NCBI GenBank assembly: GCA_029953675.1
Contig: JAMWBK010000007.1
Coordinates: forward strand, 1-64,000
Length of the DNA stretch: 64,000 nt
Reading direction: 5' to 3'
Source of the DNA: Rhodosorus marinus CCMP1338
Lineage: Eukaryota; Plantae; Rhodophyta
The position numbers were made by a program, and so were the translations under genes. A model generated the notes under the pieces. The model was not told the origin of the DNA. It was given only the letters and a program-made list of their open reading frames with translations, and ran no database searches. Every line of letters begins with the position of its first letter. Positions within the stretch are counted from its first letter, which is position 1. Below are positions 1 to 64,000 of this stretch, piece by piece.

Positions 1-470
1 CGTAACCCCAGACCTTCTAACGTATTACCCCAGACTAACGTAACCCCAGACTAACGTAACCCCAGACTAACGTAACCCCAGACTAACGTAACCCCAGACT
101 AACGTAACCCCAGACTAACGTAACCCCAGACTAACGTAACCCCAGACTAACGTAACCCCAGACTAACGTAACCCCAGACTAACGTAACCCCAGACTAACG
201 TAACCCCAGACTAACGTAACCCCAGACTAACGTAACCCCAGACTAACGTAACCCCAGACTAACGTAACCCCAGACTAACGTAACCCCAGACTAACGTAAC
301 CCCAGACTAACGTAACCCCAGACTAACGTAACCCCAGACTAACGTAACCCCAGACTAACGTAACCCCAGACTAACGTAACCCCAGACTAACGTAACCCCA
401 GACTAACGTAACCCCAGACTAACGTAACCCCAGACTAACGTAACCCCAGACTAACGTAACCCCAGACTAA
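1..470 (-). repeat. Terminal telomeric array, 16-nt unit (G-strand TTACGTTAGTCTGGGG), ~29 copies
   Basis: Perfect tandem CCCCAGACTAACGTAA from ~27 to 470 at the very start of the window; C-rich on +, as expected for a left chromosome end; first ~30 nt are degenerate. Confidence 0.93.
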
Positions 471-508
471 GCCGATTGCTATCTAGGGAATCACTCACAA
501 CAACCCCG

Positions 509-3500
509 CTACCGGGGTCTCATGCTACGTTCAAAAGAAAAAACAGGAACCAGTGGGTTCTCCAACTGGTCCGCACGTAGAGCGCCAAGCGCAATCGCCG
601 CGTTGCCCTGCCATAGGATCCTGTTTAACTGGGATCGTGCATCCCTCAGCTCCTCATCTCGATGCAACAAGTGTTTACAACTGTCCCGCAAAAAGTCTTG
701 CGTCAACCTCCCGCTCCGCCCAAAGGTCTCTATCGCGATCGGGATGAACTTCTCCTCGGGCTTTTCCACACTCATCGCCTCTTTATAGTGCGCGAGCTTG
801 TAGTTCTCCGCCAGTTTCGCTGCATACCCGTTTTCTGCACTGCCACGCCTTATGTACTTTTCCTGTAGCGGTGAAATCACCGTCACATCGATCGCGTACT
901 TTTGAAAGGTCTTTGGATGGGTCGCCACGATATCTGGTCGCAGCTGGTAATTCTCAAAATACCTCTGCGGTTCTTGCTGTATGTCAAGAAAATTCCATCG
1001 GTTGAGCCATCTCCCTAGCTCCGTACAGAGCTCGTCGTGCCGTCTCTGCCATAGTCCCGTCGATGTTGGACAGTGTTGAAATCGTTGCACCCCATTTGGG
1101 CCATGTTTCCTACGGCAACTGGTGCACTGCTCCGTTGTCCGCAACCCCGGAATCGGCAGCCCCAGCAGTTGTCGAACATTTACCTGCAATTCCTGTGAGT
1201 CCAGCTTTCTCGGCTCTAGCAACGGTAGTTCCCGCAGCCATACCCCCGAACCCGAGCCGGCCGCCGATCGGATTCTTGCACGGTGTTCATGCGAAACGCC
1301 CTCGTTGCCGACCAAACGTTGGAACGCGCGATGGTGTGCCTCCCTAGAGAGGGTTTGTTGTATTGAACCATGGTTCCAATCGCGAGGGGAGTCCGCTACT
1401 TCAGGTGCGGCTTCGTCTCTCAATTCGGGCAGCTTGGCCAGTCTCCGGATCCGCGGCGGCGTGTCTGGGCACAGTCTCCGCTCTATAGCACGACTAGACG
1501 CGCGGATTTGCTCACCGATCGTCTCCGTTGACACCTGCAGTCGGCCTAGGTGGCTGATGTGTATGTCGCCACCTTGCCTGACCTGTCGCTCCACCTCCGT
1601 TATATAGGGCCACTGACCCGCATGGTCTCTCAGGGTCTGCGCCCAGGCCGAGAAGAACGCAATCGGCTGTATTCTTGCACGGGTCGCGAACCCCAATCCG
1701 CCCCATCGGCAGGGCAACGAAATCTGCTCGTTGACCGGGTGTATCAGCTCATCCTCGACCAAGGCCGTCGTGCAGAGGCCACCAAACAAGACCTCTAAGT
1801 GGTATCGGCTCATGCTGTCCGCTTCCCTGGCCAGAGCTCGTCCAAACGGGTAGGCAAGGCATCGCAAGGTGTAATCCAACCTCGTTTCTGCGCAATACCT
1901 GTAAAGCGCAAGCTGGATAGGCAGTTCCTCGGTTGGCAGGCTCGAAATCTCCTTGAACAGCTTCTCGTGTTTGTTCTGCAGCCGTCTACACTCGTGCTCG
2001 ATGTACTGCCGAGTGCCGATGGGGATGGAGTGGATTGTGAGGCCTTCCCTAGTCACTTGCACGCCGGGAATCGCACGGTTCACCAAGCGTGTAGTGGTGA
2101 GGGATCGACCATAAAGGCTGCATTTGCTGAGCTGCAGGCGGGCTCCAAGGCACGGTAGCAGGGTCTGTCCCCATTGGAGAGCCTCCTTCAATATAGGCAA
2201 TGCGCCGACCAGAGTGATGTCGTCATGGATGGCGACGATCGTGACTCCCTGAAACTTGTTGCTGAGTGCCTTGAGAAAAGGGGCCAGGGAGAGCGCATGT
2301 AGCACCGGACCTAAAGGGTCGCCTTGTTGTACTCCGGTTTCTGCTTGCAGCGTCAGTCTGTCCTTGTGCAGGTGGTTGTCTTCTTGCGTCGTCCGCCATC
2401 CACAAAGCGTCGGTGTTTCCCCATCGCCTCCATATCCGAGCCTATACACCGCTGTGAGCTCAGGGAAGTGCTGGGCCACCAGTTTCTTGGCAAGTCGCCT
2501 ATCAATGCGGTTAAAGGCGTTCTCGAGGTCCAGTCGAAGTGCAACCGAGTCTGGTTCACATGACAGGTGGGCCTGGATGGCGTGCAGTGACCGTTCACAG
2601 CCACCGCTGACCCCGATTCCCAGCTGCAACGGCACCAACAGCTCGCGGACCCGGTCCATCACCGCTCGCAGCCCCCACTGAGTTGCCACTTTGCGTAGGA
2701 CCTCCGGCACGCCTATTGGGCGGATCCCTGCCTTGGCCTGGGAGTTACCCCCCTGTGCTGGCTTCGAGAAAGGCAGAAGTCTACTGCTACGCAAGGCTCG
2801 TAGCAGAAGGGGTGAGAATCGCCCGGGCGCGGTGGCGAGTTGGCGCAAGACCCGAATCAGTGCTACCTGAGTCTGTTGGTTCGCCCCTTGCAAATGTTCC
2901 GCGCGCATTCCACTCGGTCCAGGGCTCGTCCCTTGAGGTAGTCGTGCCACGATTGAGAGGAGGCTTTCGTCGGCAGCCATTTTTGGATCCCACCGCCTCT
3001 TCAGTGTGTCGTTGTCCGTCGTGAGTAGGCCTTGGAGGGCTTCCACAATCTCCACCGGTGAATCCACACTGGCGGGGCTCGGAAAGAGCTGTTGTAGTTG
3101 CCGCCAGGTAGCCGCTGTGAAAGGCGCCATTTCGGTGGCCTCGAGTCTTCTTGCAGCATCCGAGAGGCGGCCGAGTCGTGCTAGTTTAAGTGCTTGTTTG
3201 CGGCGGCCATCGACTCGTCGACGAACGTCTTCGGCACCGTGTGATGTAGGTGGGGGTTTCATTGATGCGGCTTTCTCCTCAAGGGCCGTCCAGACCCGCT
3301 GGAACTCTCCTTCTAGTACATGTGCGACCTGTACCCCTGTGTCAAGGGTGGAGTGGCCCAGGACCAGACCCGGAAGGCCGACGAGAAGCAGGCTCGCTAA
3401 TGGAGGTGCTGTCGCGTCCAGAGAAAGCTCGAGGGCAGCCCGAAGAAGCCGGCTCCATGTAGAAACGTGTGCTCGGGGCACGAAGCGTCGTGTGGGCACC

Positions 3501-3646
3501 GGGCAATGTGTGATGCGCGTCCAATGCCTCCCCTCCTCCGTGATCTCAGCTACGAAAGCGTTCCAGCGGCAAATCCAGGCCTCCCGGTCAGAGAAGAACA
3601 GAGGCTCTTCTCGTGGGCGTTTACGTCCCCTGCGTCTGGACGGCAT
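509..3646 (-). CDS. Family A ORF2: reverse transcriptase + RLE endonuclease, 1045 aa, intact
   Basis: RT motifs PGPSG, RPIG, LDLENAFN, GVQQGDPLGP, IHDD; CxxC knuckle; RHD; RPDIVA-IDVT-K-PIAIETFG RLE motifs. Confidence 0.93.
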   Translation of the reverse strand: MPSRRRGRKRPREEPLFFSDREAWICRWNAFVAEITEEGRHWTRITHCPVPTRRFVPRAHVSTWSRLLRAALELSLDATAPPLASLLLVGLPGLVLGHSTLDTGVQVAHVLEGEFQRVWTALEEKAASMKPPPTSHGAEDVRRRVDGRRKQALKLARLGRLSDAARRLEATEMAPFTAATWRQLQQLFPSPASVDSPVEIVEALQGLLTTDNDTLKRRWDPKMAADESLLSIVARLPQGTSPGPSGMRAEHLQGANQQTQVALIRVLRQLATAPGRFSPLLLRALRSSRLLPFSKPAQGGNSQAKAGIRPIGVPEVLRKVATQWGLRAVMDRVRELLVPLQLGIGVSGGCERSLHAIQAHLSCEPDSVALRLDLENAFNRIDRRLAKKLVAQHFPELTAVYRLGYGGDGETPTLCGWRTTQEDNHLHKDRLTLQAETGVQQGDPLGPVLHALSLAPFLKALSNKFQGVTIVAIHDDITLVGALPILKEALQWGQTLLPCLGARLQLSKCSLYGRSLTTTRLVNRAIPGVQVTREGLTIHSIPIGTRQYIEHECRRLQNKHEKLFKEISSLPTEELPIQLALYRYCAETRLDYTLRCLAYPFGRALAREADSMSRYHLEVLFGGLCTTALVEDELIHPVNEQISLPCRWGGLGFATRARIQPIAFFSAWAQTLRDHAGQWPYITEVERQVRQGGDIHISHLGRLQVSTETIGEQIRASSRAIERRLCPDTPPRIRRLAKLPELRDEAAPEVADSPRDWNHGSIQQTLSREAHHRAFQRLVGNEGVSHEHRARIRSAAGSGSGVWLRELPLLEPRKLDSQELQVNVRQLLGLPIPGLRTTEQCTSCRRKHGPNGVQRFQHCPTSTGLWQRRHDELCTELGRWLNRWNFLDIQQEPQRYFENYQLRPDIVATHPKTFQKYAIDVTVISPLQEKYIRRGSAENGYAAKLAENYKLAHYKEAMSVEKPEEKFIPIAIETFGRSGRLTQDFLRDSCKHLLHRDEELRDARSQLNRILWQGNAAIALGALRADQLENPLVPVFSFERSMRPR

Positions 3647-5228
3647 TATGATTGCTCGTTGTCCTGCGCTTCCTGCTGAACCGACGGGTTTGTATTGGCT
3701 GCAGTTTCAGGTTGTAGTCCATTCTCGCTCGGTGTGGGGTCGAGGGGAGCTGGTGTCATTTCTGCATCCGTGCTAGATCCGTTGGCAGACCGGCGCGAGC
3801 GCTTAAGTTGAGGAGGTTCCGGCAAGTTGCACGAGAGTTCCGCATGGGGATTGTCCTCTTCTTCCACATCCTGCGGTACTTGGGATGTTCCACCGGAGTC
3901 ACCCTGAGTGGCAACAGTCCCACAGGCTGCCTGTGCATCGTCCGGAGACGACGAGGCTTCAGCGGCTGCGTTTGGTGCGGCTGCAGTCGTTAGGGGTTCC
4001 GCGCTCTCCCTGGATACCGCAGGTTGCTGTTGAAGGGCTTGTAACTTTTCAAGCCGTTGGTCCAGCATCTCGTGCACTCGGGCGAGAGTTGTAAACGAGA
4101 GATGTCGACGGCTCAGCCGCGCGCGGATGCGTATGATCTGCTCGATCGCTCGTCTCAGCGTTTGAGCCCTGACATCTCCGCCGGCGAGTCGTTGCCGCTC
4201 GTTGAACCCCAGCAGGTTATCCGCCTCTAAACCGTGCCCGGTGTACAGGCTCACCTGTCGATCGGGGTGTCGCATGGTAAAGGATCCGAAAATCCCAGTC
4301 CGGAACACCCCCGGCTGATTGCGCTTTGGAGAAGAGGAATTGCATCAGGGTGGCACACGAGGCTCACGTGTGAAGAGATAAAGTCCAAATGCGCCACATA
4401 CGAGCCGGGAATGCCCAACGCCCGGCAGAGGACCGTAGTGAAGTCAGAAGCAGCCACCTCATCCTGTCGTGGGGGACGGATATTTCGGAGGGTAACAAGC
4501 ACTGGCGTGGTCTCAGGGCCCCAGCTGGCCCCTCCCACTGTGGCGTGTAACTGCTTCAGGGCGGCATGTTGCGTCTGCGGCCCAGGCCTTCGCATGGTGC
4601 GGATGGGTGTCTCTACACCGTTCTCTGGTACTTCTACCGCCGAAACCGCCGCGTAGGTGGGTCTGGGGGTGTCATTCCCAAGGGCCGGGAAAGCCGTCTC
4701 AAACCGGACACCCGCAGGGACACCTGTCCCGACCGGAACTTGATTGAAGCCCGTTCCGGCCGCAAGTTGATTGACCACCGCCGTCGGCCGGTGATGCGCC
4801 GAAGCTCCCGAGGGATTCGAAGTCTGTGCAGAAGCTTGCCACATGTGGGGCTTCTGTGCAAGTTCCGTGAGGCGGCTGGTGACATTATGTATCTCTGTGG
4901 TACTGTTAATTCGCGAGTAGAGATTGAAGACTGCTTTGTAGAAGTTCGCGATGTCCTGCTCCCCAATTCCGAGGGCGTGATAGCACTGATCGTAGCTGCG
5001 AAGTTGGTGGAGGAACGTGTTAGCGGGAGAGGATGACGTAGAAGGCTCTGTCCGACTCCCCTCCTGGCACGGTTCTTCTGGGCGTAAAGTAGTCGCTTGT
5101 AGTCCATCATGTGACCCATGCCCGTCCTCTCGTTCAGCAATTGGAGAGGCAGGCAGCATTCCGCTCATTGCACCGGTATTCTTCGAATTCCCCTCCCCAA
5201 ACGAAGGGGAAGTGCCAGTGTTTGGCAT
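3646..5228 (-). CDS. Family A ORF1 (~525 aa if joined), split by a 1-nt frameshift at the C5 run 4308-4312
   Basis: ORFs 4251-5228 and 3646-4308 join into one protein colinear with the family D homologue (49804-50454: SAIARG-VFHSRVFGSF vs SAISRG-VFRTGIFGSF). Confidence 0.75.
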
Positions 5229-5280
5229 ATTTTACCCCAGGCGAACCAAACCTACAAACTTAATTTCGAACCTTATCCAA

Positions 5281-5330
5281 TAACCCCAGATAACCCCAGA
5301 CACCCCAGACTAACCCCAGACTAACGTAAC
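5281..5330 (-). repeat. Degenerate telomeric repeats between two family A copies
   Basis: taaccccaga-taaccccaga-caccccagac-taaccccagactaacgtaac. Confidence 0.9.
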
Positions 5331-5486
5331 CGTGAGCTTTATTGGGCAGTCGCCTAATGCGACGTAACACTAAGCCGATTGCTATCTAGGGAATCACTCA
5401 CAACAACCCCGCTACCGGGGTCTCATGCTACGTTCAAAAGAAAAAACAGGAACCAGTGGGTTCTCCAACTGGTCCGCACGTAGAGC
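5331..5486 (-). mobile_element. Family A 5'-truncated copy (complete 3' UTR + end of ORF2)
   Basis: Matches 471-590 and carries the extra ~45 nt of 3' UTR that runs into the telomere repeat. Confidence 0.9.
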
Positions 5487-5496
5487 CCAGCTAAGG

Positions 5497-6148
5497 GTAA
5501 CCCCAGACTAACGTAACCGTAAGCTTTACTGGGCAGCTGCCTACTGCAGCGCAACACTACGTCTAATCCTATCTAGGGAAAAACTTACTGGAACCCCGCT
5601 ACCGGGGTCTCATGCTACGTTCAAAAGAAAAAACAGGTACCAGCGGATTCTCCAGCTGGTCCACGCGCAAAGCGCCTAATGCTATCTCTGCGTTACCTCG
5701 CCATAGTTGCCGGTTTATCTGGGATCTCACGTCTCTCAGCTCCTCACTCCTGTGCAGTAAGTGCTTGCAGCTGTCCCGGAGGAACTCCTGTGCCATTTGC
5801 CCCGTACTACCCCAGACTAACGTAACCCCAGCTCTCTGCAGATTTCGTCATGCCTACGTTGCCACAGTCCAGTTGATGTTGGGCAGTGATGAAACCGTTG
5901 TACCCCAGTCCTTCCGTGTTTACTCCGGCAACTAGTGCACTTCTCGGTGGTCCGCAATCCCGGAATTGGCAGACCCAGCAGTTGTCGAACGTTTACCTGC
6001 ATCTCAACCGCACTCAATTTTTTCGGTGTCAGCGTTGGTATTTCACGTAGCCAGACTCCCGACCCGGATCCCGCGGCAGACCGTCTTCGAGCTCGGTTTT
6101 CAGGGGAGATTCGTGGGTTGGTGACCAGCTTTTGGAATGCGCAATGCT
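5497..6148 (-). mobile_element. Family A subfamily b fragments, interrupted by a telomere unit at 5809-5831
   Basis: Encodes RQLLGLPIPGLRTTEKCTSC...RHDE and AQEFLRDSCKHLL...MRPR; diverged 3' UTR ending in the telomere repeat. Confidence 0.85.
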
Positions 6149-6156
6149 AAGACATT

Positions 6157-6207
6157 AAAAGTTCGTCAGGGGAAATCCGGGAATTGAACCCGGGACCTCT
6201 CGCACCC
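6157..6207 (-). pseudogene. tRNA-Pro 3' half (anticodon loop to discriminator) plus 3' trailer with a T4 run
   Basis: Minus strand GGG-TGCGAG-AGGTC-CCGGG-TTCAATT-CCCGG-ATTTCCC-C then TGACGAAC-TTTT; matches the eukaryotic tRNA-Pro 3' half; 5' half not seen. Confidence 0.85.
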
Positions 6208-6322
6208 CAGACTAACGTAACCCCAGACTAACGTCACCCCAGACTAACGTAACCGTGAGCTTTATTGGGCAGTCGCCTAATGCGACGTAACACTAAGCCG
6301 ATTTACCCCAGACTAACGTAAA
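6204..6322 (-). mobile_element. Three telomere units + 48-nt family A 3' tip + one telomere unit
   Basis: 6255-6302 matches 5331-5378; flanked by CCCCAGACTAACGTAA units. Confidence 0.85.
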
Positions 6323-7380
6323 CCAGCCCCCGAATAAGGCAGCTCCTCAACCCCACGTACCTGACTGCTGCCCCTGCAGCAAATTCCCCCCCTGACCAGT
6401 CTGCGGTGAAGCAAGGTTCCTTACAACAGACCCTCTCAAGAGAGGCACACCTTACTGCTTTCACCCGACTGGTCACGGATCCCTTACTCGACCCGGAACA
6501 TCGTGCCCGAATCCGTTCCGCTGCAGGAGCAGGTTCAGGCGTCTGGCTAAGAGATTTGCCACAATTCGGACCCCGAAAATTGAGTGGGAGAGGCATGCAC
6601 CTGAATATCCGACAATTGCTGGGTCTCCCGATTCCGGGACTGCGGACGACGGAGAGGTGTACTACGTGCAATAGTACACACCGTACGAACGGTGTACAAA
6701 GATTCCATCATTGTCAGACCTCGACTGGGCTCTGGCAACGGCGACATGATGAGCTCTGCACTGAGCTGGCGCGTTGGCTTAACAGATGGCAGTTCAGAGA
6801 TGTTCAGCAAGAACCTACAGACTACTTCACGAACTCGAATCTACGACCTGACTTGGTAGCTATACACCCTCGAACCTGGCAACGATTTGCGATCGATGTG
6901 ACGGTGGTGTCACCCCTACAGGCGAGACACCTAGCCAACAGCAAAGACAACAATGGTTATGCAGCAAAACAGGCGGAGCGTTGGAAACTTGCACACTACA
7001 AGGAGGCGATGGCGACAGAGCATCCAGATGACAAACTGATTCCGATTGCGATAGAAACCTTCGGCAGAACAGGGCAGATGACCCAAGACTTTCTCCGTGA
7101 GGGCTGTGGGCACATGCTAACTAAGCAGTACGAGTTGAGCAACGCGCGGGCTCAACTAAACAGAACACTCTGGGCAGGGAACGCAGAGCTCGCGTTAGGG
7201 GCTTTGCGCGTGGATCAGTCGGACCAGCCACTGATCCCTTATTTTTCTTTTTTATCGTAGCTAGAGACCCCGGGAGTCGGGGTTAAACACACACATTTTC
7301 CCTAGATCTTGATAGAATTAGTGTTGCGCTGCATTAGGCAGTTGCCGAGTAAAGTTTACAGTTACGTTAGTCTGGGGTTA
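6323..7380 (+). mobile_element. Family A subfamily c, 5'-truncated, inverted relative to the array
   Basis: ORF 6406-7260 encodes knuckle + RLE; 3' UTR ends GTTACGTTAGTCTGGGGTTA. Confidence 0.88.
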
Positions 7381-7446
7381 CCCCAGAAGAACCCCAGACT
7401 AACGTAACCGTAAGCTTTACTGGGCAGCTGCCTACTGCAGCGCAAT
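7381..7446 (-). mobile_element. Telomere unit + family A-b 3' tip, tail-to-tail with the previous copy
   Basis: 7391-7445 matches 5500-5552. Confidence 0.85.
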
Positions 7447-7645
7447 GAGTCCGTCGCAAATCTATTAGCGAAGTGCTTGTATGCTCCTTTCGACTCCCTT
7501 TGCGCCTTGGGTGAATTCCCCCGCAAGAGATTCCTATATTAGAAGCATGATTATCTCTCTGGGCTCTGTGCTTTGGCAGGGATTTATCCAACAGGACTTA
7601 CGTCATAACAGATATCCCCGTGGCAGAAGCTGAAGCCGTGATCCC

Positions 7646-8587
7646 ACCCCAGACTAACGTAACCCCAGACTTCCGTGCCGCATACCCGGTCTCCCAAGAC
7701 GCTTTGTGGAGGTGTGTTCTTTGCAAAGGCGAGGTCACCTTCACATCGATCACGTAGAGCTTGCCTGTTCGTGGGTGTCGGGCTAGAATGTCAGGCCGAA
7801 GCCGACTGCCTTGGTAGTGTCCGGTCGGTTCTATTGTCGCTTCTAGTCGCCATTGTCTCAGCACTGTCGCCAGGGCGTCCCTGACCATGTTATGCCGAAT
7901 TGTCCAACTCCCGGTAGAGCTGGTGCAGTGGTGAAGGCGTTGAATGCCTGCAGCGTCGTGTGGTTGGGAACATATCGTACACGTACTAAGTATTCGTACA
8001 CCCGGCAGGGGCAATCCCAACAGTTGTCGAAGGCTCAGGTTCAGTTCTCCGCTACTTAGGCCGCGTCCGTGTTTCCTTGGCAAGTCTCGCAGCCAAGTAC
8101 CCCCTCCTGATCCCTTGCAGGAGCGTATTCGCGCACGTGCCGTCTCGCTGATCTCCGCGTTCTCCACCATTTCCTCGAATGCCCGTCGGTGACTCCAGTT
8201 GGAGAGGAGTTTTTGGGTTGAACCGATCAAGGGCCTGTCGGGTGGTGTGTGCGGGTTCTCTGCTTGTTCTTGGCTCTCCAACGATTGCCATTCTGTTAGG
8301 CGGAGTATGGGGGCCGGTGTTCCTCGTGCCAGGCAGCGTTTTGAGTGGAGGCTCGCTTCGATTAGTTGTGCTCCAAGTTGATCCGTCGAGTGGAGCAGGG
8401 GTCGAATGTGATGGTGCTCGGTCAGGTTCGTCGATGTGCAGGCATCGAGTAGCGCTCCTAGGTGGCTAGATCCAGTCCAATTGAGCTTCAGAGTCTGTCG
8501 CCAACTGCTGAAGAAGGCGAGGGGTTGTATTCGTGTTCTCATCGCTAGGCCTGCGCCACCCCATCGACCCCAGACTAACGTAACCCC
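7646..8587 (-). mobile_element. Family D internal fragment (thumb to RLE) bracketed by telomere units (7646-7670, 8567-8587)
   Basis: RTRIQPLAFFS...CTICSQPHDAAGIQRLHHC...RPDILARHPRTGKLYVIDVKV; telomere units translate as VTLVWG at both ends. Confidence 0.85.
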
Positions 8588-8595
8588 TACCATTT

Positions 8596-9023
8596 CACCT
8601 GTGACGACAGCCGCCGTACCACATACGTTGATCTTGCTGTTCCTAACCCTCAAGCTAGTCGTTATCTCCCGGCTGCGGGGGAGCGCCGTGGATCTGCCGC
8701 CGCCAGCATGAGACGCCGCAAAGAGATCAAATACGCGGGGGCTTTGTCTTCCCCTGGTGTTCGTGCTTCGGCACTAGCACATCGCTTGGTACCCCTGATC
8801 ATTGAGTGCTTTGGGTTCATGGACTCTGTTGGTTCTCGCTGGCTTCGGGAGTTGTTCCGCGAACGCCCTGACCGTCTTCAATCGTTGTTTACCCGTTTAA
8901 GTTTCCTGCTGTGGCGCATGAATGCCGCTTTGATGTTGGAGGCGCGAGTACTTCGCCGCGCTTAGTCTTTTTTTCCCCTCGGGGTTTTTTTTTCAGCCTC
9001 CGATTAAACCATTCGTTCGTTCG
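8596..9023 (+). mobile_element. Family B 5'-truncated copy
   Basis: Ends LEARVLRRA* then the T7-CCCCTCGGGG-T9-CAGCCTCCGATTAAACCA(TTCG)n tail shared by all B copies. Confidence 0.9.
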
Positions 9024-9185
9024 ACTAGGGAGATGTCGTCGTGTACCGCGGCGAGGGTAAGTGTTGGAAACCTTGGCCGCAGACCACGCAGGAATGGGGC
9101 TAGAGCAAGGGCATGTAGCACTGGCCCTAAAGGGTCTCCTTGTTGGGCTCCAGTGCGTGCCTCCAGACTAACGGAAGCGGACAAG
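9024..9185 (-). mobile_element. Family D-like RT fragment
   Basis: LEARTGAQQGDPLGPVLHALALAPFLRGL...AAVHDDIS. Confidence 0.8.
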
Positions 9186-9609
9186 CACCTCAGGCCAACA
9201 TGAATATTCAGAATAACTGGAGCCGTCACTGTCAATCCTAATAGGGTGACAAGAAACACGGCACTCAACCTCATCATGATCAATCCGCTGTCTCTGTTCG
9301 AAACAGATGACTCCTGCCGCCGGTCTGCAAAACCTTTTACTTTCCTTCAAAATTCAAGTTTCAGCGCTCGTCAGAGCTTCCGCTTATACCAATAAAGGAC
9401 TTGCAAAGAACGCCCAGGTCATCTGGATCAGATCCCAGCTCCACGCAAAGACCGCGGACTTTGTGCGCGTGCATTTCGGCAGGATGAAAATGTCCAATGG
9501 AATGTTGGTGTAGAGACAGCAAAACCTTCATTGCCCAATTTTTATGTCCTGATTAGCATCGCCCCTCCAAGAGGCACAAAGATTGCGCGCGTGGACATGC
9601 GTCAGCCTC

Positions 9610-10160
9610 CAAGTATCTTCATCATCGCATGGTTGCCTCAGGTTCCCTGGAAAACTTTCACGGGCTTCAGAGTCTCTTCGCATGAACATGGAACATGTGA
9701 ATGGAAGGAATGTAATTTGTACCGCTTGGTAACAAAACAGCTAGAACATGAAAAACATCACCCAAAAATAGAATTCATGTTTCCACCCACACCACCACTA
9801 TGCCAATCGGTCCAATTAACATTGTGAAACTGGCTAAGGAGGGTTTTTAAACAAGTTTTTGAGAGTTTGTTGAAAGACTTTTGCAAGTATCTTTCATCAT
9901 CGTATGGTTGCCTCAGGTTCCGCGGAAAACTTTCACGGGCTTCAGAGTCTCTTCGCATGGACATGGAACATATGAATGAAAAAATGTGAATTTGCAGCGT
10001 TTGTTAGAAAAAATATCACCCAAAAATAGAGTTCATGCTTCCGCCCACACCTCCACCAGAAAAAATATCACCCAAAAATAGAGTTCATGTTTCCGCCCAC
10101 ACCACCTTTCCCAATCCATCCAATTAACATTGTGAAACTGACTAAGGGGGGTTTTTGAAA
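9610..10160. repeat. Local imperfect tandem duplication (~270 nt unit)
   Basis: CAAGTATCTT...GGTTGCCTCAGGTTCC...AACATTGTGAAACTG occurs twice (~9610-9850 and ~9884-10160). Confidence 0.8.
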
Positions 10161-10364
10161 AAAGTTTTTATGAGTTTATTTAAACGCTCTTGACTTGTTT
10201 CATTTATCATGTTTAAAATGCGTATTTATTTCCCGGCGATGGCTTGAGCACCGATTAAACCATTCGTTCGAGCACAAGGAAAAATGGTTTAATGGGTACC
10301 AATGGGCAACCAGTGAGTTTCTCCGAGCGGAAGCTGCAGTTCTGTGAATCTCCTGCACAAGTAC

Positions 10365-10580
10365 AATGAGCACCCTACTGAGTACTTGGCGCTTTTACGG
10401 CGTTTGAGTGCCGCCCTGTGGTGATATTCTAGCAACATGCTTGCCAAGGCGCGCCATCGGCGCCTGGGTTTGCATGCTTCCCTCCCTAGCTCTTAGTTCC
10501 TTTTCACACCTTGCGTAGCGCTTCAGGCTATGCTAGAAAAAAAAAAAAAAAAAAAGCTAGTAAAATCCAGTAAAGCCCAT
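10365..10580 (+). mobile_element. Family C 3' end, diverged
   Basis: GAGCACCCTACTGAGTAC...CCTTGCGTAGCGCTTCAGGCTATGCTAG, then an A-run and AGTAAA repeats. Confidence 0.82.
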
Positions 10581-10774
10581 TTGAACGAATCCTCGGTTTG
10601 AAGTGAACCTTTCGTGGTGGTACAACTTCTGGTCTCGAAGAGTATTTTCCTGGAGTCGAGCCTCGTGCTAGTATGTCTGGGAAAGGGGGTAACTCCAATC
10701 GGCTAGTGGCGATTTTTCTTCTTCTCTTGCAAGCCTCCACTCGGGACGGCTGATTCCTAGTAAAACCCGGAAAG

Positions 10775-12100
10775 ATAATCATGTTCGGACAATGTTCCCT
10801 ATAGAAAGTAGTCTTCTACCCCGCGCTGGGGTCTCCTTAGCCCAGTCCCTCCTGTTTTCCTTGCCTATCTCTAGCGCTACATTCGGTAGTTGGGGAACAA
10901 GTTGGAGTAAACGGAAAACTGTAAACCCGCAGTCGAAAGATCGTTCAACTCCTCAGGTTTGTTGTGTTTTGCATGTTCGCCATTGCCTTTTTTTTTTTTT
11001 TTTACCTGGTTAAGTGGTGAAGTCTGGGAGTTTTCAGTGGTCGACACCCGGGTGGGACAGCGGGGGAGGGCACCTTGGGCATGTCTAATCGCCACCCTCT
11101 TCCCGTTTTCTTCCCGTCCCCAGTCAGCAAATTCTCGTCTAGTCTCCTGTACTGTATCACAAGCTTCGAATACCGGCGAGAACTTCTTCGCCGGTCAGAT
11201 TCCATAGCCATTACACACTCATCCAACCTGATTCACTTTTTCTTCTTCTCTTGGAAGCCTCAACTCGGGATGACTGATTCCTAGTAAAGCCCGGAAAGAT
11301 AATCATGTTCGGACAAGGACCCTATAGAAAGTAGACTCCTAGTTTTCAGCGGTCGACACCCGGGTGGGATAGCGGGGGAGGGGTGTCAGGACCTTGGGCA
11401 TGTCTAATCGCCACCCTCTTCCCGTTTTCTTCCCGTCCCCAGTCAGCAAATTCTCGTCTAGTCTCCTGTACTGTATCACAAGCTTCGAATACCGGCGAGA
11501 ACTTCTTCGCCGGTCAGATTCCATAGCCATTACACATTCATCCAACCTGATTCACTTTTTCTTCTTCTCTTGGAAGCCTCAACTCGGGATGACTGATTCC
11601 TAGTAAAGCCCGGAAAGATAATCATGTTCGGACAAGGACCCTATAGAAAGTAGACTCCTACCCCGCCACGTTCTTTCACTTCCAAAATAAGATTCGTATC
11701 CGGTGCAATGTTGTAGTGAGCGACTAATGTAACCCCGCGCTGGGGTCTCCTTAGCTCAGTCCCTCCTGTTTTCCTTGCCTATCTCTAGCGCTACATTCGG
11801 TATTTGGGGAACAAGTTGGAGGAAACGGAAAACTGTAAACCCGCAGTCCAAAGATCGTTGCAACTCCTCAGGCGTTGTGTTTTGCATGCTCACCATTGCC
11901 TTTTTTTTTTTTTTTTTACCTGGTTAAGTGGAAAAGTCTGGGAGTTTTCAGCGGTCGACACCCGGGTGGGATAGCGGGGGAGGGGTGTCAGGACCTTGGA
12001 CATGTCTAATCGCCACCCTCTTCCCGTTTTCTTCCCGTCCCCAGTAAGCAAATTATCGTCTAGTCTCCCGTACTGTATCACCAGGTTCGAGCTTCGCCTC
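10775..12100 (+). repeat. Cluster of family E 3' ends interleaved with a ~300-nt unit repeated three times
   Basis: GATAATCATGTTCGGAC...CTATAGAAAGTAG at ~10775, 11298, 11617; GTCGACACCCGGGTGGGA...CCGGCGAGAAC unit at ~11040, 11350 and, partially, 11955. Confidence 0.75.
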
Positions 12101-12625
12101 CTCTTCACGTCATCAACAATGTTCGACAATGTTCCATGGGGAATCGGGAAATCTGATTCAACCACCTCTGCTATGAGCCGATCGACGACATTACTACGTC
12201 TCATGCACCTGCTCTCGCCGAGGAGCTGAGCATGAAAGCTGCCTTGATGTTGGAGGCGCGCGATCTTCGCCGCTAGTTTGGGGTTACGTTAGTCTGGACT
12301 ACTGCAAACCGAAGATCTGTTTACAGTCCTCAGCGATTCTGCTATTCATTTTTGTAGAGACTATAGGATATTGTGTCCAATGCGAACAACTGGGAGAGGA
12401 CAGATTGCGTTCGACCTGGAATGTTAATGGCCTCCGTTCTTTACCGACACTGGGCATATAAGTAAACAAGCACCTCCGTCGGTCAAGACATTGTGACAAC
12501 ATCAGACACAAACCTGCATGAAGAAAGCTAGAGAAAGCAAAGGCATGAAGAAAGCTAGTAAAATCCAGAGAAAGCAAAGAAGGTAAAGGAGCTGGAGGAA
12601 AACCCAGTTCTAGTAGCGCAGGAAC

Positions 12626-15310
12626 TTGGAAACAATGACTTGGAAAAGAGTTCTGCTGTGGTCGGTTTTGGTATTATGGCTGTCTATTATCTCGGATGCC
12701 GTACCCTGCAGCCAGCCTAAGAGCTCGGTGCTTCCGGAGCATCTCAACACCGTGAGCAGACAGGCGGAATGTGATGGCGTCGGACCGCTGCCGGATTCCG
12801 TGCAACTGGAGAACATCCCAGGGTTCGACTCTAACTGTGTGAAGCTCGGAGACATTTTGACGCTTCCTGCCACTATATCTGAGTATGCCCTGTCTGCTTC
12901 TGGGGACCAGGATTCCAGCGCGATGGAGATTGTGAATGACATCATCGCTCCCGTCCAGGTAGCGATAGAGGTGGCTCTACAGTCACTTACGAATAGGGCG
13001 AATAATAACATCTGCTTTGGCAACTTTGCTGGAGGTGACCTCAAAGCAGAGGCAGACATCGATCAGGATCCTATGATGTACAACAAGTGCAAGGAGCTGC
13101 CGGTTATGTCGTCAGTAGAGTGGTCTGTATTCGCGTTCGCGATCACGACACCGTTCCCTGGATGCGTTACGGAGAAGAGTTCGACAGCAGCGTTCTGCGC
13201 AGCTGTTAGCATATGTCCGGACACCGGAATTCCCTCTGCAACACTCGCCATCAACGGGGCCGCTCTCGAGTGCCTCGGGCAGGACATGTCCGTTTTTAGC
13301 GGAGGAATCACCGCCGGGCTTTCCAAGGTCGCATCTTACGGTCTCGACTTCGTCACCTTTGGATTCTCATTGAGCAACTCGCTGGTCACGAAGGTCTACC
13401 TATACACCGGCCAGGATGACAGAGACTACAAGCTCATCGACTACGAAGTCCACGGCGTCTACCAGGACACCGTCAAGCTGAAGCTCAAGCTGGAGAAGTG
13501 GAACCTGCCCAAGGTGCTCGACCTTTCTGGATCACAGAAGCGAATCGTCTCAGTGAAGGGGTTGGAAAATGTTGAGTTTGAGGACACCGTCAAGGCCTTC
13601 GAGCCCGGCACCGACTCCGACGGCTGGGACACAGACATGCTCGACCTGCTCGAGTCGATCACAGACGTGACGCTCCAGGCGGCTCTGAGCATACAGCTCA
13701 AGATGAAGTTCAAGTTCTCTGCCATCCCGGGGCTGGGAAAGATTCTTCCGGATTCCAACTCGATGACTCTCGGAGACGTGGATATGTTCTTCACCACCGG
13801 AACAGTGACCCCGCCAGGAGACGACTACAAGGATATGGTCCTCAAACCCGGAGTCTACGCCTTTGCTGGAAGCAATGCTGTTGCCTCCGTTCTTGTGGGA
13901 ATTCTGGAGTATGCGCTTCAATTCGTGGGAAGCATCCTGGACCTGTTCGATTGGCTTCCATTCAAGATCGACGCCTCAGACCTGATCCCGAACTTCGACG
14001 TCGGAGCATCGGACAGCTTCGCCTTTGGATTTACGGCGAACACCGACTGTACTGCAATCATGCTCAACGTTCCGTTAATATTCGACTTTCTGGGCTATGT
14101 CACCCTTGAATGCAAGACCGACTACTCGTCGTTCAGGTGCTCGGTTACCACTGAGTTCAACAGCAAGTTCTTCGAAGCCATCGGCGAGGCGATCGAGGAG
14201 GGAGTCCTGTGGATCATCAATGAGACCGATGAGTTCTTCAATAACATTGGAAACACGATCGGAGCTGCCTTCGAGGACGCCGTTGAGGGTGCCGTCAGTG
14301 CCTTCTCCGAGGATAACCTGAAGGCTACCGCGAAGCTGATCTCAAAGGGGGCGCTCAGTATTGCAAACGATATCAAGGACGAGCTCGAGGGCTGGGGCAA
14401 GTGGTGCGAAACCGCATTTGACGATTTTGGTGATGCAGTTGCTGATCTTGCAGCCGGCGCTGTCAACGATATCTGCAGTGTTGGAAAGTCTCTCGTGGAT
14501 GAGGCCGAGGAGGCCCTCAACGATCTTTCAGATGCGCTCGAGGATGCAGCGGAGTATGTCGGAAATTTGTTTAGCTGCTCTCAAGGGAGTATCATCCAAG
14601 CCATCGCGGGATGCTCTGATTGCTGTGAGGGGATGGAAGCGGCCGTCAAGGTCCTGGAGGAGGTTGGAAACGACATCGAGGATGCCATCGTAGACATTAT
14701 GGATGGGCTCACCAGCGTCATGGACGATTTCGCAAACGGGGGCTTCGACGAATCTCAAAGCTACGAAAAAACCACAATAGACGAAAAAGATACGTACGGC
14801 TGCAACAAGGTGAAGGTCGAGAAGGTAACAAAGGAGTACTTCTGGTTTGTCGAAGTCAGCGAGAGTAGAAAAACAGTCGCAATAATTTCGGACGAGGATT
14901 GTGTCACCGCCGCGCTTGAACAAGCCAAAATCGTTGTCGAAAAGTACAACTCTACCGCCATCGCCCAAGATGCATTCCAGACAATCTCCGATGAAAACAA
15001 GGACGCTGTGTTCGGCGCTTCGATCACAGCAGACGATCTCTTGGAATTTGCCGACCTCAGTTGCTCTAGTGAACTAGAACGAGATCAGGTGGAGTCCGGA
15101 ACCCAGATCATGCCAGTTACCGTCACCTGCAGCGCCAATTCTATTGGCTCGGATGGATCCTTCACGGGAGACGTTGTCACGATCTCTCAAACCGGGAACG
15201 TCGATATGTCAAACGCGACGAGCAGGGGAGAAGCCGTTTCCCAGCTTTGGGATGATGTCAAGGCCCAGCTTGCGGAGGAGATCACCCCGACCGTGGCTCG
15301 CACACGGTAA
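12626..15310 (+). CDS. Secreted acidic protein of unknown function, 894 aa
   Basis: Long intronless ORF; signal peptide (KRVLLWSVLVLWLSIISDA); Cys-rich N-terminal region; amphipathic D/E/A-rich helical C-terminal half. Confidence 0.85.
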   Translation: METMTWKRVLLWSVLVLWLSIISDAVPCSQPKSSVLPEHLNTVSRQAECDGVGPLPDSVQLENIPGFDSNCVKLGDILTLPATISEYALSASGDQDSSAMEIVNDIIAPVQVAIEVALQSLTNRANNNICFGNFAGGDLKAEADIDQDPMMYNKCKELPVMSSVEWSVFAFAITTPFPGCVTEKSSTAAFCAAVSICPDTGIPSATLAINGAALECLGQDMSVFSGGITAGLSKVASYGLDFVTFGFSLSNSLVTKVYLYTGQDDRDYKLIDYEVHGVYQDTVKLKLKLEKWNLPKVLDLSGSQKRIVSVKGLENVEFEDTVKAFEPGTDSDGWDTDMLDLLESITDVTLQAALSIQLKMKFKFSAIPGLGKILPDSNSMTLGDVDMFFTTGTVTPPGDDYKDMVLKPGVYAFAGSNAVASVLVGILEYALQFVGSILDLFDWLPFKIDASDLIPNFDVGASDSFAFGFTANTDCTAIMLNVPLIFDFLGYVTLECKTDYSSFRCSVTTEFNSKFFEAIGEAIEEGVLWIINETDEFFNNIGNTIGAAFEDAVEGAVSAFSEDNLKATAKLISKGALSIANDIKDELEGWGKWCETAFDDFGDAVADLAAGAVNDICSVGKSLVDEAEEALNDLSDALEDAAEYVGNLFSCSQGSIIQAIAGCSDCCEGMEAAVKVLEEVGNDIEDAIVDIMDGLTSVMDDFANGGFDESQSYEKTTIDEKDTYGCNKVKVEKVTKEYFWFVEVSESRKTVAIISDEDCVTAALEQAKIVVEKYNSTAIAQDAFQTISDENKDAVFGASITADDLLEFADLSCSSELERDQVESGTQIMPVTVTCSANSIGSDGSFTGDVVTISQTGNVDMSNATSRGEAVSQLWDDVKAQLAEEITPTVARTR

Positions 15311-15634
15311 ACCATTTAAGAACAATTAGTGAACTCACTTGTCTCAACCTAAAGCGACTACACGTACAAGGTGGTTTTTACCCATTTCAGTTTGTAAAAC
15401 CAACTTCGTGGATTCATGAACTACAACATTACTGTTTAGTCGATTGAGTTTCTTGCTGTGGCGTATGCACGCTGCGTTGTTATTGGAGACCCGCGACCTT
15501 CGCGGTGCTTAGTCCTTCTTCCCCTCCGGGTTTTTTTCTTTTAGCCTCCGATTAAAGTATTCATTCATTTACCATTCGTTCATTTACAAGGTTAACGCCT
15601 CTTTCGACAAAGGAATTAAACAGACAAACCACTC

Positions 15635-16110
15635 CACCAACTTGTTCCGTTTATTCCAATTTGTTACCTTTTATTCCAACTTGTTCCGTTTATTCCAACT
15701 ACAGAATGTAGCGCTAGAGAGATACTAGAGGAAGACGGGGGGGCTATGCTCAGGAGACCCCAGGGCGGTACTACCGAATGTAGCGCTAGAGAATACGCTA
15801 CGAAAGCAGGATGCGCTAGGCTACGGGGACCCCAGAGCGGGGTAGAAGACTACATTCAATAGGGAACATTGTCCGAACATGATCATCTTCGCGCATTGCA
15901 TGGATCGCTACGCGAGCCGTACCACGCCATAGTTCTCGATTAAGGTCCACACGCAGGAGGGCTTGCGCGTCTGTTTTGTGTTCAAGATGTACATCAGTTT
16001 CTTTGATGAAATCTTGGGCGGCTTGACCAAGTCGTCCAAACCCTTCGACTGCAAAAGGTACAGATTGGAAGTCGTTGTGGTCATCGATGACATCACGATA
16101 CTTGGATCGT
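15635..16110 (-). mobile_element. Family E 3' fragment (RLE end + 3' UTR + 19-nt tandem tail)
   Basis: Minus strand FAVEGFGRLGQAAQDFIKE...DLNRELWRG...DDHVRTMFP; tail (AGTTGGAATAAACGGAACA)n. Confidence 0.8.
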
Positions 16111-16394
16111 TTTCCGGCCTCAGCGTTGGCGGCAGCATACCCGATATGACTTGGAGCTCGAGCGACTTTGTGGACTCGTAAGGAGGGGGTGCTGGAATTG
16201 CTCGACGAAACTTCGGCTGCTACCGCATCCCGTACCCTCGCACGCTGATATATTCTTCTCTATTAATTTGTTCCATATATTTGTGGACGTCTCATCCTTC
16301 CAGCAAGCAAAGCCTTCCAGCAAGCAAAGCCTTCAAGCATAGCCTACGTTCAGGGCGAGGGGGTCGACTGGGGTATCTGGCGAACGCGGTTGCG

Positions 16395-17445
16395 GAGTTG
16401 GCTTCGGGAGCTGTTATGGGGACGAGCTGAAGCGATTGAGGATTCTCCCCTCGACCGAGTTCTTGCCGATGACGGAGAGGCTAGCCCCGGGTCACCTGTT
16501 GCAGACTACCCGGGTTTGAGCCGATTGTGGAGCTCCCGCACTGATGTGATTCAGCATAGCCTCACCTGGGGCCAACACAGTGCCGCTCACATAGTCATGC
16601 TCAATTCTCCTCTCACTCCGCCTACCACTGCCGCTCGTCTCCGCGGCATGGTTGGCCACCTCTCGCACTTGTAGTTAACCACTCTACCGTCGTCATTGAG
16701 TCATCGTCTCGATGCTTTCCAGTTCCGTTCTGCCGCACGGATCTATCTCGGTTTGCCACAGGCTCCGTGGCACTCTAATCGGCCGTCTTTCTGTCAGGGA
16801 TGTGAGAGCCGGATTGACGCTTGTGGCTACCACTTCCTAGGTTCCTGCGGACTGTTGAGAGGTCTCCGTAGGAGGCGTCACACTTGCCTTAAGTACATCC
16901 TCAGCGAATTTTTGACTCGGATAGGGCATACGGTTGAGGTTGAGTCGGAACTGCCCAGATCAATCTCGGACTCTGCACCGCCCCGTTGTATAGCCGATCT
17001 CCTCGTCTCCGACGCTGCTGCCAGACACTCAACATATGTGGACCTTGCGATTACCTGCCCCGTGGCCAGCGCCCACCTCACCGCAGCCGCCCGCCGCCGG
17101 GGGGCCGCGGCTTCAGCCCTTCGAAGAGTTAAGGAACGACGGTATGCTGAGAGCATGGCCAGTCTGCCTTGCGCTGAGGGTCGCTCTCACCGGTTCCAGC
17201 CATTCATTGTGGAAAGCTTTGGTCACGTGGATAAGTCGGGTTTAGAGTGGTTGCGGAAATGTTTTGCTGAGCATCCTACTGAATATTTGGCGCTCTTGAG
17301 GCGTTTAAGTGTCTCCCTTTGGCGATATTCCAGCGACATGCTTTCCGAGGCGCGCCATCGGCGCCTGGGGTTGCATGCTTCCCTCCCTAGTTATTAGTTC
17401 ATCTTCACGCCTTGCGTAGCGCTTCAGGCTATGCTAGTAAAGTCT
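16395..17445 (+). mobile_element. Family C 5'-truncated copy with in-frame stop
   Basis: Nearly identical to the 3' kilobase of 57200-62050 (CQGC...HFLGSC, RLE, LHASLPSY*). Confidence 0.9.
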
Positions 17446-17819
17446 AGACTTCAATGGTGGTTTACGTGCTTTAAGTTTCTTTGTGTGGCTAATGACTGCT
17501 GCTTTGTTGGTTCTAGCGGGCGATCTTGGCCTTGTATAGAATTTTCCACCTTTTGGGATTTTTTTTCTCGATCTCCGATTATAGCTGTCATCGCCTCAGT
17601 ACATCTCCATAACAGCTCTCTCCAGGACCGAAACCTGGATCGATTCTTGTCCGGCATAGCGTCGCGTCTACTGAACACCTGTTGCGGACCATTCAATCAT
17701 GATGCAGGCCATCGGAATCCCAAAAGCACGGGCGAGCGAACGTTTTATCTTTCGTCATATTCCCTTGGACTGCAGATGAGTACACTTGTTTTTCTTTGAC
17801 CGTTTTACTCGTCTAAGCC

Positions 17820-18200
17820 AAAGACTTACAAAGCCCGATGCGCTACGCAATACGTAAACTAAGGACTAGGGGGGGGGAGCATAAAAGCCCAGGCGGTGGT
17901 GGCGCGCTCCGGCGAGAATGTTGCTAGAGTGAACGAATGAATTGTTTAATCGGAGACTAAACGAAAAAACCCCGAGGGAAAGAAAAAGACTAAGCGCCGC
18001 GAAGGTCGCGCGCCTTCAAACCCGCAGGATTCGATGAGTACTGCCATAGAGCGACACGTGGACGGCGATTCAGCACAGGATATTCTTCAGCATGTTTAGC
18101 AAATAAGTGCCATGCCACAGAACGCCAAGCTTGAATTTTTTTTTTCCAGATTTCCAGATGGCAACAGCTTTCCACAATGAAAGGCTGGAACTGTAGAAAT
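17820..18200 (-). mobile_element. Degenerate RLE 3' ends (C-type end, plus a copy with C-like coding end and B-like 3' UTR)
   Basis: FQPFIVESCCHLE...ARDLRGA* followed by a B-type UTR; similar remnant at 15485-15560 on +. Confidence 0.6.
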
Positions 18201-18374
18201 GGGTGGAGTACACTGGGGTTACACTTGTCATGGAAACTACCGTACGCCTTCATGGCGCTTTAGTCGCGTCACAATAGCTAAATCTACCCCTGAGAAAAGA
18301 AGAAGAAGAAAGGCACTCGCGTAGTGGTACAGTATCCGATAGATATTCGTTCATCGCGTTGGTACACTTCTGGC

Positions 18375-18483
18375 GCATGAATGCCGCTTTGATGTTGAAA
18401 GCGCGAGTACTTCGCCGCGCTTAGTCTTTTTTTCCCCTCGGGGTTTTTTTTTTTTTTCAGCCTCCGATTAAACCATTCGTTCG
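18375..18483 (+). mobile_element. Family B 3' tip
   Basis: TGGCGCATGAATGCCGC...ATTAAACCATTCGTTCG. Confidence 0.88.
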
Positions 18484-19138
18484 TCTGATCCTTGAGTTCT
18501 CTGGGATTATGGACACCGTTGGTTTTCGTTAGCTTCTGGTTGGCCAGCTGGTTTTTTTTCCTTCAGTCTCCCGACCAAACAGAATCTTCCTATTCAATTC
18601 ACGTGGTAGCATCCAGTCAAAATCGCTTCGAAACACCGGTTGATATATTTTTGTTTTTCAGCGGAGATTCAAAGGAGTCAATCAATTAAATTGAAGAGCA
18701 AGAATCGAACAGGTTCATTTGCGAAGATATGACACCACCTGTCTTCTCAGGACAAGGCGCGGTTGGGTGCTGACGAGCATTGGAAACTTGCAGGGAAAGA
18801 TGATTCCTATGATCCAGCGAACCTGTGTCTCGAGGAACACGCGTTTTTGTGGTGATTTAAGGGGGTCTTCGCCGTCGTTTTCATCTTCTTCGTTGAACGT
18901 CTATACACTTTGTACAATCCCTTTGGGCGCTTTTAGCAAAGATGTTAAGATATGCCCATAAAATTGCTGGGGGCCGATTGGCTCGCATATCAGTGGGATT
19001 CGAGGTGGTAGTGGTTGGCGGCAGCCCATATAAAGAGGTTGAGGGGAGTCGCCAATACCTCCGCGGTTGCGAAGATTTCGCAACTTTGAAGTGAGGAAGT
19101 TCGAAGTAACTGGATTGAGGATTGTGGAAACTGGTTCG

Positions 19139-20545
19139 ATGAAGGTTCTATTGATTGTGGTGTTCATTTTCTGTGCGCTTTGTGCGCTCAGTCTGCCAGT
19201 TGAGTTCCAGTCGGCTATGCGTCGTTTCGGTGCTAGTTCCAGGCAGCAGACAGCTTCGACCTGCGGTGCACAGCTGGCCAACCGGAGTATATTGATAAAC
19301 AACTTCAATGCAGGCGGGGGGCTGACAACAGATATTCCGCCAGATATAGATCAGTATACTAACCTTCGGTTTCGCCTTTGGTCGAACACCGCAAAAAAAA
19401 CTGGCCTTCTGCGGATCGAGAGCGAGTTTCAGTCTCATTCCCCGCTGGAACTGAGACGAATGCGCCTCTACGTTGGCCCAGGCAGTTGTGCCGACTTTCG
19501 GCGTGACGAGATCGCTAAGATCGCGAAAACGAGGCACTTCAAGAAGGGAACAGATATTATGTCAATGAGGTTCAATCTTGGTGACAACGTCAGCGCTCCG
19601 GATACTCCCCGCGCGTGCTGCAACCTATGTGCGTATGTACAGCCTATTATCCACGATGCGAGGAATGGCGAACGGGTTCATATCCTGAACGAAAAGATTG
19701 AGCAATCCACTAATGAAAGAAAAACCTTCTGCAGAAAAGGAAGAAAGGATGACTTTCTCTGCGACCTCCCAGACATCTGTATCAACGTTATCCGAGGAAC
19801 GGAAGGCGACGATGTCCTCATCGGTACGCCTTACGATGACCATATCCTAGGACTCGGAGGCAATGACAAAATCATCAGTGGGGATGGAGCGGACTATGTT
19901 AACGGCGGTGATGGTCATGATTTCATCAGAGGTGGTCCTGGAAGGGATGAAATATTGGGTTCGGATGGAAACGACAATCTGAAAGGAGGTGGTGAGTACG
20001 ACAAGCTTTTTGGAGGGGACGGAGATGACTATATTGGGGATTCTTCAATGGAGGAGGACACAAGAACGAATCCGACTGATTTTCAGTTTTGGCACAACCT
20101 AGCTTATGGAGGGAACGGCGACGATACGATAGTTAGTGGAGACGGTCGCGATCTGATGAAGGGCGACGCAGGGAATGATACGATCATTGGGGGTCGCGGG
20201 GATGATATAATGCGGGGGAATGAAGGAAACGACTTATTGATGGGAGGTGACGGAGATGATTCCATGGAGGGTTCCGAAGGTGCAGACCTGATGTACGGCG
20301 GTGATGGCGATGATTCCATTGAGGGTAGAGAAGGTGCTGACCGGATCTACGGCGGTGATGGCGATGATTATTTAGCTGGTTACCGGGGTCCAAAGTATTC
20401 TGGCTTTTATGACACCGACCCAGACAAGGTTTATGGAGAGAATGGCGATGATTATCTCATTGGCGATGATCAGGATCTACTCGATGGAGGCGAGGGTGAC
20501 GACAAGTACTACACACATGATAGGAAAGAACTTATACCCCAATAA
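19139..20545 (+). CDS. Secreted protein with hemolysin-type (RTX) calcium-binding nonapeptide repeats
   Basis: Signal peptide MKVLLIVVFIFCALCALS (ATG 19139); C-terminal half has many GGxGxDxxx repeats. Confidence 0.88.
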   Translation: MKVLLIVVFIFCALCALSLPVEFQSAMRRFGASSRQQTASTCGAQLANRSILINNFNAGGGLTTDIPPDIDQYTNLRFRLWSNTAKKTGLLRIESEFQSHSPLELRRMRLYVGPGSCADFRRDEIAKIAKTRHFKKGTDIMSMRFNLGDNVSAPDTPRACCNLCAYVQPIIHDARNGERVHILNEKIEQSTNERKTFCRKGRKDDFLCDLPDICINVIRGTEGDDVLIGTPYDDHILGLGGNDKIISGDGADYVNGGDGHDFIRGGPGRDEILGSDGNDNLKGGGEYDKLFGGDGDDYIGDSSMEEDTRTNPTDFQFWHNLAYGGNGDDTIVSGDGRDLMKGDAGNDTIIGGRGDDIMRGNEGNDLLMGGDGDDSMEGSEGADLMYGGDGDDSIEGREGADRIYGGDGDDYLAGYRGPKYSGFYDTDPDKVYGENGDDYLIGDDQDLLDGGEGDDKYYTHDRKELIPQ

Positions 20546-20880
20546 AGTTCTTTCCTATCATGTGTGTAGTTCCAAAAAAAATAAAAAATGATCCGCATAA
20601 TATCAAATATTACGATATTATACTGGTTAAACTGTGGATTAGTAGTTTTCTACCACCGCACTAGAATCCCCTAGTTTGAGCGATGATTACGTCTATATTT
20701 GAGCCGACGACAGTAAAGTTACGAAATCGACATTCTTTCTGGGGTCGACTTGATGAGATTTGCAAATAAACCCAGTAAAACCACCACCAGCAAATAAAAC
20801 CATCTAGTTCTTAGTTCCTTTTCAGCCTTGCGTAGCGCTTCGGGCTATGCGAATAAATCGAGAATATCATCACAACGCGA

Positions 20881-20931
20881 CACTGATACGAAAGATGCTA
20901 CACTTGATCTTAGCCAAAAGGCCGAGAAGAT
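20881..20931 (-). ncRNA. U2 snRNA 5' fragment (3'-truncated copy or pseudogene)
   Basis: Minus strand ATCTTCTCGGCCTTTTGGCTAAGATCAAGTGTAGCATCTTTCGTATCAGTG matches the conserved U2 5' end; no convincing later stems; a family C 3' end at 20803-20850 lies adjacent in the opposite orientation. Confidence 0.85.
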
Positions 20932-21232
20932 GGGAGATTAGCATGCGCGGGAAAGCCTGGAGGGGGGCGTACAAAACTAGCACTGAAGAAGGTGGTCTAC
21001 CCTTGTACTGAGTTCCAGTTATTGATCATGCAATCTTTTTTTTTTAATTGCAAATGGATACTGAACCTTCGAGATTGGGCAGGTTGAGGGAATGTCCACG
21101 TGCACTCAAGGGCCCTCCCCCCTAGGCTCGTTTCGACGTTGGTCTTCTTTATGACTGTCAATACAATAGTGTGCTAGTGAGTACCAAACCCAGTTGAGTA
21201 CCTCTACAAATCGTTTATATGTGTTTCTGCAG

Positions 21233-22978
21233 CTATGCTTCGACAGGGGTGAACGTGTAGGTGCACGTAGCGTTCTGGTAGAACGCATCGCAGGACACCT
21301 GGTAGGGCTCTGTTGGCGGGTAAAACGGCATCGCCTCAATGACCGTCCCTCTGATCGCGGCGTACAGTAGCGCGGAGATTCCGCCAGAAATAGGGAGTGT
21401 GATGATCCACGAGAGCCCGATCTTTCCAATCAGACCCCAGTTGCTCTTCTTAAACCCGTCAGGCTCGTAGAGCCCGATCGCGATGACAGCCCCGATCAGA
21501 CAGTGGGTGCTGGAAACTGGGATCCCGACGTACGAGGCGATGAGGACTGTGAAAGCAACAGCAAGCTGGGCACTCTGCCCTCTGAGAGGAGTAACGACCG
21601 TCAGGTTCTCACCGATGGTCTTCATGACCTTGGCTCCGAAGAAGTACAGACCGACGATGATGAACACGCAGCAGTAGAAGAGCGCCCAGTAGACCGGCTG
21701 GGGGGTCTCCACCAACGCACCGCTGTTCAAGGTCTGGTAGATAGCCTGAAGGGTTCCAGCAGCATTGGAGATATCATTAGCTCCCGCGGCGAATGACATG
21801 TAGCAGGCTGACAGAACTTGACCGCCTGCGAAGCGCTTTTCGATCTGGAAGTCCCACAGATCGTCCGGCTTGTACAGGCTCACGTCCTTCTTGTTACCTT
21901 CACCACCGATGAACTTGGTGAGACCCTTGAAGAACTTTGTAATCGGACTCTTCTTCCTGCTCTGCTTGACTCTGTCGATAGTCACGGTCCTTCCCATTCT
22001 GGACAACTTCGCTTCGTCAGTCACCGTGCGCATGGAGGACAAGCGTCCGATCTTAGCTCCGTTCTCCTCGTCCAGAGACAGCTCCTCGAGTAGGTTGTCC
22101 TCGATGAGTTCGTCAAGGAATTGTTGGTTCTCTTCCTCGACGAAGCCTCCGCTTAGATCCATTCTATCCAGCTTCCGGTTGGTTAAGCCGATCGCCCAGA
22201 GGTATCCGACGATTCCCACAAGCGCACCACACCCAACGGCAATACCCGCGGCCGGACCGTACCAGTAGTCGTCGTAGAGCCCATGTCGGACTGTCGTGAT
22301 CACGAACATGACTGTCGTGAAAGTGACCAGGAACCAGACGGCAGCGGTGTAGATGTGCTGCCTGTGAAGTGCCACTGGCCTCCATTCGGGGTCGCTCTCG
22401 TGAGTATCCCTGAATGGAATGCAGATCCAGTACTTGGCAGTGAGGTAGAACGCCGATGCGAAAACTCCAGCCAGCAACGGTGAGATGACCCATGAGATCG
22501 CGATCTTTCCAACCCCCGGCCACCATTGGATTCCACTAGCTCCCAGCTCAACGAGACCGAAGCCAATGGTCGCTCCGACAATGGCGTGCGTTGTGCTGAC
22601 CGGCATGGACAGCCATGTAGCCACTGACACAAACATGCCAGCTGCAAGAGCGGAGGTGAGCATACCGAGCATGTAAAGAGAGGGAATTTCCTGGAAGTCA
22701 GTCCAACTGACGATGCCTTTCCCCACTGTCTTCGTAACCTGACCTCCGAGGGCCATTGCACCGAGTGTGATGAAGACGGAGGCCAGGATACAAGCCATCC
22801 TCACGGTAAGCACTCTCGATCCTACGGAAGTTCCGAACAGGTTTCCAACGTCGTTCGCTCCCATGGCCGCGGACTGCCACATTGTGGCAAACAAAGCCAC
22901 GGCGAAGATCCATGTGAATGGCCCCAAGACCTGGGCCGCCACATTGGGCGCAATAGTCACCACCTCTGTCGCAGACAT
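21233..22978 (-). CDS. PiT/PHO4-family inorganic phosphate transporter (~581 aa)
   Basis: GANDVGN and GANDISN signatures, PVSTTH and PVSSTH motifs, multiple TM helices; first ATG at 22978 (the ORF track starts at an upstream TTG). Confidence 0.93.
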   Translation of the reverse strand: MSATEVVTIAPNVAAQVLGPFTWIFAVALFATMWQSAAMGANDVGNLFGTSVGSRVLTVRMACILASVFITLGAMALGGQVTKTVGKGIVSWTDFQEIPSLYMLGMLTSALAAGMFVSVATWLSMPVSTTHAIVGATIGFGLVELGASGIQWWPGVGKIAISWVISPLLAGVFASAFYLTAKYWICIPFRDTHESDPEWRPVALHRQHIYTAAVWFLVTFTTVMFVITTVRHGLYDDYWYGPAAGIAVGCGALVGIVGYLWAIGLTNRKLDRMDLSGGFVEEENQQFLDELIEDNLLEELSLDEENGAKIGRLSSMRTVTDEAKLSRMGRTVTIDRVKQSRKKSPITKFFKGLTKFIGGEGNKKDVSLYKPDDLWDFQIEKRFAGGQVLSACYMSFAAGANDISNAAGTLQAIYQTLNSGALVETPQPVYWALFYCCVFIIVGLYFFGAKVMKTIGENLTVVTPLRGQSAQLAVAFTVLIASYVGIPVSSTHCLIGAVIAIGLYEPDGFKKSNWGLIGKIGLSWIITLPISGGISALLYAAIRGTVIEAMPFYPPTEPYQVSCDAFYQNATCTYTFTPVEA

Positions 22979-24672
22979 CGTTCCCCTTATCTCAGAAGTT
23001 GCCCAAGCGCGTCTGCTGCAAACACTACGCGGTCTTCTCTTCGGCAGATGAGTTTCTCGCGAAACGTAAACACATGTATCTGTATGCTTACTATGATCAA
23101 GAGCGTTTGATTTCTTTGCATGGGGGAATCGTATTCCTCCTCCTTCCGAGACCGCGTTATCCTCCAACTATATGTTGCTTTCCGTTCGCTCCCATCGAGC
23201 CATTCATCGAAAAGAACTAGACTTCTATTGGTTTCAGCCTCCAGCGTTTGATGTGGGGAATCCCAACAGTTTACACCAGCACTAAGCGTGCCAACCTTTT
23301 TTTCTTCCCGCTATTCATGAGCTCCTCCTCACGATAATACGAACTTCCCTGCGAAGGAGCCCATCCAGAATCCATCCAGGCCAACTCCAATCGGGAAGTC
23401 TGATTCCTAGCATCACTGGCAGCGCAACTTCCAACATTCCGAAGGAACCGTCCTCTGCTGTAAATTACAAAATTCATTCAATGACGAAGACAGCAAAAAA
23501 ACAAACAAAAAGGGAACAAGCCAGAACCCAAATACGTTCTAAAAAAATATAAAATTTGGGAAATCCGGCTACCAACTAGATTCTGGTTCTCACTCACTCC
23601 ATCGCTCCGCTTGCCTCCAAAAAACTAACCCGGGAAGCTCCTCGTGCCTCTCAAGCTTCTAGAGTTACCCGATTCCTCCATCCGACCATTGTCAGGCCCT
23701 TACCCTGCGTCCCTCTCAAGTACAGTTTTAATAATAAACATGGCATGTTTCATTCTAGATTCGGAGTGGAAAAAGGGGGGGGGGGGGTTTCGCGAAAACT
23801 GGTACCGTCAGCCCATGGGACGGTGCCAGACGCTCTCGACCCCATAGGACAGTTGCCCCCATATACATAGCGTTTTTGCGATGAATTTGGACTCGGGCAT
23901 TTAGGCAATATTTTCTAAAATTTATCAAAGATATATATATAGCAGAAATAGTAAATCGACACCCCATCAACGATTCTTTGGGGGAGGCCGCAGGGGGGGG
24001 GCCTCTGCGCAACCTTAGGCAAACGGCGGACATTCTCGAGTTGTTTTGGGCTGATAGATAGTGTAGGTTTCGCACTGGCTGCGTTGTGTGTTCCGCGAAC
24101 GACCCCAGGACGTCTGGATCGCCGCCTCCTCACGGAGACCCTATGTGGGGCTCGAATGATTGCTTCATTTGTTTGACGCGCGTCAATCCGCGTCTTTGTT
24201 TCTTCTCGTTTCTTAGAGTACGTCAGCCTCTGAATAAAAGACGAAACGGCGGGACGTTTCGCGACCATGTTTACAGAAGAGAAAACTTCGGTTGGTTAAC
24301 CTTTTATACGATGGGCCTCGGCGACGATCGCTTGGGCGGAGACGGAGGAGCTCGGGAACAAAATTTCTATTTATAGATAATCTAACGGATCCTCTGGGTG
24401 GAAAAAAACCAAGGTCGAAACGGGATTCTATAAATAGAACTTCGATTTCGATGGGGGACTCGTGGAAAGATTCCCGCGGGCGAGCAGAATACCAGAAATA
24501 CGGTATGAATATATATTTAACGATACTATGGAACAATATAAACTCACTTTTGGGGAAAAAAACAAACCATGTTTAGAAACGAGATGTCACGACAGTAACA
24601 GATCCTCGCGCTTGGAGTCGGGCGGGGCAAAAAAAAAGAAGTGGTGGCTCTTTTTTGACGCCAACATAGGGA

Positions 24673-24711
24673 GCCGGCGTAGCTCAGTCGGCTAGAGCGC
24701 CAGGCTTTTAA
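24673..24711 (+). pseudogene. tRNA-Lys(UUU) 5' half
   Basis: GCCGGCG-TA-GCTC-AGTCGGCTA-GAGC-G-CCAGG-CT-TTT-AA: acceptor 5' strand, D-arm, anticodon stem 5' strand and loop; 3' half not seen. Confidence 0.88.
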
Positions 24712-25413
24712 TTCGGCTTACATCAGCCCCCTTGGCCGTACGAGATGGGTTCGTCGTGCCCTCTCTGCTCTCAGACTGAAGACAACGCAGATTTTGGCGC
24801 CCACCTGCTCGCTAGTTGCCCGGCGGTGAAAGGTGCTCGAACCCGCCGCCATACACGGATCTTGAACCTGTTATACCGGGAACTTCGGCCTATAGTCCGG
24901 CAAGCCGGTCTGGAAATCGAACGTGAGAAACCTTTACCCGTCGCGGACTTTCAAAATGATGAACGCCGTGTAGCCGACCTGGTGATCACCTGTGACGACA
25001 GCCGCCGTACCACATACGTTGATCTTGCTGTTCCTAACCCTCAAGCTAGTCGTTATCTCCCGGCTGCGGGGGAGCGCCGTGGATCTGCCGCCGCCAGCAT
25101 GAGACGCCGCAAAGAGATCAAATACGCGGGGGCTTTGTCTTCCCCTGGTGTTCGTGCTTCGGCACTAGCACATCGCTTGGTACCCCTGATCATTGAGTGC
25201 TTTGGGTTCATGGACTCTGTTGGTTCTCGCTGGCTTCGGGAGTTGTTCCGCGAACGCCCTGACCGTCTTCAATCGTTGTTTACCCGCTTAAGTTTCCTGC
25301 TGTGGCGCATGAATGCCGCTTTGATGTTGGAGGCGCGAGTACTTCGCCGCGCTTAGTCTTTTTTTCCCCTCGGGGTTTTTTTTTTTCAGCCTCCGATTAA
25401 ACCATTCGTTCGT
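24712..25413 (+). mobile_element. Family B 5'-truncated copy fused to the tRNA-Lys half, 10-bp TSD AACATAGGGA
   Basis: ORF 24745-25356 (knuckle + RLE); TSD at 24663-24672 and 25415-25424. Confidence 0.92.
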
Positions 25414-25439
25414 AAACATAGGGACATCTGAAAATCATC

Positions 25440-26045
25440 TGAGGAGGTTTTTTTTTTGGTTTTTGGGGCGGTTGTCTGGAGTGTTTCGACTTCGGCGTAT
25501 TTTTGGGGTGCCAAGGTGTGTTTTGTTCCCTCCGGGGAGGGCGCTGCTTTTCAGGGTTTCCTTCCCCCGGCGTGTTTCTCCGCCGGGAAGGGGGGTGGGG
25601 GAGGGGGTTGGTGTTCTGGTGCGCTTCTTCCCGCCCCGCGGTTTGGTTGGGGAATTTCTTGGTTTTCTCGGTGGGATACACGCCTCTATTCGAGGGGGTT
25701 TTTGTGGTAAAACTTCTCTCTGCCGCACTCTTGTGTATGGCGGCAGTTTCCGCACTCGTTGCTGCGGCTGGCGCAGCCGAAACGCTCGTTGAACTGCGCG
25801 TGGGCTCCTTCAGTACAAGTGCCGCCCTTGCCAATTGCGACGAAGTGTTGTCGCATGCTCTGATCTCGAAACTAACCAGTCTCCTCCTCGTTGCTTCCCA
25901 GGAGCACCGCTTGCCTCTGCTCAAGACGTACCTGGAGAACTTCCTGGCTAACGCCGGTGCCTGCGTGCCACCCGCCACCGATACTCCCGCAGGGAGCTCT
26001 GTCCCGCGCCTTTTCCCCCAGCCGCGTGGAGCGTGCCACACAGCT
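25440..26045 (+). mobile_element. Probable 5' UTR + ORF1 N-terminus of a B/C-type element
   Basis: G/T-rich leader like the family C 5' UTR; HALISKLTSLLLVASQEHRLPLL resembles family C ORF1 RALISAVTSLITAASDRGVLPQL. Confidence 0.55.
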
Positions 26046-27712
26046 CGTTCCTGATGCCCTTGCGAAACATGGTTTATTCAAAATCAAATTGGGTTTCCAA
26101 CCGTTTCGACAACCCATATATTTCTAAATATAGTATATCCAAGCGGTATGCTAATACGAACGAATGGTAGGGATGATGAATCAGCACGTTTCGACGCTGC
26201 AACATTCGTTGAGATGGTGCTTGGAGGAAACTGACAGCGCTGACGTTTGTGGTGATCTAGTCTTGGGGGGGCCGCTCTACCTGTTGCCCACCTTGCCCTC
26301 CGACTGAAAGGAAATTGATAACGTAGTCTGTGGTTTACTACGTGTAAAGGATGGTTGTGAGCGTCGAACTCGATCCGTGAAACCTGAAATGCGAGTAAAA
26401 TCCACGACGACCTACCTACACATGAGGATCGCATGAAGAGAAGATAGGTTCTGGCCACAGCTGTGGGGACTGAATTCTTGAATCTGATTCAAGAGCATCC
26501 CTCAAGGGCGTGGTTTTACTGTGTTTTGTTTTTTTTGATACCGATTGCCCGAGGCCGACAAGTTGCGATTGGAGTGTTTGTTCGCTACACTGGTCAACCT
26601 CCCCCCCCACCGTCAAGTTTTCTTGCGCAATACCAGAAATTCCTCATATCCAACATCCGCGGAGTAGTTCGCATTCTGCGGACAAGAAAAAAAAAAGCCG
26701 AAGTGTTTGCTCCGCGTTGCGTGGGTTGATGTTGATGAGCTCTGTCTGATTGTTCGCCCTACCCTGTGACGATTGGATACAAGAAGGATGGTAGGTTCTA
26801 CAATGAAATAGGCTCATTCAAAAGGAAAACAGAAGGTTCCGTTTCGACAAAGCCGCACTTTATTTGGGGAGAGCAAGCATGAGACTGAAAGCTTAACGCA
26901 GTTCGTTTTAAGGATGCATGGACATTAAAGTCCTTGAAATTTTGAAAGCATTTAGAGTGGATCATTATGCTTACCCGTTAGAAGCTTCACCTGTTCGGAA
27001 ATTTGCATCATCTCGGGGGGTTATTGTCGTTCGATTTCAATCTAAAATGGTGATAATCCCAGAGTTCCCGTTCAATATGGAGGCCCGGCTTCATTATTCG
27101 TTCCCAAGAATCGAGGTTCAACGCCTGGAGAGGAATTCATAATTAGACCCAAAGCAATGCATTGGAGGACCTTGTAAGAAATGCCCGATAGTAGCAAAAC
27201 TAGTCGAGAATTCTTGCTTGGCGGAGAGGATCACCTTCGAAGATGTGAAAGACTGTGCGTGGTGAACATGGTGACGTTCCCAAGCAGAGCGTTCATTGAA
27301 CATCTCCATATGAGGTTCGGTCCCGAAGCTGGGCGGGAAGTTCAATTATTTCGTATCCAATCCATAATTGGAAGCCGCCCAGCTATCAGTCCGGATTTTT
27401 CATTTGTTTACATAAGCGGCGAGTCATGTCTCCAGCAGTGTACGCGATTGCAATGAGAATGACCATGTTTTAGTCAATATCATAGATTAATGCGGCGCGA
27501 AGTTGGTTCGTATGGAGGCCGCGCTTGCCCTGGATCCGCAGGGACTCGACTCCCTCAAGTTCACTGCGCACAGCGATCAGGAAAACACGCCGCGGTCCTT
27601 CGGTTCATTCTGAACAACATAAATTTGCGCTTCTTGGAGGTTGTTGTGGAGTGCAGTTCCGAGCAAGGTCAAAATGATGACATACCAATGAGCAGGAGAC
27701 GTTGATGCAACG

Positions 27713-30700
27713 ATGAACATTAAAACAGTCGTGTTATGGGGACTGTGCATCCTTTTTGGGCTGCTTTTCAGTTGCCCAGTAAAAGCAGAGGACTCCGAAG
27801 TTTGTGAAGGCTGGGGATTGTCGAGTACGGCATGCTTGATGGCACAAGATGTGGCATCTGGCTACGCCGATGGTGAGGAAGGAGGTGTTTTCAACGTGTA
27901 CGCACCGTTTTTCTACGTCATCGATTTTTCGGAGGACGAGACGTCTTCGACGAAGCTTTTCGGGTCGGATCAAGATGTCGTTGTATACGGATACTACATT
28001 CTTATCAAAGGAGCCGCGGGGGCGGTTGCGAAGATGCAGGGGACGAACCTCTCGATCATCGGGAGCGTCGTGGAGATAAAGACGGATGGAGACTTCGAAG
28101 TGAACCTCACGGCAAATGAACTCACCTCCCTTCCTCCTGAGGCTCCGGAACAGCCGGATGTGCCAGGTCCTCCGAAGCAACAATCACACACCGATAGTCC
28201 GAATGGCGAGATGGGCAAATGGGGCTTCACGGGTTACAAAGGGCACCAGGGCAGGAGCGGTGGGAACTTCACACTTATCGCCAAGAGCCTGGATGTTGCG
28301 AGCTTGTACTCGGGCGGCTTCAAAATGACTGTGACGACAAATGGAGGTGAAGGTGGAACGGGAGGAATAGGTGGACAGGGTGGCAACGCTCAGCAGGGCG
28401 TGGACGGTATGCCCTGTGGGCTTAAGGACGACTGGGTAGCAAGCCGGTGCTCAGCCTGGTGGTGTAATCAGTGTCCGACTGATGCAGCATGGAATGGCGA
28501 TAAAAAGATTTGTCAGTACTACAACCCCGGCGCGCCGCAGCAGGGAGGGCCCGGAGGCACGGGTGGTACCGGAGGAGACGGTGGAAAGGCTGGAGAGGTG
28601 AAGATCTACTCAAATGTTGTTGTGGGTGGCGAGAACGTTGAGTTAACTAGTGAAGATGCCAGCGCGCTCTTTATTGGCCAATCGATCTCAGGCTCGGGGG
28701 GGACCGGTGGGCGTGGAGGTGACGGGGGAAGCGGGGGCACGCTTACCAACAGATGCGGGGTTCGAACATGGACCAAGAACATCATCCTGAACGTCAACTA
28801 CTATGAGTCATTTGATTTCCGATATCCTCCGCAAGGCGACCAAGGGTGGTCCGGTGGCTGGGGAGGCGGAGGGTCGATCTCCCATTTGCCACTTGAGAAG
28901 TCATTCCGGGGGGGTGGTTGGCGCTGAAGTGGAGGATTGGGATGACAACGACTTTGAGCAACCCCAGGAGTATGCGTACGTAGACTACATACAGCCACCT
29001 GCCTACATTGACTTCGGTCTCAGCCTTTCGAAGAAAATGTTGAGGGTCATGTTCTTCAATGACAACATCGACCAAAACCAAAACGCCTACGCGATGATCA
29101 TGGCCTCAACGTCGGATATGCTCTATAATGCGCAGCGTGCTGCCAACCAGACTGCCGATGACACCGTCAGGGAAAAGTATACCTCCCTCGCTGGCCAGGC
29201 TATCTCGATCATCCAGGCTGCGAACCAGCTCACAACCTCGACGACGAGGCCCGTGAACGAGGTCAGCGTGATGAGCTTCGAGTATCTTCTGGACTACCTT
29301 GAGGACAGACGTGAACTCGGAGCCGAGCTGGAGATCTACTACGACATTTTCAGAGACTCAATCGATGACGCTGCGGCCTCAATGGAGATGCTCACCAACG
29401 CGACTAGCAACGCACAGAACGGCATCTTGGCTCAGCGGTCGAAGCAGGAGGAGCTCCTGGTGCAGATGCAGGAGGTAAATCGCTCTATCCTCACCGCAGA
29501 GGAGAACATTAGGCAATACTACTGGGAGATGGACCAGCAGCAGGTCGCTATGGACGAGTGCTGGGAGAAGGTGAAAGCTCAGATGGTGTTCGAGACGGTA
29601 ATGGAGTTTACGAGCTTCGCTATGAGCGTCTTCGACCTGGGATTCTCGGTGACACGAGTGCTGTCAAAGGCTGGGGGCTGGTCGAGCAATTCGAAGTCCG
29701 ATGCGGCAAAAACCGCGTTCAAGGGTATCGACGGCTTCAGCGGGTTTAAGTTTAAGGCGATAACCGACCTTACTAAGGAGATCCACAGCTTCTTTCCTTC
29801 CGCGGGAGATTCAGCGGACTGGTCCGCGTACACTCCAAGCGTGGACGCAATCATGGAAGACATTGGAAATCTAGCTTCCGATACCCTAGCAGATCCACTC
29901 GACAGTCTCTACGAGGCCGATGACTACGAAGCGGCTATGGCAATCGCTGCGCAGTTGAACTCGATGCAGGACAACATGAGCTCGGCGATGGTGGCAATGG
30001 ATAGGAAGGAGCTAATGGACTACGTCAGCTTCATGAAGAAAGACTGCTACTCGTCGGCAAGCGGTTTTCTCAGGGCTTTCGATACGGCAGACATGTGGGT
30101 TGAGCAGAAGAATGATCTGATCGCGCTTTACACGAGCTACATGGCTTACCTAAAGCAGGTTACGGCGAGGAAGCTCTACCTTATGAACGTCGTTGACGCT
30201 CTGAACATAGAGATCAAGAACAACATGATCAATCCCGCTGCCCCGGCGGTCAAGATCGCCCACGAAAGCAACTACAACTCACTCGTAGACGACTTCCACA
30301 GGGATCTCGAGTTGGTTTTTACCTCGAGGGAGTACCTAATGATGGGACTTTCCACTACCGGGCTGAACACGATCACCCTCGCCGACTGCGAGTGGGAGGC
30401 GTCCTTACTGGACATCTCCAAGAGCTTGTACTTTCAGTGCGCCTCAGAGTCGATTCTTAAGCTTCGGCAGTCGTTGAAAAATTGGTATGAGAACATCTAC
30501 GAGCTCCACCAGTTGATGGAATACGGCGCCTACTGGGGCCCCGTGGAGCTTAACGCCGAGACGATCGGAGAAGAAAACTGGGCGGAATTCGTGAAAACAG
30601 GATCGATGAACTTCTGCATAGATCCATCAAATAAGGCGTTCAATAGCCTACCTGGGCTGGTATCTCCCCTCTTCTTCCCGCTGATCTCTTTGGACAGTAT

Positions 30701-31637
30701 ATATGCCGTGTTCGACGGCGTCAGCGATAGCGCCGAGCCCGTTTTGGATATCACCCACATGGCCAGCTCCGGTATTGTGCGGGTCGCTGAGGGAGACGAC
30801 GAAGAATCGATGTATAACGTGAGGAAGTTCTCGCACACCAACAGGCGACGTACTTTTATGTACTACGGCAGCGCCCCGGATGATGAGGAGCAGAGTTTGG
30901 CTGATTGGATGGCGTCGAACTTCATTCGACAGCACGCCATATTTTCTGAAGAAAATTACCTCGATATCAGCCCGTTCAGCAACTACCGGCTGGATACGAG
31001 GTTGATAGACATCGAAGGTATCGCAAATATTCGGCTCTATTTCACCGGAAGCTATGTGAGGTCAAACTTTGCCGACCCTCTTGACGATAAAATACCGATC
31101 ATGTGCAACTCGTTCTCGCCGGAAGAAACGAGCACTCCCTCGCCGACTCCGGTATACGAAGCGACGCCAACCTCGACTCCCTCGCCGATGCCGTCAGTCG
31201 AAGCGACGCCAACCTCAGCTCCGGACGAAGAGGGAACGAGCGCTTCCGCCCTGTTCGAGGAATTCAGGGAAAAATCTGCTTTCGTGCCCGCTGAAACCAT
31301 GTTGAGTGAAATAGGATCGACTGCTTGCGCTTCGTACAGCTCTTCTGTAAAAAGAGTTGTGTCAGAATCCTCAGTAGGTCAAGTCAGCGCGTGCGAGATC
31401 GCCATCGGAGCAAACGATGGAGTTTATCTGCCAAAGATGATGAAGATGGATTGGGATTGGTCCGATAAGCCGAAGAGGACGCAGTGGAAGAGACCGGAAG
31501 GCGTTGCAGTGAGCTCCAACAAGAAATCTGTAATCTTCAACCTCTCAACCGCCGTCCTCAGTGAAAATATGAGGGAGGCCAAAGTTACCGTCGTCTCCGA
31601 GAGCTGCCCAGCAAGTATCAAGGTAGTATCTTGCTAG
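27713..31637 (+). CDS. Large secreted protein (~1300 aa if joined): Gly-rich GGxGG N-terminal region + helical body, frameshifted at G7 28908-28914
   Basis: 404-aa ORF with signal peptide overlaps a 944-aa ORF lacking a native start; removing one G gives ...KSFRG-VVGAEVEDW... Confidence 0.75.
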
Positions 31638-31744
31638 ACATTGCACGTACCGCACCTAGCCGCGGAAGACTCGAGCCACTAATAAAAAAAAAAACAACCA
31701 GCGACCTCCCGCTGCGTCGTGGATTCTGGTCTCCGAAGCAGAAA

Positions 31745-32115
31745 CAGGGTGCTCAGCATATGCCTATGGGACCATGCTGTCACATGCCCTGTGGTAATCG
31801 CCCATCTGAGCTCTGCCGCCCTCCGCCGAAAGGGGCAGCTCCGTCGAGTGAAGGAGTGACGGTACGCTGAGAACCTGTCCAGCCTTCCCTGCATTGCGGC
31901 TCGTTTCTCACGGGTTTCAGCCGTTCATTGTGAAAGGCTTTGACCACCTGGAAAATTCGAGTTTCGAGTGACACAGTGCCGCTCACGCAATCTTGCTCAA
32001 CTCTCACTTCACACCGCCTGCCACCGCCGCTCGCCACCGCGGCATGTGAGGCCATCTCTGGCACCTGTGGTTAGCCACTCTGCCTTCGTCGCCGGGTCAC
32101 CGTCTCGATGCCTTA
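31745..32115. mobile_element. Scrambled, degenerate family C-like fragments
   Basis: Pieces match family C DLAITCP/KERRYAES/FIVE and GQHSAAH...SHLWL regions. Confidence 0.6.
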
Positions 32116-32454
32116 GGTTAGCCTGGGGAAGGGAAACGCGCTAGAACGCCAGTCCTCAAAAACTACCCGGAAGAGTGAAAAAAGCAGGGAGCTCGCAAGG
32201 ATCCCGCAGGGACTCGGATATCCTGCTCCCTCACTTCGGAGAAAGCGTCATTGGGATGAGAATCAGGGTGGGAAGGAGAAGAATTGTCCCCCGCCCCTGG
32301 CCTCAAAAGAGGACGCTTGGGCGGAGGGAGACGCAGAGAGGAGAGGGACGCATAAGCAGCCGCCAAAGAGCCGGCAACGCGACGCCGAACACCCGAGGCC
32401 TCGGGGGGGCTCGGCTTGATAGCGAGCGGATCCACCGAATCCCCGCCAGCCGAA

Positions 32455-35100
32455 CTACCACAACTAGTACATTTCCCCGACGTCCGTATTCCCGGTATCG
32501 GCAAGCCCAACAGCTGTCTTACATTCACTTGCAGTTCGGCGGTACTCATTTTTTTCGGCGCGAGCGTCGGCATTTCCCGTAACCACACTCCTGAGCCAGC
32601 TCCGGCTGCGGACCGAATTCTGGCCCGATCTTCAGCCGAAATTTGCCCGTGCGAAACCAGTCTTTGGAAAGCTGCATGGTGTGCCTCTCTGGAGAGGGTT
32701 TGTTGAATGGAACCATGTTTCCAAGCTGGGGGATCGGCTTCTTCTGCTCCTGGGGCGGGTTCGGTTCTCGGCTTCAGGGTGGCCAAATTCTTGATTCGCT
32801 TCGGGGCGGGTTCGGTTCTCGGCTTCAGGGTGGCCAAATTCTTGATTCGCTCCGGGGCGGGTTCGGTTCTCGGCTTCAGGGTGGCCAAATTCTTGATTCG
32901 CTCTGGGGCCTCGGGTCGCAGTCTGCGTTGTGTTGCTGCTGCAGACTCGCAAATCTGGTCGGGAAGCTGTGCTGTTGACCTTTGGATTCTCCTCAGTGCG
33001 TGTGTTGCTGCATGCACTTTCGAAGAGGATTGTTCTTCGACCCTGGTGACATATGGCCATTGCCCGTTATTACCTTTGAAGGTCTCGCACCAGGCCGAGT
33101 AGAAGGCGATGGGCTGGATCCGCTGTCTCGTAGCAAAGCCCAGTCCTCCCCAGCGACAGGGGAGTGCTATCTGGTCTAGCGTAGATTTTTCGTAGTCAGG
33201 GTCCTCGATGGTCGTAGTAGTGAGGCCTCCAAATAGTGTATCTAGGTGATAACGCGTCAGGGCGTCCGCTTCCCGTGCAAGTGTTCTTCCAAAGGGGTAG
33301 GCGAGGCAGCGTAGAAAGTAGTCCAGGCGGGGTTCAGAACAATAACGGAAGAGGGCCAGTTTCGTAGTCAGTTCTTCAGGGGGCAGGTGCACTATCTCCT
33401 TAAATAGTTTCTCGTGGTTGTTTTGTAGCCGCCGGCACTCGCTTTGGATGTAAGCGCGAGTTCCAATCGGAATGGAATGGATTGTAACTCCGTCTCGCGT
33501 CGTCGTGACGCCAGGGATCTCGCGGCTGACCAGTCGTGGCGTGGTCATCGAGGTGCCGTACAATGTGCACTTGGCAAGCTGCAGTCGGGCTCCGAGTGAG
33601 GGTAGTAGTGCCTGTCCCCAGTGTAGTACGTCTTTCAGTAGTGGTAGCTGCCCTACGATGGTGATATCGTCATGGATTGCCACAATGGTTAAATTAGGTG
33701 CTTTGTTGTGCAATGCTTCCAAGAAAGGCGCCAGGGAGAGCGCATGTAGGATCGGTCCTAGGGGATCTCCCTGTTGAACTCCCGTTCTGGCCCGAAGTGT
33801 CAAGCGGTGGGTGTCGTCTTGGTCTGCATCGTGGTTATCACGCCATCCGAAGAGTGTAGGAGCTTCCGTGCTGTCGTTTCCGTAGCCAAGCCGGTACACG
33901 GCTTTCAGCTCGGGGAAATGGTGATCCAGGATTTGCTTTGCGATGCGGCGGTCAATGCGGTTGAACGCGTTCTCCAGGTCGAGCCGTAAGACGACGGCGT
34001 CAGGTTCGCACGAGAGGTGTGCCTGGATCGCGTGTAGTGATCGTTCACAACCACCGCTAACTCCGATGCCCAGTTGTAGAGGTATGAGCAGTTCCTTAAC
34101 GCGGTCGGTGACCGAACGAAGGATCCACTGTGTGGCCACCTTTCGGAGGACTTCGGGGACTCCGATCGGCCGGATGCCAGGTCTCGCTGCAACGGTTGTG
34201 TGCTCGTGGGTTTTTCAAACGGCAGTAGTCTGCTGCTACGCATTGCCCGGGTCATCTGGGGTGGAAACTTCTCTGGTGCCGTAGCAAGTTGCCGGAGAAC
34301 GCGGACTAGAGCCACTTGGACGTTCTGGGGGGCTCCCTGCAGGTGTTCTGCTCGGAGTCCGCTAGGCCCGGGGCTAGTACCTTGGGGAAGCCGGGCTATT
34401 ATCGCGAGGATACCTTCGTCTGCTGCTAGTCGGGCATTCCATCTTCTCCGGAGATTATCGGTGTCCTTGGAGAGCAGGTTTTGTAGGGCTTGGTCGACAT
34501 CCACCGGTAGGGAGCACTCCGTCTGGTCCGGAAAGAGTTCCTCCAGTGGTTGCCACGTAGCGTTGGTAAATGGAGCCAGTTCGGTGGCCTGCAGTCTGCG
34601 GGCCGCGTGTGAGAGGCGTCCGAGATGTGCCAATTTCAGGGCCTGTTTTCGCCGCCTTTGCGCCTGTTTCTGGTCTATTTCAGGTCCGCTTAGGGCAGTA
34701 CGAAGGGTCTGGTTGGAGCCATATTCCTCGAGCGCAGTCCAGACAGTGTGAAACTCGCCTTCGAGTACGTGCGTGAACTGCGTGCCGATTGGAAGAGCAG
34801 TGTACCCGAGAACCAATCCTGGGAGCCCGGAGAGGAAGAGGCTAGCATTCACTGGTGCGCTGCGGTCCATTGTGAGCTCCAGGGCGACCCGAAGGAGTCT
34901 GCTCCAGTCGTTGACGTGTGCGCGAGGCACGAAGCGTCGAGTAGGGACGGGGCAGTGTGCGAGGCGAGTCCACAACCTTCCTCTGTCCGTGATATCGTTG
35001 ACGAAAACATTCCAGCGTTCAATCCAGTCCTGTCGCTTGGAGAAGAAAAGAGGTTCTTCCTGTCTGCGTTTGATTCCCCTATGTCGGCTCGGCATTATTG
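32455..35100 (-). mobile_element. Family A (b-like) ORF2 copy, one frameshift near 34150, 3'-truncated at the Zn knuckle
   Basis: MPSRHRGIKRRQEEPLFFS... colinear with 509-3646; IHDD; starts at TAATG. Confidence 0.88.
32752..32905. repeat. Three 51-bp in-frame tandem copies within ORF2 (APERIKNLATLKPRTEP)
   Basis: GGGGCGGGTTCGGTTCTCGGCTTCAGGGTGGCCAAATTCTTGATTCGCT recurs at 51-nt spacing. Confidence 0.9.
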
Positions 35101-35104
35101 GGTT

Positions 35105-37873
35105 GTGTTCCTTTTCTCCTAGTGCTTCCTCAGCTTTTAGGTCTTCTCGACAGAATCGGGCGCGTCACGCGGTGGCAGGCGGTGATCTGCGGCGGGCAGC
35201 CGGGATCCTCCAGCAGCGGCAACCTGTGGTTCCATACTCCGATGATCTTTCTTCACCGCTCCGTTTGCTCTTTCCCTCGGAAGGCTCCCCTTGGGACTCC
35301 TCGTTTGAATCAGTGTTGGAAGAGTACCGCGCCGCGCCACATCCCAGTGCGCGGTTAGTGGTCAATCTGGAGGCGGTGCGTGAGTTGGTTCATGATGCTC
35401 CGAAGGGCCGTTCCCCAGGGCCCTCGGGGCTGCGGGTGGAATATCTCCGTTTCTTAAGTGATGAAGGTTTGAAGGCGTTGGCGTGGGTGGTCGAAGCGCT
35501 TGTGAATGGTGATCCCCTGTGTGAGTGTGCGTGGTTCTTGGTCGGGCGTTCGCAAATGTGTCTGCTTTCGAAGCCCGGCCACACGGCCTCGAGCCCTGCT
35601 ATTCGCCCTATTGGCCTGGTTGAGGTGGTCCGCAAATTGGCGGCGCGATGGTTAGTGAAAATCCTGGTTCCCGAATCCCGCCGTTCCTTTGGGCACGTGC
35701 AGTTAGGTGTGGGCTATCGTGGTGGCTGTGAGTTGTTGTCTGTTTTACTCCGTTCGGAAATGGCGTACTCCCCAGATTCTGGGCTCCTCTCTGTAGATTT
35801 TACCAATGCGTTCAACCGCGTCTCTCGTCCGGCTCTCATGCACGTGGTGCGCGAAGTCTTCCCTGCAGGCTTTCCCTTTGTTAGTAGACTTTATTCTCCG
35901 CTTGGTCGTGGGGCTACCTATGACACCCTTGGCGCTTCCTCACACACGTTTGCGGCGCGCACAGAGGTACAACAGGGTGATCCCTTGTCCCCTTTCCTAC
36001 ATGCCTGTGGACTACAACTCGTCTTGCTTTGTCTTCGCTCCGAATTCCCGCAGGTTCGTACGGTTGCATACCACGACGACGTGTGCCTCCTGGGGCCCCC
36101 TGATACTCTAGCGCTCGCTTATGATCGTCTTCGCTCCTTGGCTTCGCGGGTTGACTTGGAGGTTAATCATCACAAATCGTTCTACTGGGGAGGTGTAGCT
36201 GCACAAGAGCAGCAGGTACCTGCGTCGTTCCAGGATATTTGGAGACCGGATGGTTTTGTCCACTTAGGCATCCCCTACGGGTCGCCGTCCTTCGTTGAAG
36301 GCGAGTTCCTGCAGCTCCTCGGTAAGCACAGACAGCTGGTTGCAGAGCTTCGACGGCTACCTCCGGGCTTTCTCCAGTGCTCGTTGTTGCTGTTTCGGTA
36401 TTGTTGCAGTCAGCGGTTAACCTATTGGCTTCGCTCACTTCCAACTCATTGGGGCCGGTGGTTGGCCACTCGTGCGGATGCTGAAAGTTTCCGTGACCTG
36501 GGGTATTTTCTCGATGAAGAGCTGAGCGCTCTGTCGCGACCCACCTGTGATGTTGTGCGCGCCCAGGTAGGCCTCCCATTGCGATGGGGGGACTGGGCCT
36601 CTGCAACCACAGGTCCAACCTGCAGCCGCAGTAGGGGCCTGGGGAACCGCACTTCCCACTTTGAGCAGCTTGGGTATCTCGAAGTTCCGCAATTTGATGG
36701 TGAGCCTCCCGGTGTCTTGCTTCCCAGCGTACCGGAAAGCGCCCAAGACTTGTTTCTGGAGCTCCAAACCGCCCTGAATTCCTGTACTAGTCTCCCCGAA
36801 ACCGTTCAACCCCGTCTTCCTGACTGGCGAGCTGTACTTGACCGCTCTCGAGGCTCTGCCCCGGTGATTCGTCCTGCGCCTGAACCTGTTCTAGGGGAGA
36901 TTGACCCAGTGGTTGCCGCAGAAGAAGAAGTTCCAGTTGATCCTCCTGATGATTCCCAGCGCGCTGGGAGCCGAGCTCAAGCACGCACGGATGCGCTGCA
37001 AAATATCCTTTCTTGGGACTTGCACCGTGCTGCATATGGCCGACTCCTCGCGCAGATGGTCTCATCTTCTCGCGCTCGCGCCCGCCTACGTAGTCTTGGA
37101 GGGGTTATTAGCTCTCAGTGGCTCATGACAGTACCAGCGTTTCCGCCACTCACACTGTCGGATTTCGAAGTGCGTACTTCACTGCGCTTATACCTCGGCT
37201 TACATCAGCCCCCTTGGCCGTACGAGATGGGTTCGTCGTGCCCTCTCTGCTCTCAGACTGAAGACAACGCAGATTTTGGCGCCCACCTGCTCGCTAGTTG
37301 CCCGGCGGTGAAAGGTGCTCGAACCCGCCGCCACACACGGATCTTGAACCTGTTATACCGGGAACTTCGGCCTATAGTCCGGCAAGCCGGTCTGGAAATC
37401 GAACGTGAGAAACCTTTACCCGTCGCGGACTTTCAAAATGATGAACGCCGTGTAACCGACCTGGTGATCACCTTTGACGACAGCCGCCGTACCACATACG
37501 TTGATCTTGCTGTTCCTAACCCTCAAGCTAGTCGTTATCTCCCGGCTGCGGGGGAGCCCCGAGGATCTGCCGCCGCCAGCATGAGACGCCGCAAAGAGAT
37601 CAAATACGCGGGGGCTTTGTCTTCCCCTGGTGTTCGTGCTTCGGCACTAGCACATCGCTTGGTACCCCTGATCATTGAGTGCTTTGGGTTCATGGACTCT
37701 GTTGGTTCTCGCTGGCTTCGGGAGTTGTTCCGCGAACGCCCTGACCGTCTTCAATCGTTGTTTACCCGCTTAAGTTTCCTGCTGTGGCGCATGAATGCCG
37801 CTTTGATGTTGGAGGCGCGAGTACTTCGCCGCACTTAGTCTTTTTTTCCCTTCGGGGTTTTTTTTTTCAGCCT
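35105..37873 (+). mobile_element. Family B, longest copy (RT + RLE, 5'-truncated)
   Basis: SPGPSG, RPIG, VDFTNAFN, QQGDPLSP, YHDD, CPLC...HLLASC, RLE; short out-of-frame stretch near 36590-36660; B tail. Confidence 0.9.
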
Positions 37874-37924
37874 CCGATTAAACCATTCGTTCGCTTTCTG
37901 TTGCGGAGCACCTCTTTTACTCCC

Positions 37925-38026
37925 CCCCGGTAGCGGGGTTCCAGTAAGTTTTTCCCTAGATAGGATTAGACGTAGTGTTGCGCTGCAGTAGGCAGCTGCC
38001 CATTAAAGCTTACGGTTACGTTAGTC
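37925..38026 (+). mobile_element. Family A-b 3' UTR ending in GGTTACGTTAGTC
   Basis: Near-identical to the reverse complement of 5510-5605. Confidence 0.88.
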
Positions 38027-38049
38027 ACTTGCCCCGTGTCCGGTACATA

Positions 38050-38400
38050 TTTCGCTTCTACCGCTCTCCCCAGGGGGGCAGCAGTTTTGTACTTCGCCGC
38101 GTGAAGGAACGACGGTACGCTGAGAGCATGGCCAGTATTTCCCGGAAGAGGGGCCCGTCTCACAGGTTCCAGACTTTCATTGTGGAAACCTTTGGGCATC
38201 TGGAAATTCAAGCTTGGCGTGGCTACGTAAGTGTATTACCGAACATCCTGAAGAATATCTGGTGCTTCTTCGCAGTTTAAGTATCGCAATCTAGCGGTAT
38301 TCCAGCACATGCTCGCCGAGGCGCACCACCGTCGCCTGTGCTTACATGGTCTTCTTCCTAGCACCTAGTTTCCCTTCACGTTTTGCGTAGCGCATCACGC
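38050..38400 (+). mobile_element. Degenerate family C-like 3' fragment
   Basis: RRVKERRYAESMAS...FQTFIVETFGH; TTGCGTAGCGC UTR. Confidence 0.7.
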
Positions 38401-40213
38401 AATGTTTGTAAAACCACCGAGGTTGCTTTACAATAGGTCCTCCGACACGTTGTGCCTCGTGCTCGTGAATTTTTGTTGCCTAGTCAACCAGGCTATGCTA
38501 GTAAAGTCCAGTCAACTGGGTGTTGGTGCTCCGGCGGTTGTGAAGCAGCTGTACACACTCTTTCAGCCCATTTACACTATGAGCCAGACCACATTCTCCT
38601 GAAACTCGACCTAGCGAACGCGTTTAACCGAATCGACCGCAGGCTTGCAAGACGCATTCTTGACGTTCGCTTTCCGTAGCTGGCCCCCCTCTACTTTCTC
38701 GGCTATGGGCGTTACTCTGCAGACGGCTCGTACCACTTCGGATGGCTCCCTGAAGAAGGTTCTTCCTCTAAGGATGGACTGTTGCTACGCTCGCTTACTG
38801 ACGTTCAACAAGGCGATCCCCTCGCACGGGAGCTCCTTCCCCGTATCTTATGGCCATTCACGATTTCTTTCCCAACCTCACGGTGCTCGCGCTACACGAC
38901 GACATTAGCTGGGTTGGCCCCTACTACACCGTGCAAGAGGCCTTCTAATGGAGTCAAAGAGTCATAAGTTTTCTCGGCGCCCGATCTCAACCAGATAAGT
39001 ACGTCCTCTTCGGACATATGATTTATTTGCCGCGACTTGTCAATCATGACTTTCCTGCCGTTGATGTTACGGGCCACGGAGTGATGCTAGACTCCGTCCG
39101 AGTGGACAACGGGCCTGTGTGCTGCAAACATGTCGCAAGATGCAGAATGTACATGCCAAGCTCGTAAGGCGGATTCAGGCACTCCCAGAAGGCGAATTAC
39201 AGACGAAACTGGCCCTCTTTCGCTACTGTGCTGGTCCCCCCGTGGGCTTTCACCTCTGGCGCCTGGCTCTACCTTTCGGCGCGGTTCCTGCTTCTGAGGC
39301 GGACGCAATCACCTTGCACGAGTTGGATACGTTGTGCGGAAGTTTGCTTATCCTCGAGGGTCTTCCACCGGAACAGCTCGATACCGTGCAGCCCAAATTC
39401 GCCTACCGGGCAAGTGGGGTGGGCTGGGCTGGGCTTGGCTACACGCCCAGCCCACCCTAATTCAACCGATCGCCTTTTACGCTGCATGTCTTCGCACTCT
39501 CCAGCATAATGCCGCTGAAAATCCCTTTCTGAGACGTCTTGGCACAGCGAGTCGCAGCAGATCCCAACGCGGATTTTTCCCTGGAGGATCTCGCCAGTTA
39601 TACAGATCACTTAGAACACCAACTACTGCTCGCTAGCTGCTGGAAGACCTCCCGCCTCAGCTCTCGTACGCCGGTCCGTATTCGCACGCTCGCTCTTTGC
39701 TCTAAGGCGCTTCCCACCGGTGCTGCTGGTACTTCTTCAACCCATCCCCCGCTCGCAGGTCCTCTACAACAAATACTCTCGCAGGAGAGCCACCGTAGAG
39801 CGTTTGAGGATATCGGGGATAATTCTGCCCTTGAAGATCGGACCCGCGCTCGCGGCCGATCCCCTTCTGGTGCTGGCGCCGGTGGCTGGCTTCGTGACCT
39901 TCCCAGCATGGGATCTGAGCTCCTCTCCGCCAAAGAAATCCGCTGCAGGTTTACGCCTTCTTTTGGGACTCCCGATACCTGGTCTTCGCACTACTCCTGA
40001 ATGCACAGTAAGTGCCAAATTTCACACTACAGGTGGGACTCAACGTTTATTCCACTGTTCTACTTCGGCCGGGAATTGGACTCTGCGCCATAACCGCATT
40101 CGTGATCAACTCGCGCGTCACCTCCGTCGGTAGCACCTTCATGATCTTCCAAGTCGAGTCTTTCGGGGCTTTCGGGGGTAGTCGTCTTCGACCAGACGTT
40201 GTCGTTCGTCATC

Positions 40214-40933
40214 GAACGAGGAACGAATGGTTTAATCGGAGGCTGAAAAAAAAAACCCCGAGGGGAAAAAAAGACTAAGCGCGGCGAAGTACTCGCGCCT
40301 CCAACATCAAAGCGGCATTCATGCGCCACAGCAGGAAACTTAAGCGGGTAAACAACGATTGAAGACGGTCAGGGCGTTCGCGGAACAACTCCCGAAGCCA
40401 GCGAGAACCAACAGAGTCCATGAACCCAAAGCACTCAATGATCAGGGGTACCAAGCGATGTGCTAGTGCCGAAGCACGAACACCAGGGGAAGACAAAGCC
40501 CCCGCGTATTTGATCTCTTTGCGGCGTCTCATGCTGGCGGCGGCAGATCCACGGCGCTCCCCCGCAGCCGGGAGATAACGACTAGCTTGAGGGTTAGGAA
40601 CAGCAAGATCAACGTATGTGGTACGGCGGCTGTCGTCACAGGTGATCACCAGGTCGGTTACACGGCGTTCATCATTTTGAAAGTCCGCGACGGGTAAAGG
40701 TTTCTCACGTTCGATTTCCAGACCGGCTTGCCGGACTATAGGCCGAAGTTCCCGGTATAACAGGTTCAAGATCCGTGTGTGGCGGCGGGTTCGAGCACCT
40801 TTCACCGCCGGGCAACTAGCGAGCAGGTGGGCGCCAAAATCTGCGTTGTCTTCAGTCTGAGAGCAGAGAGGGCACGACGAACCCATCTCGTACGGCCAAG
40901 GGGGCTGATGCAAGCCGAGGTATAAGCGCAGAA
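40214..40933 (-). mobile_element. Family B copy nested in the family E RLE, 6-bp TSD GTCATC
   Basis: TSD at 40208-40213 and 40934-40939; removing the insert restores VVRH-HRAGKQYVIDV. Confidence 0.9.
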
Positions 40934-41045
40934 GTCATCACCGCGCAGGTAAGCAGTACGTAATTGATGTCAAGGTGGAATCCCCACACCGGCCCACCTC
41001 CTCGTTCGAGCCGCACGTCAAACTGGTTATGCCGCAGCTAATGCT

Positions 41046-41300
41046 GAGGCCGGCAAACGAGTCAAATACCGGGGTGCCATCTGTGACCACAATGACTTCC
41101 AAATTGTACCCTTCGCCGTCGAGCTAACATTGAGGCCGGCAAACGAGCTAAATATCGGGATGCCATCTGTGACCACAATGACTTCTAAATTGTACTCCTC
41201 GACCTCGAGCTAATGCTTAGACCGGCAAACGAACCAAATATCGGGATGCCATCGGTGACCGCAATGACTTCCAAATTGTACCCTTCGCCGTCGAAGGGTT
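41046..41300. repeat. Three ~86-nt tandem copies inside the family E RLE
   Basis: CCGGCAAACGA...TGCCATC(T/G)GTGACC(A/G)CAATGACTT three times. Confidence 0.85.
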
Positions 41301-42454
41301 TGGACGACTCGGGCAAGCAGCCAAGACTTCATTACCGAAACTACTGCGCATCTTGAGCACAAAGCGGACTCGCAAACGGCTCATTCGTGTGGATACGTGT
41401 TCGTGTGGACAGTAATCGTTCGAATTGAGAGCTATGGCGAGGCACGGCTAGTTTGGCGATCCATGCCATGCATGCCAAAGATAATCATGTTCGGACGCTG
41501 TTCCCTACAGAAAGTAGTCTTCTACCCCACTCTGGGCTCTCCTTAGCCTAGCCCCTCCTGTTTTCCTTGCATCTCTCTAGCGCTACATTCGGTAGTTGGA
41601 ATAAACGGAAATAGTAAATCCATCCTTTTCCCGGACTGTTGCTATCACTACTTATCTCGCTTCTGCTCGTGAGGTCACCTCTCGGTGTATAGCTCTCTTT
41701 GCCATTATTTTTTTTCTCAATAGACGAGTTCTCAGCTCTAAGATCCTGACGGAGATAGAAATGTTTGTCGAGAAGATAGATGAACTGATAGTCGATAATG
41801 GTGGTTTACCGATAAACGGAGAATCGAGACTAGAACCGACTCATCTCCAAGCTCCTCAAGGAGCCCGTCCGCTGCTGGTGACTGGTAATGATGACAAACT
41901 AGGAACAAATGCACCAACCGTTCGAATCTTTTGCACCCTAGAGATGAATTAGGAAAAGCGCCAGAGGGGTTAAATCCGATTCCAAAGATAAGCACGCGGC
42001 TATGTGGATGCCCTATCGATCACCTTTCCATCTCCACAGTATTGATCAACTTCTCCCACATCAATACATCTGTAATTCATATTAGGACTATAGGGATTTG
42101 GTGACATTATGCACTGTGTATCCCCACACTCGCAGACGCAGAATCCGTTGTAGGTTTCAGTGAAGGCCTAGAGATGAATTAGTAACAGCCCAAGCTTGGT
42201 TAAGCACAGAAGGCAACAATTTAATAATCAGCTCCGGATATCGTATTTATCACCTGATAACCATCACAGTGCTTCAGAGCGAATTGATCCACGGCAGAGC
42301 AGGTCCGATAAACGCTGTCGTTTAGGCTTATGCACTGGGTCGACGTAACCTCACATTCCGTACAGGTACAGTTGCCGTTCTCATCTTTTCCAGGAAGCTT
42401 CAGTTACGGTGATGGTTTTTGTCTTAGAAAGAGTGCAAAACTTGTGCTGAAGGT

Positions 42455-43144
42455 TCAGGACGATTGAGCACTTACCACTACACCACCGCACTGATCGTAG
42501 GGGTTTCTACACAACCCTTCCTCCGTTCTGCATTCAAATTCCGAATCGAGGCAACCAGAACACCCAGTGATCATGAAAGTGCAGATCGTGAGAGGATTAC
42601 CGTCGCTCCTCGTTGTCAAAGAGCAGTATTCGTCGTCTGCATCAGGAGCCATGTAGGCCCGAATTCGTTTCCCGGTATCCAGATCTGTGACCACTGCGGC
42701 TGCAGCAAAATCGGGGAAACGGGTGCAGCAACTATCGTTTCCATAGAGCACCTCTGGACATGCCTTCATACTCGACTTCGTGACGGTACCGGTAAAGCCG
42801 TTTTTCTCCTTCATCTTTTCGACATCCTTGTACTTGTTCCAGAGGAGACTTTCAGAGACAGTCCAGCGAAACGCTGCCCAAAGTCTGGTCAGCTCGTTGC
42901 CGTCGGCAGCTGTGAAGGTGAATCTCATACAGTTGCCCTCATCCCGAGTAGGCACTGTTGATGTACAGATCTCTCCCAGAACCTTTCGTCCAGACTTCGT
43001 GACTAGGTTTCTGCAGATATCTATGTACTGGAACTCGTCTTTCCTGGGATCCATACTGCAGTCTTCCCAGTCTGCTGTCGCCGTGCCAATCATCGCCAAT
43101 ACCAGCAAAAAGAAGACGCTGAACCGTTTCATTTTTCCTTCCAT
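42455..43144 (-). CDS. Small secreted Cys-rich protein, 229 aa, unknown function
   Basis: Signal peptide MKRFSVFFLLVLAMIGTATA; numerous Cys; a second copy at 46163-46593 differs by few substitutions. Confidence 0.8.
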   Translation of the reverse strand: MEGKMKRFSVFFLLVLAMIGTATADWEDCSMDPRKDEFQYIDICRNLVTKSGRKVLGEICTSTVPTRDEGNCMRFTFTAADGNELTRLWAAFRWTVSESLLWNKYKDVEKMKEKNGFTGTVTKSSMKACPEVLYGNDSCCTRFPDFAAAAVVTDLDTGKRIRAYMAPDADDEYCSLTTRSDGNPLTICTFMITGCSGCLDSEFECRTEEGLCRNPYDQCGGVVVSAQSS

Positions 43145-43794
43145 GCCTTTCGTGCTTGTTGTTTTACTTCCTTAGTTCCGTTAGGTGAAGACGTCTCTCT
43201 GAAAATGTTCAATATACATGTTATGACAATATATACATATATTGCTCGCGATGACATAGCGTTGGTTTTGTCCCTAAAGTCCGGGCTATTCTCTTCCCCT
43301 TCTTCGAATACAACCCGAGATGTTTCACACCGCAGTCCCCGCAACCGGGTCAGCTTGTTGAGTTGAATGATGCTAAATTTTTGTCAGCAAGTGTTAAACA
43401 ATTGAACGTGGGTCTGGTCTTTTTTGGCATTTTCATATCTGCGAAAGCTCCATTGGAATTTCTGTGGCAGCCTGTTATAGTAAAAACCCGCGTGTACGGG
43501 GCGTCATGAACTCGGGCATGGCGTCCTCCAAACTTTGCCGCATTCTGATGAAAATAATTGCAAGCAGGACGCTGGTGCGGACATGCCAATATCTGTCTGT
43601 TCACGCTCGCTACTGGTGACTAGGACTCTGTTAGTTTCTATTCATCAACCAAACGACGAAAAGAGAAACAACAAAAAAAACGCTCTAATCCTCTTGGAAT
43701 TCCTCCTTCAAATCTACACAACTCCTTGTCGCCTACAAAGCCACACGAAAAGGGATGGACCCAAATTCTTTCAAGGCTAACTCTGATGGCTCAC

Positions 43795-45184
43795 GCGGGG
43801 GCTTTGTCTTCCCCTGGTGTTCGTGCTTCGGCACTAGCACATCGCTTGGTACCCCTGATCATTGAGTGCTTTGGGTTCATGGACTCTGTTGGTTCACGCT
43901 GGCTTCGGGAGTTGTTCCGCGAACGCCCTGACCGTCTTCAATCGTTGTTTACCCGCTTAAGTTTCCTGCTGTGGCGCATGAATGCCGCTTTGATGTTGGA
44001 CCATTCGTTCCGATGTTGGAGGCGCGAGTACTTCGCCGCACTTAGTCTTTTTTCCCCTCGGGGTTTTTTTTTCAGCCTCGGATTAAACCATTCGTTCGAT
44101 GCCTCATTAGATTCTCATAAGATGAATTTGTTGCTGCTCCGCGGATAATGCTAAGAGCGCCCTTTACCGTCTTCAATCGTTGTTTACCCGCTTAAGTTTC
44201 CTGCTGTGGCGCATGAATGCCGCTTTGATGTTGGAGGCGCGAGTACTTCGCCGCGCTTAGTCTTTTTTTCCCCTCGGGGTTTTTTTTTTTTTCAGCCTCC
44301 GATTAAACCATTCATTCAGCTAAGAGCAAGTCAAGGCGAATATTGGCAAAACACTCAGGAATGTTCCTGGAAAAAAGCGATCTTCATTGCATGGGGACGG
44401 TTTTGTTCTATTTATAGAGTTTTGGATTTCAGCGATTCTATTTTAGGGTTTGGTGCCGAAAATGATTGGCTGGGATTGATTCGACGACGAACGAATGGTT
44501 TAATCGGAGGCTGAAAGAAAAAACCTCCAGGAGAAAAAAAGACTAAGTGCGGCCAAGAACTCGCGCCTCCAAAATGATTGATTGCTGCCGTTTGCCCATT
44601 TCGTTTCACACGTTCATTTAATCGAACGAATGTTTTAATCGGAGGCTGAAAAAAAAACCCCGAGGGGAAAAAAAGACTAAGCGCGGCGAAGTACTCGCGC
44701 CTCCAACATCAAAGCGGCATTCATGCGCCACAGCAGGAAACTTAAGCGGGTAAACAACGATTGAAGACGGTCAGGGCGTTCGCGGAACAACTCCCGAAGC
44801 CAGCGAGAACCAACAGAGTCCATGAACCCAAAGCACTCAATGATCAGGGGTACCAAGCGATGTGCTAATGCCGAAGCACGAACACCAGGGGAAGACAAAG
44901 CCCCCGCGTATTTGATCTCTTTGCGGCGTCTCATGCTGGTGGCGGCAGATCCACGGCGCTCCCCCGCAGCCGGGAGATAACGACTAGCTTGAGGGTTAGG
45001 AACAGCAAGATCAACGTATGTGGTACGGCGGCTGTCGTCACAGGTGATCACCAGGTCGGCTACACGGCGTTCATCATTTTGAAAGTCCGCGACGGGTAAA
45101 GGTTTCTCACGTTCGATTTCCAGACCGGCTTGCCGGACTATAGGCCGAAGTTCCCGGTATAACAGGTTCAAGATCCGTGTATGG
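43795..45184. mobile_element. Four family B insertions in duplication copy 1 (43795-44097 +, 44159-44318 +, 44482-44575 -, 44622-45184 -)
   Basis: Absent from copy 2; TSDs GATG(G/C)CTCA, GCTAAGAGC, GATTGATT, CGTTCATTTAA. Confidence 0.88.
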
Positions 45185-46069
45185 CGTTCATTTAAGCACT
45201 GACAAGGTTTGTACAGCTTACTCCAAGTAAACCACCACCACCACCACCACCACCACCACCACCAAACCGAATATAGCGCTAAGGATGCGGAATGTGTAAA
45301 GCAAATGAGGCTACGCTAAGGGCACACCAGGACGGCCAATACTACTTTCTATGGGAAACAGTGTCTGGACGTTGTTCGCTAACTGGGTTGGTTCGGATCG
45401 ACGGCATCCATTGGCACATGTCGATCGTTTCATCCAATCGGTTGAGGCGGATCCTGGATTAATGTAGAGGACCTATGGAAGCGTTGCTGATACTTTGAAT
45501 TAGGTGAGAGGTCTGAGGCGTGCTGTGTATGTTCACAAAAATATTTATTCACTCGTTGACTGGGTTGGTTCGGATCGACTGCATCCATGGTCGATTTCTC
45601 CGTCCAATCGTTTAAGAGCAGATCCTCTGTTAATGGAGAGGATGTATGGAAGGAAGCGTCGTTGCTGACAATTCGAATTCGGTGAGAAAACTGAGCCGTA
45701 TTGTGTTTTGTTCCAAGCCTATGGAAATGTCTAATGGGAGGAAACACACAGCTAAGGGTTTTGGTTTTGGTCTTGGTTCGGTTTCGTTTGACTTTTTTCA
45801 GCGCTCTGAGTGTTTTGTCTCTTTCTGGTGCAGTCACACGCTTCTGTGGCTGTTCTCCAGCTCTCTCGCCTTTTTGGGGGCATGTGCGCAACAAGTCGTC
45901 TGCTTGTTTTCTTTTCTCCATCGCTGGAAAATAGTCACTAATATCTGCTCCTCCTCGATTTCCGCTGTCGAAGATCGTAGGTAAATGAACGGATTCGGGA
46001 GCAGAACGTATCTTCTTTCGGCTCGTGGTGAGAATTCTGCGCTGTTTTAGCCCGAGCAAATCAGAAGGT

Positions 46070-46162
46070 GTTACGTTAGTCTGAAGTTGAGAGCGACCAT
46101 AGAGTAGTGGTATTTCGCTGTGGTAGGTAGCTGCCTAATAAAGACTACGGGGTTACGTTAGT
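46070..46162 (+). mobile_element. Family D 3' tip flanked by GTTACGTTAGT on both sides
   Basis: Similar to 53825-53892; telomere 11-mer at 46070-46080 and 46152-46162. Confidence 0.8.
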
Positions 46163-46593
46163 GGGAAATAGGTGCAGCAACTATCGTTTCCATAGAGCAC
46201 CTCTGGACATGCCATCATACTCGACTTCGTGACGGTACCGGTAAAGCCGTTTTTCTCCTTCATCTTTTCGACATCCTTGTACTTGTTCCAGAGGAGACTT
46301 TCAGAGACAGTCCAGCGAAACGCTGCCCAGAGTCTGGTCAGCTCGTAGCCGTCGGCAGCTGTGAAGGTGTATCTCATACAGTTGCCCTCATCCCGAGTAG
46401 GCACTGTTGATGTACAGATCTCTCCCAGAACCTTTCGTCCAGACTTCGTGACTAGGTTTCTGCAAATATCTATGTACTGGAACTCGTCTTTCCTGGGATC
46501 CATACTGCAGTCTTCGTAGTCTGCTGTCGCCGTTCCAATCATCGCCAATACAAGCAAAAGCAAGACGCTGAACCGTTTCATTTTTCCTTCCAT
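46163..46593 (-). pseudogene. 3'-truncated duplicate of the 229-aa Cys-rich protein gene
   Basis: Matches 42455-43144 up to ...GNDSCCT, then runs into the D tip/telomere seed. Confidence 0.85.
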
Positions 46594-47254
46594 GCCTTAC
46601 GTACTCGTTGTTTTACTCCCTTAGTTCCGTTGGGTGAAGACGTGTCTCCGAAAAAGTTCAATATACATGTAATGACAATATATACATATATTGCTCGTGA
46701 TGACATAGCGTTGGTTTTGTCCCTAAAGTCCGGGCTATTCTTTTCCCCTTCTTTGAATAGCACCCGAGGTGTTTCACACCGCAGTCCCCGCAACCGGGTC
46801 AGCTTGTTGAGTTGAATGATGCTAAATTTTTGTCAGCAAGTATTAAACAATTGAAGGTGGGTCTGGTCGGTTTTTGCATTTTCATATCTGCGAAAGCTCC
46901 ATTGGGATTTCTGTGGCAGCCTCTTATAGTAAAAACCCGCGTGTACGGGGCGTCATTAAATCGGGCATGGCGTCCTCCAAACTTTGCTGCATTCTGATGA
47001 AAAAATTTCAAGCAGGACGCTGGTGCGGACATGCCAATGTATGTATGTTCACACTCGCCACTGGTGACTAGGACGCTGTTGGTTTCCATTCATCAACCAA
47101 ACGACGAAAAGAGAAACAACAAAAAATACGCTCTAATCCTCTTGGAATTCCTCCTTCAAATCTACAACCCCTTGTCGCCTACGAACGAATGGTTTAATCG
47201 GCGGCCACAAAGCCACACGAACAGGATTGGACCCAAATTCTTGCAAGGTTAACT

Positions 47255-47592
47255 GGGCTTTACTAGCATAGCCTGAAGCGCTACGCAAGGCGTGAAAAGG
47301 AACTAAGAACTAGGGAGGGAAGCGTGCAAACCCAGGCGCCGATGGCGCGCCTGGGTTGGCAAGCATACTGCTAGAATATCCCCACAGAGCAGCACTCAAA
47401 CGCCGTAAAAGCGCCAAGTACTCAGTAGGATGCTCAGCGAAACATTTCCGCAACCACTCTAAACCCGATTTATCCACATGACCAAAGCTTTCCACACTGA
47501 AAGGGTGGAACCGGTGGGAGCGACCCTCGGCGTAGGGCAGACTGACCATGCTCTCAGTATACCGTCTTTCCTTCACTCGTTGAAGAGCCGAA
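47255..47592 (-). mobile_element. Family C 5'-truncated diverged copy, TSD GCAAG(G/C)TTAACT
   Basis: Absent from duplication copy 1; TSD at 47243-47254 and 47593-47604. Confidence 0.82.
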
Positions 47593-48819
47593 GCAAGCTT
47601 AACTCAGATGCCCCATTAGATTCTCATAAGATGAATTTGTTGCAGCTCTGCGGAAGAGCAAGTCAAGGCGAATATTGGCAAAATACTCAGGAATGTTCAT
47701 GGGAAAAAGCGCTCTTCATTGCATTGGGAAGGTTTTGTTCTATTTATAGAGTTGCGGATTTCGGCGATTCTATTTTAGGCTTTGGCGGAAATTGATTGGC
47801 CGGGATTGATTGCTGCCGTTTGCCCATGTCGTTTGACACGTTCATTTATTCACTGACTAGGTTTGTACAGCTTACTCCAAGTAAAAACCACCACCACCAC
47901 CACCACCACCAAACCGAATATAACGCTAAGGATTCGGAATGAAAGCAAATTAGGCTGCTCTAAGGACACACCAGGACGGCCAATACTGCTTTCTCTTGGA
48001 AACAGTGTTCGGACGTTGTTCGCTAACTGGGTTGGTTCGGATCGACGGCATCCATTGGCACATGTCGAACGTTTCGTCCACTCGGTTGAGGGCGGATCCT
48101 CGATTAATGTAGAGGACATATGGAAGCGTTGCTGATACTTTGAATTAGGTGAGAGGTCTGAGGCGTGCTGTATTATGTTCATAAAAATCTTTATTCACTC
48201 GTTGACTGGGTTGGTTCCGATCGACGGCATCCATGATCGATTTCTCCGTCCAATCGTTTAAGAGCAGATCCTCGGTTAATGGAGAGGATACATGGAAGGA
48301 AGCGTCGTTGCTTACATTTTGAATTCGGTGAGAAAACTGAGCCGTACTGTGTTTTGTTCCAAGCCTATGGAAATGTCTAATGGGAGGAAACACACAGCTA
48401 AGGGTTTTGGCTTTGGTCTTGGTTCGGTTTCGTTTGATTTTTTTCAGCGCTCTGACTGTTTCGTCTCTTTCTGGCGGTCTTGGTTCGGTTTCACTTGATT
48501 TTTTCCAGCGCTCTGACTGTTTCGTCGCTTTCTGGTGGCAGTACAACACGCTTCTGTGGCTGTTCTCTAGCTCTCTCGCCTTTTTGGGGGCATGCGCGCA
48601 ACGAGTCGTCTGCTTGTTTTCTTTTCTTCATCGCAGGAAAATAGTCACTAATATCTGCTCCTCCTCGATTTCCGCTGTCGAAGGTCGTAGGTAAATGAAC
48701 GGATTCGGGAGCAGAAGCGTATCTTCTTTCGGTTCGTGGTGAGGATTCTGCGCTGTTTTAGCCACAAATCAGGTGTTACGTTGGTCTGAAGTTGAGAGCG
48801 ACCATAGAGTAGTGGTTGG

Positions 48820-49325
48820 GGCTGCCAATTCCAGGATTACGGACGACGGAGAGGTGTACTATCTGTCATAGTACGCTACGTACTAATGGCGTACAAAGAT
48901 TTCACCACTGTCCTACTTCGACTGGACTGTGGCAAAGGCGCCATGATGAGATATGTACTTAGCTGGCGAGATGGTTTAACCGTTGGAAATTCCGAGAGGT
49001 CAAGTAAGAACCCATAGAATACTTCAGAAACTCGAATCTGAGACCGGATCTAGTGGGTATCCACAGTAGGACATGGTAACGTTTTTCCGTTGATGTGACG
49101 GTAGTCTCACTCCTCCAAGCACGACACCTACCTAAGAACCACGACACCAACGCATACGCCGCGAAACATGCTGATAGATGGAAATTAGCGCACTACAGGG
49201 AGGCTATGGCGACTGAACATCCCGATGATGTGTTCATCCCGATAGCGATTGAGGCCTTTGGCAGAACCGGTCAAATGACACAGGATTTCTTACGAGAAGG
49301 GTGTCCATATGCTGACAAAGCATGA
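48820..49325 (+). mobile_element. Family A-c-like degenerate knuckle/RLE fragment
   Basis: LPIPGLRTTERCTIC...RRHDE...RPDLV...DVTV...PIAIEAFGRTGQMTQDFLREGC, with stops. Confidence 0.8.
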
Positions 49326-52300
49326 GGTTACCAATGGTGATACTCCAGCGGATACAATGGATACTGCGTCAACGCTTTCGGAAGAGAACTTTCTACTGGA
49401 CTTCATGCAGAAGTTCTCGAAGTACACCGCCCTTTACGAAGATGTTGGAGTGGCAGTCACAGAGATGCAGGTTTTTTTCGTTAATGTGGACCGGTTGTAC
49501 AGCAGGGCAAGCACAACCGCCGACCTGAAGGGGATCAATGATCATCTGGAGCGTTTGGGTGCAAACCCCATGCTGTGGAACCCCTCGAAAGTGCCGCACG
49601 GAGGTCAGCCCCGCCATGGACAGCACCAGAAGATACCCTATCAACTCGGGAGTCAATCCACCGATCAGTCAACAGAGGAGTCTGGGGCGGGACACCGAGA
49701 GATGCCCACCATGGGACAACAGCAACTGGACAGCAGAGTTCGGGACAGTCTGGGGTGGGACAGCAGGATCTAGCATTCCCCCCCTTGGGACATACCCCTC
49801 CCAGTGGCACGTACGCACAGCGTGCGGCCAAGGCAGCCGGGATGCGTCAGCAGACAGCCCTCAGACAACTGCACCACGGTTGGAGGAAGCAGATGGGGCC
49901 CCGATACACTCCCAGTGCTCGCGACGTTGCGAAACGTACGCCCGCCGCGCAACGAATTGGTGGCGCTCTCGGATTACAAACAAGTCCTGTGCACAGCGCT
50001 GGGTATTCTGGTACCCCTAATTGCACATATCGACTTTGTCGCCACCCACGCACTACTGGTATGTCATCCGGACGCGATACCCTTGATCACGAGCGCCATT
50101 GCGAGGGGAGTGTTCCATTCACGTGTGTTTGGATCCTTCGCGAGACGCCGCCAAGATCACCAGGTAACAATTCACACCGGAGTCGAGCCAGAAGCGCGGA
50201 ACCTGATCGAGTACAATGAGAGGCTCGCACTACAGACGCATGAAGTTAGCCAACGCACACTTGAGCGAGCCATTGAACAGATGGAGAGAGTTAAGCGCCT
50301 GATTTCCCTGCAGTCGATGCCGTTCACTACTCCCCCCCTTCGGCTTCCATCCATGCGCATCTGGATGCTCGCATGGAGTATCTGCGCTCGCGCCTTGAGT
50401 CGCAGGAACCCGCAGCCCACCGCATGGCCTCCACTGTCACGTAAGAGGGAGTGAGATCCCGCTCCAGACAGGAGCTGATAACGAAAGCGCACCGATTCCC
50501 GAAGTCACACCGGGCAATGCACAAGCGAATTACCGCCAGATATTGGGGCCTCTGAAACTTCGGGTACCGGCAGCTCCGAGGCCCAGCCGACCACTATGGA
50601 AGTGGTCCATGATGAAGATACCCCCGCCACGGACGAGACACGATCTCTGAAGAACCGAGACAGCAGGACTCTGCGCCCGAAAACGCCCAATCATGAGCCA
50701 GGTTCGAGAAAGCGGCTGCGAGACACCGCGTTGATCACCACGGATCCGGAGGCTTGGGAACAACGGCTTCACATGTTCCTAGTTGCACAGACGGACGACA
50801 GCAGCCGCTGGTGGATGGTCACACATAACTCCGTACGGACCCGTGAACACGTACCTAATGCACAGGCCAAACATTGGAACCTACTACTCCACCGTGCACT
50901 AGGTCTGGCATTGAACACTGCAGCGGCTCTGCTCTTACGCCTCTTCATCATGGCATTACTTGCGTGGCGCTAGGAATCTGTGATCTTCAGATCGGGGAAC
51001 AAATGGGGCATCTCTTGGAGGGTGAATTCTCAGTTGTATGGAAGGCGTTAAATGTGGCGGCCACCAGCCAGCCCTCTCCTAGTGAGAGGAGAGCTGATAA
51101 CCAGAGAGAAACATGGAAAAATAGACAGGTTGTGAAGCTGGCTCATTCTGGGCGCCTCTCTGCATCTTCACAGCGCCTTGAAGCCACGGAGCTCGCACCG
51201 CAGACGTCGTCCACGTGGAACGCTCTGCGCGAGCTATTTCCAGACGCCTCGATGGAACCGTTACATCCGGATGTTGCGAAAGAATGAACCGAATTCTCGA
51301 CGAAGCTAGAGATCACCCTCCCCGCAAATGGAATCCGTCTGACGCGAACGACGAATCACTCCTCTCACTGATCAATAGACACCCGCCAAAAACGGGTCCC
51401 GGGCCAAGTGGCCTTCGCGCCGAGCATCTACAGTCTGTGACTTCAACGAATAGGCCTCTGTTGGTACGGTTCCTGCGCTGCGCCTCGTGAAGAATCCTGA
51501 AATATTTCCACGTACGCTGCGGCAAGCCCTGAGTAGCAGCCGACTGCTGCCCTTCATAAAGCCCGACAAGGAAGACGCCTCTGAAATCGCAGTCCCTCGA
51601 CGAGTTCGTGTTCGCCCGATCGCGGTTCCAGAAGTTTTACGAAAGTTGGCAGCCCAGTGGGTGCTTCGCGGGGTTTCAAGTAGACTGAGCACGTTTCTTA
51701 CTCCACAGCAACTAGGAATCTCCGTTCGTAGTGGATGTGAACAAGCCCTACACGCCGTTCAAGCCCACTTACACTACGAACCTCGACACGCACTGCTGAA
51801 ACTCGACTTGGAGAACGCGTTCAACCGGATCGACAGGAGAGTGGGGGCATTGGTAGCTGATGCCTGCTTCCCGGAGCTGATGCCAATACTCATCCTCGCG
51901 TATGAGGAGTCAGAGGAAAGTGCCCCCCTGCAGTTTGCCTGGGCGAACTGCAACGAAACTGAGCACAAAATCACCGATCGCCTGTTCCTGGAGGCCAAGA
52001 CGGGAGTGCAACTAGGGGACCCCCCGGGACCGGTGCTACTCGCACTCGCCCTAGCACCTTTTTTGCGGGGTCTGGGAAGAAAGTTCCCCGAGTCGACGCT
52101 CGCGGCAGTGCACGACGACATTTCGTTAGTAGGTGAGCTACAAACCTGTAAGACCGCGCTGTTATGGAGCCAGGAGGCCTTGTCCGGCATCGGAGCAAAG
52201 CTGCAACGTTCGAAATGTGTTCTATACGCACCACGGTTGGACACTCCCAGGGTGGTTAACCTCGACATCCCTGGGGTTGAGGTGACACGAGCCGGGACTA

Positions 52301-53892
52301 CATTGTACTCGCTACCTATTGGCACTCGCAAGTACGCGGAAGAAAGATGTCGGGCCATTCAAACGAGACATGCGAAATGGTAAAGGCCATCCAGCGTCTC
52401 CCTGATGCAGAACTCCAAGTCAAGCTTGCTCTCTTTCGGTCCTGCGCAGGATCGAGACTCGACTACCACACACGTGGGCTGGCGTACCCACTTGGACGTA
52501 CGGTAGCGCGAGAGGCCGATGCCATCACGCTCTCGGAGCTGGAAGGACTGTGCGGAGGACTACGACAACATCAAGACATCAGCGAACGAGAGGCTAAAGC
52601 AGTTGAACAACAAATACGACTACCCTGTCGATGGGGAGGACTTGAATTTGCCACTCGAACTCGTATTCAACCTGTTGCCTTCCACTCAGGGTGGAAAAAT
52701 AGCGTGCAAGGGACCGTCACGCCGTCTAAATTCCTAGAAAGGCTTCACCGGGAGTGTGTTGCGGTGGCGCAAGGGGAATCGGTTTCAGGGGTTCGACTAG
52801 CATGGACAACTGACGGACTTGCTAGGCAACTGGTGGAGGCAAGTCGCGGGATTGGACGACGGTTGTCAACGACCACAAGTGCGCGGATCAAGAGGATGGC
52901 GGAATGGCAGCTGAGTGCGGAGTCAGCCCAAGGCACAGCTGAGGACGCAGAAGGAAACCAGAGGTTTGACGGTCCAATACAAAAAAAACTCTCGAGAGTG
53001 TCACCGGCAAGCCTTTGAGGTACTTACCGGGGATCCAACGCTGGAAGATATTGACCGGGCGCGTATCCGATCGGCAGCCGGAACAGGATGTGGGGTATGG
53101 ATGCGAGACTGTCCTAGTACAGGGCCGAGGCAGTTGAACAGAGGTGAGATGATCTAGAGCATCCGGATGCTGTTGGGGCTACCACTAACAGGACTAGCTC
53201 GGTCCTACACGTGCACAATTTGTGGACAAGCTCACGATGTACGAGGAATTCAACGTCTACATCCCTGCCGAACGTCGTCAGGTATGCGCAAAAAGCGACA
53301 TGATGAACTAAAAATGGAGCTGGGCCGATGGATGCGCGAATTTTACGGAACTACAAGTGGAGCCGCAAGGGTTCTTTTCCGGGTCAGGTATTCGACCAGA
53401 TATTGTAGCACGGCATCCGACGAGCGGGCATGTGTACGTGGTGGACGTAATGGTGAAGTCGCCGCTTCAACGTCATCAACTGAGACAAACGAGCTGGAGA
53501 ATCGGATATGCAGCGGCGAAAGGGGAGCAAAGCAAAGTGGCACACTACCAGGAGTTAATACGCAGGGAGGTGATACTCGTACCATTCATTGTTGAGACGT
53601 TTGGACGGCTGGGACAGGTAGGACTAGAATTTCTGCGAAAGGCCACTGCTCATCTTCATGATCGTGAAACACACCTAACATCGGTGAGGGGTCAATTAAA
53701 TCGGATTCTGTGGCAGCGTAATGCTGCGCTATTAGAGCATGCGATCGAGAAAGATCGCGCGGATAGAACAATATTTCCATTGAGTAGAACTTAGATGAGA
53801 CCCCTGGACAGGGAGTCCAAGTGAGTTTAGAGCGAGCATATAGTGTGGTATTGCGCTGCGGTAGGTAGCTGCCGAATAAAGGCTACGGGGTT
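49326..53892 (+). mobile_element. Family D near-full-length degenerate element (ORF1 + ORF2, many frameshifts)
   Basis: ORF1 pieces homologous to family A ORF1; RT with VHDD; GIQRLHPC; RPDIV...VDVMV...FIVETFG; 3' UTR with the A-type hairpin ending CTACGGGGTT. Confidence 0.85.
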
Positions 53893-54136
53893 GGTGAGCG
53901 ACAAAGGAGCTCCAGACCTACCATGGCGTTACCCCTTCGTGATTTAGTGAGTAAATCACATTTCAGCCATTTTGCGGCATGTAGACGGTAGTTCATCATG
54001 AAAGAACCCGCGACTACGCGATGACTCCACCGCAGGGCATTCTCAGTACTGATCTTGATACGTCAGTTTATTCAGAATCTGGCTTTATTAGCGTAACCTA
54101 AAGTCTAGCATCTACAGACACTGTGCCCCAATAACA

Positions 54137-55675
54137 TCAGGCGAAATCGTAAAGGATCTGAAGATCAACGTGCTTGGAGTAATCTCTACTCCCGTCGTCG
54201 CTAGGTCTATACACACGGATATCTCTTGCAGTCTCTTGAGGGGAATACAATTTGAACGTCTGGGTTGAGAAGAGAGTGTCGTCATCGAACGTAAGACCTC
54301 CGTCGGAGTCTTTAACGGTCACCTCGATTTCTTTGTAGTTTCCGACACCAAACTGGAGCTGCTCAGAGCCCCAGTTGGGCGTGTTGTCGTTGTCGATCTT
54401 CTTACTTGACTTGGATGGAATCTGCGGAGCATTTCCAATATATCCAACAGGTCTGACAATCACATATGGATCGGAATCACCAGCGTACCAGGGATCGTTA
54501 TCAGGGACGACGCCACTGCGCACGATGACTGTCAAATCGCCATGGTTGTACTCACAGTGCCTGCCATCGAATCCCCTAGGGCATCGGCATTCATATCCGG
54601 ACCTCCGGTTGATGCACTTCCCACCGTTGATACAGTGGCCCAGTCGACAGCTGTTCTCCTCAGCCGTTGCTTCAGTCTTAAACCGGAGGACTCTGTTACA
54701 GTTCATTGGCGATGTGCACATCTTGTAGTACTTTTCTCCAAGCTCTGTCGGGTAGAGCTGCTCGTATATCACGGTCCTCTTCCCTTCGCTCTTTGGGTCC
54801 ATCACTTTAACGCGGAAGTACTGCCAACGGCCAGCTCCGAACATGAAAGACTTGTTCGGCGGGTTAAGTTCGGAGAAGTTCACGGTCTGAATCTTTGAGC
54901 GCCTCTTTCCTTGGTCGTCCACCATCACCACTCGGACCTCCAAAACTCCGGAAAGGTTTCTCTGACCCTTAAGTTTGAGCGTAAACCGCCTCGAAGGAAT
55001 GTAGGCTGGGCAGTTGTAGAGCCTGTTCACGGTTCGAATATCACCATCGCTTAAGCTGTCCCTCGGTTGTAACGGCGCAGAGTCTGGTACAGGAATGAAA
55101 GTCCGCTTTCCATTTTTTGACAAGAATTTATCGCCGTACTGCATGACGGAGAAGAAGTCCAGAGCAACGCCCTGATTATCAACCTGATCGCAAGTGTTCT
55201 CATCGAAGAGTCGCTGGTTCTTCTTTCCTTTCAGAATGTTCTTCCTGGCGGTCGCAACGTAAGCGCCCCGGTCAGGTCGGTTTAGCTCGTCCCAGAGCCC
55301 CACGGCGTGTCCAATCTCATGAAGAGCTTGTGATGTCAGGCTGGGCCTCCCATGGCACCTTGGATGAATGGATACCTCACGAATTCCAGCTTTATATCCG
55401 ACTTTCGTATCGTAACACGCTTCACGCTTCGAGACTAGAACTATTCGGTTATAGTATGACCTCTGCAAAAACTTTAGACACGTAGTCTTCTGATACTGGT
55501 CAATTGCTTTCTCATATGCATCCCTCACGTCTGAATCAAGAGAAGCATCGTACTGATAGTAGATCCGCTGTGTAGGCCAGACTCGCGCAGAGTCGCGTAC
55601 AGAAGAACTCCCCAAGCACGCCTGAAGCAGACAGAAGGCCAACAACAGCAAACTCGCAGAACCTCCGTTCGCCAT
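54137..55675 (-). CDS. Secreted astacin-like (M12A) metalloprotease with beta/C2-like, EGF and C2-like C-terminal domains
   Basis: Signal peptide (ATG 55675); WP...IYY, TCLKF; HEIGHAVGLWDELNRPDR; Met-turn SVMQY; EGF CINGGKC...CRCPRGFDGRHC; DSDPYV/VKDSD C2-like motifs. Confidence 0.88.
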   Translation of the reverse strand: MANGGSASLLLLAFCLLQACLGSSSVRDSARVWPTQRIYYQYDASLDSDVRDAYEKAIDQYQKTTCLKFLQRSYYNRIVLVSKREACYDTKVGYKAGIREVSIHPRCHGRPSLTSQALHEIGHAVGLWDELNRPDRGAYVATARKNILKGKKNQRLFDENTCDQVDNQGVALDFFSVMQYGDKFLSKNGKRTFIPVPDSAPLQPRDSLSDGDIRTVNRLYNCPAYIPSRRFTLKLKGQRNLSGVLEVRVVMVDDQGKRRSKIQTVNFSELNPPNKSFMFGAGRWQYFRVKVMDPKSEGKRTVIYEQLYPTELGEKYYKMCTSPMNCNRVLRFKTEATAEENSCRLGHCINGGKCINRRSGYECRCPRGFDGRHCEYNHGDLTVIVRSGVVPDNDPWYAGDSDPYVIVRPVGYIGNAPQIPSKSSKKIDNDNTPNWGSEQLQFGVGNYKEIEVTVKDSDGGLTFDDDTLFSTQTFKLYSPQETARDIRVYRPSDDGSRDYSKHVDLQILYDFA

Positions 55676-56574
55676 GCTTCTATCGAACAAGAGAAACAAG
55701 CCCGCTTAAATCCAGAATTGGTCGACGGAGTCAGCTGCTTCCGTCTAGCTCCTGCAATTTTCCGGCCGGTGCTTCTCTTTATTCCTAGGCGAATGCCGTC
55801 AATGCTGGATCAACCAGACCCGGATCCATTTCTTCAAAGCCTGCTTGCACTTCGAGGAAGAAACCACTAATTTCATTTCGTAGCAAGAGTTTTCCGTACA
55901 GGGTATGATGATGTTCTCTTAACTGTCAGCTTGTGGTGATCCTGGCCGGGAAACAACCAGAAACCTTTATCAACCGACATCTCCCCAGCCCTCCGAGCTA
56001 GGCTATTCCCTTCAGAGAACGGTAAAACGAAAAATGGACATCGCCGTAACAACTTCCTGCATTTTGGATAGCCCGAACCGTTATCCCGCAGCGTTCGCCA
56101 GCTATTTGGCAGCATAATTAATCAAAGCTCTGGCATAGTTCATAGATATAGCCAGCTCTCTGTGATCTGAGAGACGGTGTCACGTATGGGCTCACAGGAA
56201 ATTCTTAGTATGACGCCCATTGGTCTTGCTTCACAAGTTCACCTGGGTCCCGTCCCAACTCACGGCCCGCCGTAGAACCCGATCGGGTGTTCATAGTATG
56301 CATAGAATCAAAACCAAAGAAGGGAGACATTGTCGAAGCTTTAGTCAATGTCATTGACGGCAAACCGGAATGCAGCATGAGGTCAGCGCTCTCGCGAGCG
56401 GATCCCGGATTCGGAGCAATCATCGAGGTTCGTACAATGACAACAGATCCTTCGTAACGCAACCCCGTAGCATTTCCTACGCTTTACATTGCAATCCCAG
56501 TTGACGTTATGACTAATAGCCCAGTAGCCTTATTCGTCCTAGATTTACAACCAGAGGCGAACGAATGGTTTAAT

Positions 56575-56790
56575 GCAGGGCAACCAGAGGCAGGGCAATC
56601 AGCGGCAGGGCAACCCGAGGCAGGGCAACCCGAGGCAAGGCAACCCACGGGCAGGGCAACCCACGGGCAGGGCAATCATGGGCAGGGCAACTAGGGGTAG
56701 GGCAACCAGAGGCACGGCAACTAGGGGCAGGGCAACCAGAGGCAGGGCAACCAACTGCAGGGCAACTAACGGGCACTAAGGGCAACCCAA
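56575..56790. repeat. 15-nt minisatellite (AGGGCAACC(A/C)GAGGC-like)
   Basis: More than 10 imperfect GGGCAACC-based units. Confidence 0.85.
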
Positions 56791-57054
56791 TTCGCTTTTT
56801 TAGTAATATTATGGGAAATCGCACTAATACTTTCAAACTATTCTAGTTTTATTATCTTGTCCACCAAAAAAAGAAATAATTGGTGGGTCGGTTTTCCTTT
56901 ACCAATGATAAAGACGAAAATGGTTCACGCAGTATTTTAATTAGTCCAACGAATTTATAGTTTTTAGTTACTATAAATTGTCATGTACTTATGTGCCCTA
57001 AGCACCGAAACGGATTTAAAGCTTAGGTTGAGTCGGTGCTGCCTGCTGGGCCGG

Positions 57055-57200
57055 GCTTCGCTGGGCTTTATTGGCTTTATTAGCATAGCATGAAGCGCTA
57101 CGCAAACCGTTAAAAGGAACTAAGAAATAGGTAGGGAAGCGTGCAAACCCAGGCGCCGATGCCGCGCCTCAAGCATGCTGCTCGAATATCGCCACAGAGA
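57055..57200 (-). mobile_element. Old family C 3' end
   Basis: Diverged TAGCATAGC.TGAAGCGCTACGCAA...CCCAGGCGCCGATG. Confidence 0.75.
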
Positions 57201-57264
57201 TACACTGGACTTTACTGGACTTTACTAGCATAGCCTGAAGCGCTACGCAAGGCGTGAAGATGAA

Positions 57265-60200
57265 CTAATAACTAGGGAGGGAAGCATGCAACCCCAGGCG
57301 CCGATGGCGCGCCTCGGAAAGCATGTCGCTGGAATATCGCCAAAGGGAGACACTTAAACGCCTCAAGAGCGCCAAATATTCAGTAGGATGCTCAGCAAAA
57401 CATTTCCGCAACCACTCTAAACCCGACTTATCGACGTGACCAAAGCTTTCCACAATGAATGGCTGGAACCGGTGAGAGCGACCCTCAGCGCAAGGCAGAC
57501 TGGCCATGCTCTCAGCATACCGTCGTTCCTTAACTCTTCGAAGGGCTGAAGCCGCGGCCACCCGGCGGCGGGCGGCTGCGGTGAGGTGGGCGCTGGCCAC
57601 GGGGCAGGTAATCGCAAGGTCCACATATGTTGAGCGTCTGGCAGCAGCGTCGGAGACGAGGAGATCGGCTATACAACGGGGCGGTGCAGAGTCCGAGATG
57701 GATCTGGGCAGTTCCGACTCAACCTCAACCGTATGCCTTATCCGAGTCAAAAATTCGCTGAGGATGTACTTGAGGCGAGTGTGACGCCTCGTACGGAGAC
57801 CTCGCAACAGTCCGCAGGAACCCAGGAAGTGGTAGCCACAAGCGTCAATCCGGCTCTCACATCCCTGACAGAAAGACGGCCGATTAGAGTGCCACGGAGC
57901 CTGTGGCAAACCGAGATAGATCCGTGCGGCAGAACGGAGCTGGAAAGCATCGAGACGATGACTCAATGACGACGGTAGAGTGGTTAACCACAAGTGCGAG
58001 AGGTGGCCTCCCATGCCGCGGAGACGAGCGGCAGTGGTAGGCGGCGTGAGAGGAGAATTGAGCATGACTGTGTGAGCGGCACTGTGTTGGCCCCAGGTGA
58101 GGCTATGTTGAATCACATCAGTGCGGGAGCTCCACAATCGGCTCAAACCCGGGTAGGCTGCAACAGGGGACCCGGGGCTAGCCTCTCCGTCATCGGCAAG
58201 AACTCGGTCGAGGGGACAATCCTCAATCGCTTCAGCTCGTCCCCATAACAGCTCCCTCCAGGAACGAAAGCCGGACCGATTTGCGTCCGGCACGGCGTTG
58301 CACCTCCTGAACGCGTGTTGAAGACCATCGTAAATTGTCAAAAGCGGGGGCGGCAGGGTCACTGGATCCTCGTTGGTCAAAGCTCGAGCCAAGAGGCAGG
58401 CACTTCGCATCTGGAAGGTCACCAACGTTCGCAGCGCGGTAGCCCAGCAGGCAACCGCCGCTGGCGAGCATACCAGCCCACGGTCTGCGACGCCGAATCC
58501 CCCTAATCGCAACGGTAGAGCGATCTGTGCACGAATTAAGTCCCTGTCGGGAGCAGCTTCAAGATCGAGGGGCTCATCCAAGAGCGTTCCCCAGTGTTGC
58601 AGGGTCATTTCGTCGGCTTTAGCCGCGATCCACGAGCCCCAAGCTGGAGGCAGGCTGCGCAACCAGTAGTTGAGTCTGGGACCGGCACAAAAGCGGGAAA
58701 GCAAGCAGGCCGATTGCAGCATGCTGTCGGGTAGGTGCTCAATGGCGTCGGTGAGTTGCTTGTGCCGTGCCAAAACTCGCTCGCAGGATGCTTGGACAAA
58801 GTTGTCAGTCCCCAATCCGACGCCGTGGTGTTCGAACCCTTCACGTTCGCTGATTAGTCGCATAGTGGGTGGCAGAGAGTTCAGCGACACGTCCCTCGCG
58901 GGGAGAAAGCGACATTTTTCTGTTTCCACAGTCAAACCGACGCGACGTGCAATCGCTTCGATCGCGTTCAGTCCCCTAGCCAGGGTGTCAGGGGTGCCCA
59001 GCAATGTTACGTCATCGTGGTACGCGCAGATTCGAAGATCCGAGACCTCAGTCGAAAGACGTAAAAGTACGAGCTGTAGGGCACAGGCATGAAGAAGAGG
59101 TCCGCAAGGGTCGCCTTGTTGGACGCCAGTATGTGCTTGAAAAACAGTGCCCTCCGTTGTCAAGTAGGGGAGGCTCTCCCCTCCGTAAATACCCGATAGA
59201 AACGGCCACGCCTCCGGAAACACGCGTCGGAGCACCTCTAGCGCATGCGTCCGCGACACGCTGTTGAATGCGTTCCGGAAATCAACCACCAAGACTCCCC
59301 ACTCCGGCCTACTGGCGCGTTCTAGCTCGATCCCATGGGTGATCAGTTCGCAACCCCCAGAAAATCCCACCCCTACTTGCAAGGGCGCCATAAAAGCTGT
59401 GACGCGCTGGCGAAGGCGCTGGCATAGCCACCTCCCGGCTAACTTCCGTGGGCTCTCCACCATCCCGATCGGCCGGAGACGCGGGTGGGCCGGCTGGTGG
59501 TCAGGTTTCGTGAGCAAGCAAAGCTGTGCCTGCCGGAGATGTTCCCATGGCGCAGACGCACCCGATACGCCCTGGAACAACTTGTTAAGGATCCTCAGAA
59601 GCGCGCTCTGGCCAGGCTGGCTCAGGGCCTGCAATAGCTCTGTTCTTAGTCCGGAGGGTCCGGGACAGCGTCCCCGACGCGAGGTACGAAGCAAATCCTC
59701 CACGTCAGACTCACTGAGCGTCAGATCGATGCGAAACCTGGCCAACTCCGGACGGTCCAAGAATACCTCGAATTCAGGGGACAAATCCACGTCGGACTCA
59801 GGGAACAAAGACGACACCGTCTGGGCGAGACTATCATCGTAGGGGAGGACAGGCGCGTGGCCCTCCAAAACCCGCGCCGCTCGACTTAAATCGCCCACTG
59901 CTACCAATTTCTGTACTCGAGCTGGCACGGGCGACACTGTGCCATGCCGAGTCCGACGGGCGGATGGTGCTGACGACGCCAAATAGCTGCGCTGTAGTAC
60001 TTCGAAGTCTCCCTTCAAGAACAGGGCCATTCGGTCTCGTACTCGCCATCTGCGCTCCGATGTGTGAATGGGGGCCAGAATCAGGCGCGGCATGACACCC
60101 AGAAAAACCCAAATGACTGTGTCCCGAATGTTGCGAGCCAGGCTCGTGAAGATGAAATCGAGAATGGTTCCAGCTACTAGAAGGTCTCCACGAGGAAGGA

Positions 60201-60336
60201 CGACTGGGGGAATGCCCCCACGGAGGGGAAGCGAGCCTCCTTCCAAAGAAATCCACCGCCGGAGCCAACTCCGAAAACGCGTACGCCAAATGCCCCAGTC
60301 TCCGCCCTCCTTCAGGACATAAGACTGTAGATCCAT
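57265..60336 (-). CDS. Family C ORF2: RT + CCHC knuckle + RLE, 1023 aa
   Basis: CPGPSG, RPIG, VDFRNAFN, GVQQGDP, YHDD, CQGC-x7-GYHFLGSC, RRH, ADL-VDL-K-FIVESFG. Confidence 0.93.
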   Translation of the reverse strand: MDLQSYVLKEGGDWGIWRTRFRSWLRRWISLEGGSLPLRGGIPPVVLPRGDLLVAGTILDFIFTSLARNIRDTVIWVFLGVMPRLILAPIHTSERRWRVRDRMALFLKGDFEVLQRSYLASSAPSARRTRHGTVSPVPARVQKLVAVGDLSRAARVLEGHAPVLPYDDSLAQTVSSLFPESDVDLSPEFEVFLDRPELARFRIDLTLSESDVEDLLRTSRRGRCPGPSGLRTELLQALSQPGQSALLRILNKLFQGVSGASAPWEHLRQAQLCLLTKPDHQPAHPRLRPIGMVESPRKLAGRWLCQRLRQRVTAFMAPLQVGVGFSGGCELITHGIELERASRPEWGVLVVDFRNAFNSVSRTHALEVLRRVFPEAWPFLSGIYGGESLPYLTTEGTVFQAHTGVQQGDPCGPLLHACALQLVLLRLSTEVSDLRICAYHDDVTLLGTPDTLARGLNAIEAIARRVGLTVETEKCRFLPARDVSLNSLPPTMRLISEREGFEHHGVGLGTDNFVQASCERVLARHKQLTDAIEHLPDSMLQSACLLSRFCAGPRLNYWLRSLPPAWGSWIAAKADEMTLQHWGTLLDEPLDLEAAPDRDLIRAQIALPLRLGGFGVADRGLVCSPAAVACWATALRTLVTFQMRSACLLARALTNEDPVTLPPPLLTIYDGLQHAFRRCNAVPDANRSGFRSWRELLWGRAEAIEDCPLDRVLADDGEASPGSPVAAYPGLSRLWSSRTDVIQHSLTWGQHSAAHTVMLNSPLTPPTTAARLRGMGGHLSHLWLTTLPSSLSHRLDAFQLRSAARIYLGLPQAPWHSNRPSFCQGCESRIDACGYHFLGSCGLLRGLRTRRHTRLKYILSEFLTRIRHTVEVESELPRSISDSAPPRCIADLLVSDAAARRSTYVDLAITCPVASAHLTAAARRRVAAASALRRVKERRYAESMASLPCAEGRSHRFQPFIVESFGHVDKSGLEWLRKCFAEHPTEYLALLRRLSVSLWRYSSDMLSEARHRRLGLHASLPSY

Positions 60337-60367
60337 AGGCTGCGACCTCGCAGCCGTGCCTGGAGCG

Positions 60368-61777
60368 CTAATCGTGCTTCTCCCCCTTAGACCCGGGGGA
60401 GTCGGTCCTCGCTCTCTTACCTCCTATCCGCACCAAAGTCGTGAGCCGCCCACTCCGCGAGGCTCGCGGAACGGATCCCGCGGGCTTCAGCAAAGTAACC
60501 TGGGCGTCCTCCACCGCCATTCCCTCAGTCTGCTCCCCTGCCTCACCACTCTCGCTGGAAGTAGTGCTGGAAGCAGAGCCCTCCAAAATCCCCACCCGCT
60601 GCAGCTCTGTATTGTAGCGCGAAGTCAGCACAAGTCGCCTCTCCAGATCGAAGAAACTGGAAACCGCCATGCGCAGGTGACGAGGGCCCGACCGGAACCG
60701 CTCCAACAAGATCCTCTCAAGGCGCTGAATCCGTAGCCAATGGATCGCTGCCGCCTTCACGCTGCTCTCATGCTCAGAGAGCCCTACCGTTTCTCCCGGA
60801 GACAGGAAATTGCCCGAGAAACGGTCAAAATCCAAGTGCAAAACCACCTGCGGGTTGCAGCGCAGCCACCGGGCGCTCTCAGGCCACTGCTCGGTAGGCT
60901 TCGCCAGCAAGGCCTCCAGGTACTTGGCGGCGGTTGCGGAGACCAAAAACAGCACATCGCGGCCCTCATAGTTTGCGAAGAAGAAATCACCCCGGCTGCA
61001 CCCTAACGATTCCGCAAAAGTGTCCCGGAAGTCTCGCATAGACGGAACCTGTCCTCGTGTAGTCTGGGGCCGGACATTTCGCACCCACAGAAATTGGAGA
61101 GTGGTCTCCACAGGTCCATCCTGAGGCTCGCGAGATGGTATGAAACGGAGCATAGCCGCCGTACGTGTGGCAGTGGTGCCCTTCCGCAAGACTGATGCGT
61201 ACGAAGCGCCCCCCTTGCGGCCACCACGTGCCCCCGAAGTAGCCGGGAGCTGGTGACCACCTGAGGGCTGGTCCAAGAGAGGGAAGTCCACAGCTGCAGT
61301 CTCCTCCACACCGGTTGTCGCACAGTCACCACCACCATTGCCTCGAGTCCCCGAGCGCTGAAGCGCGTTTGGGCCCGGCCTGCCGCTCCCCAACGTCGTA
61401 CTGTCCCGCGCAGAAGCAACAGCCCTCGCCTGTCCCGGGACAGGTTTATGTTGATTGACCGGATGTTGACTGCCTTCAGCCAACGCTGCCACTCTGGGGC
61501 AATTCAAATTCTCGTCCGAATTTGAATTTGACCTGGCCAGCAATCCCGATTCCAGCCCACCTAGCTTCTGGGTCAGCTGAGGGAGCACTCCACGATCACT
61601 CGCAGCCGTGATCAGGCTGGTGACAGCGGAGATAAGTGCACGCGCCTGGGTGCCAGAAGCGCCTTCCAAGTCAACCTCGGAATAAAAGGTGCCGCAGCTG
61701 AGGCGAACACGGAGTCCCCCACCTGGCAGTGCCTCCTTGGGAGGAGGCTCCGTCGAGCGCGGAGATATCCCTACCAT
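60368..61777 (-). CDS. Family C ORF1 (~469 aa from ATG 61777)
   Basis: Open frame upstream of ORF2; contains an SYASVL-type motif seen in non-LTR ORF1s and a VRNVRP...DFRDTFAESLG block resembling family A/D ORF1. Confidence 0.8.
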   Translation of the reverse strand: MVGISPRSTEPPPKEALPGGGLRVRLSCGTFYSEVDLEGASGTQARALISAVTSLITAASDRGVLPQLTQKLGGLESGLLARSNSNSDENLNCPRVAALAEGSQHPVNQHKPVPGQARAVASARDSTTLGSGRPGPNALQRSGTRGNGGGDCATTGVEETAAVDFPLLDQPSGGHQLPATSGARGGRKGGASYASVLRKGTTATRTAAMLRFIPSREPQDGPVETTLQFLWVRNVRPQTTRGQVPSMRDFRDTFAESLGCSRGDFFFANYEGRDVLFLVSATAAKYLEALLAKPTEQWPESARWLRCNPQVVLHLDFDRFSGNFLSPGETVGLSEHESSVKAAAIHWLRIQRLERILLERFRSGPRHLRMAVSSFFDLERRLVLTSRYNTELQRVGILEGSASSTTSSESGEAGEQTEGMAVEDAQVTLLKPAGSVPRASRSGRLTTLVRIGGKRARTDSPGSKGEKHD

Positions 61778-62050
61778 CCTGAGGGAATGCGCAAAGGAAA
61801 CGTTGCACCACCAATATGAAACCGCACCGAGAGAATAATCGACCAAACCCAACCCAAATAGGAAAGGCCCCGCAACACACCCACCCGGAAGACAGAAGTA
61901 GTTGCAAATGCAAACGACGCCCCGCGGAAAATCGAGGGGAAGGCGTACCAGAGGGAGCGCTTCCCGTAAACGAACACGCTCGCGACCGAAAAAGAAACAA
62001 AACCCCAATCCTCGACAACAACTACCCTAAAACGTCCGCAGTATAACTCT

Positions 62051-64000
62051 ACTAGCATAGCCTGAAGCGCTACGCAAGGCGTGAAGATGAAATAATAACT
62101 AGGGAGGGAAGCATGCAACCCCAGGCGCCGATGGCGCGCCTCGGCAAGCATGCTGCTCTAATATCGCCACAGAGAGACACTTAAGCGCCGCAAAAGTTCC
62201 AAGTATTCAACACGATGCTCAGTGGAACATTTCCGCAACCACTCCAAACCCGACTTCTCCACGTGACCAAAGCTTTCCACAATGAAAGGCTGGAACCGGT
62301 GGGAGCGACCCTCAGCGCGAGGCAGGCTGGCCATACTCTCGGCATACCGTCGTTCCTTCACGCGGCGAAGGGCCGAAGCAGCTGCTCCCCGGCGACGGGC
62401 GGCAGCTGTGAGATGGGCGCTTGCCACAGGGCATGTAATCGCGAGGTCAACATATGCTGAGCGCCTGGCGGCAGCATCGGAGACGAGGAGATCTGCGATA
62501 CGGCGGGGCGGTGCCCTATCTGAGACCGATCTGGGTAGTTCCGATTCCACCTCAACCGTATGCCCTACCCGAGTCAGACATTCGCTGAGAATGTACTTGA
62601 AGCGAGTGTGACGCCTCGTACGAAGACCTCTCAACAGTCCGCATGAACCTAAGAAATGGTAACCACATGCATCGATCCGACTCTCACATCCCTGACAGAA
62701 AGACGGCCGATTAGAGTGCCAGGGAGCTTGTGGCAAACCCAGGTAAATCCGTGCGGCAAAGCGAAACTTGAAGGCATCCAGACGGTGACCCAGTGATGAC
62801 GGCAGGGTCGTTAACCACAAATGTGAAAGATGGCCTCCCGTGCCGCGGAGGCGAGCGGCGATAGGCGGTGTGAGTGGAGAGTTGAGCAAGATTGCGTGAG
62901 CGGCACTGTGTTGGCCCCAGGTGAGGCTATGTTGAATCACATCAGTGCGCGAGCTCCACAATCGGCTCAGACCCGGGTAATCGGCAACCGGTGACCCGGG
63001 GCTATCTTTCCCCTCGTCGGCGAGTACTCTGTCGACGGGAGAGTCCTCGAGCGCCTAAGTTCGTCCCCATAACAGCTGATTCCAGGAGCGAAATCTGGAT
63101 CGGCTCTCGTCCGGCACGGCGTTGCACTTGCTGAACGCCTGTTGCAGGGCATCATAGATACTCAAAAGCGGCGGCGGAAGGGTCACGGGGTTTGGGCTAG
63201 TCAGTGCTCTAGCCAAAAGGCAAGCACTTCGCATTCGAAAACTCACCAAGGTGCGAAGCGCGGTAGCCCAGGCGGGGACCGCCGCTGCCGAGCATCGATT
63301 CCACGGTCGGCCACTCCAAATCCGCCTAATCGTAAAGGTAGGGCAATCTGGCCACGAATTAGGTCCCTGTCAGGAGCCGCTTCCATATCCAGGGGTTCAT
63401 CCAGGAGCGTTCCCCAGTGCTTCAGCGTCGCCTCGTCCGCCTTGGCTGCCATCCACGAGCCCCAGTGCGGTGGAAGGCTTCGCAGCCAGTAATTCAGTCG
63501 GGGGCCGGCACAAAAGCGGGAGAGCAGGCAGGCCGATTGGAGCATGCAATCCGGTAGGCGCTCAATGGCGTCGGTGAGCTGCTTATGGCGCGCTAAAACT
63601 CGTTCGCAAGAGTCTTGGACAAAGTTGTCACTCCCCAAACCGACGCCATGGTGCTCGAGCCCCGCATGTTCACCAAGGGCCCGGAGACTAGGTGGCAGGG
63701 AGCCCCTCGAAACTTCACGCGAGAAAACGGCATTTTTCGGGTTCCACGGTTAGACCTACTCCACGTGCGATTGCTTCGATCTGGGTCACTCCCCGAGCCA
63801 AGTGCTCAGGAGTGCCCAGCAACGTCACGTCGTCATGGTAGGCACAGATGCGAAGCTCCGGCACCTCAGCCGCCAGTCGCTGGAGCACGAGCTGCAAGGC
63901 ACAGGCGTGAAGTACCAGCTCACAAGGATTACCCTGTTGGACGCCAGTACGTGCTGCAAAAACAGAGCCCTGCGTTGTCAAGTAAGGGAGGCTCCCCCCT
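62051..64000 (-). mobile_element. Diverged family C copy, head-to-tail with the full-length copy, runs off the window
   Basis: ORF pieces 62158-62961, 63243-63638 and 63715-63981 are close homologues of family C ORF2; its 3' end abuts the 5' end of 57201-62050. Confidence 0.9.

What the first reader, a model, noticed from the sequence alone, without database searches (positions are those of the whole stretch)
1..8587. Telomere-targeted RLE retrotransposon array at a chromosome end with a 16-nt telomere
Seen: at least eight family A/D pieces form a patchwork, almost every junction carries 1-3 units of the terminal repeat (5281, 5497, 5809, 6204, 6304, 7361/7391, 7646, 8567), and every intact A-type 3' UTR reads directly into GGTTACGTTAGTC(TGGGG). 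Established: telomere-repeat-specific non-LTR elements are known (SART/TRAS in Bombyx, APE-type; MoTeR in Magnaporthe, RLE-type), but they target short 5-6 nt repeats. Inference: this is a two-ORF RLE lineage adapted to a long 16-nt repeat. It would nick the C-strand and prime on an RNA 3' end complementary to it (3' end toward the chromosome end, SART-like orientation), coexisting with telomerase and repeatedly rebuilding the chromosome end.
Basis: partly seen in the sequence, partly recalled or inferred. Interest (0 to 1): 0.88.

Follow-up and report, generated by a model that had tools for sequence, protein, structure and literature searches.

The report
Telomere-targeting retrotransposon array, red alga
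One end of a chromosome of the red alga Rhodosorus marinus carries a 16-base telomere repeat. Just inside it lies a stack of jumping-gene copies joined at one fixed spot in that repeat, making this apparently the first red-algal example of a known type of telomere-specific retrotransposon.

Summary
Window 1-470 is 28 perfect copies of a 16-nt repeat, with the G strand TTACGTTAGTCTGGGG running toward position 1. The window is the first 64 kb of Rhodosorus marinus contig JAMWBK010000007.1. Positions 471-9176 hold nine pieces of one non-LTR retrotransposon lineage, and nearly every junction carries 1-3 telomere units.

The full-length copy (471-5280, minus strand) has two ORFs. ORF2 has an RT domain and a C-terminal CCHC/PD-(D/E)XK endonuclease whose predicted fold matches only R2 proteins.

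All 21 intact 3' ends found in about 198 kb of this genome read into telomere sequence in one register. Fifteen carry at least 11 nt of it. The telomere tracts end, at the next piece's 5' end, within GGGG-T-T-A-C.

This fits a nick in the C strand (CGTAAC^CCCAG), target-primed reverse transcription and a 1-5 bp duplication. One interior single-unit site rebuilds cleanly.

Four pieces, including the terminal full-length copy, lack their 3' ends. They are capped by repeats at variable registers, as expected for breakage followed by telomerase healing.

The lineage is dense near contig ends and absent from three interior loci. It is not strictly terminal.

This is a new member of a known kind (SART/TRAS, MoTeR/FoTeR). 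Cleavage and activity are untested.

The parts
1..470 (-). Terminal telomere array: 28 perfect units. The G strand TTACGTTAGTCTGGGG is on the minus strand and runs 5'->3' toward position 1, which is the contig start.
   Evidence: window equals contig positions 1-64000
471..5280 (-). Full-length element A1 (4.8 kb). It has no LTRs. Its 3' UTR lacks the last 37 nt and joins the telomere at a TTAGT microhomology, a healing-type junction.
509..3646 (-). ORF2, 1045 aa, intact: RT domain (aa 306-512, active site IHDD) plus a C-terminal CCHC/RLE domain (aa 841-921).
3646..5228 (-). ORF1, about 545 aa, with no recognisable domain. It is split by a 1-nt frameshift in a G5 run near 4305. The ORF1 stop and ORF2 start overlap as TAATG at 3646.
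5281..5331 (-). Telomere tract at the 5' end of A1: one full unit plus three short variant units (GTCTGGGGT, GTCTGGGGTTA and TCTGGGGTTA).
5332..5486 (-). 5'-truncated A copy (155 nt), identical to the matching part of A1, with an intact 3' end.
5487..5518 (-). Telomere tract: one unit plus a degenerate unit.
5519..5808 (-). 5'-truncated A' copy (about 290 nt) with an intact 3' end. Copies 97-98% identical, with other truncation points, occur in L006 and L007.
5809..5831 (-). Telomere tract capping a 3'-truncated piece (healing-type start CTGGGG).
5832..6203 (-). ORF2 piece (aa 772-878 equivalent), truncated at both ends. Its 5' side is fused to a tRNA-gene-like 3' fragment with a T4 trailer (6147-6203).
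6204..6254 (-). Telomere tract, 3.2 units.
6255..6303 (-). 49-nt A-type 3' end fragment with an intact 3' end.
6304..6321 (-). Telomere tract, one unit.
6322..7359 (+). 5'-truncated A'' copy (ORF2 aa 714-end plus 3' UTR) in the reverse orientation, with its 3' end pointing toward the centromere.
7360..7408 (.). Tail-to-tail junction: a G-strand unit on the + strand (7360-7381) meets C-strand units (7382-7408). It forms an imperfect 122-nt inverted repeat with the flanking UTRs.
7409..7645 (-). 37-nt A' 3' end joined to 200 nt of unique, unidentified sequence. This may be a non-autonomous passenger.
7646..7671 (-). Telomere tract capping the 3'-truncated D piece.
7672..8566 (-). D-type ORF2 piece (aa 647-944 equivalent, 41% identical to A1), truncated at both ends. 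The RLE motif is present.
8567..8587 (-). Telomere tract capping a broken B-family copy. This is the oldest healing event recorded here.
8588..9020 (+). 5'-truncated B-family element. B is a related RLE family without telomere tails, also found at interior loci.
9023..9176 (-). Old A-lineage RT fragment with a degenerate telomere unit (9161-9176) at its 5' side.
37925..38026 (+). 102-nt A' 3' end plus a 13-nt telomere tail, at an interior site directly after a full-length B copy.
46070..46162 (+). E-type 3' end fragment flanked on both sides by single telomere-like units.
49330..53892 (+). Degenerate full-length E-type copy at an interior site. Only GGGGTT follows its 3' end.

Best explanation
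The stretch from 471 to about 9.2 kb is a subtelomeric stack of copies from one lineage of RLE-type (R2-like endonuclease), two-ORF, non-LTR retrotransposons. The lineage has at least five subfamilies (A, A', A'', D, E). It integrates into the 16-nt telomere repeat of Rhodosorus marinus.

Proposed mechanism; these steps are inferred, not shown:
1. ORF2p binds the conserved last 45 nt or so of the 3' UTR, which include a stem-loop and an invariant TAAAG.
2. Its C-terminal endonuclease nicks the C strand at 5'-CGTAAC^CCCAG-3'.
3. The freed 3' end pairs with the last few bases of the RNA (...GGUUAC in A types, ...GGGGUU in E types) and primes reverse transcription.
4. The G strand is broken 1-5 nt further on. 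This leaves a 1-5 bp target duplication and, usually, a 5'-truncated copy whose 3' end points to the chromosome end.

Between insertions the end broke or eroded into elements and was recapped by a repeat-adding activity, presumably telomerase. That left the 1-3-unit tracts and the 3'-truncated pieces.

What is shown: the anatomy, the registers, the endonuclease fold and the distribution.
For: - Domains: RVT_1. The RLE motif is complete in A1, A'' and D. HMMER aligns the CCHC/RLE region to R2. The AF2 model's top seven Foldseek hits are all R2 proteins.
- No LTRs or terminal inverted repeats.
- 3' junctions: 21 intact 3' ends in the window, L006, L007 and L009 all continue in telomere register (N)GTTACG or GGGGTT. 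Fifteen have tails of 11-23 nt.
- 5' junctions: tract ends fall at GGGG|, GGGGT|, GGGGTT|, GGGGTTA| or GGGGTTAC| in 22 of 34 tracts (P 6e-5). In the terminal array 12 of 12 fall at the last four of these positions (P 6e-8).
- Empty-site reconstruction at L008 2321-2354: TCTGGGGTTA|GTAAAGCTTAC|GGTTACGTTAGTC. This is an 11-nt insert in one interstitial unit with a GGTTA duplication.
- Independent insertions: copies 97-99% identical sit in three contigs with different 5' truncation points and different flanks.
- Control families: B and C, related RLE elements, end in ...CCATTCGTTCG with no telomere tail. They occur at interior loci where the A lineage is absent. A-lineage coding density is 80% in the terminal 9.3 kb, 16-41% in three subtelomeric stretches and 0% in three interior loci.
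- 3' UTR: the last 45 nt are conserved across subfamilies, with a 5-bp stem in which 3 of 5 pairs show compensatory changes.
- Healing: A1 lacks 37 nt of its UTR and joins the array at TTAGT. The tracts at 5809, 7646 and 8567 start at variable registers on truncated elements.
- Transcription: MMETSP Rhodosorus marinus transcripts encode ORF2 pieces 67-80% identical to A1.
Against: - No biochemical data. The nick position is read from junctions in which element and target bases overlap, so it could be off by a few bases.
- Six of 21 intact 3' ends carry only 5-6 telomere-like bases. These are mostly E type, and two lie 755 kb from a contig end.
- Dense A-lineage sequence lies 150-173 kb from a contig-5 end (L006). 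Copies 12-54 kb into the window have mixed orientation. Location is therefore not strictly terminal.
- Two 3' ends (window 7359, L007 444) are oriented as if primed from a G-strand end.
- No DNA-binding domain was identified in the N-terminus. The model has pLDDT 64 and no fold match.
- Sampling is small and biased: about 198 kb, with the extra loci reached through paralogues of a subtelomeric gene.
- Only one intact ORF2 was seen, and its ORF1 has a frameshift.
- Neither a telomerase gene nor a telomerase RNA was examined.
Confidence: 0.75

Rival explanations
1. The array was built mainly by recombination: break-induced replication, unequal exchange or segmental duplication between chromosome ends, seeded by interstitial telomere tracts. 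It would not then reflect serial retrotransposition into this particular end. The elements may still be telomere-targeted elsewhere.
For: MoTeR arrays in Magnaporthe expand and contract this way, and their interstitial tracts break and are healed (PMC7367193). Segments 97-99% identical are shared between this end and L006/L007. Mixed orientations and internalised arrays occur 12-173 kb from contig ends.
Against: The shared segments differ in 5' truncation point and in both flanks. Neighbouring pieces belong to different subfamilies. The fixed 5' and 3' registers and the single-unit TSD site need an integration mechanism, not only recombination.
Confidence: 0.2
2. Insertion does not depend on the endonuclease. 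Element RNAs are reverse-transcribed onto eroded or uncapped chromosome ends, as with HeT-A/TART or L1 at dysfunctional telomeres, and telomerase adds units between events. The telomere association would then reflect free DNA ends rather than sequence-specific cleavage.
For: Two tail-to-tail junctions (window 7359/7381 and L007 436/444) have the orientation expected for priming from a G-strand 3' end. Healing-type junctions show that the ends are often exposed.
Against: 8 of 9 pieces, and most copies elsewhere, have the opposite orientation. That orientation needs a C-strand 3' OH, which means an internal nick. The registers are fixed at both junctions. An interior single-unit target carries a TSD. 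The RLE catalytic residues are conserved across subfamilies.
Confidence: 0.08
3. The telomere-like bases are simply the elements' own terminal sequence. Insertion is not sequence-specific, and copies pile up in subtelomeres because insertions are tolerated there.
For: Six intact 3' ends have only 5-6 telomere-like bases followed by unrelated DNA. Three interior tails stop at exactly 13 nt (38014, 11734, L008 2342). This would fit an RNA that ends 13 nt into a repeat.
Against: 5'-truncated pieces cannot carry their own upstream unit, yet they are preceded by tracts ending in one register. Tracts of 2-3 full units occur between pieces. B/C families tolerate the same regions without any telomere units.
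Confidence: 0.07
4. The patchwork is an assembly artefact of chimeric or collapsed Nanopore reads at a repetitive chromosome end.
For: The assembly is Nanopore-based with Illumina polishing. ORF1 has a homopolymer frameshift. The first 27 nt of the contig are irregular.
Against: The same junction grammar recurs in three other contigs. The junctions are precise to the base and phase-consistent.
Confidence: 0.03

Closest known systems
MoTeR1/MoTeR2 (Magnaporthe oryzae) and FoTeRs (Fusarium oxysporum): telomere-targeted RLE non-LTR retrotransposons of the CRE group
   Same: - RT plus a C-terminal CCHC/RHD...E...R(P/A)D...D/E endonuclease.
- Embedded in telomere repeats.
- Arrays separated by short interstitial telomere tracts.
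- Variant telomere-like repeats at full-length 5' ends.
- Evidence of breakage and healing at tracts.
(PMC12857005; PMC7367193.)
   Different: - MoTeR and FoTeR always have the 5' end nearest the chromosome end. Here the 3' end faces the end in 8 of 9 pieces.
- They have one ORF; here there are two.
- Their target is a 6-nt TTAGGG repeat; here it is a 16-nt unit.
- Their hosts are fungi; here it is a red alga.
- Sequence relationship to the CRE group was not tested. The nearest named relatives found are Pyropia and Closterium proteins at 30-34% identity.
SART1/TRAS1 (Bombyx mori), telomeric-repeat-specific R1-clade elements
   Same: - Insertion at a fixed position in the telomere repeat.
- SART-like polarity, with the 3' end followed by the G strand toward the chromosome end.
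- The RNA 3' end overlaps the target repeat.
- They coexist with telomerase-type repeats.
(Established knowledge; listed in PMC10088271.)
   Different: - SART and TRAS use an N-terminal APE endonuclease and end in poly(A).
- Here the endonuclease is a C-terminal RLE, there is no A tail, and no APE domain was found by Pfam.
R2 (28S rDNA-specific RLE element)
   Same: It is the closest solved structure, matching the C-terminal linker, zinc knuckle and RLE (Foldseek E 1.6e-6, TM 0.68). HMMER aligns both the RT and RLE regions. Both show site-specific TPRT with a structured 3' UTR and no poly(A).
   Different: - R2 has a single ORF with N-terminal zinc-finger and Myb domains, and it targets 28S rDNA.
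- Here there are two ORFs, no ZF or Myb domain was detected, and the target is the telomere repeat.
- Identity is only 12-14%.
GilM/GilT (Giardia) and Zepp (Chlorella), telomere-associated LINE-like elements of protists and algae
   Same: They are telomere-associated non-LTR elements in microbial eukaryotes. GilM and GilT were assigned to the CRE clade by RT (PMC10088271).
   Different: The primary paper was not available here, so their orientation and junction details were not compared. Zepp is poly(A)-tailed and L1-like (from memory).

Membership tests
RLE-type non-LTR retrotransposons (R2/CRE/NeSL/R4/HERO superfamily) | Reverse transcriptase domain of non-LTR type | tested here: met
   Pfam RVT_1 E 1.8e-8, aa 306-512. 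PDB sequence hits are to R2 and LINE-1 ORF2p. The active site is IHDD.
RLE-type non-LTR retrotransposons (R2/CRE/NeSL/R4/HERO superfamily) | C-terminal CCHC motif followed by a PD-(D/E)XK restriction-like endonuclease | tested here: met
   C-X2-C-X13-H-C-X9-RHD-X20-E-X10-RPD-X14-D at aa 841-921. C, RH and D residues are nearly invariant in the alignment. The AF2 model (pLDDT 83) matches only R2 proteins at E<1e-3.
RLE-type non-LTR retrotransposons (R2/CRE/NeSL/R4/HERO superfamily) | No LTRs or TIRs; frequent 5' truncation with a common 3' end | tested here: met
   No terminal repeats in 471-5280. Pieces of 11 nt to 1 kb share the same 3' end.
Telomere-repeat-specific non-LTR retrotransposons (functional class: SART/TRAS, MoTeR/FoTeR, Tx1-1_ACar) | Insertion inside telomeric repeats at a fixed position in the unit | tested here: met
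   21 of 21 3' junctions are in one register. 5' junctions fall within a 5-nt span in 22 of 34 tracts, and within a 4-nt span in 12 of 12 in the terminal array. One site reconstructs with a TSD.
Telomere-repeat-specific non-LTR retrotransposons (functional class: SART/TRAS, MoTeR/FoTeR, Tx1-1_ACar) | Uniform orientation relative to the chromosome end | tested here: met
   8 of 9 pieces in the terminal 9.2 kb have the 3' end distal. All nine tracts in L007 have the polarity of the nearby contig end. There are two reversed exceptions.
Telomere-repeat-specific non-LTR retrotransposons (functional class: SART/TRAS, MoTeR/FoTeR, Tx1-1_ACar) | Confinement to telomeres or subtelomeres genome-wide | tested here: inconclusive
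   Density falls from 80% to 0% between the end and the interior loci. However, only about 198 kb of 31 Mb was seen. L006 lies 150-173 kb from a contig end, and E-type remnants occur 755 kb from an end.
Telomere-repeat-specific non-LTR retrotransposons (functional class: SART/TRAS, MoTeR/FoTeR, Tx1-1_ACar) | Endonuclease cleaves telomeric duplex DNA specifically | not testable with these tools
   This needs purified protein and a (TTACGTTAGTCTGGGG)n substrate.
CRE group (CRE1/2, SLACS, CZAR, MoTeR, FoTeR, Cnl1) | RT/REL phylogeny places the element inside the clade | not tested
   No reference sequences for CRE, NeSL, HERO or R4 were obtainable. The nearest database proteins are unnamed, or from Pyropia and Closterium.
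CRE group (CRE1/2, SLACS, CZAR, MoTeR, FoTeR, Cnl1) | REL motif spacing C-X1-3-C-X7-8-H-X3-4-C-X9-10-RHD/N-X19-33-E-X9-21-R/KPD-X12-14-D/E (as quoted in PMC12857005) | tested here: inconclusive
   The RHD-X20-E-X10-RPD-X14-D part fits. The zinc-knuckle spacing differs (C-X2-C-X13-H-X0-C).
MoTeR/FoTeR family | 5' end of the element faces the chromosome terminus | tested here: not met
   The 3' end faces the terminus in 8 of 9 pieces.
SART/TRAS (R1 clade) | N-terminal APE endonuclease and a poly(A) tail | tested here: not met
   No Exo_endo_phos hit. The 3' ends run straight into telomere sequence without an A tract.
R2 clade | N-terminal zinc-finger/Myb DNA-binding domains and a 28S rDNA target | tested here: not met
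   No Pfam hit in the N-terminal 319 aa. The helical model has no fold match. The target is the telomere repeat.

The most novel reading that the evidence does not exclude
The element may use the telomere in two ways. Its RNA tail overlaps the repeat around the self-complementary ACGT core. It could therefore be primed either from an RLE nick in the C strand (the common orientation) or directly from the natural G-strand 3' end (the two tail-to-tail junctions). On this reading the lineage acts as a retrotransposon back-up that lengthens eroded ends alongside telomerase. The unusually long 16-nt repeat and the element's target specificity would then have co-evolved.
Probability: 0.1. Interest if true: 0.8.

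Novelty: new member of a known kind. Interest (0 to 1): 0.55.

Why it matters
- It would add Rhodophyta to the few lineages with telomere-repeat-specific retrotransposons: insects, two fungi, Giardia, Chlorella and a lizard. It would be another independent origin of telomere targeting by an RLE element. Its polarity is opposite to the fungal MoTeR/FoTeR elements and its target unit is nearly three times longer.
- The junction grammar gives a concrete, testable cleavage site for an endonuclease that reads a long, unique sequence. That is of interest to people who adapt R2-type elements for site-specific insertion.
- It puts on record a 16-nt terminal repeat in a mesophilic red alga. This may explain why standard telomere probes and TRAP primers failed in such algae (PMC3622300).
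- It documents repeated cycles of end breakage, healing and insertion at one chromosome end.
- No paper in the searchable library links Rhodosorus with retrotransposons or prints this repeat.

Tried and rejected
- Literature search for the 16-mer in any rotation found only chance primer hits.
- Exact-sequence look-ups of window ORFs found nothing. The TE ORFs are not in the genome annotation.
- Loci of distant relatives (Pyropia L002, metagenome L003, Logan L004) showed no telomere context. They have too little flank.
- Rfam on 1-9200 gave no family above noise and no HDV-like ribozyme. The only hits were hairpin artefacts of the inverted junction.
- ARAGORN found no tRNA.
- Pfam found nothing for ORF1 or the ORF2 N-terminus.
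- The AF2 model of the N-terminal 300 aa has low confidence (pLDDT 64), and Foldseek gave no match. The DNA-recognition domain remains unidentified.
- Attempts to reach another true contig end failed. L007 stops 7.3 kb short of the contig-6 end, and the look-ups are exhausted.
- JGI contigs L010 and L011, from another R. marinus data set, hold a 3'-truncated copy next to a host gene. They say nothing about the RNA 3' end.
- Cluster names for distant full-length relatives were empty, so no clade assignment was possible.
- The idea that the element's RT makes the terminal array was rejected. The sense RNA carries G-strand sequence and could only template the C strand.
- Internal mispriming as the cause of A1's 3' truncation was rejected. 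Priming at the UTR's internal GUUACG from the canonical nick would simply reproduce the intact sequence. The observed junction at ACTAA would need a different nick site.

Full report
**Origin**

The phosphate-transporter gene at 21233-23167 is annotated on NCBI contig JAMWBK010000007.1 (2,212,799 bp) of assembly GCA_029953675.1. Its record coordinates equal the window coordinates. The assembly belongs to Rhodosorus marinus CCMP1338, a unicellular red alga (Stylonematophyceae). It was built from Nanopore and Illumina data. Its authors report that 12 contigs carry at least one telomere, but they do not state the motif (PMC10250338). The window is therefore the first 64 kb of a chromosome-scale contig.

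**The observation**

TRF reports 28.2 copies of a 16-nt unit at 17-470 with 99% matches. A 16-mer search finds 42 sites against 0.04 expected. The + strand carries CCCCAGACTAACGTAA. The G strand TTACGTTAGTCTGGGG therefore runs 5'->3' toward position 1, as expected for a left chromosome end.

Single or few units recur at 5314, 5501, 5810, 6205-6252, 6306, 7362 (inverted), 7392, 7647 and 8568. A degenerate unit lies at 9161-9176.

**The element**

The minus strand of 471-5280 holds a full-length element, A1.
- ORF2 (509-3646, 1045 aa) has a Pfam RVT_1 domain.
- Its C-terminus carries C-X2-C-X13-H-C-X9-RHD-X20-E-X10-RPD-X14-D. The part from RHD onward fits the restriction-like endonuclease (REL/RLE) motif quoted for CRE, SLACS, MoTeR and FoTeR (PMC12857005). 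The zinc-knuckle spacing differs.
- HMMER aligns both the RT and this region to R2 proteins in the PDB.
- An AlphaFold2 model of the last 286 aa (pLDDT 83, pTM 0.81) has R2 proteins as its top seven Foldseek hits, all with probability 1.0. The first six have E<1e-3. The best is 9dou_A, with E 1.6e-6 and TM 0.68.
- ORF1 (about 545 aa) has no recognisable domain. In A1 it is split by one frameshift in a G5 run near 4305. Related copies are in frame (window 49402-50331; L007 4296-5921, 542 aa). A Nanopore homopolymer error cannot be excluded.
- The ORF1 stop and ORF2 start overlap as TAATG.
- There are no LTRs or inverted termini.

**The patchwork**

From the proximal side to the distal side:
1. 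An old RT fragment (9023-9172) with a degenerate unit.
2. A B-family copy broken at 8588 and capped by 1.3 units.
3. A D-type ORF2 piece (7672-8566) that has lost its 3' part and is capped by 1.6 units.
4. A 237-nt piece (7409-7645): 200 nt of unique sequence plus a 37-nt A' 3' end.
5. An A'' piece (6322-7359) in reverse orientation, joined tail-to-tail.
6. A 49-nt A 3' end (6255-6303), followed by 3.2 units.
7. An internal ORF2 piece (5832-6146) fused at its 5' side to a tRNA-gene-like fragment. It lacks its 3' part and is capped by 1.4 units.
8. A 290-nt A' piece (5519-5808).
9. A 155-nt A piece (5332-5486).
10. The full-length A1 and the terminal array.

**A1's terminal junction**

A1's 3' UTR is identical to the 5332-5486 copy up to ...GGCTTAGT. 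It then runs into CTGGGGTTACG... and so lacks the last 37 nt. The junction sits in a 5-nt TTAGT microhomology. Its register differs from that of all intact 3' junctions. This is what de novo repeat addition to a broken end would give. The same holds for the tracts that cap the pieces at 5832, 7672 and 8588, whose proximal registers all differ.

**Junction grammar**

I searched the window and five other stretches of the same genome (L005-L009, about 112 kb) for the conserved 3' terminus GCC..TAAAG..(T/C)AC.
- All 21 genuine hits are followed by telomere sequence in one register, (N)GTTACG... or GGGGTT.... Tails are 11-23 nt in 15 cases and 5-6 nt in 6.
- Subfamilies differ in the base or bases before GTTACG: G in A and A', A in A'', C in one copy, GGG in E. 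The common target-derived part therefore starts at GTTACG. That places the C-strand nick at 5'-CGTAAC^CCCAG-3'.
- The distal ends of the tracts, which are the 5' junctions of the next piece, fall at GGGG|, GGGGT|, GGGGTT|, GGGGTTA| or GGGGTTAC| in 22 of 34 tracts (binomial P 6e-5).
- In the terminal array, 12 of 12 tracts end at the last four of these positions (P 6e-8).
- Together these imply a 1-5 bp target duplication.

The cleanest case lies 220 kb from a contig end, at L008 2321-2354: TCTGGGGTTA|GTAAAGCTTAC|GGTTACGTTAGTC. Removing the 11-nt insert and one GGTTA restores a single 18-nt telomere unit.

The short tails (GGTTAC, GGGGTT) at non-telomeric sites suggest that the RNA itself ends in about 6 bases that match the target. 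This would let the nicked C strand anneal. That is inference.

**3' UTR**

The last 45 nt or so are conserved across all subfamilies, and TAAAG is invariant. RNAalifold predicts a 5-bp stem-loop (GCTGC-AGTAG-GCAGC) in which 3 of 5 pairs show compensatory changes. The support is modest, but it is consistent with a protein-binding element as in R2.

**Distribution and controls**

Two related RLE families, B and C, are 28-33% identical to A1 in ORF2 and also have two ORFs. They end in ...AAACCATTCGTTCG followed by unrelated sequence.

| Stretch | A-lineage coding | B/C coding |
|---|---|---|
| Terminal 9.3 kb of the window | 80% | 5% |
| Window, 9.3-64 kb from the end | 16.5% | 26% |
| L007, 7-30 kb from the contig-6 end | 25% | 30% |
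| L006, 150-173 kb from the contig-5 start | 41% | 12% |
| L008, about 220 kb from an end | 0.1% (12 bp) | 23% |
| L009, about 755 kb from an end | 0% | 20% |
| L005, about 1 Mb from either end | 0% | 0% |

In L007 all nine tracts have the strand polarity of the nearby contig end.

L006 and L007 repeat the same grammar. This includes a full-length copy whose 5' end is preceded by short variant units (GTCTGGGGTTA)2. [quoted passage not shown]

Copies 97-99% identical occur in three contigs with different truncation points and different flanks. This argues for independent and fairly recent insertions.

MMETSP transcriptomes of R. marinus contain ORF2 pieces 67-80% identical to A1, so the lineage is transcribed in other strains.

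Caveats: the extra loci were reached through paralogues of a subtelomeric gene, so the sample is small and biased. No second true contig end could be reached.

**Exceptions**

- Two 3' ends abut the end of a G-strand tract: window 7359/7381, and L007 436/444 with GGTTACGT|AAACCCCGTAGCC. This is the orientation expected if a G-strand 3' end primed the cDNA. The unit contains a self-complementary ACGT that could allow pairing.
- Some E-type copies lie at ordinary sites (window 53886; L009 7602 and 7837).
- Copies 12-54 kb into the window have mixed orientation. This is consistent with later subtelomeric rearrangement.

**Comparison with known systems**

Known telomere-specific non-LTR elements include SART/TRAS, MoTeR1, GilM/GilT, Zepp and Tx1-1_ACar (PMC10088271), and FoTeRs.
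- The present lineage works like these, by site-specific insertion into telomere repeats.
- Structurally it is an RLE element like MoTeR and FoTeR.
- It has the opposite polarity to them, two ORFs, a 16-nt target and a red-algal host.
- Its nearest database relatives are only 30-34% identical: Pyropia vietnamensis and Closterium proteins, and unnamed metagenome ORFs.
- Clade assignment could not be tested.
- Nothing in the searchable literature links Rhodosorus to retrotransposons or prints this repeat.
- Earlier work failed to detect telomere motifs in mesophilic red algae with standard probes.

**Verdict**

There are three refinements:
- The terminal junction and three others record healing rather than insertion.
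- Targeting is of the repeat sequence, giving enrichment in subtelomeres rather than strict terminal location.
- A role in 'rebuilding' chromosome ends is not shown.

It is a new member of a known kind, of moderate interest.

Noticed in passing
window 1-470, and all interstitial tracts: The telomere repeat is 16 nt (TTACGTTAGTCTGGGG). That is far longer than the usual 5-9 nt and does not appear in the searchable literature. A 2013 survey could not detect telomere motifs in mesophilic red algae with standard probes or TRAP primers.
   Followed up: partly
window 6147-6203 (minus strand): A tRNA-gene-like 3' fragment (T arm and acceptor 3' strand, no CCA, trailer ending in TTTT) is fused to the 5' end of a truncated ORF2 piece. 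It looks like an RT template switch onto a nascent Pol III transcript. ARAGORN and Rfam do not call it.
   Followed up: partly
window 37925-38026; L007 21426-21465: Two full-length B-family copies are each followed directly by a short A'-type 3' end (102 nt and 28 nt) plus a telomere tail. B may hitch-hike on the A' 3' end by template switching, or these may be chimeric transcripts.
   Followed up: no
window 7324-7445; L007 420-450: At two tail-to-tail junctions an element's 3' end abuts the end of a G-strand tract. This is the orientation expected for priming from a G-strand 3' end. The repeat contains a self-complementary ACGT that could support this.
   Followed up: partly
window 5281-5313; L007 4238-4259: Both full-length 5' ends seen are preceded by 2-3 short variant units (9-11 nt, GTCTGGGGTTA and close variants, lacking CGTTA). 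None of the 5'-truncated pieces has them. MoTeR 5' ends carry comparable variant repeats.
   Followed up: partly
window 7446-7645: 200 nt of sequence with no match elsewhere in the held data is attached to a 37-nt A' 3' end and flanked by telomere units on both sides. It may be a non-autonomous passenger mobilised through the shared 3' end.
   Followed up: partly
window 12626-15310 (+): This secreted 891-aa protein gene has no known domain. It belongs to an R. marinus family of at least eight genes. One lies 17 kb from the contig-6 end and others are interior. All nearby host genes in the window (RTX-repeat protein, glycine-rich protein, astacin) carry signal peptides.
   Followed up: partly
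window 32746-32909, within the A3 copy at 32163-35095: A 51-nt x 3.2 in-frame tandem repeat lies inside ORF2 of an interior A-like copy, between the RT and RLE regions.
   Followed up: no
window 34773-35100: The long 'B ORF2' reading frame begins with about 109 codons that are the antisense of the neighbouring A3 copy's ORF2 N-terminus. The mechanical ORF overstates the B protein, and the real B element starts near 35140.
   Followed up: no
window 11029-11660, 41036-41294 and 56575-56766: Other tandem repeats (319 bp x2, 86 bp x3, 15 bp x12.7) lie in the subtelomeric region. They are unrelated to the telomere unit.
   Followed up: no
L002 10720-10776; L004 5390-5432: Two distant relatives of ORF2 are followed by simple repeats. 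The Pyropia copy is followed by (CA)28, and a Logan contig ends in CCTTGTGGGCC repeats. Other members of this RT family may target other repeats.
   Followed up: no
L010 and L011 (JGI sample 3300016967): In another R. marinus-like data set, a 3'-truncated A-like ORF2 end sits next to an NHL-repeat gene on the opposite strand, with no telomere unit. This is a non-telomeric remnant or a chimeric transcript contig.
   Followed up: no

Follow-up and report, generated by a model that had tools for sequence, protein, structure and literature searches.

In the red alga Rhodosorus marinus, the 5' half of a tRNA-Lys(UUU) and a 5'-truncated R2-like retrotransposon of family B lie head to tail inside a single target-site duplication, and the tRNA half has very probably entered the site together with the element, as sequence derived from RNA. 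The insert lies in a subtelomere rich in retrotransposons, within the window analysed here, which is bases 1-64000 of contig JAMWBK010000007.1. Six further R. marinus loci (L101-L106, 134 kb), reached via annotated proteins of the genome, bring the sampled total to 198 kb. The parts of the insert, all on the plus strand, are as follows.

24663-24672 (+): upstream copy of the target-site duplication, 10 bp, AACATAGGGA, adjoining G1 of the tRNA half
24673-24711 (+): 5' half of tRNA-Lys(UUU), 39 nt long because position 20a is present, covering Sprinzl 1-38 up to the 3'-most base of the anticodon loop; 19.7 bits in the Rfam tRNA alignment (E = 0.067, 201-nt search, all 4227 families)
24712 (+): single T at the junction of tRNA and element, not templated by family B; either tRNA base U39 or a base added without template
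24713-25412 (+): family B copy, 5'-truncated to the final ~700 bp of a 4549-bp element and closing with its own (ATTC/GTTC)n-type tail
24745-25356 (+): intact remnant open reading frame of 203 aa within the family B fragment, covering the CCHC zinc knuckle and predicted restriction-like endonuclease region of ORF2
25413-25414 (+): dinucleotide TA separating the element tail from the downstream repeat copy, as a variant of the tail or as untemplated bases
25415-25424 (+): downstream copy of the duplication, 10 bp, AACATAGGGA, by direct reading

A preliminary description of this DNA had claimed that a 10-bp direct repeat brackets both parts, and its coordinates are correct on direct reading. It had also recognized a tRNA-Lys(UUU) half from G1 to the end of the anticodon loop, now refined to 39 nt followed by one T, and a 5'-truncated family B element, whose homology indeed extends to the element's own 3' end. 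The repeat AACATAGGGA occurs twice in the window with both strands counted, where 0.04 occurrences are expected. By our own estimate, an exact 10-nt match placed 0-3 nt from the element 3' end and at most ~110 nt before its 5' boundary would arise by chance with a probability of ~4 x 111 x 4^-10 = 4e-4. The downstream copy starts 2 nt past the element tail, and the target context reads ...GACGCC, AACATAGGGA, CATCTG.... The flanks of the insert are unique within the window, which holds no paralogous empty site; the sequence predicted for such a site is ...TTTTTTGACGCCAACATAGGGACATCTGAAAATC....

One duplication thus encloses the tRNA half and the family B fragment, as in U6/LINE-1 chimeras. The two unrelated RNA-derived segments share one strand, both in sense orientation, and the 3' segment is a truncated LINE with its own 3' end. 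G1 directly follows the duplication with no gene flank. The position of the half inside the duplication, its shared orientation with the element, and its exact start at G1 therefore point to arrival as RNA-derived sequence, with no resident tRNA gene, and the earlier claim that the half belongs to the insert and not to the target is upheld.

The tRNA half, GCCGGCGTAGCTCAGTCGGCTAGAGCGCCAGGCTTTTAA, is unique in the window. It is composed of a 7-nt acceptor strand, U8, A9, a D arm (GCTC/AGTCGGCTA/GAGC), G26, the 5' strand of the anticodon stem (CCAGG), and the loop CUUUUAA, and it runs from Sprinzl G1 to A38. A metagenome locus (L060) carries a complete tRNA-Lys(UUU) gene that matches the half at all but 2 of the 31 bases of positions 8-38. 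ARAGORN found no complete tRNA at the insert, and with Rfam (E <= 5), whose scans are insensitive to half tRNAs, the full 64 kb and L101-L103 gave a U2-like match only.

The matching 3' half (CCTGG...T arm...CGCCGGC) is absent from the window and the six further loci, including the surroundings of related insertions, where by the preliminary description its presence would have made the tRNA gene the target. The pattern GGTTCRANNCC....GCCGGC has no match when up to 2 mismatches are allowed, no CGCCGGC site has a T arm, and the sole T-arm hairpin in the 198 kb (6177-6193) is part of another tRNA. L101-L106 (134 kb) are free of tRNA genes and of further copies of the 39-nt half. A functional, permuted, or split tRNA gene is rejected on the same grounds, since no 3' half follows the insert or precedes it by up to a few hundred nucleotides. 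[quoted passage not shown]

Family B is an R2-like non-LTR retrotransposon with a predicted restriction-like endonuclease. The full-length element of 4549 bp is defined by two copies, L102 16875-21423 and L103 4866-9431. Its reverse transcriptase matches Pfam RVT_1 (E = 6.8e-10), and the best solved-structure matches of this region are R2 proteins (E = 5e-12). Residues 826-904 of the reading frame align to R2 residues 944-1025 (E = 2.5e-8); the stretch HxxxxCPAVxGARxRRH aligns to residues 950-983 of the R2 protein 9nl2_A, and CPxC...H....CP..GAR.RRH likewise aligns to R2. The C-terminal CCHC knuckle is followed by a putative PD-(D/E)XK-type endonuclease region, and direct reading of the translation locates the motifs ADLVI, YVDLAV, and KEIKY, for which a catalytic role is predicted. 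An APE domain is not detected, as no frame of family B has a Pfam match to Exo_endo_phos. Upstream lies a 458-aa ORF1-like frame, and Pfam finds no zinc-finger or Myb domain in the element. Exact-protein look-ups with the reading frames of family B and family A returned no match, the elements being absent from the gene annotation.

R2 itself is confined to 28S rDNA as its insertion site and has a single open reading frame, and R2 sensu stricto carries N-terminal zinc-finger/Myb DNA-binding motifs. Family B shares with the R2 of Bombyx mori the reverse transcriptase and the C-terminal zinc-knuckle/endonuclease regions, but it differs in its many unrelated insertion sites, its upstream ORF1-like frame, and its short tandem-repeat tail. 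Assignment to R2 sensu stricto is therefore rejected, on the basis of eight insertions at unrelated sequences, the ORF1-like frame, and the lack of zinc-finger/Myb domains by Pfam.

Within the chimeric insert, homology to family B begins at 24713 (TCGGCTTACATC...) and is 97.5-98.4% identical to the long copies, rising to 100% over 538 nt to the copy at 44649-45186. Identities of this order indicate that the family has been recently active. Seven other copies have target duplications of 7-14 bp that start at the 3' boundary and lie at unrelated sites.

11 bp, TTAAATGAACG
9 bp, GCTAAGAGC
8 bp with one mismatch, GATG[G/C]CTC
11 bp, ATTTATTGAAA
7-8 bp, GTTTTGT
12 bp, TCGATAATAGTT
14 bp, GATCTTCGCTTTCA

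Since all duplications of the family differ in sequence, family B is not tRNA-specific. The flanks of other copies, another place where the preliminary description had suggested looking for tRNA pieces, carry no tRNA sequence at any of these seven in the 198 kb sampled, and a LINE that targets small-RNA genes in the manner of Utopia is rejected. The hexamer TAGGGA lies downstream of two copies (24663 and 9026) but is missing from eleven others, and is discarded as a target motif. An 11-nt match to the tRNA half (GCCAGGCTTTT), 65 nt upstream of the family B copy in L106, falls outside a clean 12-bp duplication and is attributed to chance.

These insertion sites bear on whether a tRNA-Lys gene was itself the target, with family B entering the anticodon loop, the 3' half deleted at integration, and the 10-bp repeat a coincidence. 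Retrotransposons with restriction-like endonucleases that hit small-RNA genes are known, Utopia of the U2 snRNA genes being one (PMC4640811), and small-RNA genes do sit among the elements of the window (a tRNA 3' part at 6169-6203 and a U2-like gene at 20694-20933). Even so, the idea is extremely improbable and close to refuted. The two copies of the 10-mer flank the insert, one before G1 and the other just past the element tail, with no further occurrence in the window; the chance of such a placement is the low one given above. The sequence 3' of the insert is not tRNA-like on direct reading. The unrelated, tRNA-free sites of the seven other copies, together with the absence of the 3' half from 198 kb, identify the half as insert and not target.

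The sense orientation of the half requires either a template jump during reverse transcription or a prior ligation of RNA; twin priming is excluded, with both parts on one strand. The mechanism with the best support is a template jump to an unattached tRNA half, and we hold with moderate confidence that the half was joined to family B in this manner. A single retrotransposition event would insert a two-part cDNA. The endonuclease would nick the target at AACATAGGGA, and reverse transcription primed by the nick would proceed from the 3' tail of the family B RNA. About 700 nt in, at the U matching 24713, the template would end or be abandoned, and the reverse transcriptase would add one or two untemplated bases. 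Synthesis would resume on the 3' end of a free cytosolic tRNA-Lys(UUU) 5' fragment, at its anticodon-loop end (A37 or A38), and proceed as far as G1, the 5' end made by RNase P. The cDNA would then be joined to the upstream target end, with staggered second-strand cleavage giving rise to the 10-bp duplication.

The junction between half and element (GGCTTTTAATTCGGCTTACATC) is central to the choice between jump and ligation. The T at 24712 is replaced by C in 5/5 other family B copies that cover the site (...TATACC/TCGG). The R2 reverse transcriptase is known both for untemplated nucleotide addition and for template jumps (PMC8857657). Because its jumps require such additions and a clean ligation adds none, a T found in no family B copy favours the jump. 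The preliminary description had credited R2-type reverse transcriptases with jumping to RNA 3' ends, which is in line with that work, and family B is R2-like by its domain and structure matches. R2 makes continuous cDNA on separate templates after untemplated bases (PMC8857657), a behaviour that fits both the extra T and the copy at L101 7295-7510, where 9 extra nucleotides separate the 11-bp duplication from the element start. From this filler it follows that family B 5' junctions acquire foreign bases. The biochemical demonstration concerns Bombyx R2 in vitro (PMC8857657), a distant relative distinct from family B. Counting against a jump are the need for the family B RNA to end, or be released, at an internal position, and the single occurrence of such a chimera in the 198 kb sampled. 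The loop region of the tRNA (GGCTTTTAAT) matches the family B sequence it replaces (CGCTTATACC) at 6/11 positions; this microhomology is treated as chance, having no simple mechanistic role because it lies upstream of the switch point.

Alternatively, an RtcB-type or Trl1-type tRNA ligase may have joined a tRNA-Lys fragment ending in a cyclic phosphate to cut family B RNA with a 5'-OH, with the chimera then retrotransposed in the normal way. The donor would be either the 5' exon released in splicing or a half cut by a nuclease, and the chimeric RNA would keep the family B 3' end and serve as one template. We consider this possible, if on the doubtful side. RtcB joins U6, with its 2',3'-cyclic phosphate, to 5'-OH LINE-1 RNA, and U6/LINE-1 chimeric RNAs occur without retrotransposition and yield U6/LINE-1 pseudogenes (PMC6789731). 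The preliminary description had explained U6/LINE-1 chimeras by jumping; they are now known to originate, at least in part, from RNA joined by RtcB ahead of retrotransposition (PMC6789731). Halves and 5' exons of tRNAs also end in 2',3'-cyclic phosphate and are natural substrates of tRNA ligases, and ligation needs no further assumptions for the anticodon-loop end and the sense orientation of both parts. The 5' truncation points of three family B copies (24713; 40931; L102 7276) fall within ~40 nt and could mark a preferred region of RNA cleavage. On folding, however, the breakpoint is unremarkable, with no bulge-helix-bulge-like or unusually stable structure (z-scores -0.1 to -0.2). The junction T, untemplated in the sampled family B copies, is likewise not predicted by clean ligation unless the tRNA has U39. 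If tRNA-Lys(UUU) does have U39 (a G31-U39 pair), there is no extra junction base and clean RNA ligation fits equally. We infer a template jump over RNA ligation; the half itself may have been a stress fragment or the 5' exon of an intron-containing tRNA, the two sources that the preliminary description had proposed.

Another reading is a capture at the DNA level, in which a piece of a nuclear tRNA gene or of organellar (NUMT-type) DNA would have been taken up by end joining during repair of the family B 5' junction. NUMTs are reported to be abundant in R. marinus (PMC10250338), and the D-loop AGTCGGCTAGAGC of the half is common to many prokaryote-type tRNA-Lys genes. A metagenome scan with a pattern of the D arm and anticodon loop recovered 99 loci, all prokaryote-type tRNA-Lys(UUU), yet the CCAGG-type anticodon stem occurs in 0/99 of these genes with the same D arm. 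The GCC... acceptor start and the G+C content of 62% are consistent with a cytosolic eukaryotic tRNA-Lys. As a random piece of DNA would also not span exactly G1 to the end of the anticodon loop, such a capture is highly improbable.

A further source could be a chimeric master gene, or proto-SINE, in which a family B fragment sits in a tRNA-Lys gene elsewhere and a polymerase III read-through RNA is retrotransposed in trans by family B proteins. SINEs of tRNA origin are likewise built of a tRNA head and a LINE tail (PMC4494074), and the half keeps an A box (TAGCTCAGTCGG). The arrangement is nonetheless very unlikely to have arisen in this way. There is no B box, with only GGTTCGTCGTG at 24748, in which the key A58 and C61 positions are wrong, and a T4 run (24792-24795) and a T7 run (25362-25368) would halt polymerase III before the family B 3' end. 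A primary transcript would also bear a 5' leader, in conflict with an insert that begins exactly at G1, and one copy only is present in the 198 kb sampled, which hold no second tRNA-Lys/family B chimera. The insert resembles tRNA-derived SINEs in its tRNA-derived 5' end followed by the 3' end of a partner LINE, but differs in its single copy, half tRNA, lack of a B box, and T runs at 24792 and 25362 that would stop polymerase III. Classification of the insert itself as a tRNA-derived SINE is rejected on its copy number, missing B box, and internal T runs.

The R. marinus chimera extends a kind of event already known from LINE-1. In primates, 21 loci that combine tRNA halves with the APE-type LINE-1 were described in 2025 (bioRxiv 10.1101/2025.02.02.635956, PMC11838501); their breakpoints resemble tRNA-half cleavage sites, and the authors conclude single-event co-insertion. 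As in those loci, where positions 1-37 are highlighted, a tRNA of about half length and a 5'-truncated LINE share one duplication. The primate tRNA piece is mostly antisense to LINE-1, and twin priming is proposed (PMC11838501), whereas the R. marinus half is sense and joined to an R2-like element. With U6/LINE-1 the chimera shares a polymerase III small RNA copied from its mature 5' end, the sense orientation, a LINE that is variably 5'-truncated, and one enclosing duplication. U6 in those chimeras is full-length with a natural cyclic-phosphate 3' end, whereas the R. marinus partner is a cleaved half, and RtcB ligation ahead of retrotransposition has experimental support for U6/LINE-1 (PMC6789731). 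The MINE elements of Magnaporthe grisea differ in having a LINE of a different clade and, as the 5' partner, a non-coding RNA of unknown function in place of a tRNA half. These are reportedly bipartite or tripartite LINE chimeras in which non-mammalian LINE cDNAs were continued on other cellular RNAs.

The R2-like group is used for genome engineering and small-RNA sequencing owing to template jumping. The insert provides in-genome evidence, outside animals, that an R2-like retrotransposon links its cDNA in vivo to a small RNA of the cell. A transient RNA, a 38-39-nt 5' fragment of tRNA-Lys(UUU) with a mature 5' end, appears to have been fixed in DNA. This is indirect evidence that the red alga has such tRNA halves or 5' exons and that they meet retrotransposon particles. 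An arrangement with the parts in this order is the proposed raw material for SINEs of tRNA origin. On the practical side, such fragments could be mistaken in annotation for tRNA pseudogenes or for insertions aimed at tRNA genes. As a single locus showing a kind of event known for LINE-1, the case is of limited value.

A possible second junction with a tRNA piece occupies the minus strand at 6147-6203, at a distance of 18 kb. There, the 3' piece of another tRNA (positions 39-73; 6169-6203), broken at 38/39, is joined by a 22-nt trailer with a T run. The piece is in sense orientation directly before a 5'-truncated telomere-associated element and lies behind telomere repeats. R2-like retrotransposons of R. 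marinus might repeatedly capture tRNA processing intermediates whose break lies at the 3' margin of the anticodon loop, but this is unlikely on present evidence. If true, recurrent pick-up would imply a physical coupling of tRNA cleavage or splicing (endonuclease, ligase) to LINE ribonucleoproteins, and would reveal the birth step of the heads of tRNA-derived SINEs. Elsewhere in the window, the U2-like gene at 20694-20933 carries an element fragment.

The insertion at 24663–25424 is bracketed by a 10-bp direct repeat, AACATAGGGA, at 24663–24672 and 25415–25424. Neither strand of the window has a further copy (0.04 occurrences expected), and a 10-nt repeat so placed would arise by chance with an estimated probability of ~4e-4. 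Abutting the first copy is GCCGGCGTAGCTCAGTCGGCTAGAGCGCCAGGCTTTTAA (24673–24711), which aligns with positions 1–38 of the Rfam tRNA model at 19.7 bits and consists of the acceptor strand, U8, the D arm, the 5′ strand of the anticodon stem, and a CUUUUAA loop. Its positions 8–38 carry 2 mismatches in 31 to a complete metagenomic tRNA-Lys(UUU) gene (L060), and ARAGORN predicts no complete tRNA anywhere in the window. A single base, T 24712, separates the tRNA half from homology to retrotransposon family B, which begins at 24713 and reaches the element's own 3′ terminus at 25412; the five other B copies that span T 24712 all have C at this position. The preliminary description had named a bracketing repeat, a tRNA-Lys(UUU) 5′ half from G1 through the anticodon loop, and a 5′-truncated family B element, and each is borne out.

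The tRNA half is part of the insert and not of the target, as had been proposed, because the duplicated 10-mer precedes G1, the sequence past the insert is not tRNA-like, the 3′ half is missing from the 198 kb sampled, and the other sampled B copies have no flanking tRNA sequence. The matching 3′ half (CCTGG...), sought as a T arm with CGCCGGC or as CCTGG with a T arm, does not occur in the window and six other R. marinus loci (198 kb in total), where the sole T-arm hairpin comes from another tRNA. Membership tests reject tRNA-targeted insertion, a SINE for the chimera at 24663–25424, and a permuted tRNA gene for the half at 24673–24711. Twin priming is excluded, as the tRNA half and the B fragment lie on one strand. 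With its exact start at the 5′ end left by RNase P and its stop where the anticodon loop ends, the half points to an RNA fragment as the donor and speaks against captured DNA of the gene or read-through transcription by polymerase III. Such read-through is also unlikely given the T runs at 24792 and 25362, which precede the retained B 3′ end.

Two longer B copies in other loci (L102 16875–21423 and L103 4866–9431) have both ends in common and define a 4549-bp element; the longest copy in the window (35105–37893) is truncated too. The element's coding part comprises an ORF1-like frame plus a long ORF2 with Pfam RVT_1, and its 3′ end is ...GATTAAACCATTCGTTCG followed by a variable (ATTC/GTTC)n tail. 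Among solved structures, the best matches to ORF2 are R2 retrotransposon proteins, in the RT region and the C-terminal zinc-knuckle/endonuclease region, and Pfam detects no APE endonuclease domain in B. On these sequence grounds, B is an R2-like, restriction-like-endonuclease element, distinct from R2 proper because its insertions sit at unrelated sites. The truncation points of three independent copies (window 24713; window 40931, minus strand; L102 7276) fall within ~40 nt (element positions ~3805, ~3828, and 3844 of 4549), shortly before the codons for the zinc knuckle. Such clustering may reflect a pause or cleavage hotspot, or chance. About 360 nt downstream of the insertion, a relic at 25788–25973 (plus) encodes 62 aa with 63% identity to B ORF1 residues 57–118; the chimera therefore landed beside what was the 5′ part of an older, related element.

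Direct repeats accompany seven other B copies, starting at the 3′ boundary and ending at or near the 5′ boundary, and the 10-bp repeat at 24663/25415 fits within their size range.

Target-site duplications of other family B copies
Window 44620–45186, minus: TTAAATGAACG, 11 bp
Window 44155–44321, plus: GCTAAGAGC, 9 bp
Window 43793–44098, plus: GATG[G/C]CTC, 8 bp, one mismatch
L101 7295–7510, minus: ATTTATTGAAA, 11 bp
L102 7276–8012, plus: GTTTTGT, 7–8 bp
L106 15484–15592, plus: TCGATAATAGTT, 12 bp
L106 7245–8103, minus: GATCTTCGCTTTCA, 14 bp

The L101 copy has 9 extra nt, TCCCTTTTA, between its duplication and the element 5′ end; the junction at 24712 is thus not the only B 5′ junction with foreign bases. 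The last six bases of this filler equal positions 32–37 in a tRNA-Lys(UUU) anticodon loop, and the preceding bases mismatch the half; the match is probably chance.

The mechanism is reconstructed from the anatomy of one locus and from what is known biochemically of distant relatives. A template jump is favoured, if modestly, as the origin of the junction, on account of the extra base T 24712. The reverse transcriptase would abandon the B RNA ~700 nt from its 3′ end and then resume on a free tRNA half from its 3′ end. Template jumping by R2 reverse transcriptase occurs in vitro and requires untemplated addition (PMC8857657), and both T 24712 and the L101 filler are compatible with such a jump. 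Folding around the B breakpoint reveals no structural cause for its position. The donor half may have come from splicing, as a 5′ exon, or from nuclease cleavage; nuclear tRNA genes of red algae often bear introns (63% in C. merolae; PMC13578239). Alternatively, and less probably, the tRNA half was ligated to B RNA and the chimeric RNA then retrotransposed. RtcB ligates U6 RNA with a 2′,3′-cyclic phosphate end to 5′-OH L1 RNA, yielding a chimera that is retrotransposed (PMC6789731), and tRNA halves and 5′ exons also carry this end. However, ligation leaves T 24712 as an extra base at the junction, an argument that fails if tRNA-Lys(UUU) has U39. Of the jump onto a free 5′ tRNA half put forward in the preliminary description, the RNA-fragment donor is supported by the exact ends and the extra T fits, but ligation gives the same anatomy.

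LINE chimeras with small RNAs are well known, the main example being U6/L1. Primate tRNA-half/L1 chimeras, described in 2025 at 21 loci, have 9–19-bp duplications and tRNA region 1–37, mostly antisense (PMC11838501). They represent the same kind of event as the tRNA-Lys/B insertion, which differs in LINE clade and kingdom and in carrying the half in sense.

An exact match to the phosphate transporter protein encoded at 21233–22978 puts the window at bases 1–64000 of contig JAMWBK010000007.1, in the nuclear assembly GCA_029953675.1, built from long reads of the red alga Rhodosorus marinus CCMP1338 (PMC10250338). A 16-nt repeat, ACCCCAGACTAACGTA (G strand TACGTTAGTCTGGGGT), opens the contig in ~29 copies (1–470) and is presumed to be the telomere; the unit is unusually long. 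The window is a subtelomere dense in non-LTR retrotransposon copies, mostly 5′-truncated, and lone telomere units lie between element fragments up to 8.5 kb inwards.

Telomere-associated features
470–3800, minus: third R2-like family, RVT_1, 1045-aa ORF at 509–3646
5369–5486, 5556–5778, 5826–6146: fragments of this family, one telomere unit after each truncated copy
5314, 5501, 5810, 6205–6252, 6306, 7362 (minus), 7392, 7647, 8568: lone telomere units

The 3′ end of the copy at 470–3800 continues directly into telomere repeats. The family resembles a retrotransposon array associated with telomere repeats, the 3′ ends of its elements pointing toward the chromosome end. A possible second junction with a tRNA piece is found at 6147–6203.

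Features around 6147–6203, all minus
6252–6204: three telomere units
6203–6169: tRNA 3′ part directly after them, positions 39–73, GCGAG AGGTC CCGGG-TTCAATT-CCCGG ATTTCCC C
6168–6147: 22-nt trailer including TTTT
6146–5829: 5′-truncated copy of the telomere-associated R2-like element, homology to its L101 relative beginning at 6146
5831–5809: telomere unit past the element copy

The T arm of this piece is the only canonical T-arm hairpin of the 198 kb sample, and its acceptor (ATTTCCC) marks a different tRNA from the Lys half. As in the Lys half, the break is at the 3′ edge of the anticodon loop, and the piece lies in sense ahead of a 5′-truncated element. The piece may derive from capture of a pre-tRNA 3′ part, giving another chimera made at the RNA level, or from a tRNA gene into which the upstream element, terminating in telomere units, inserted.

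Other features of the window
12635–15310, plus: 891-aa protein, no Pfam domains
19139–20545, plus: annotated gene for a protein that looks secreted and has eight stretches of RTX calcium-binding repeats
20694–20933, minus: U2 snRNA-like sequence, Rfam 44.1 bits, just below the gathering score of 46; first 60 nt canonical
21233–22978: phosphate transporter gene
27713–31637, plus: two long open frames, 404 aa (glycine-rich, signal-like start) and 944 aa

The public annotation calls no gene for the 404-aa and 944-aa frames, and the latter has no Pfam match. The 891-aa protein is one of at least 7 paralogs in a family specific to Rhodosorus, several of them near contig ends and beside retrotransposon copies. 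The RTX protein has 2113 database relatives; of the best 120, the sole eukaryotic one is an R. marinus paralog and all others with a named source are bacterial or metagenomic, which suggests horizontal acquisition. In the U2-like sequence, stem-loop IIa and the Sm site are separated by ~55–65 nt that are 85–87% identical, in antisense, to the 3′ UTR end of family A, another retrotransposon family of the window, reflecting either an element fragment inside a U2 gene or past capture of antisense U2 by family A.
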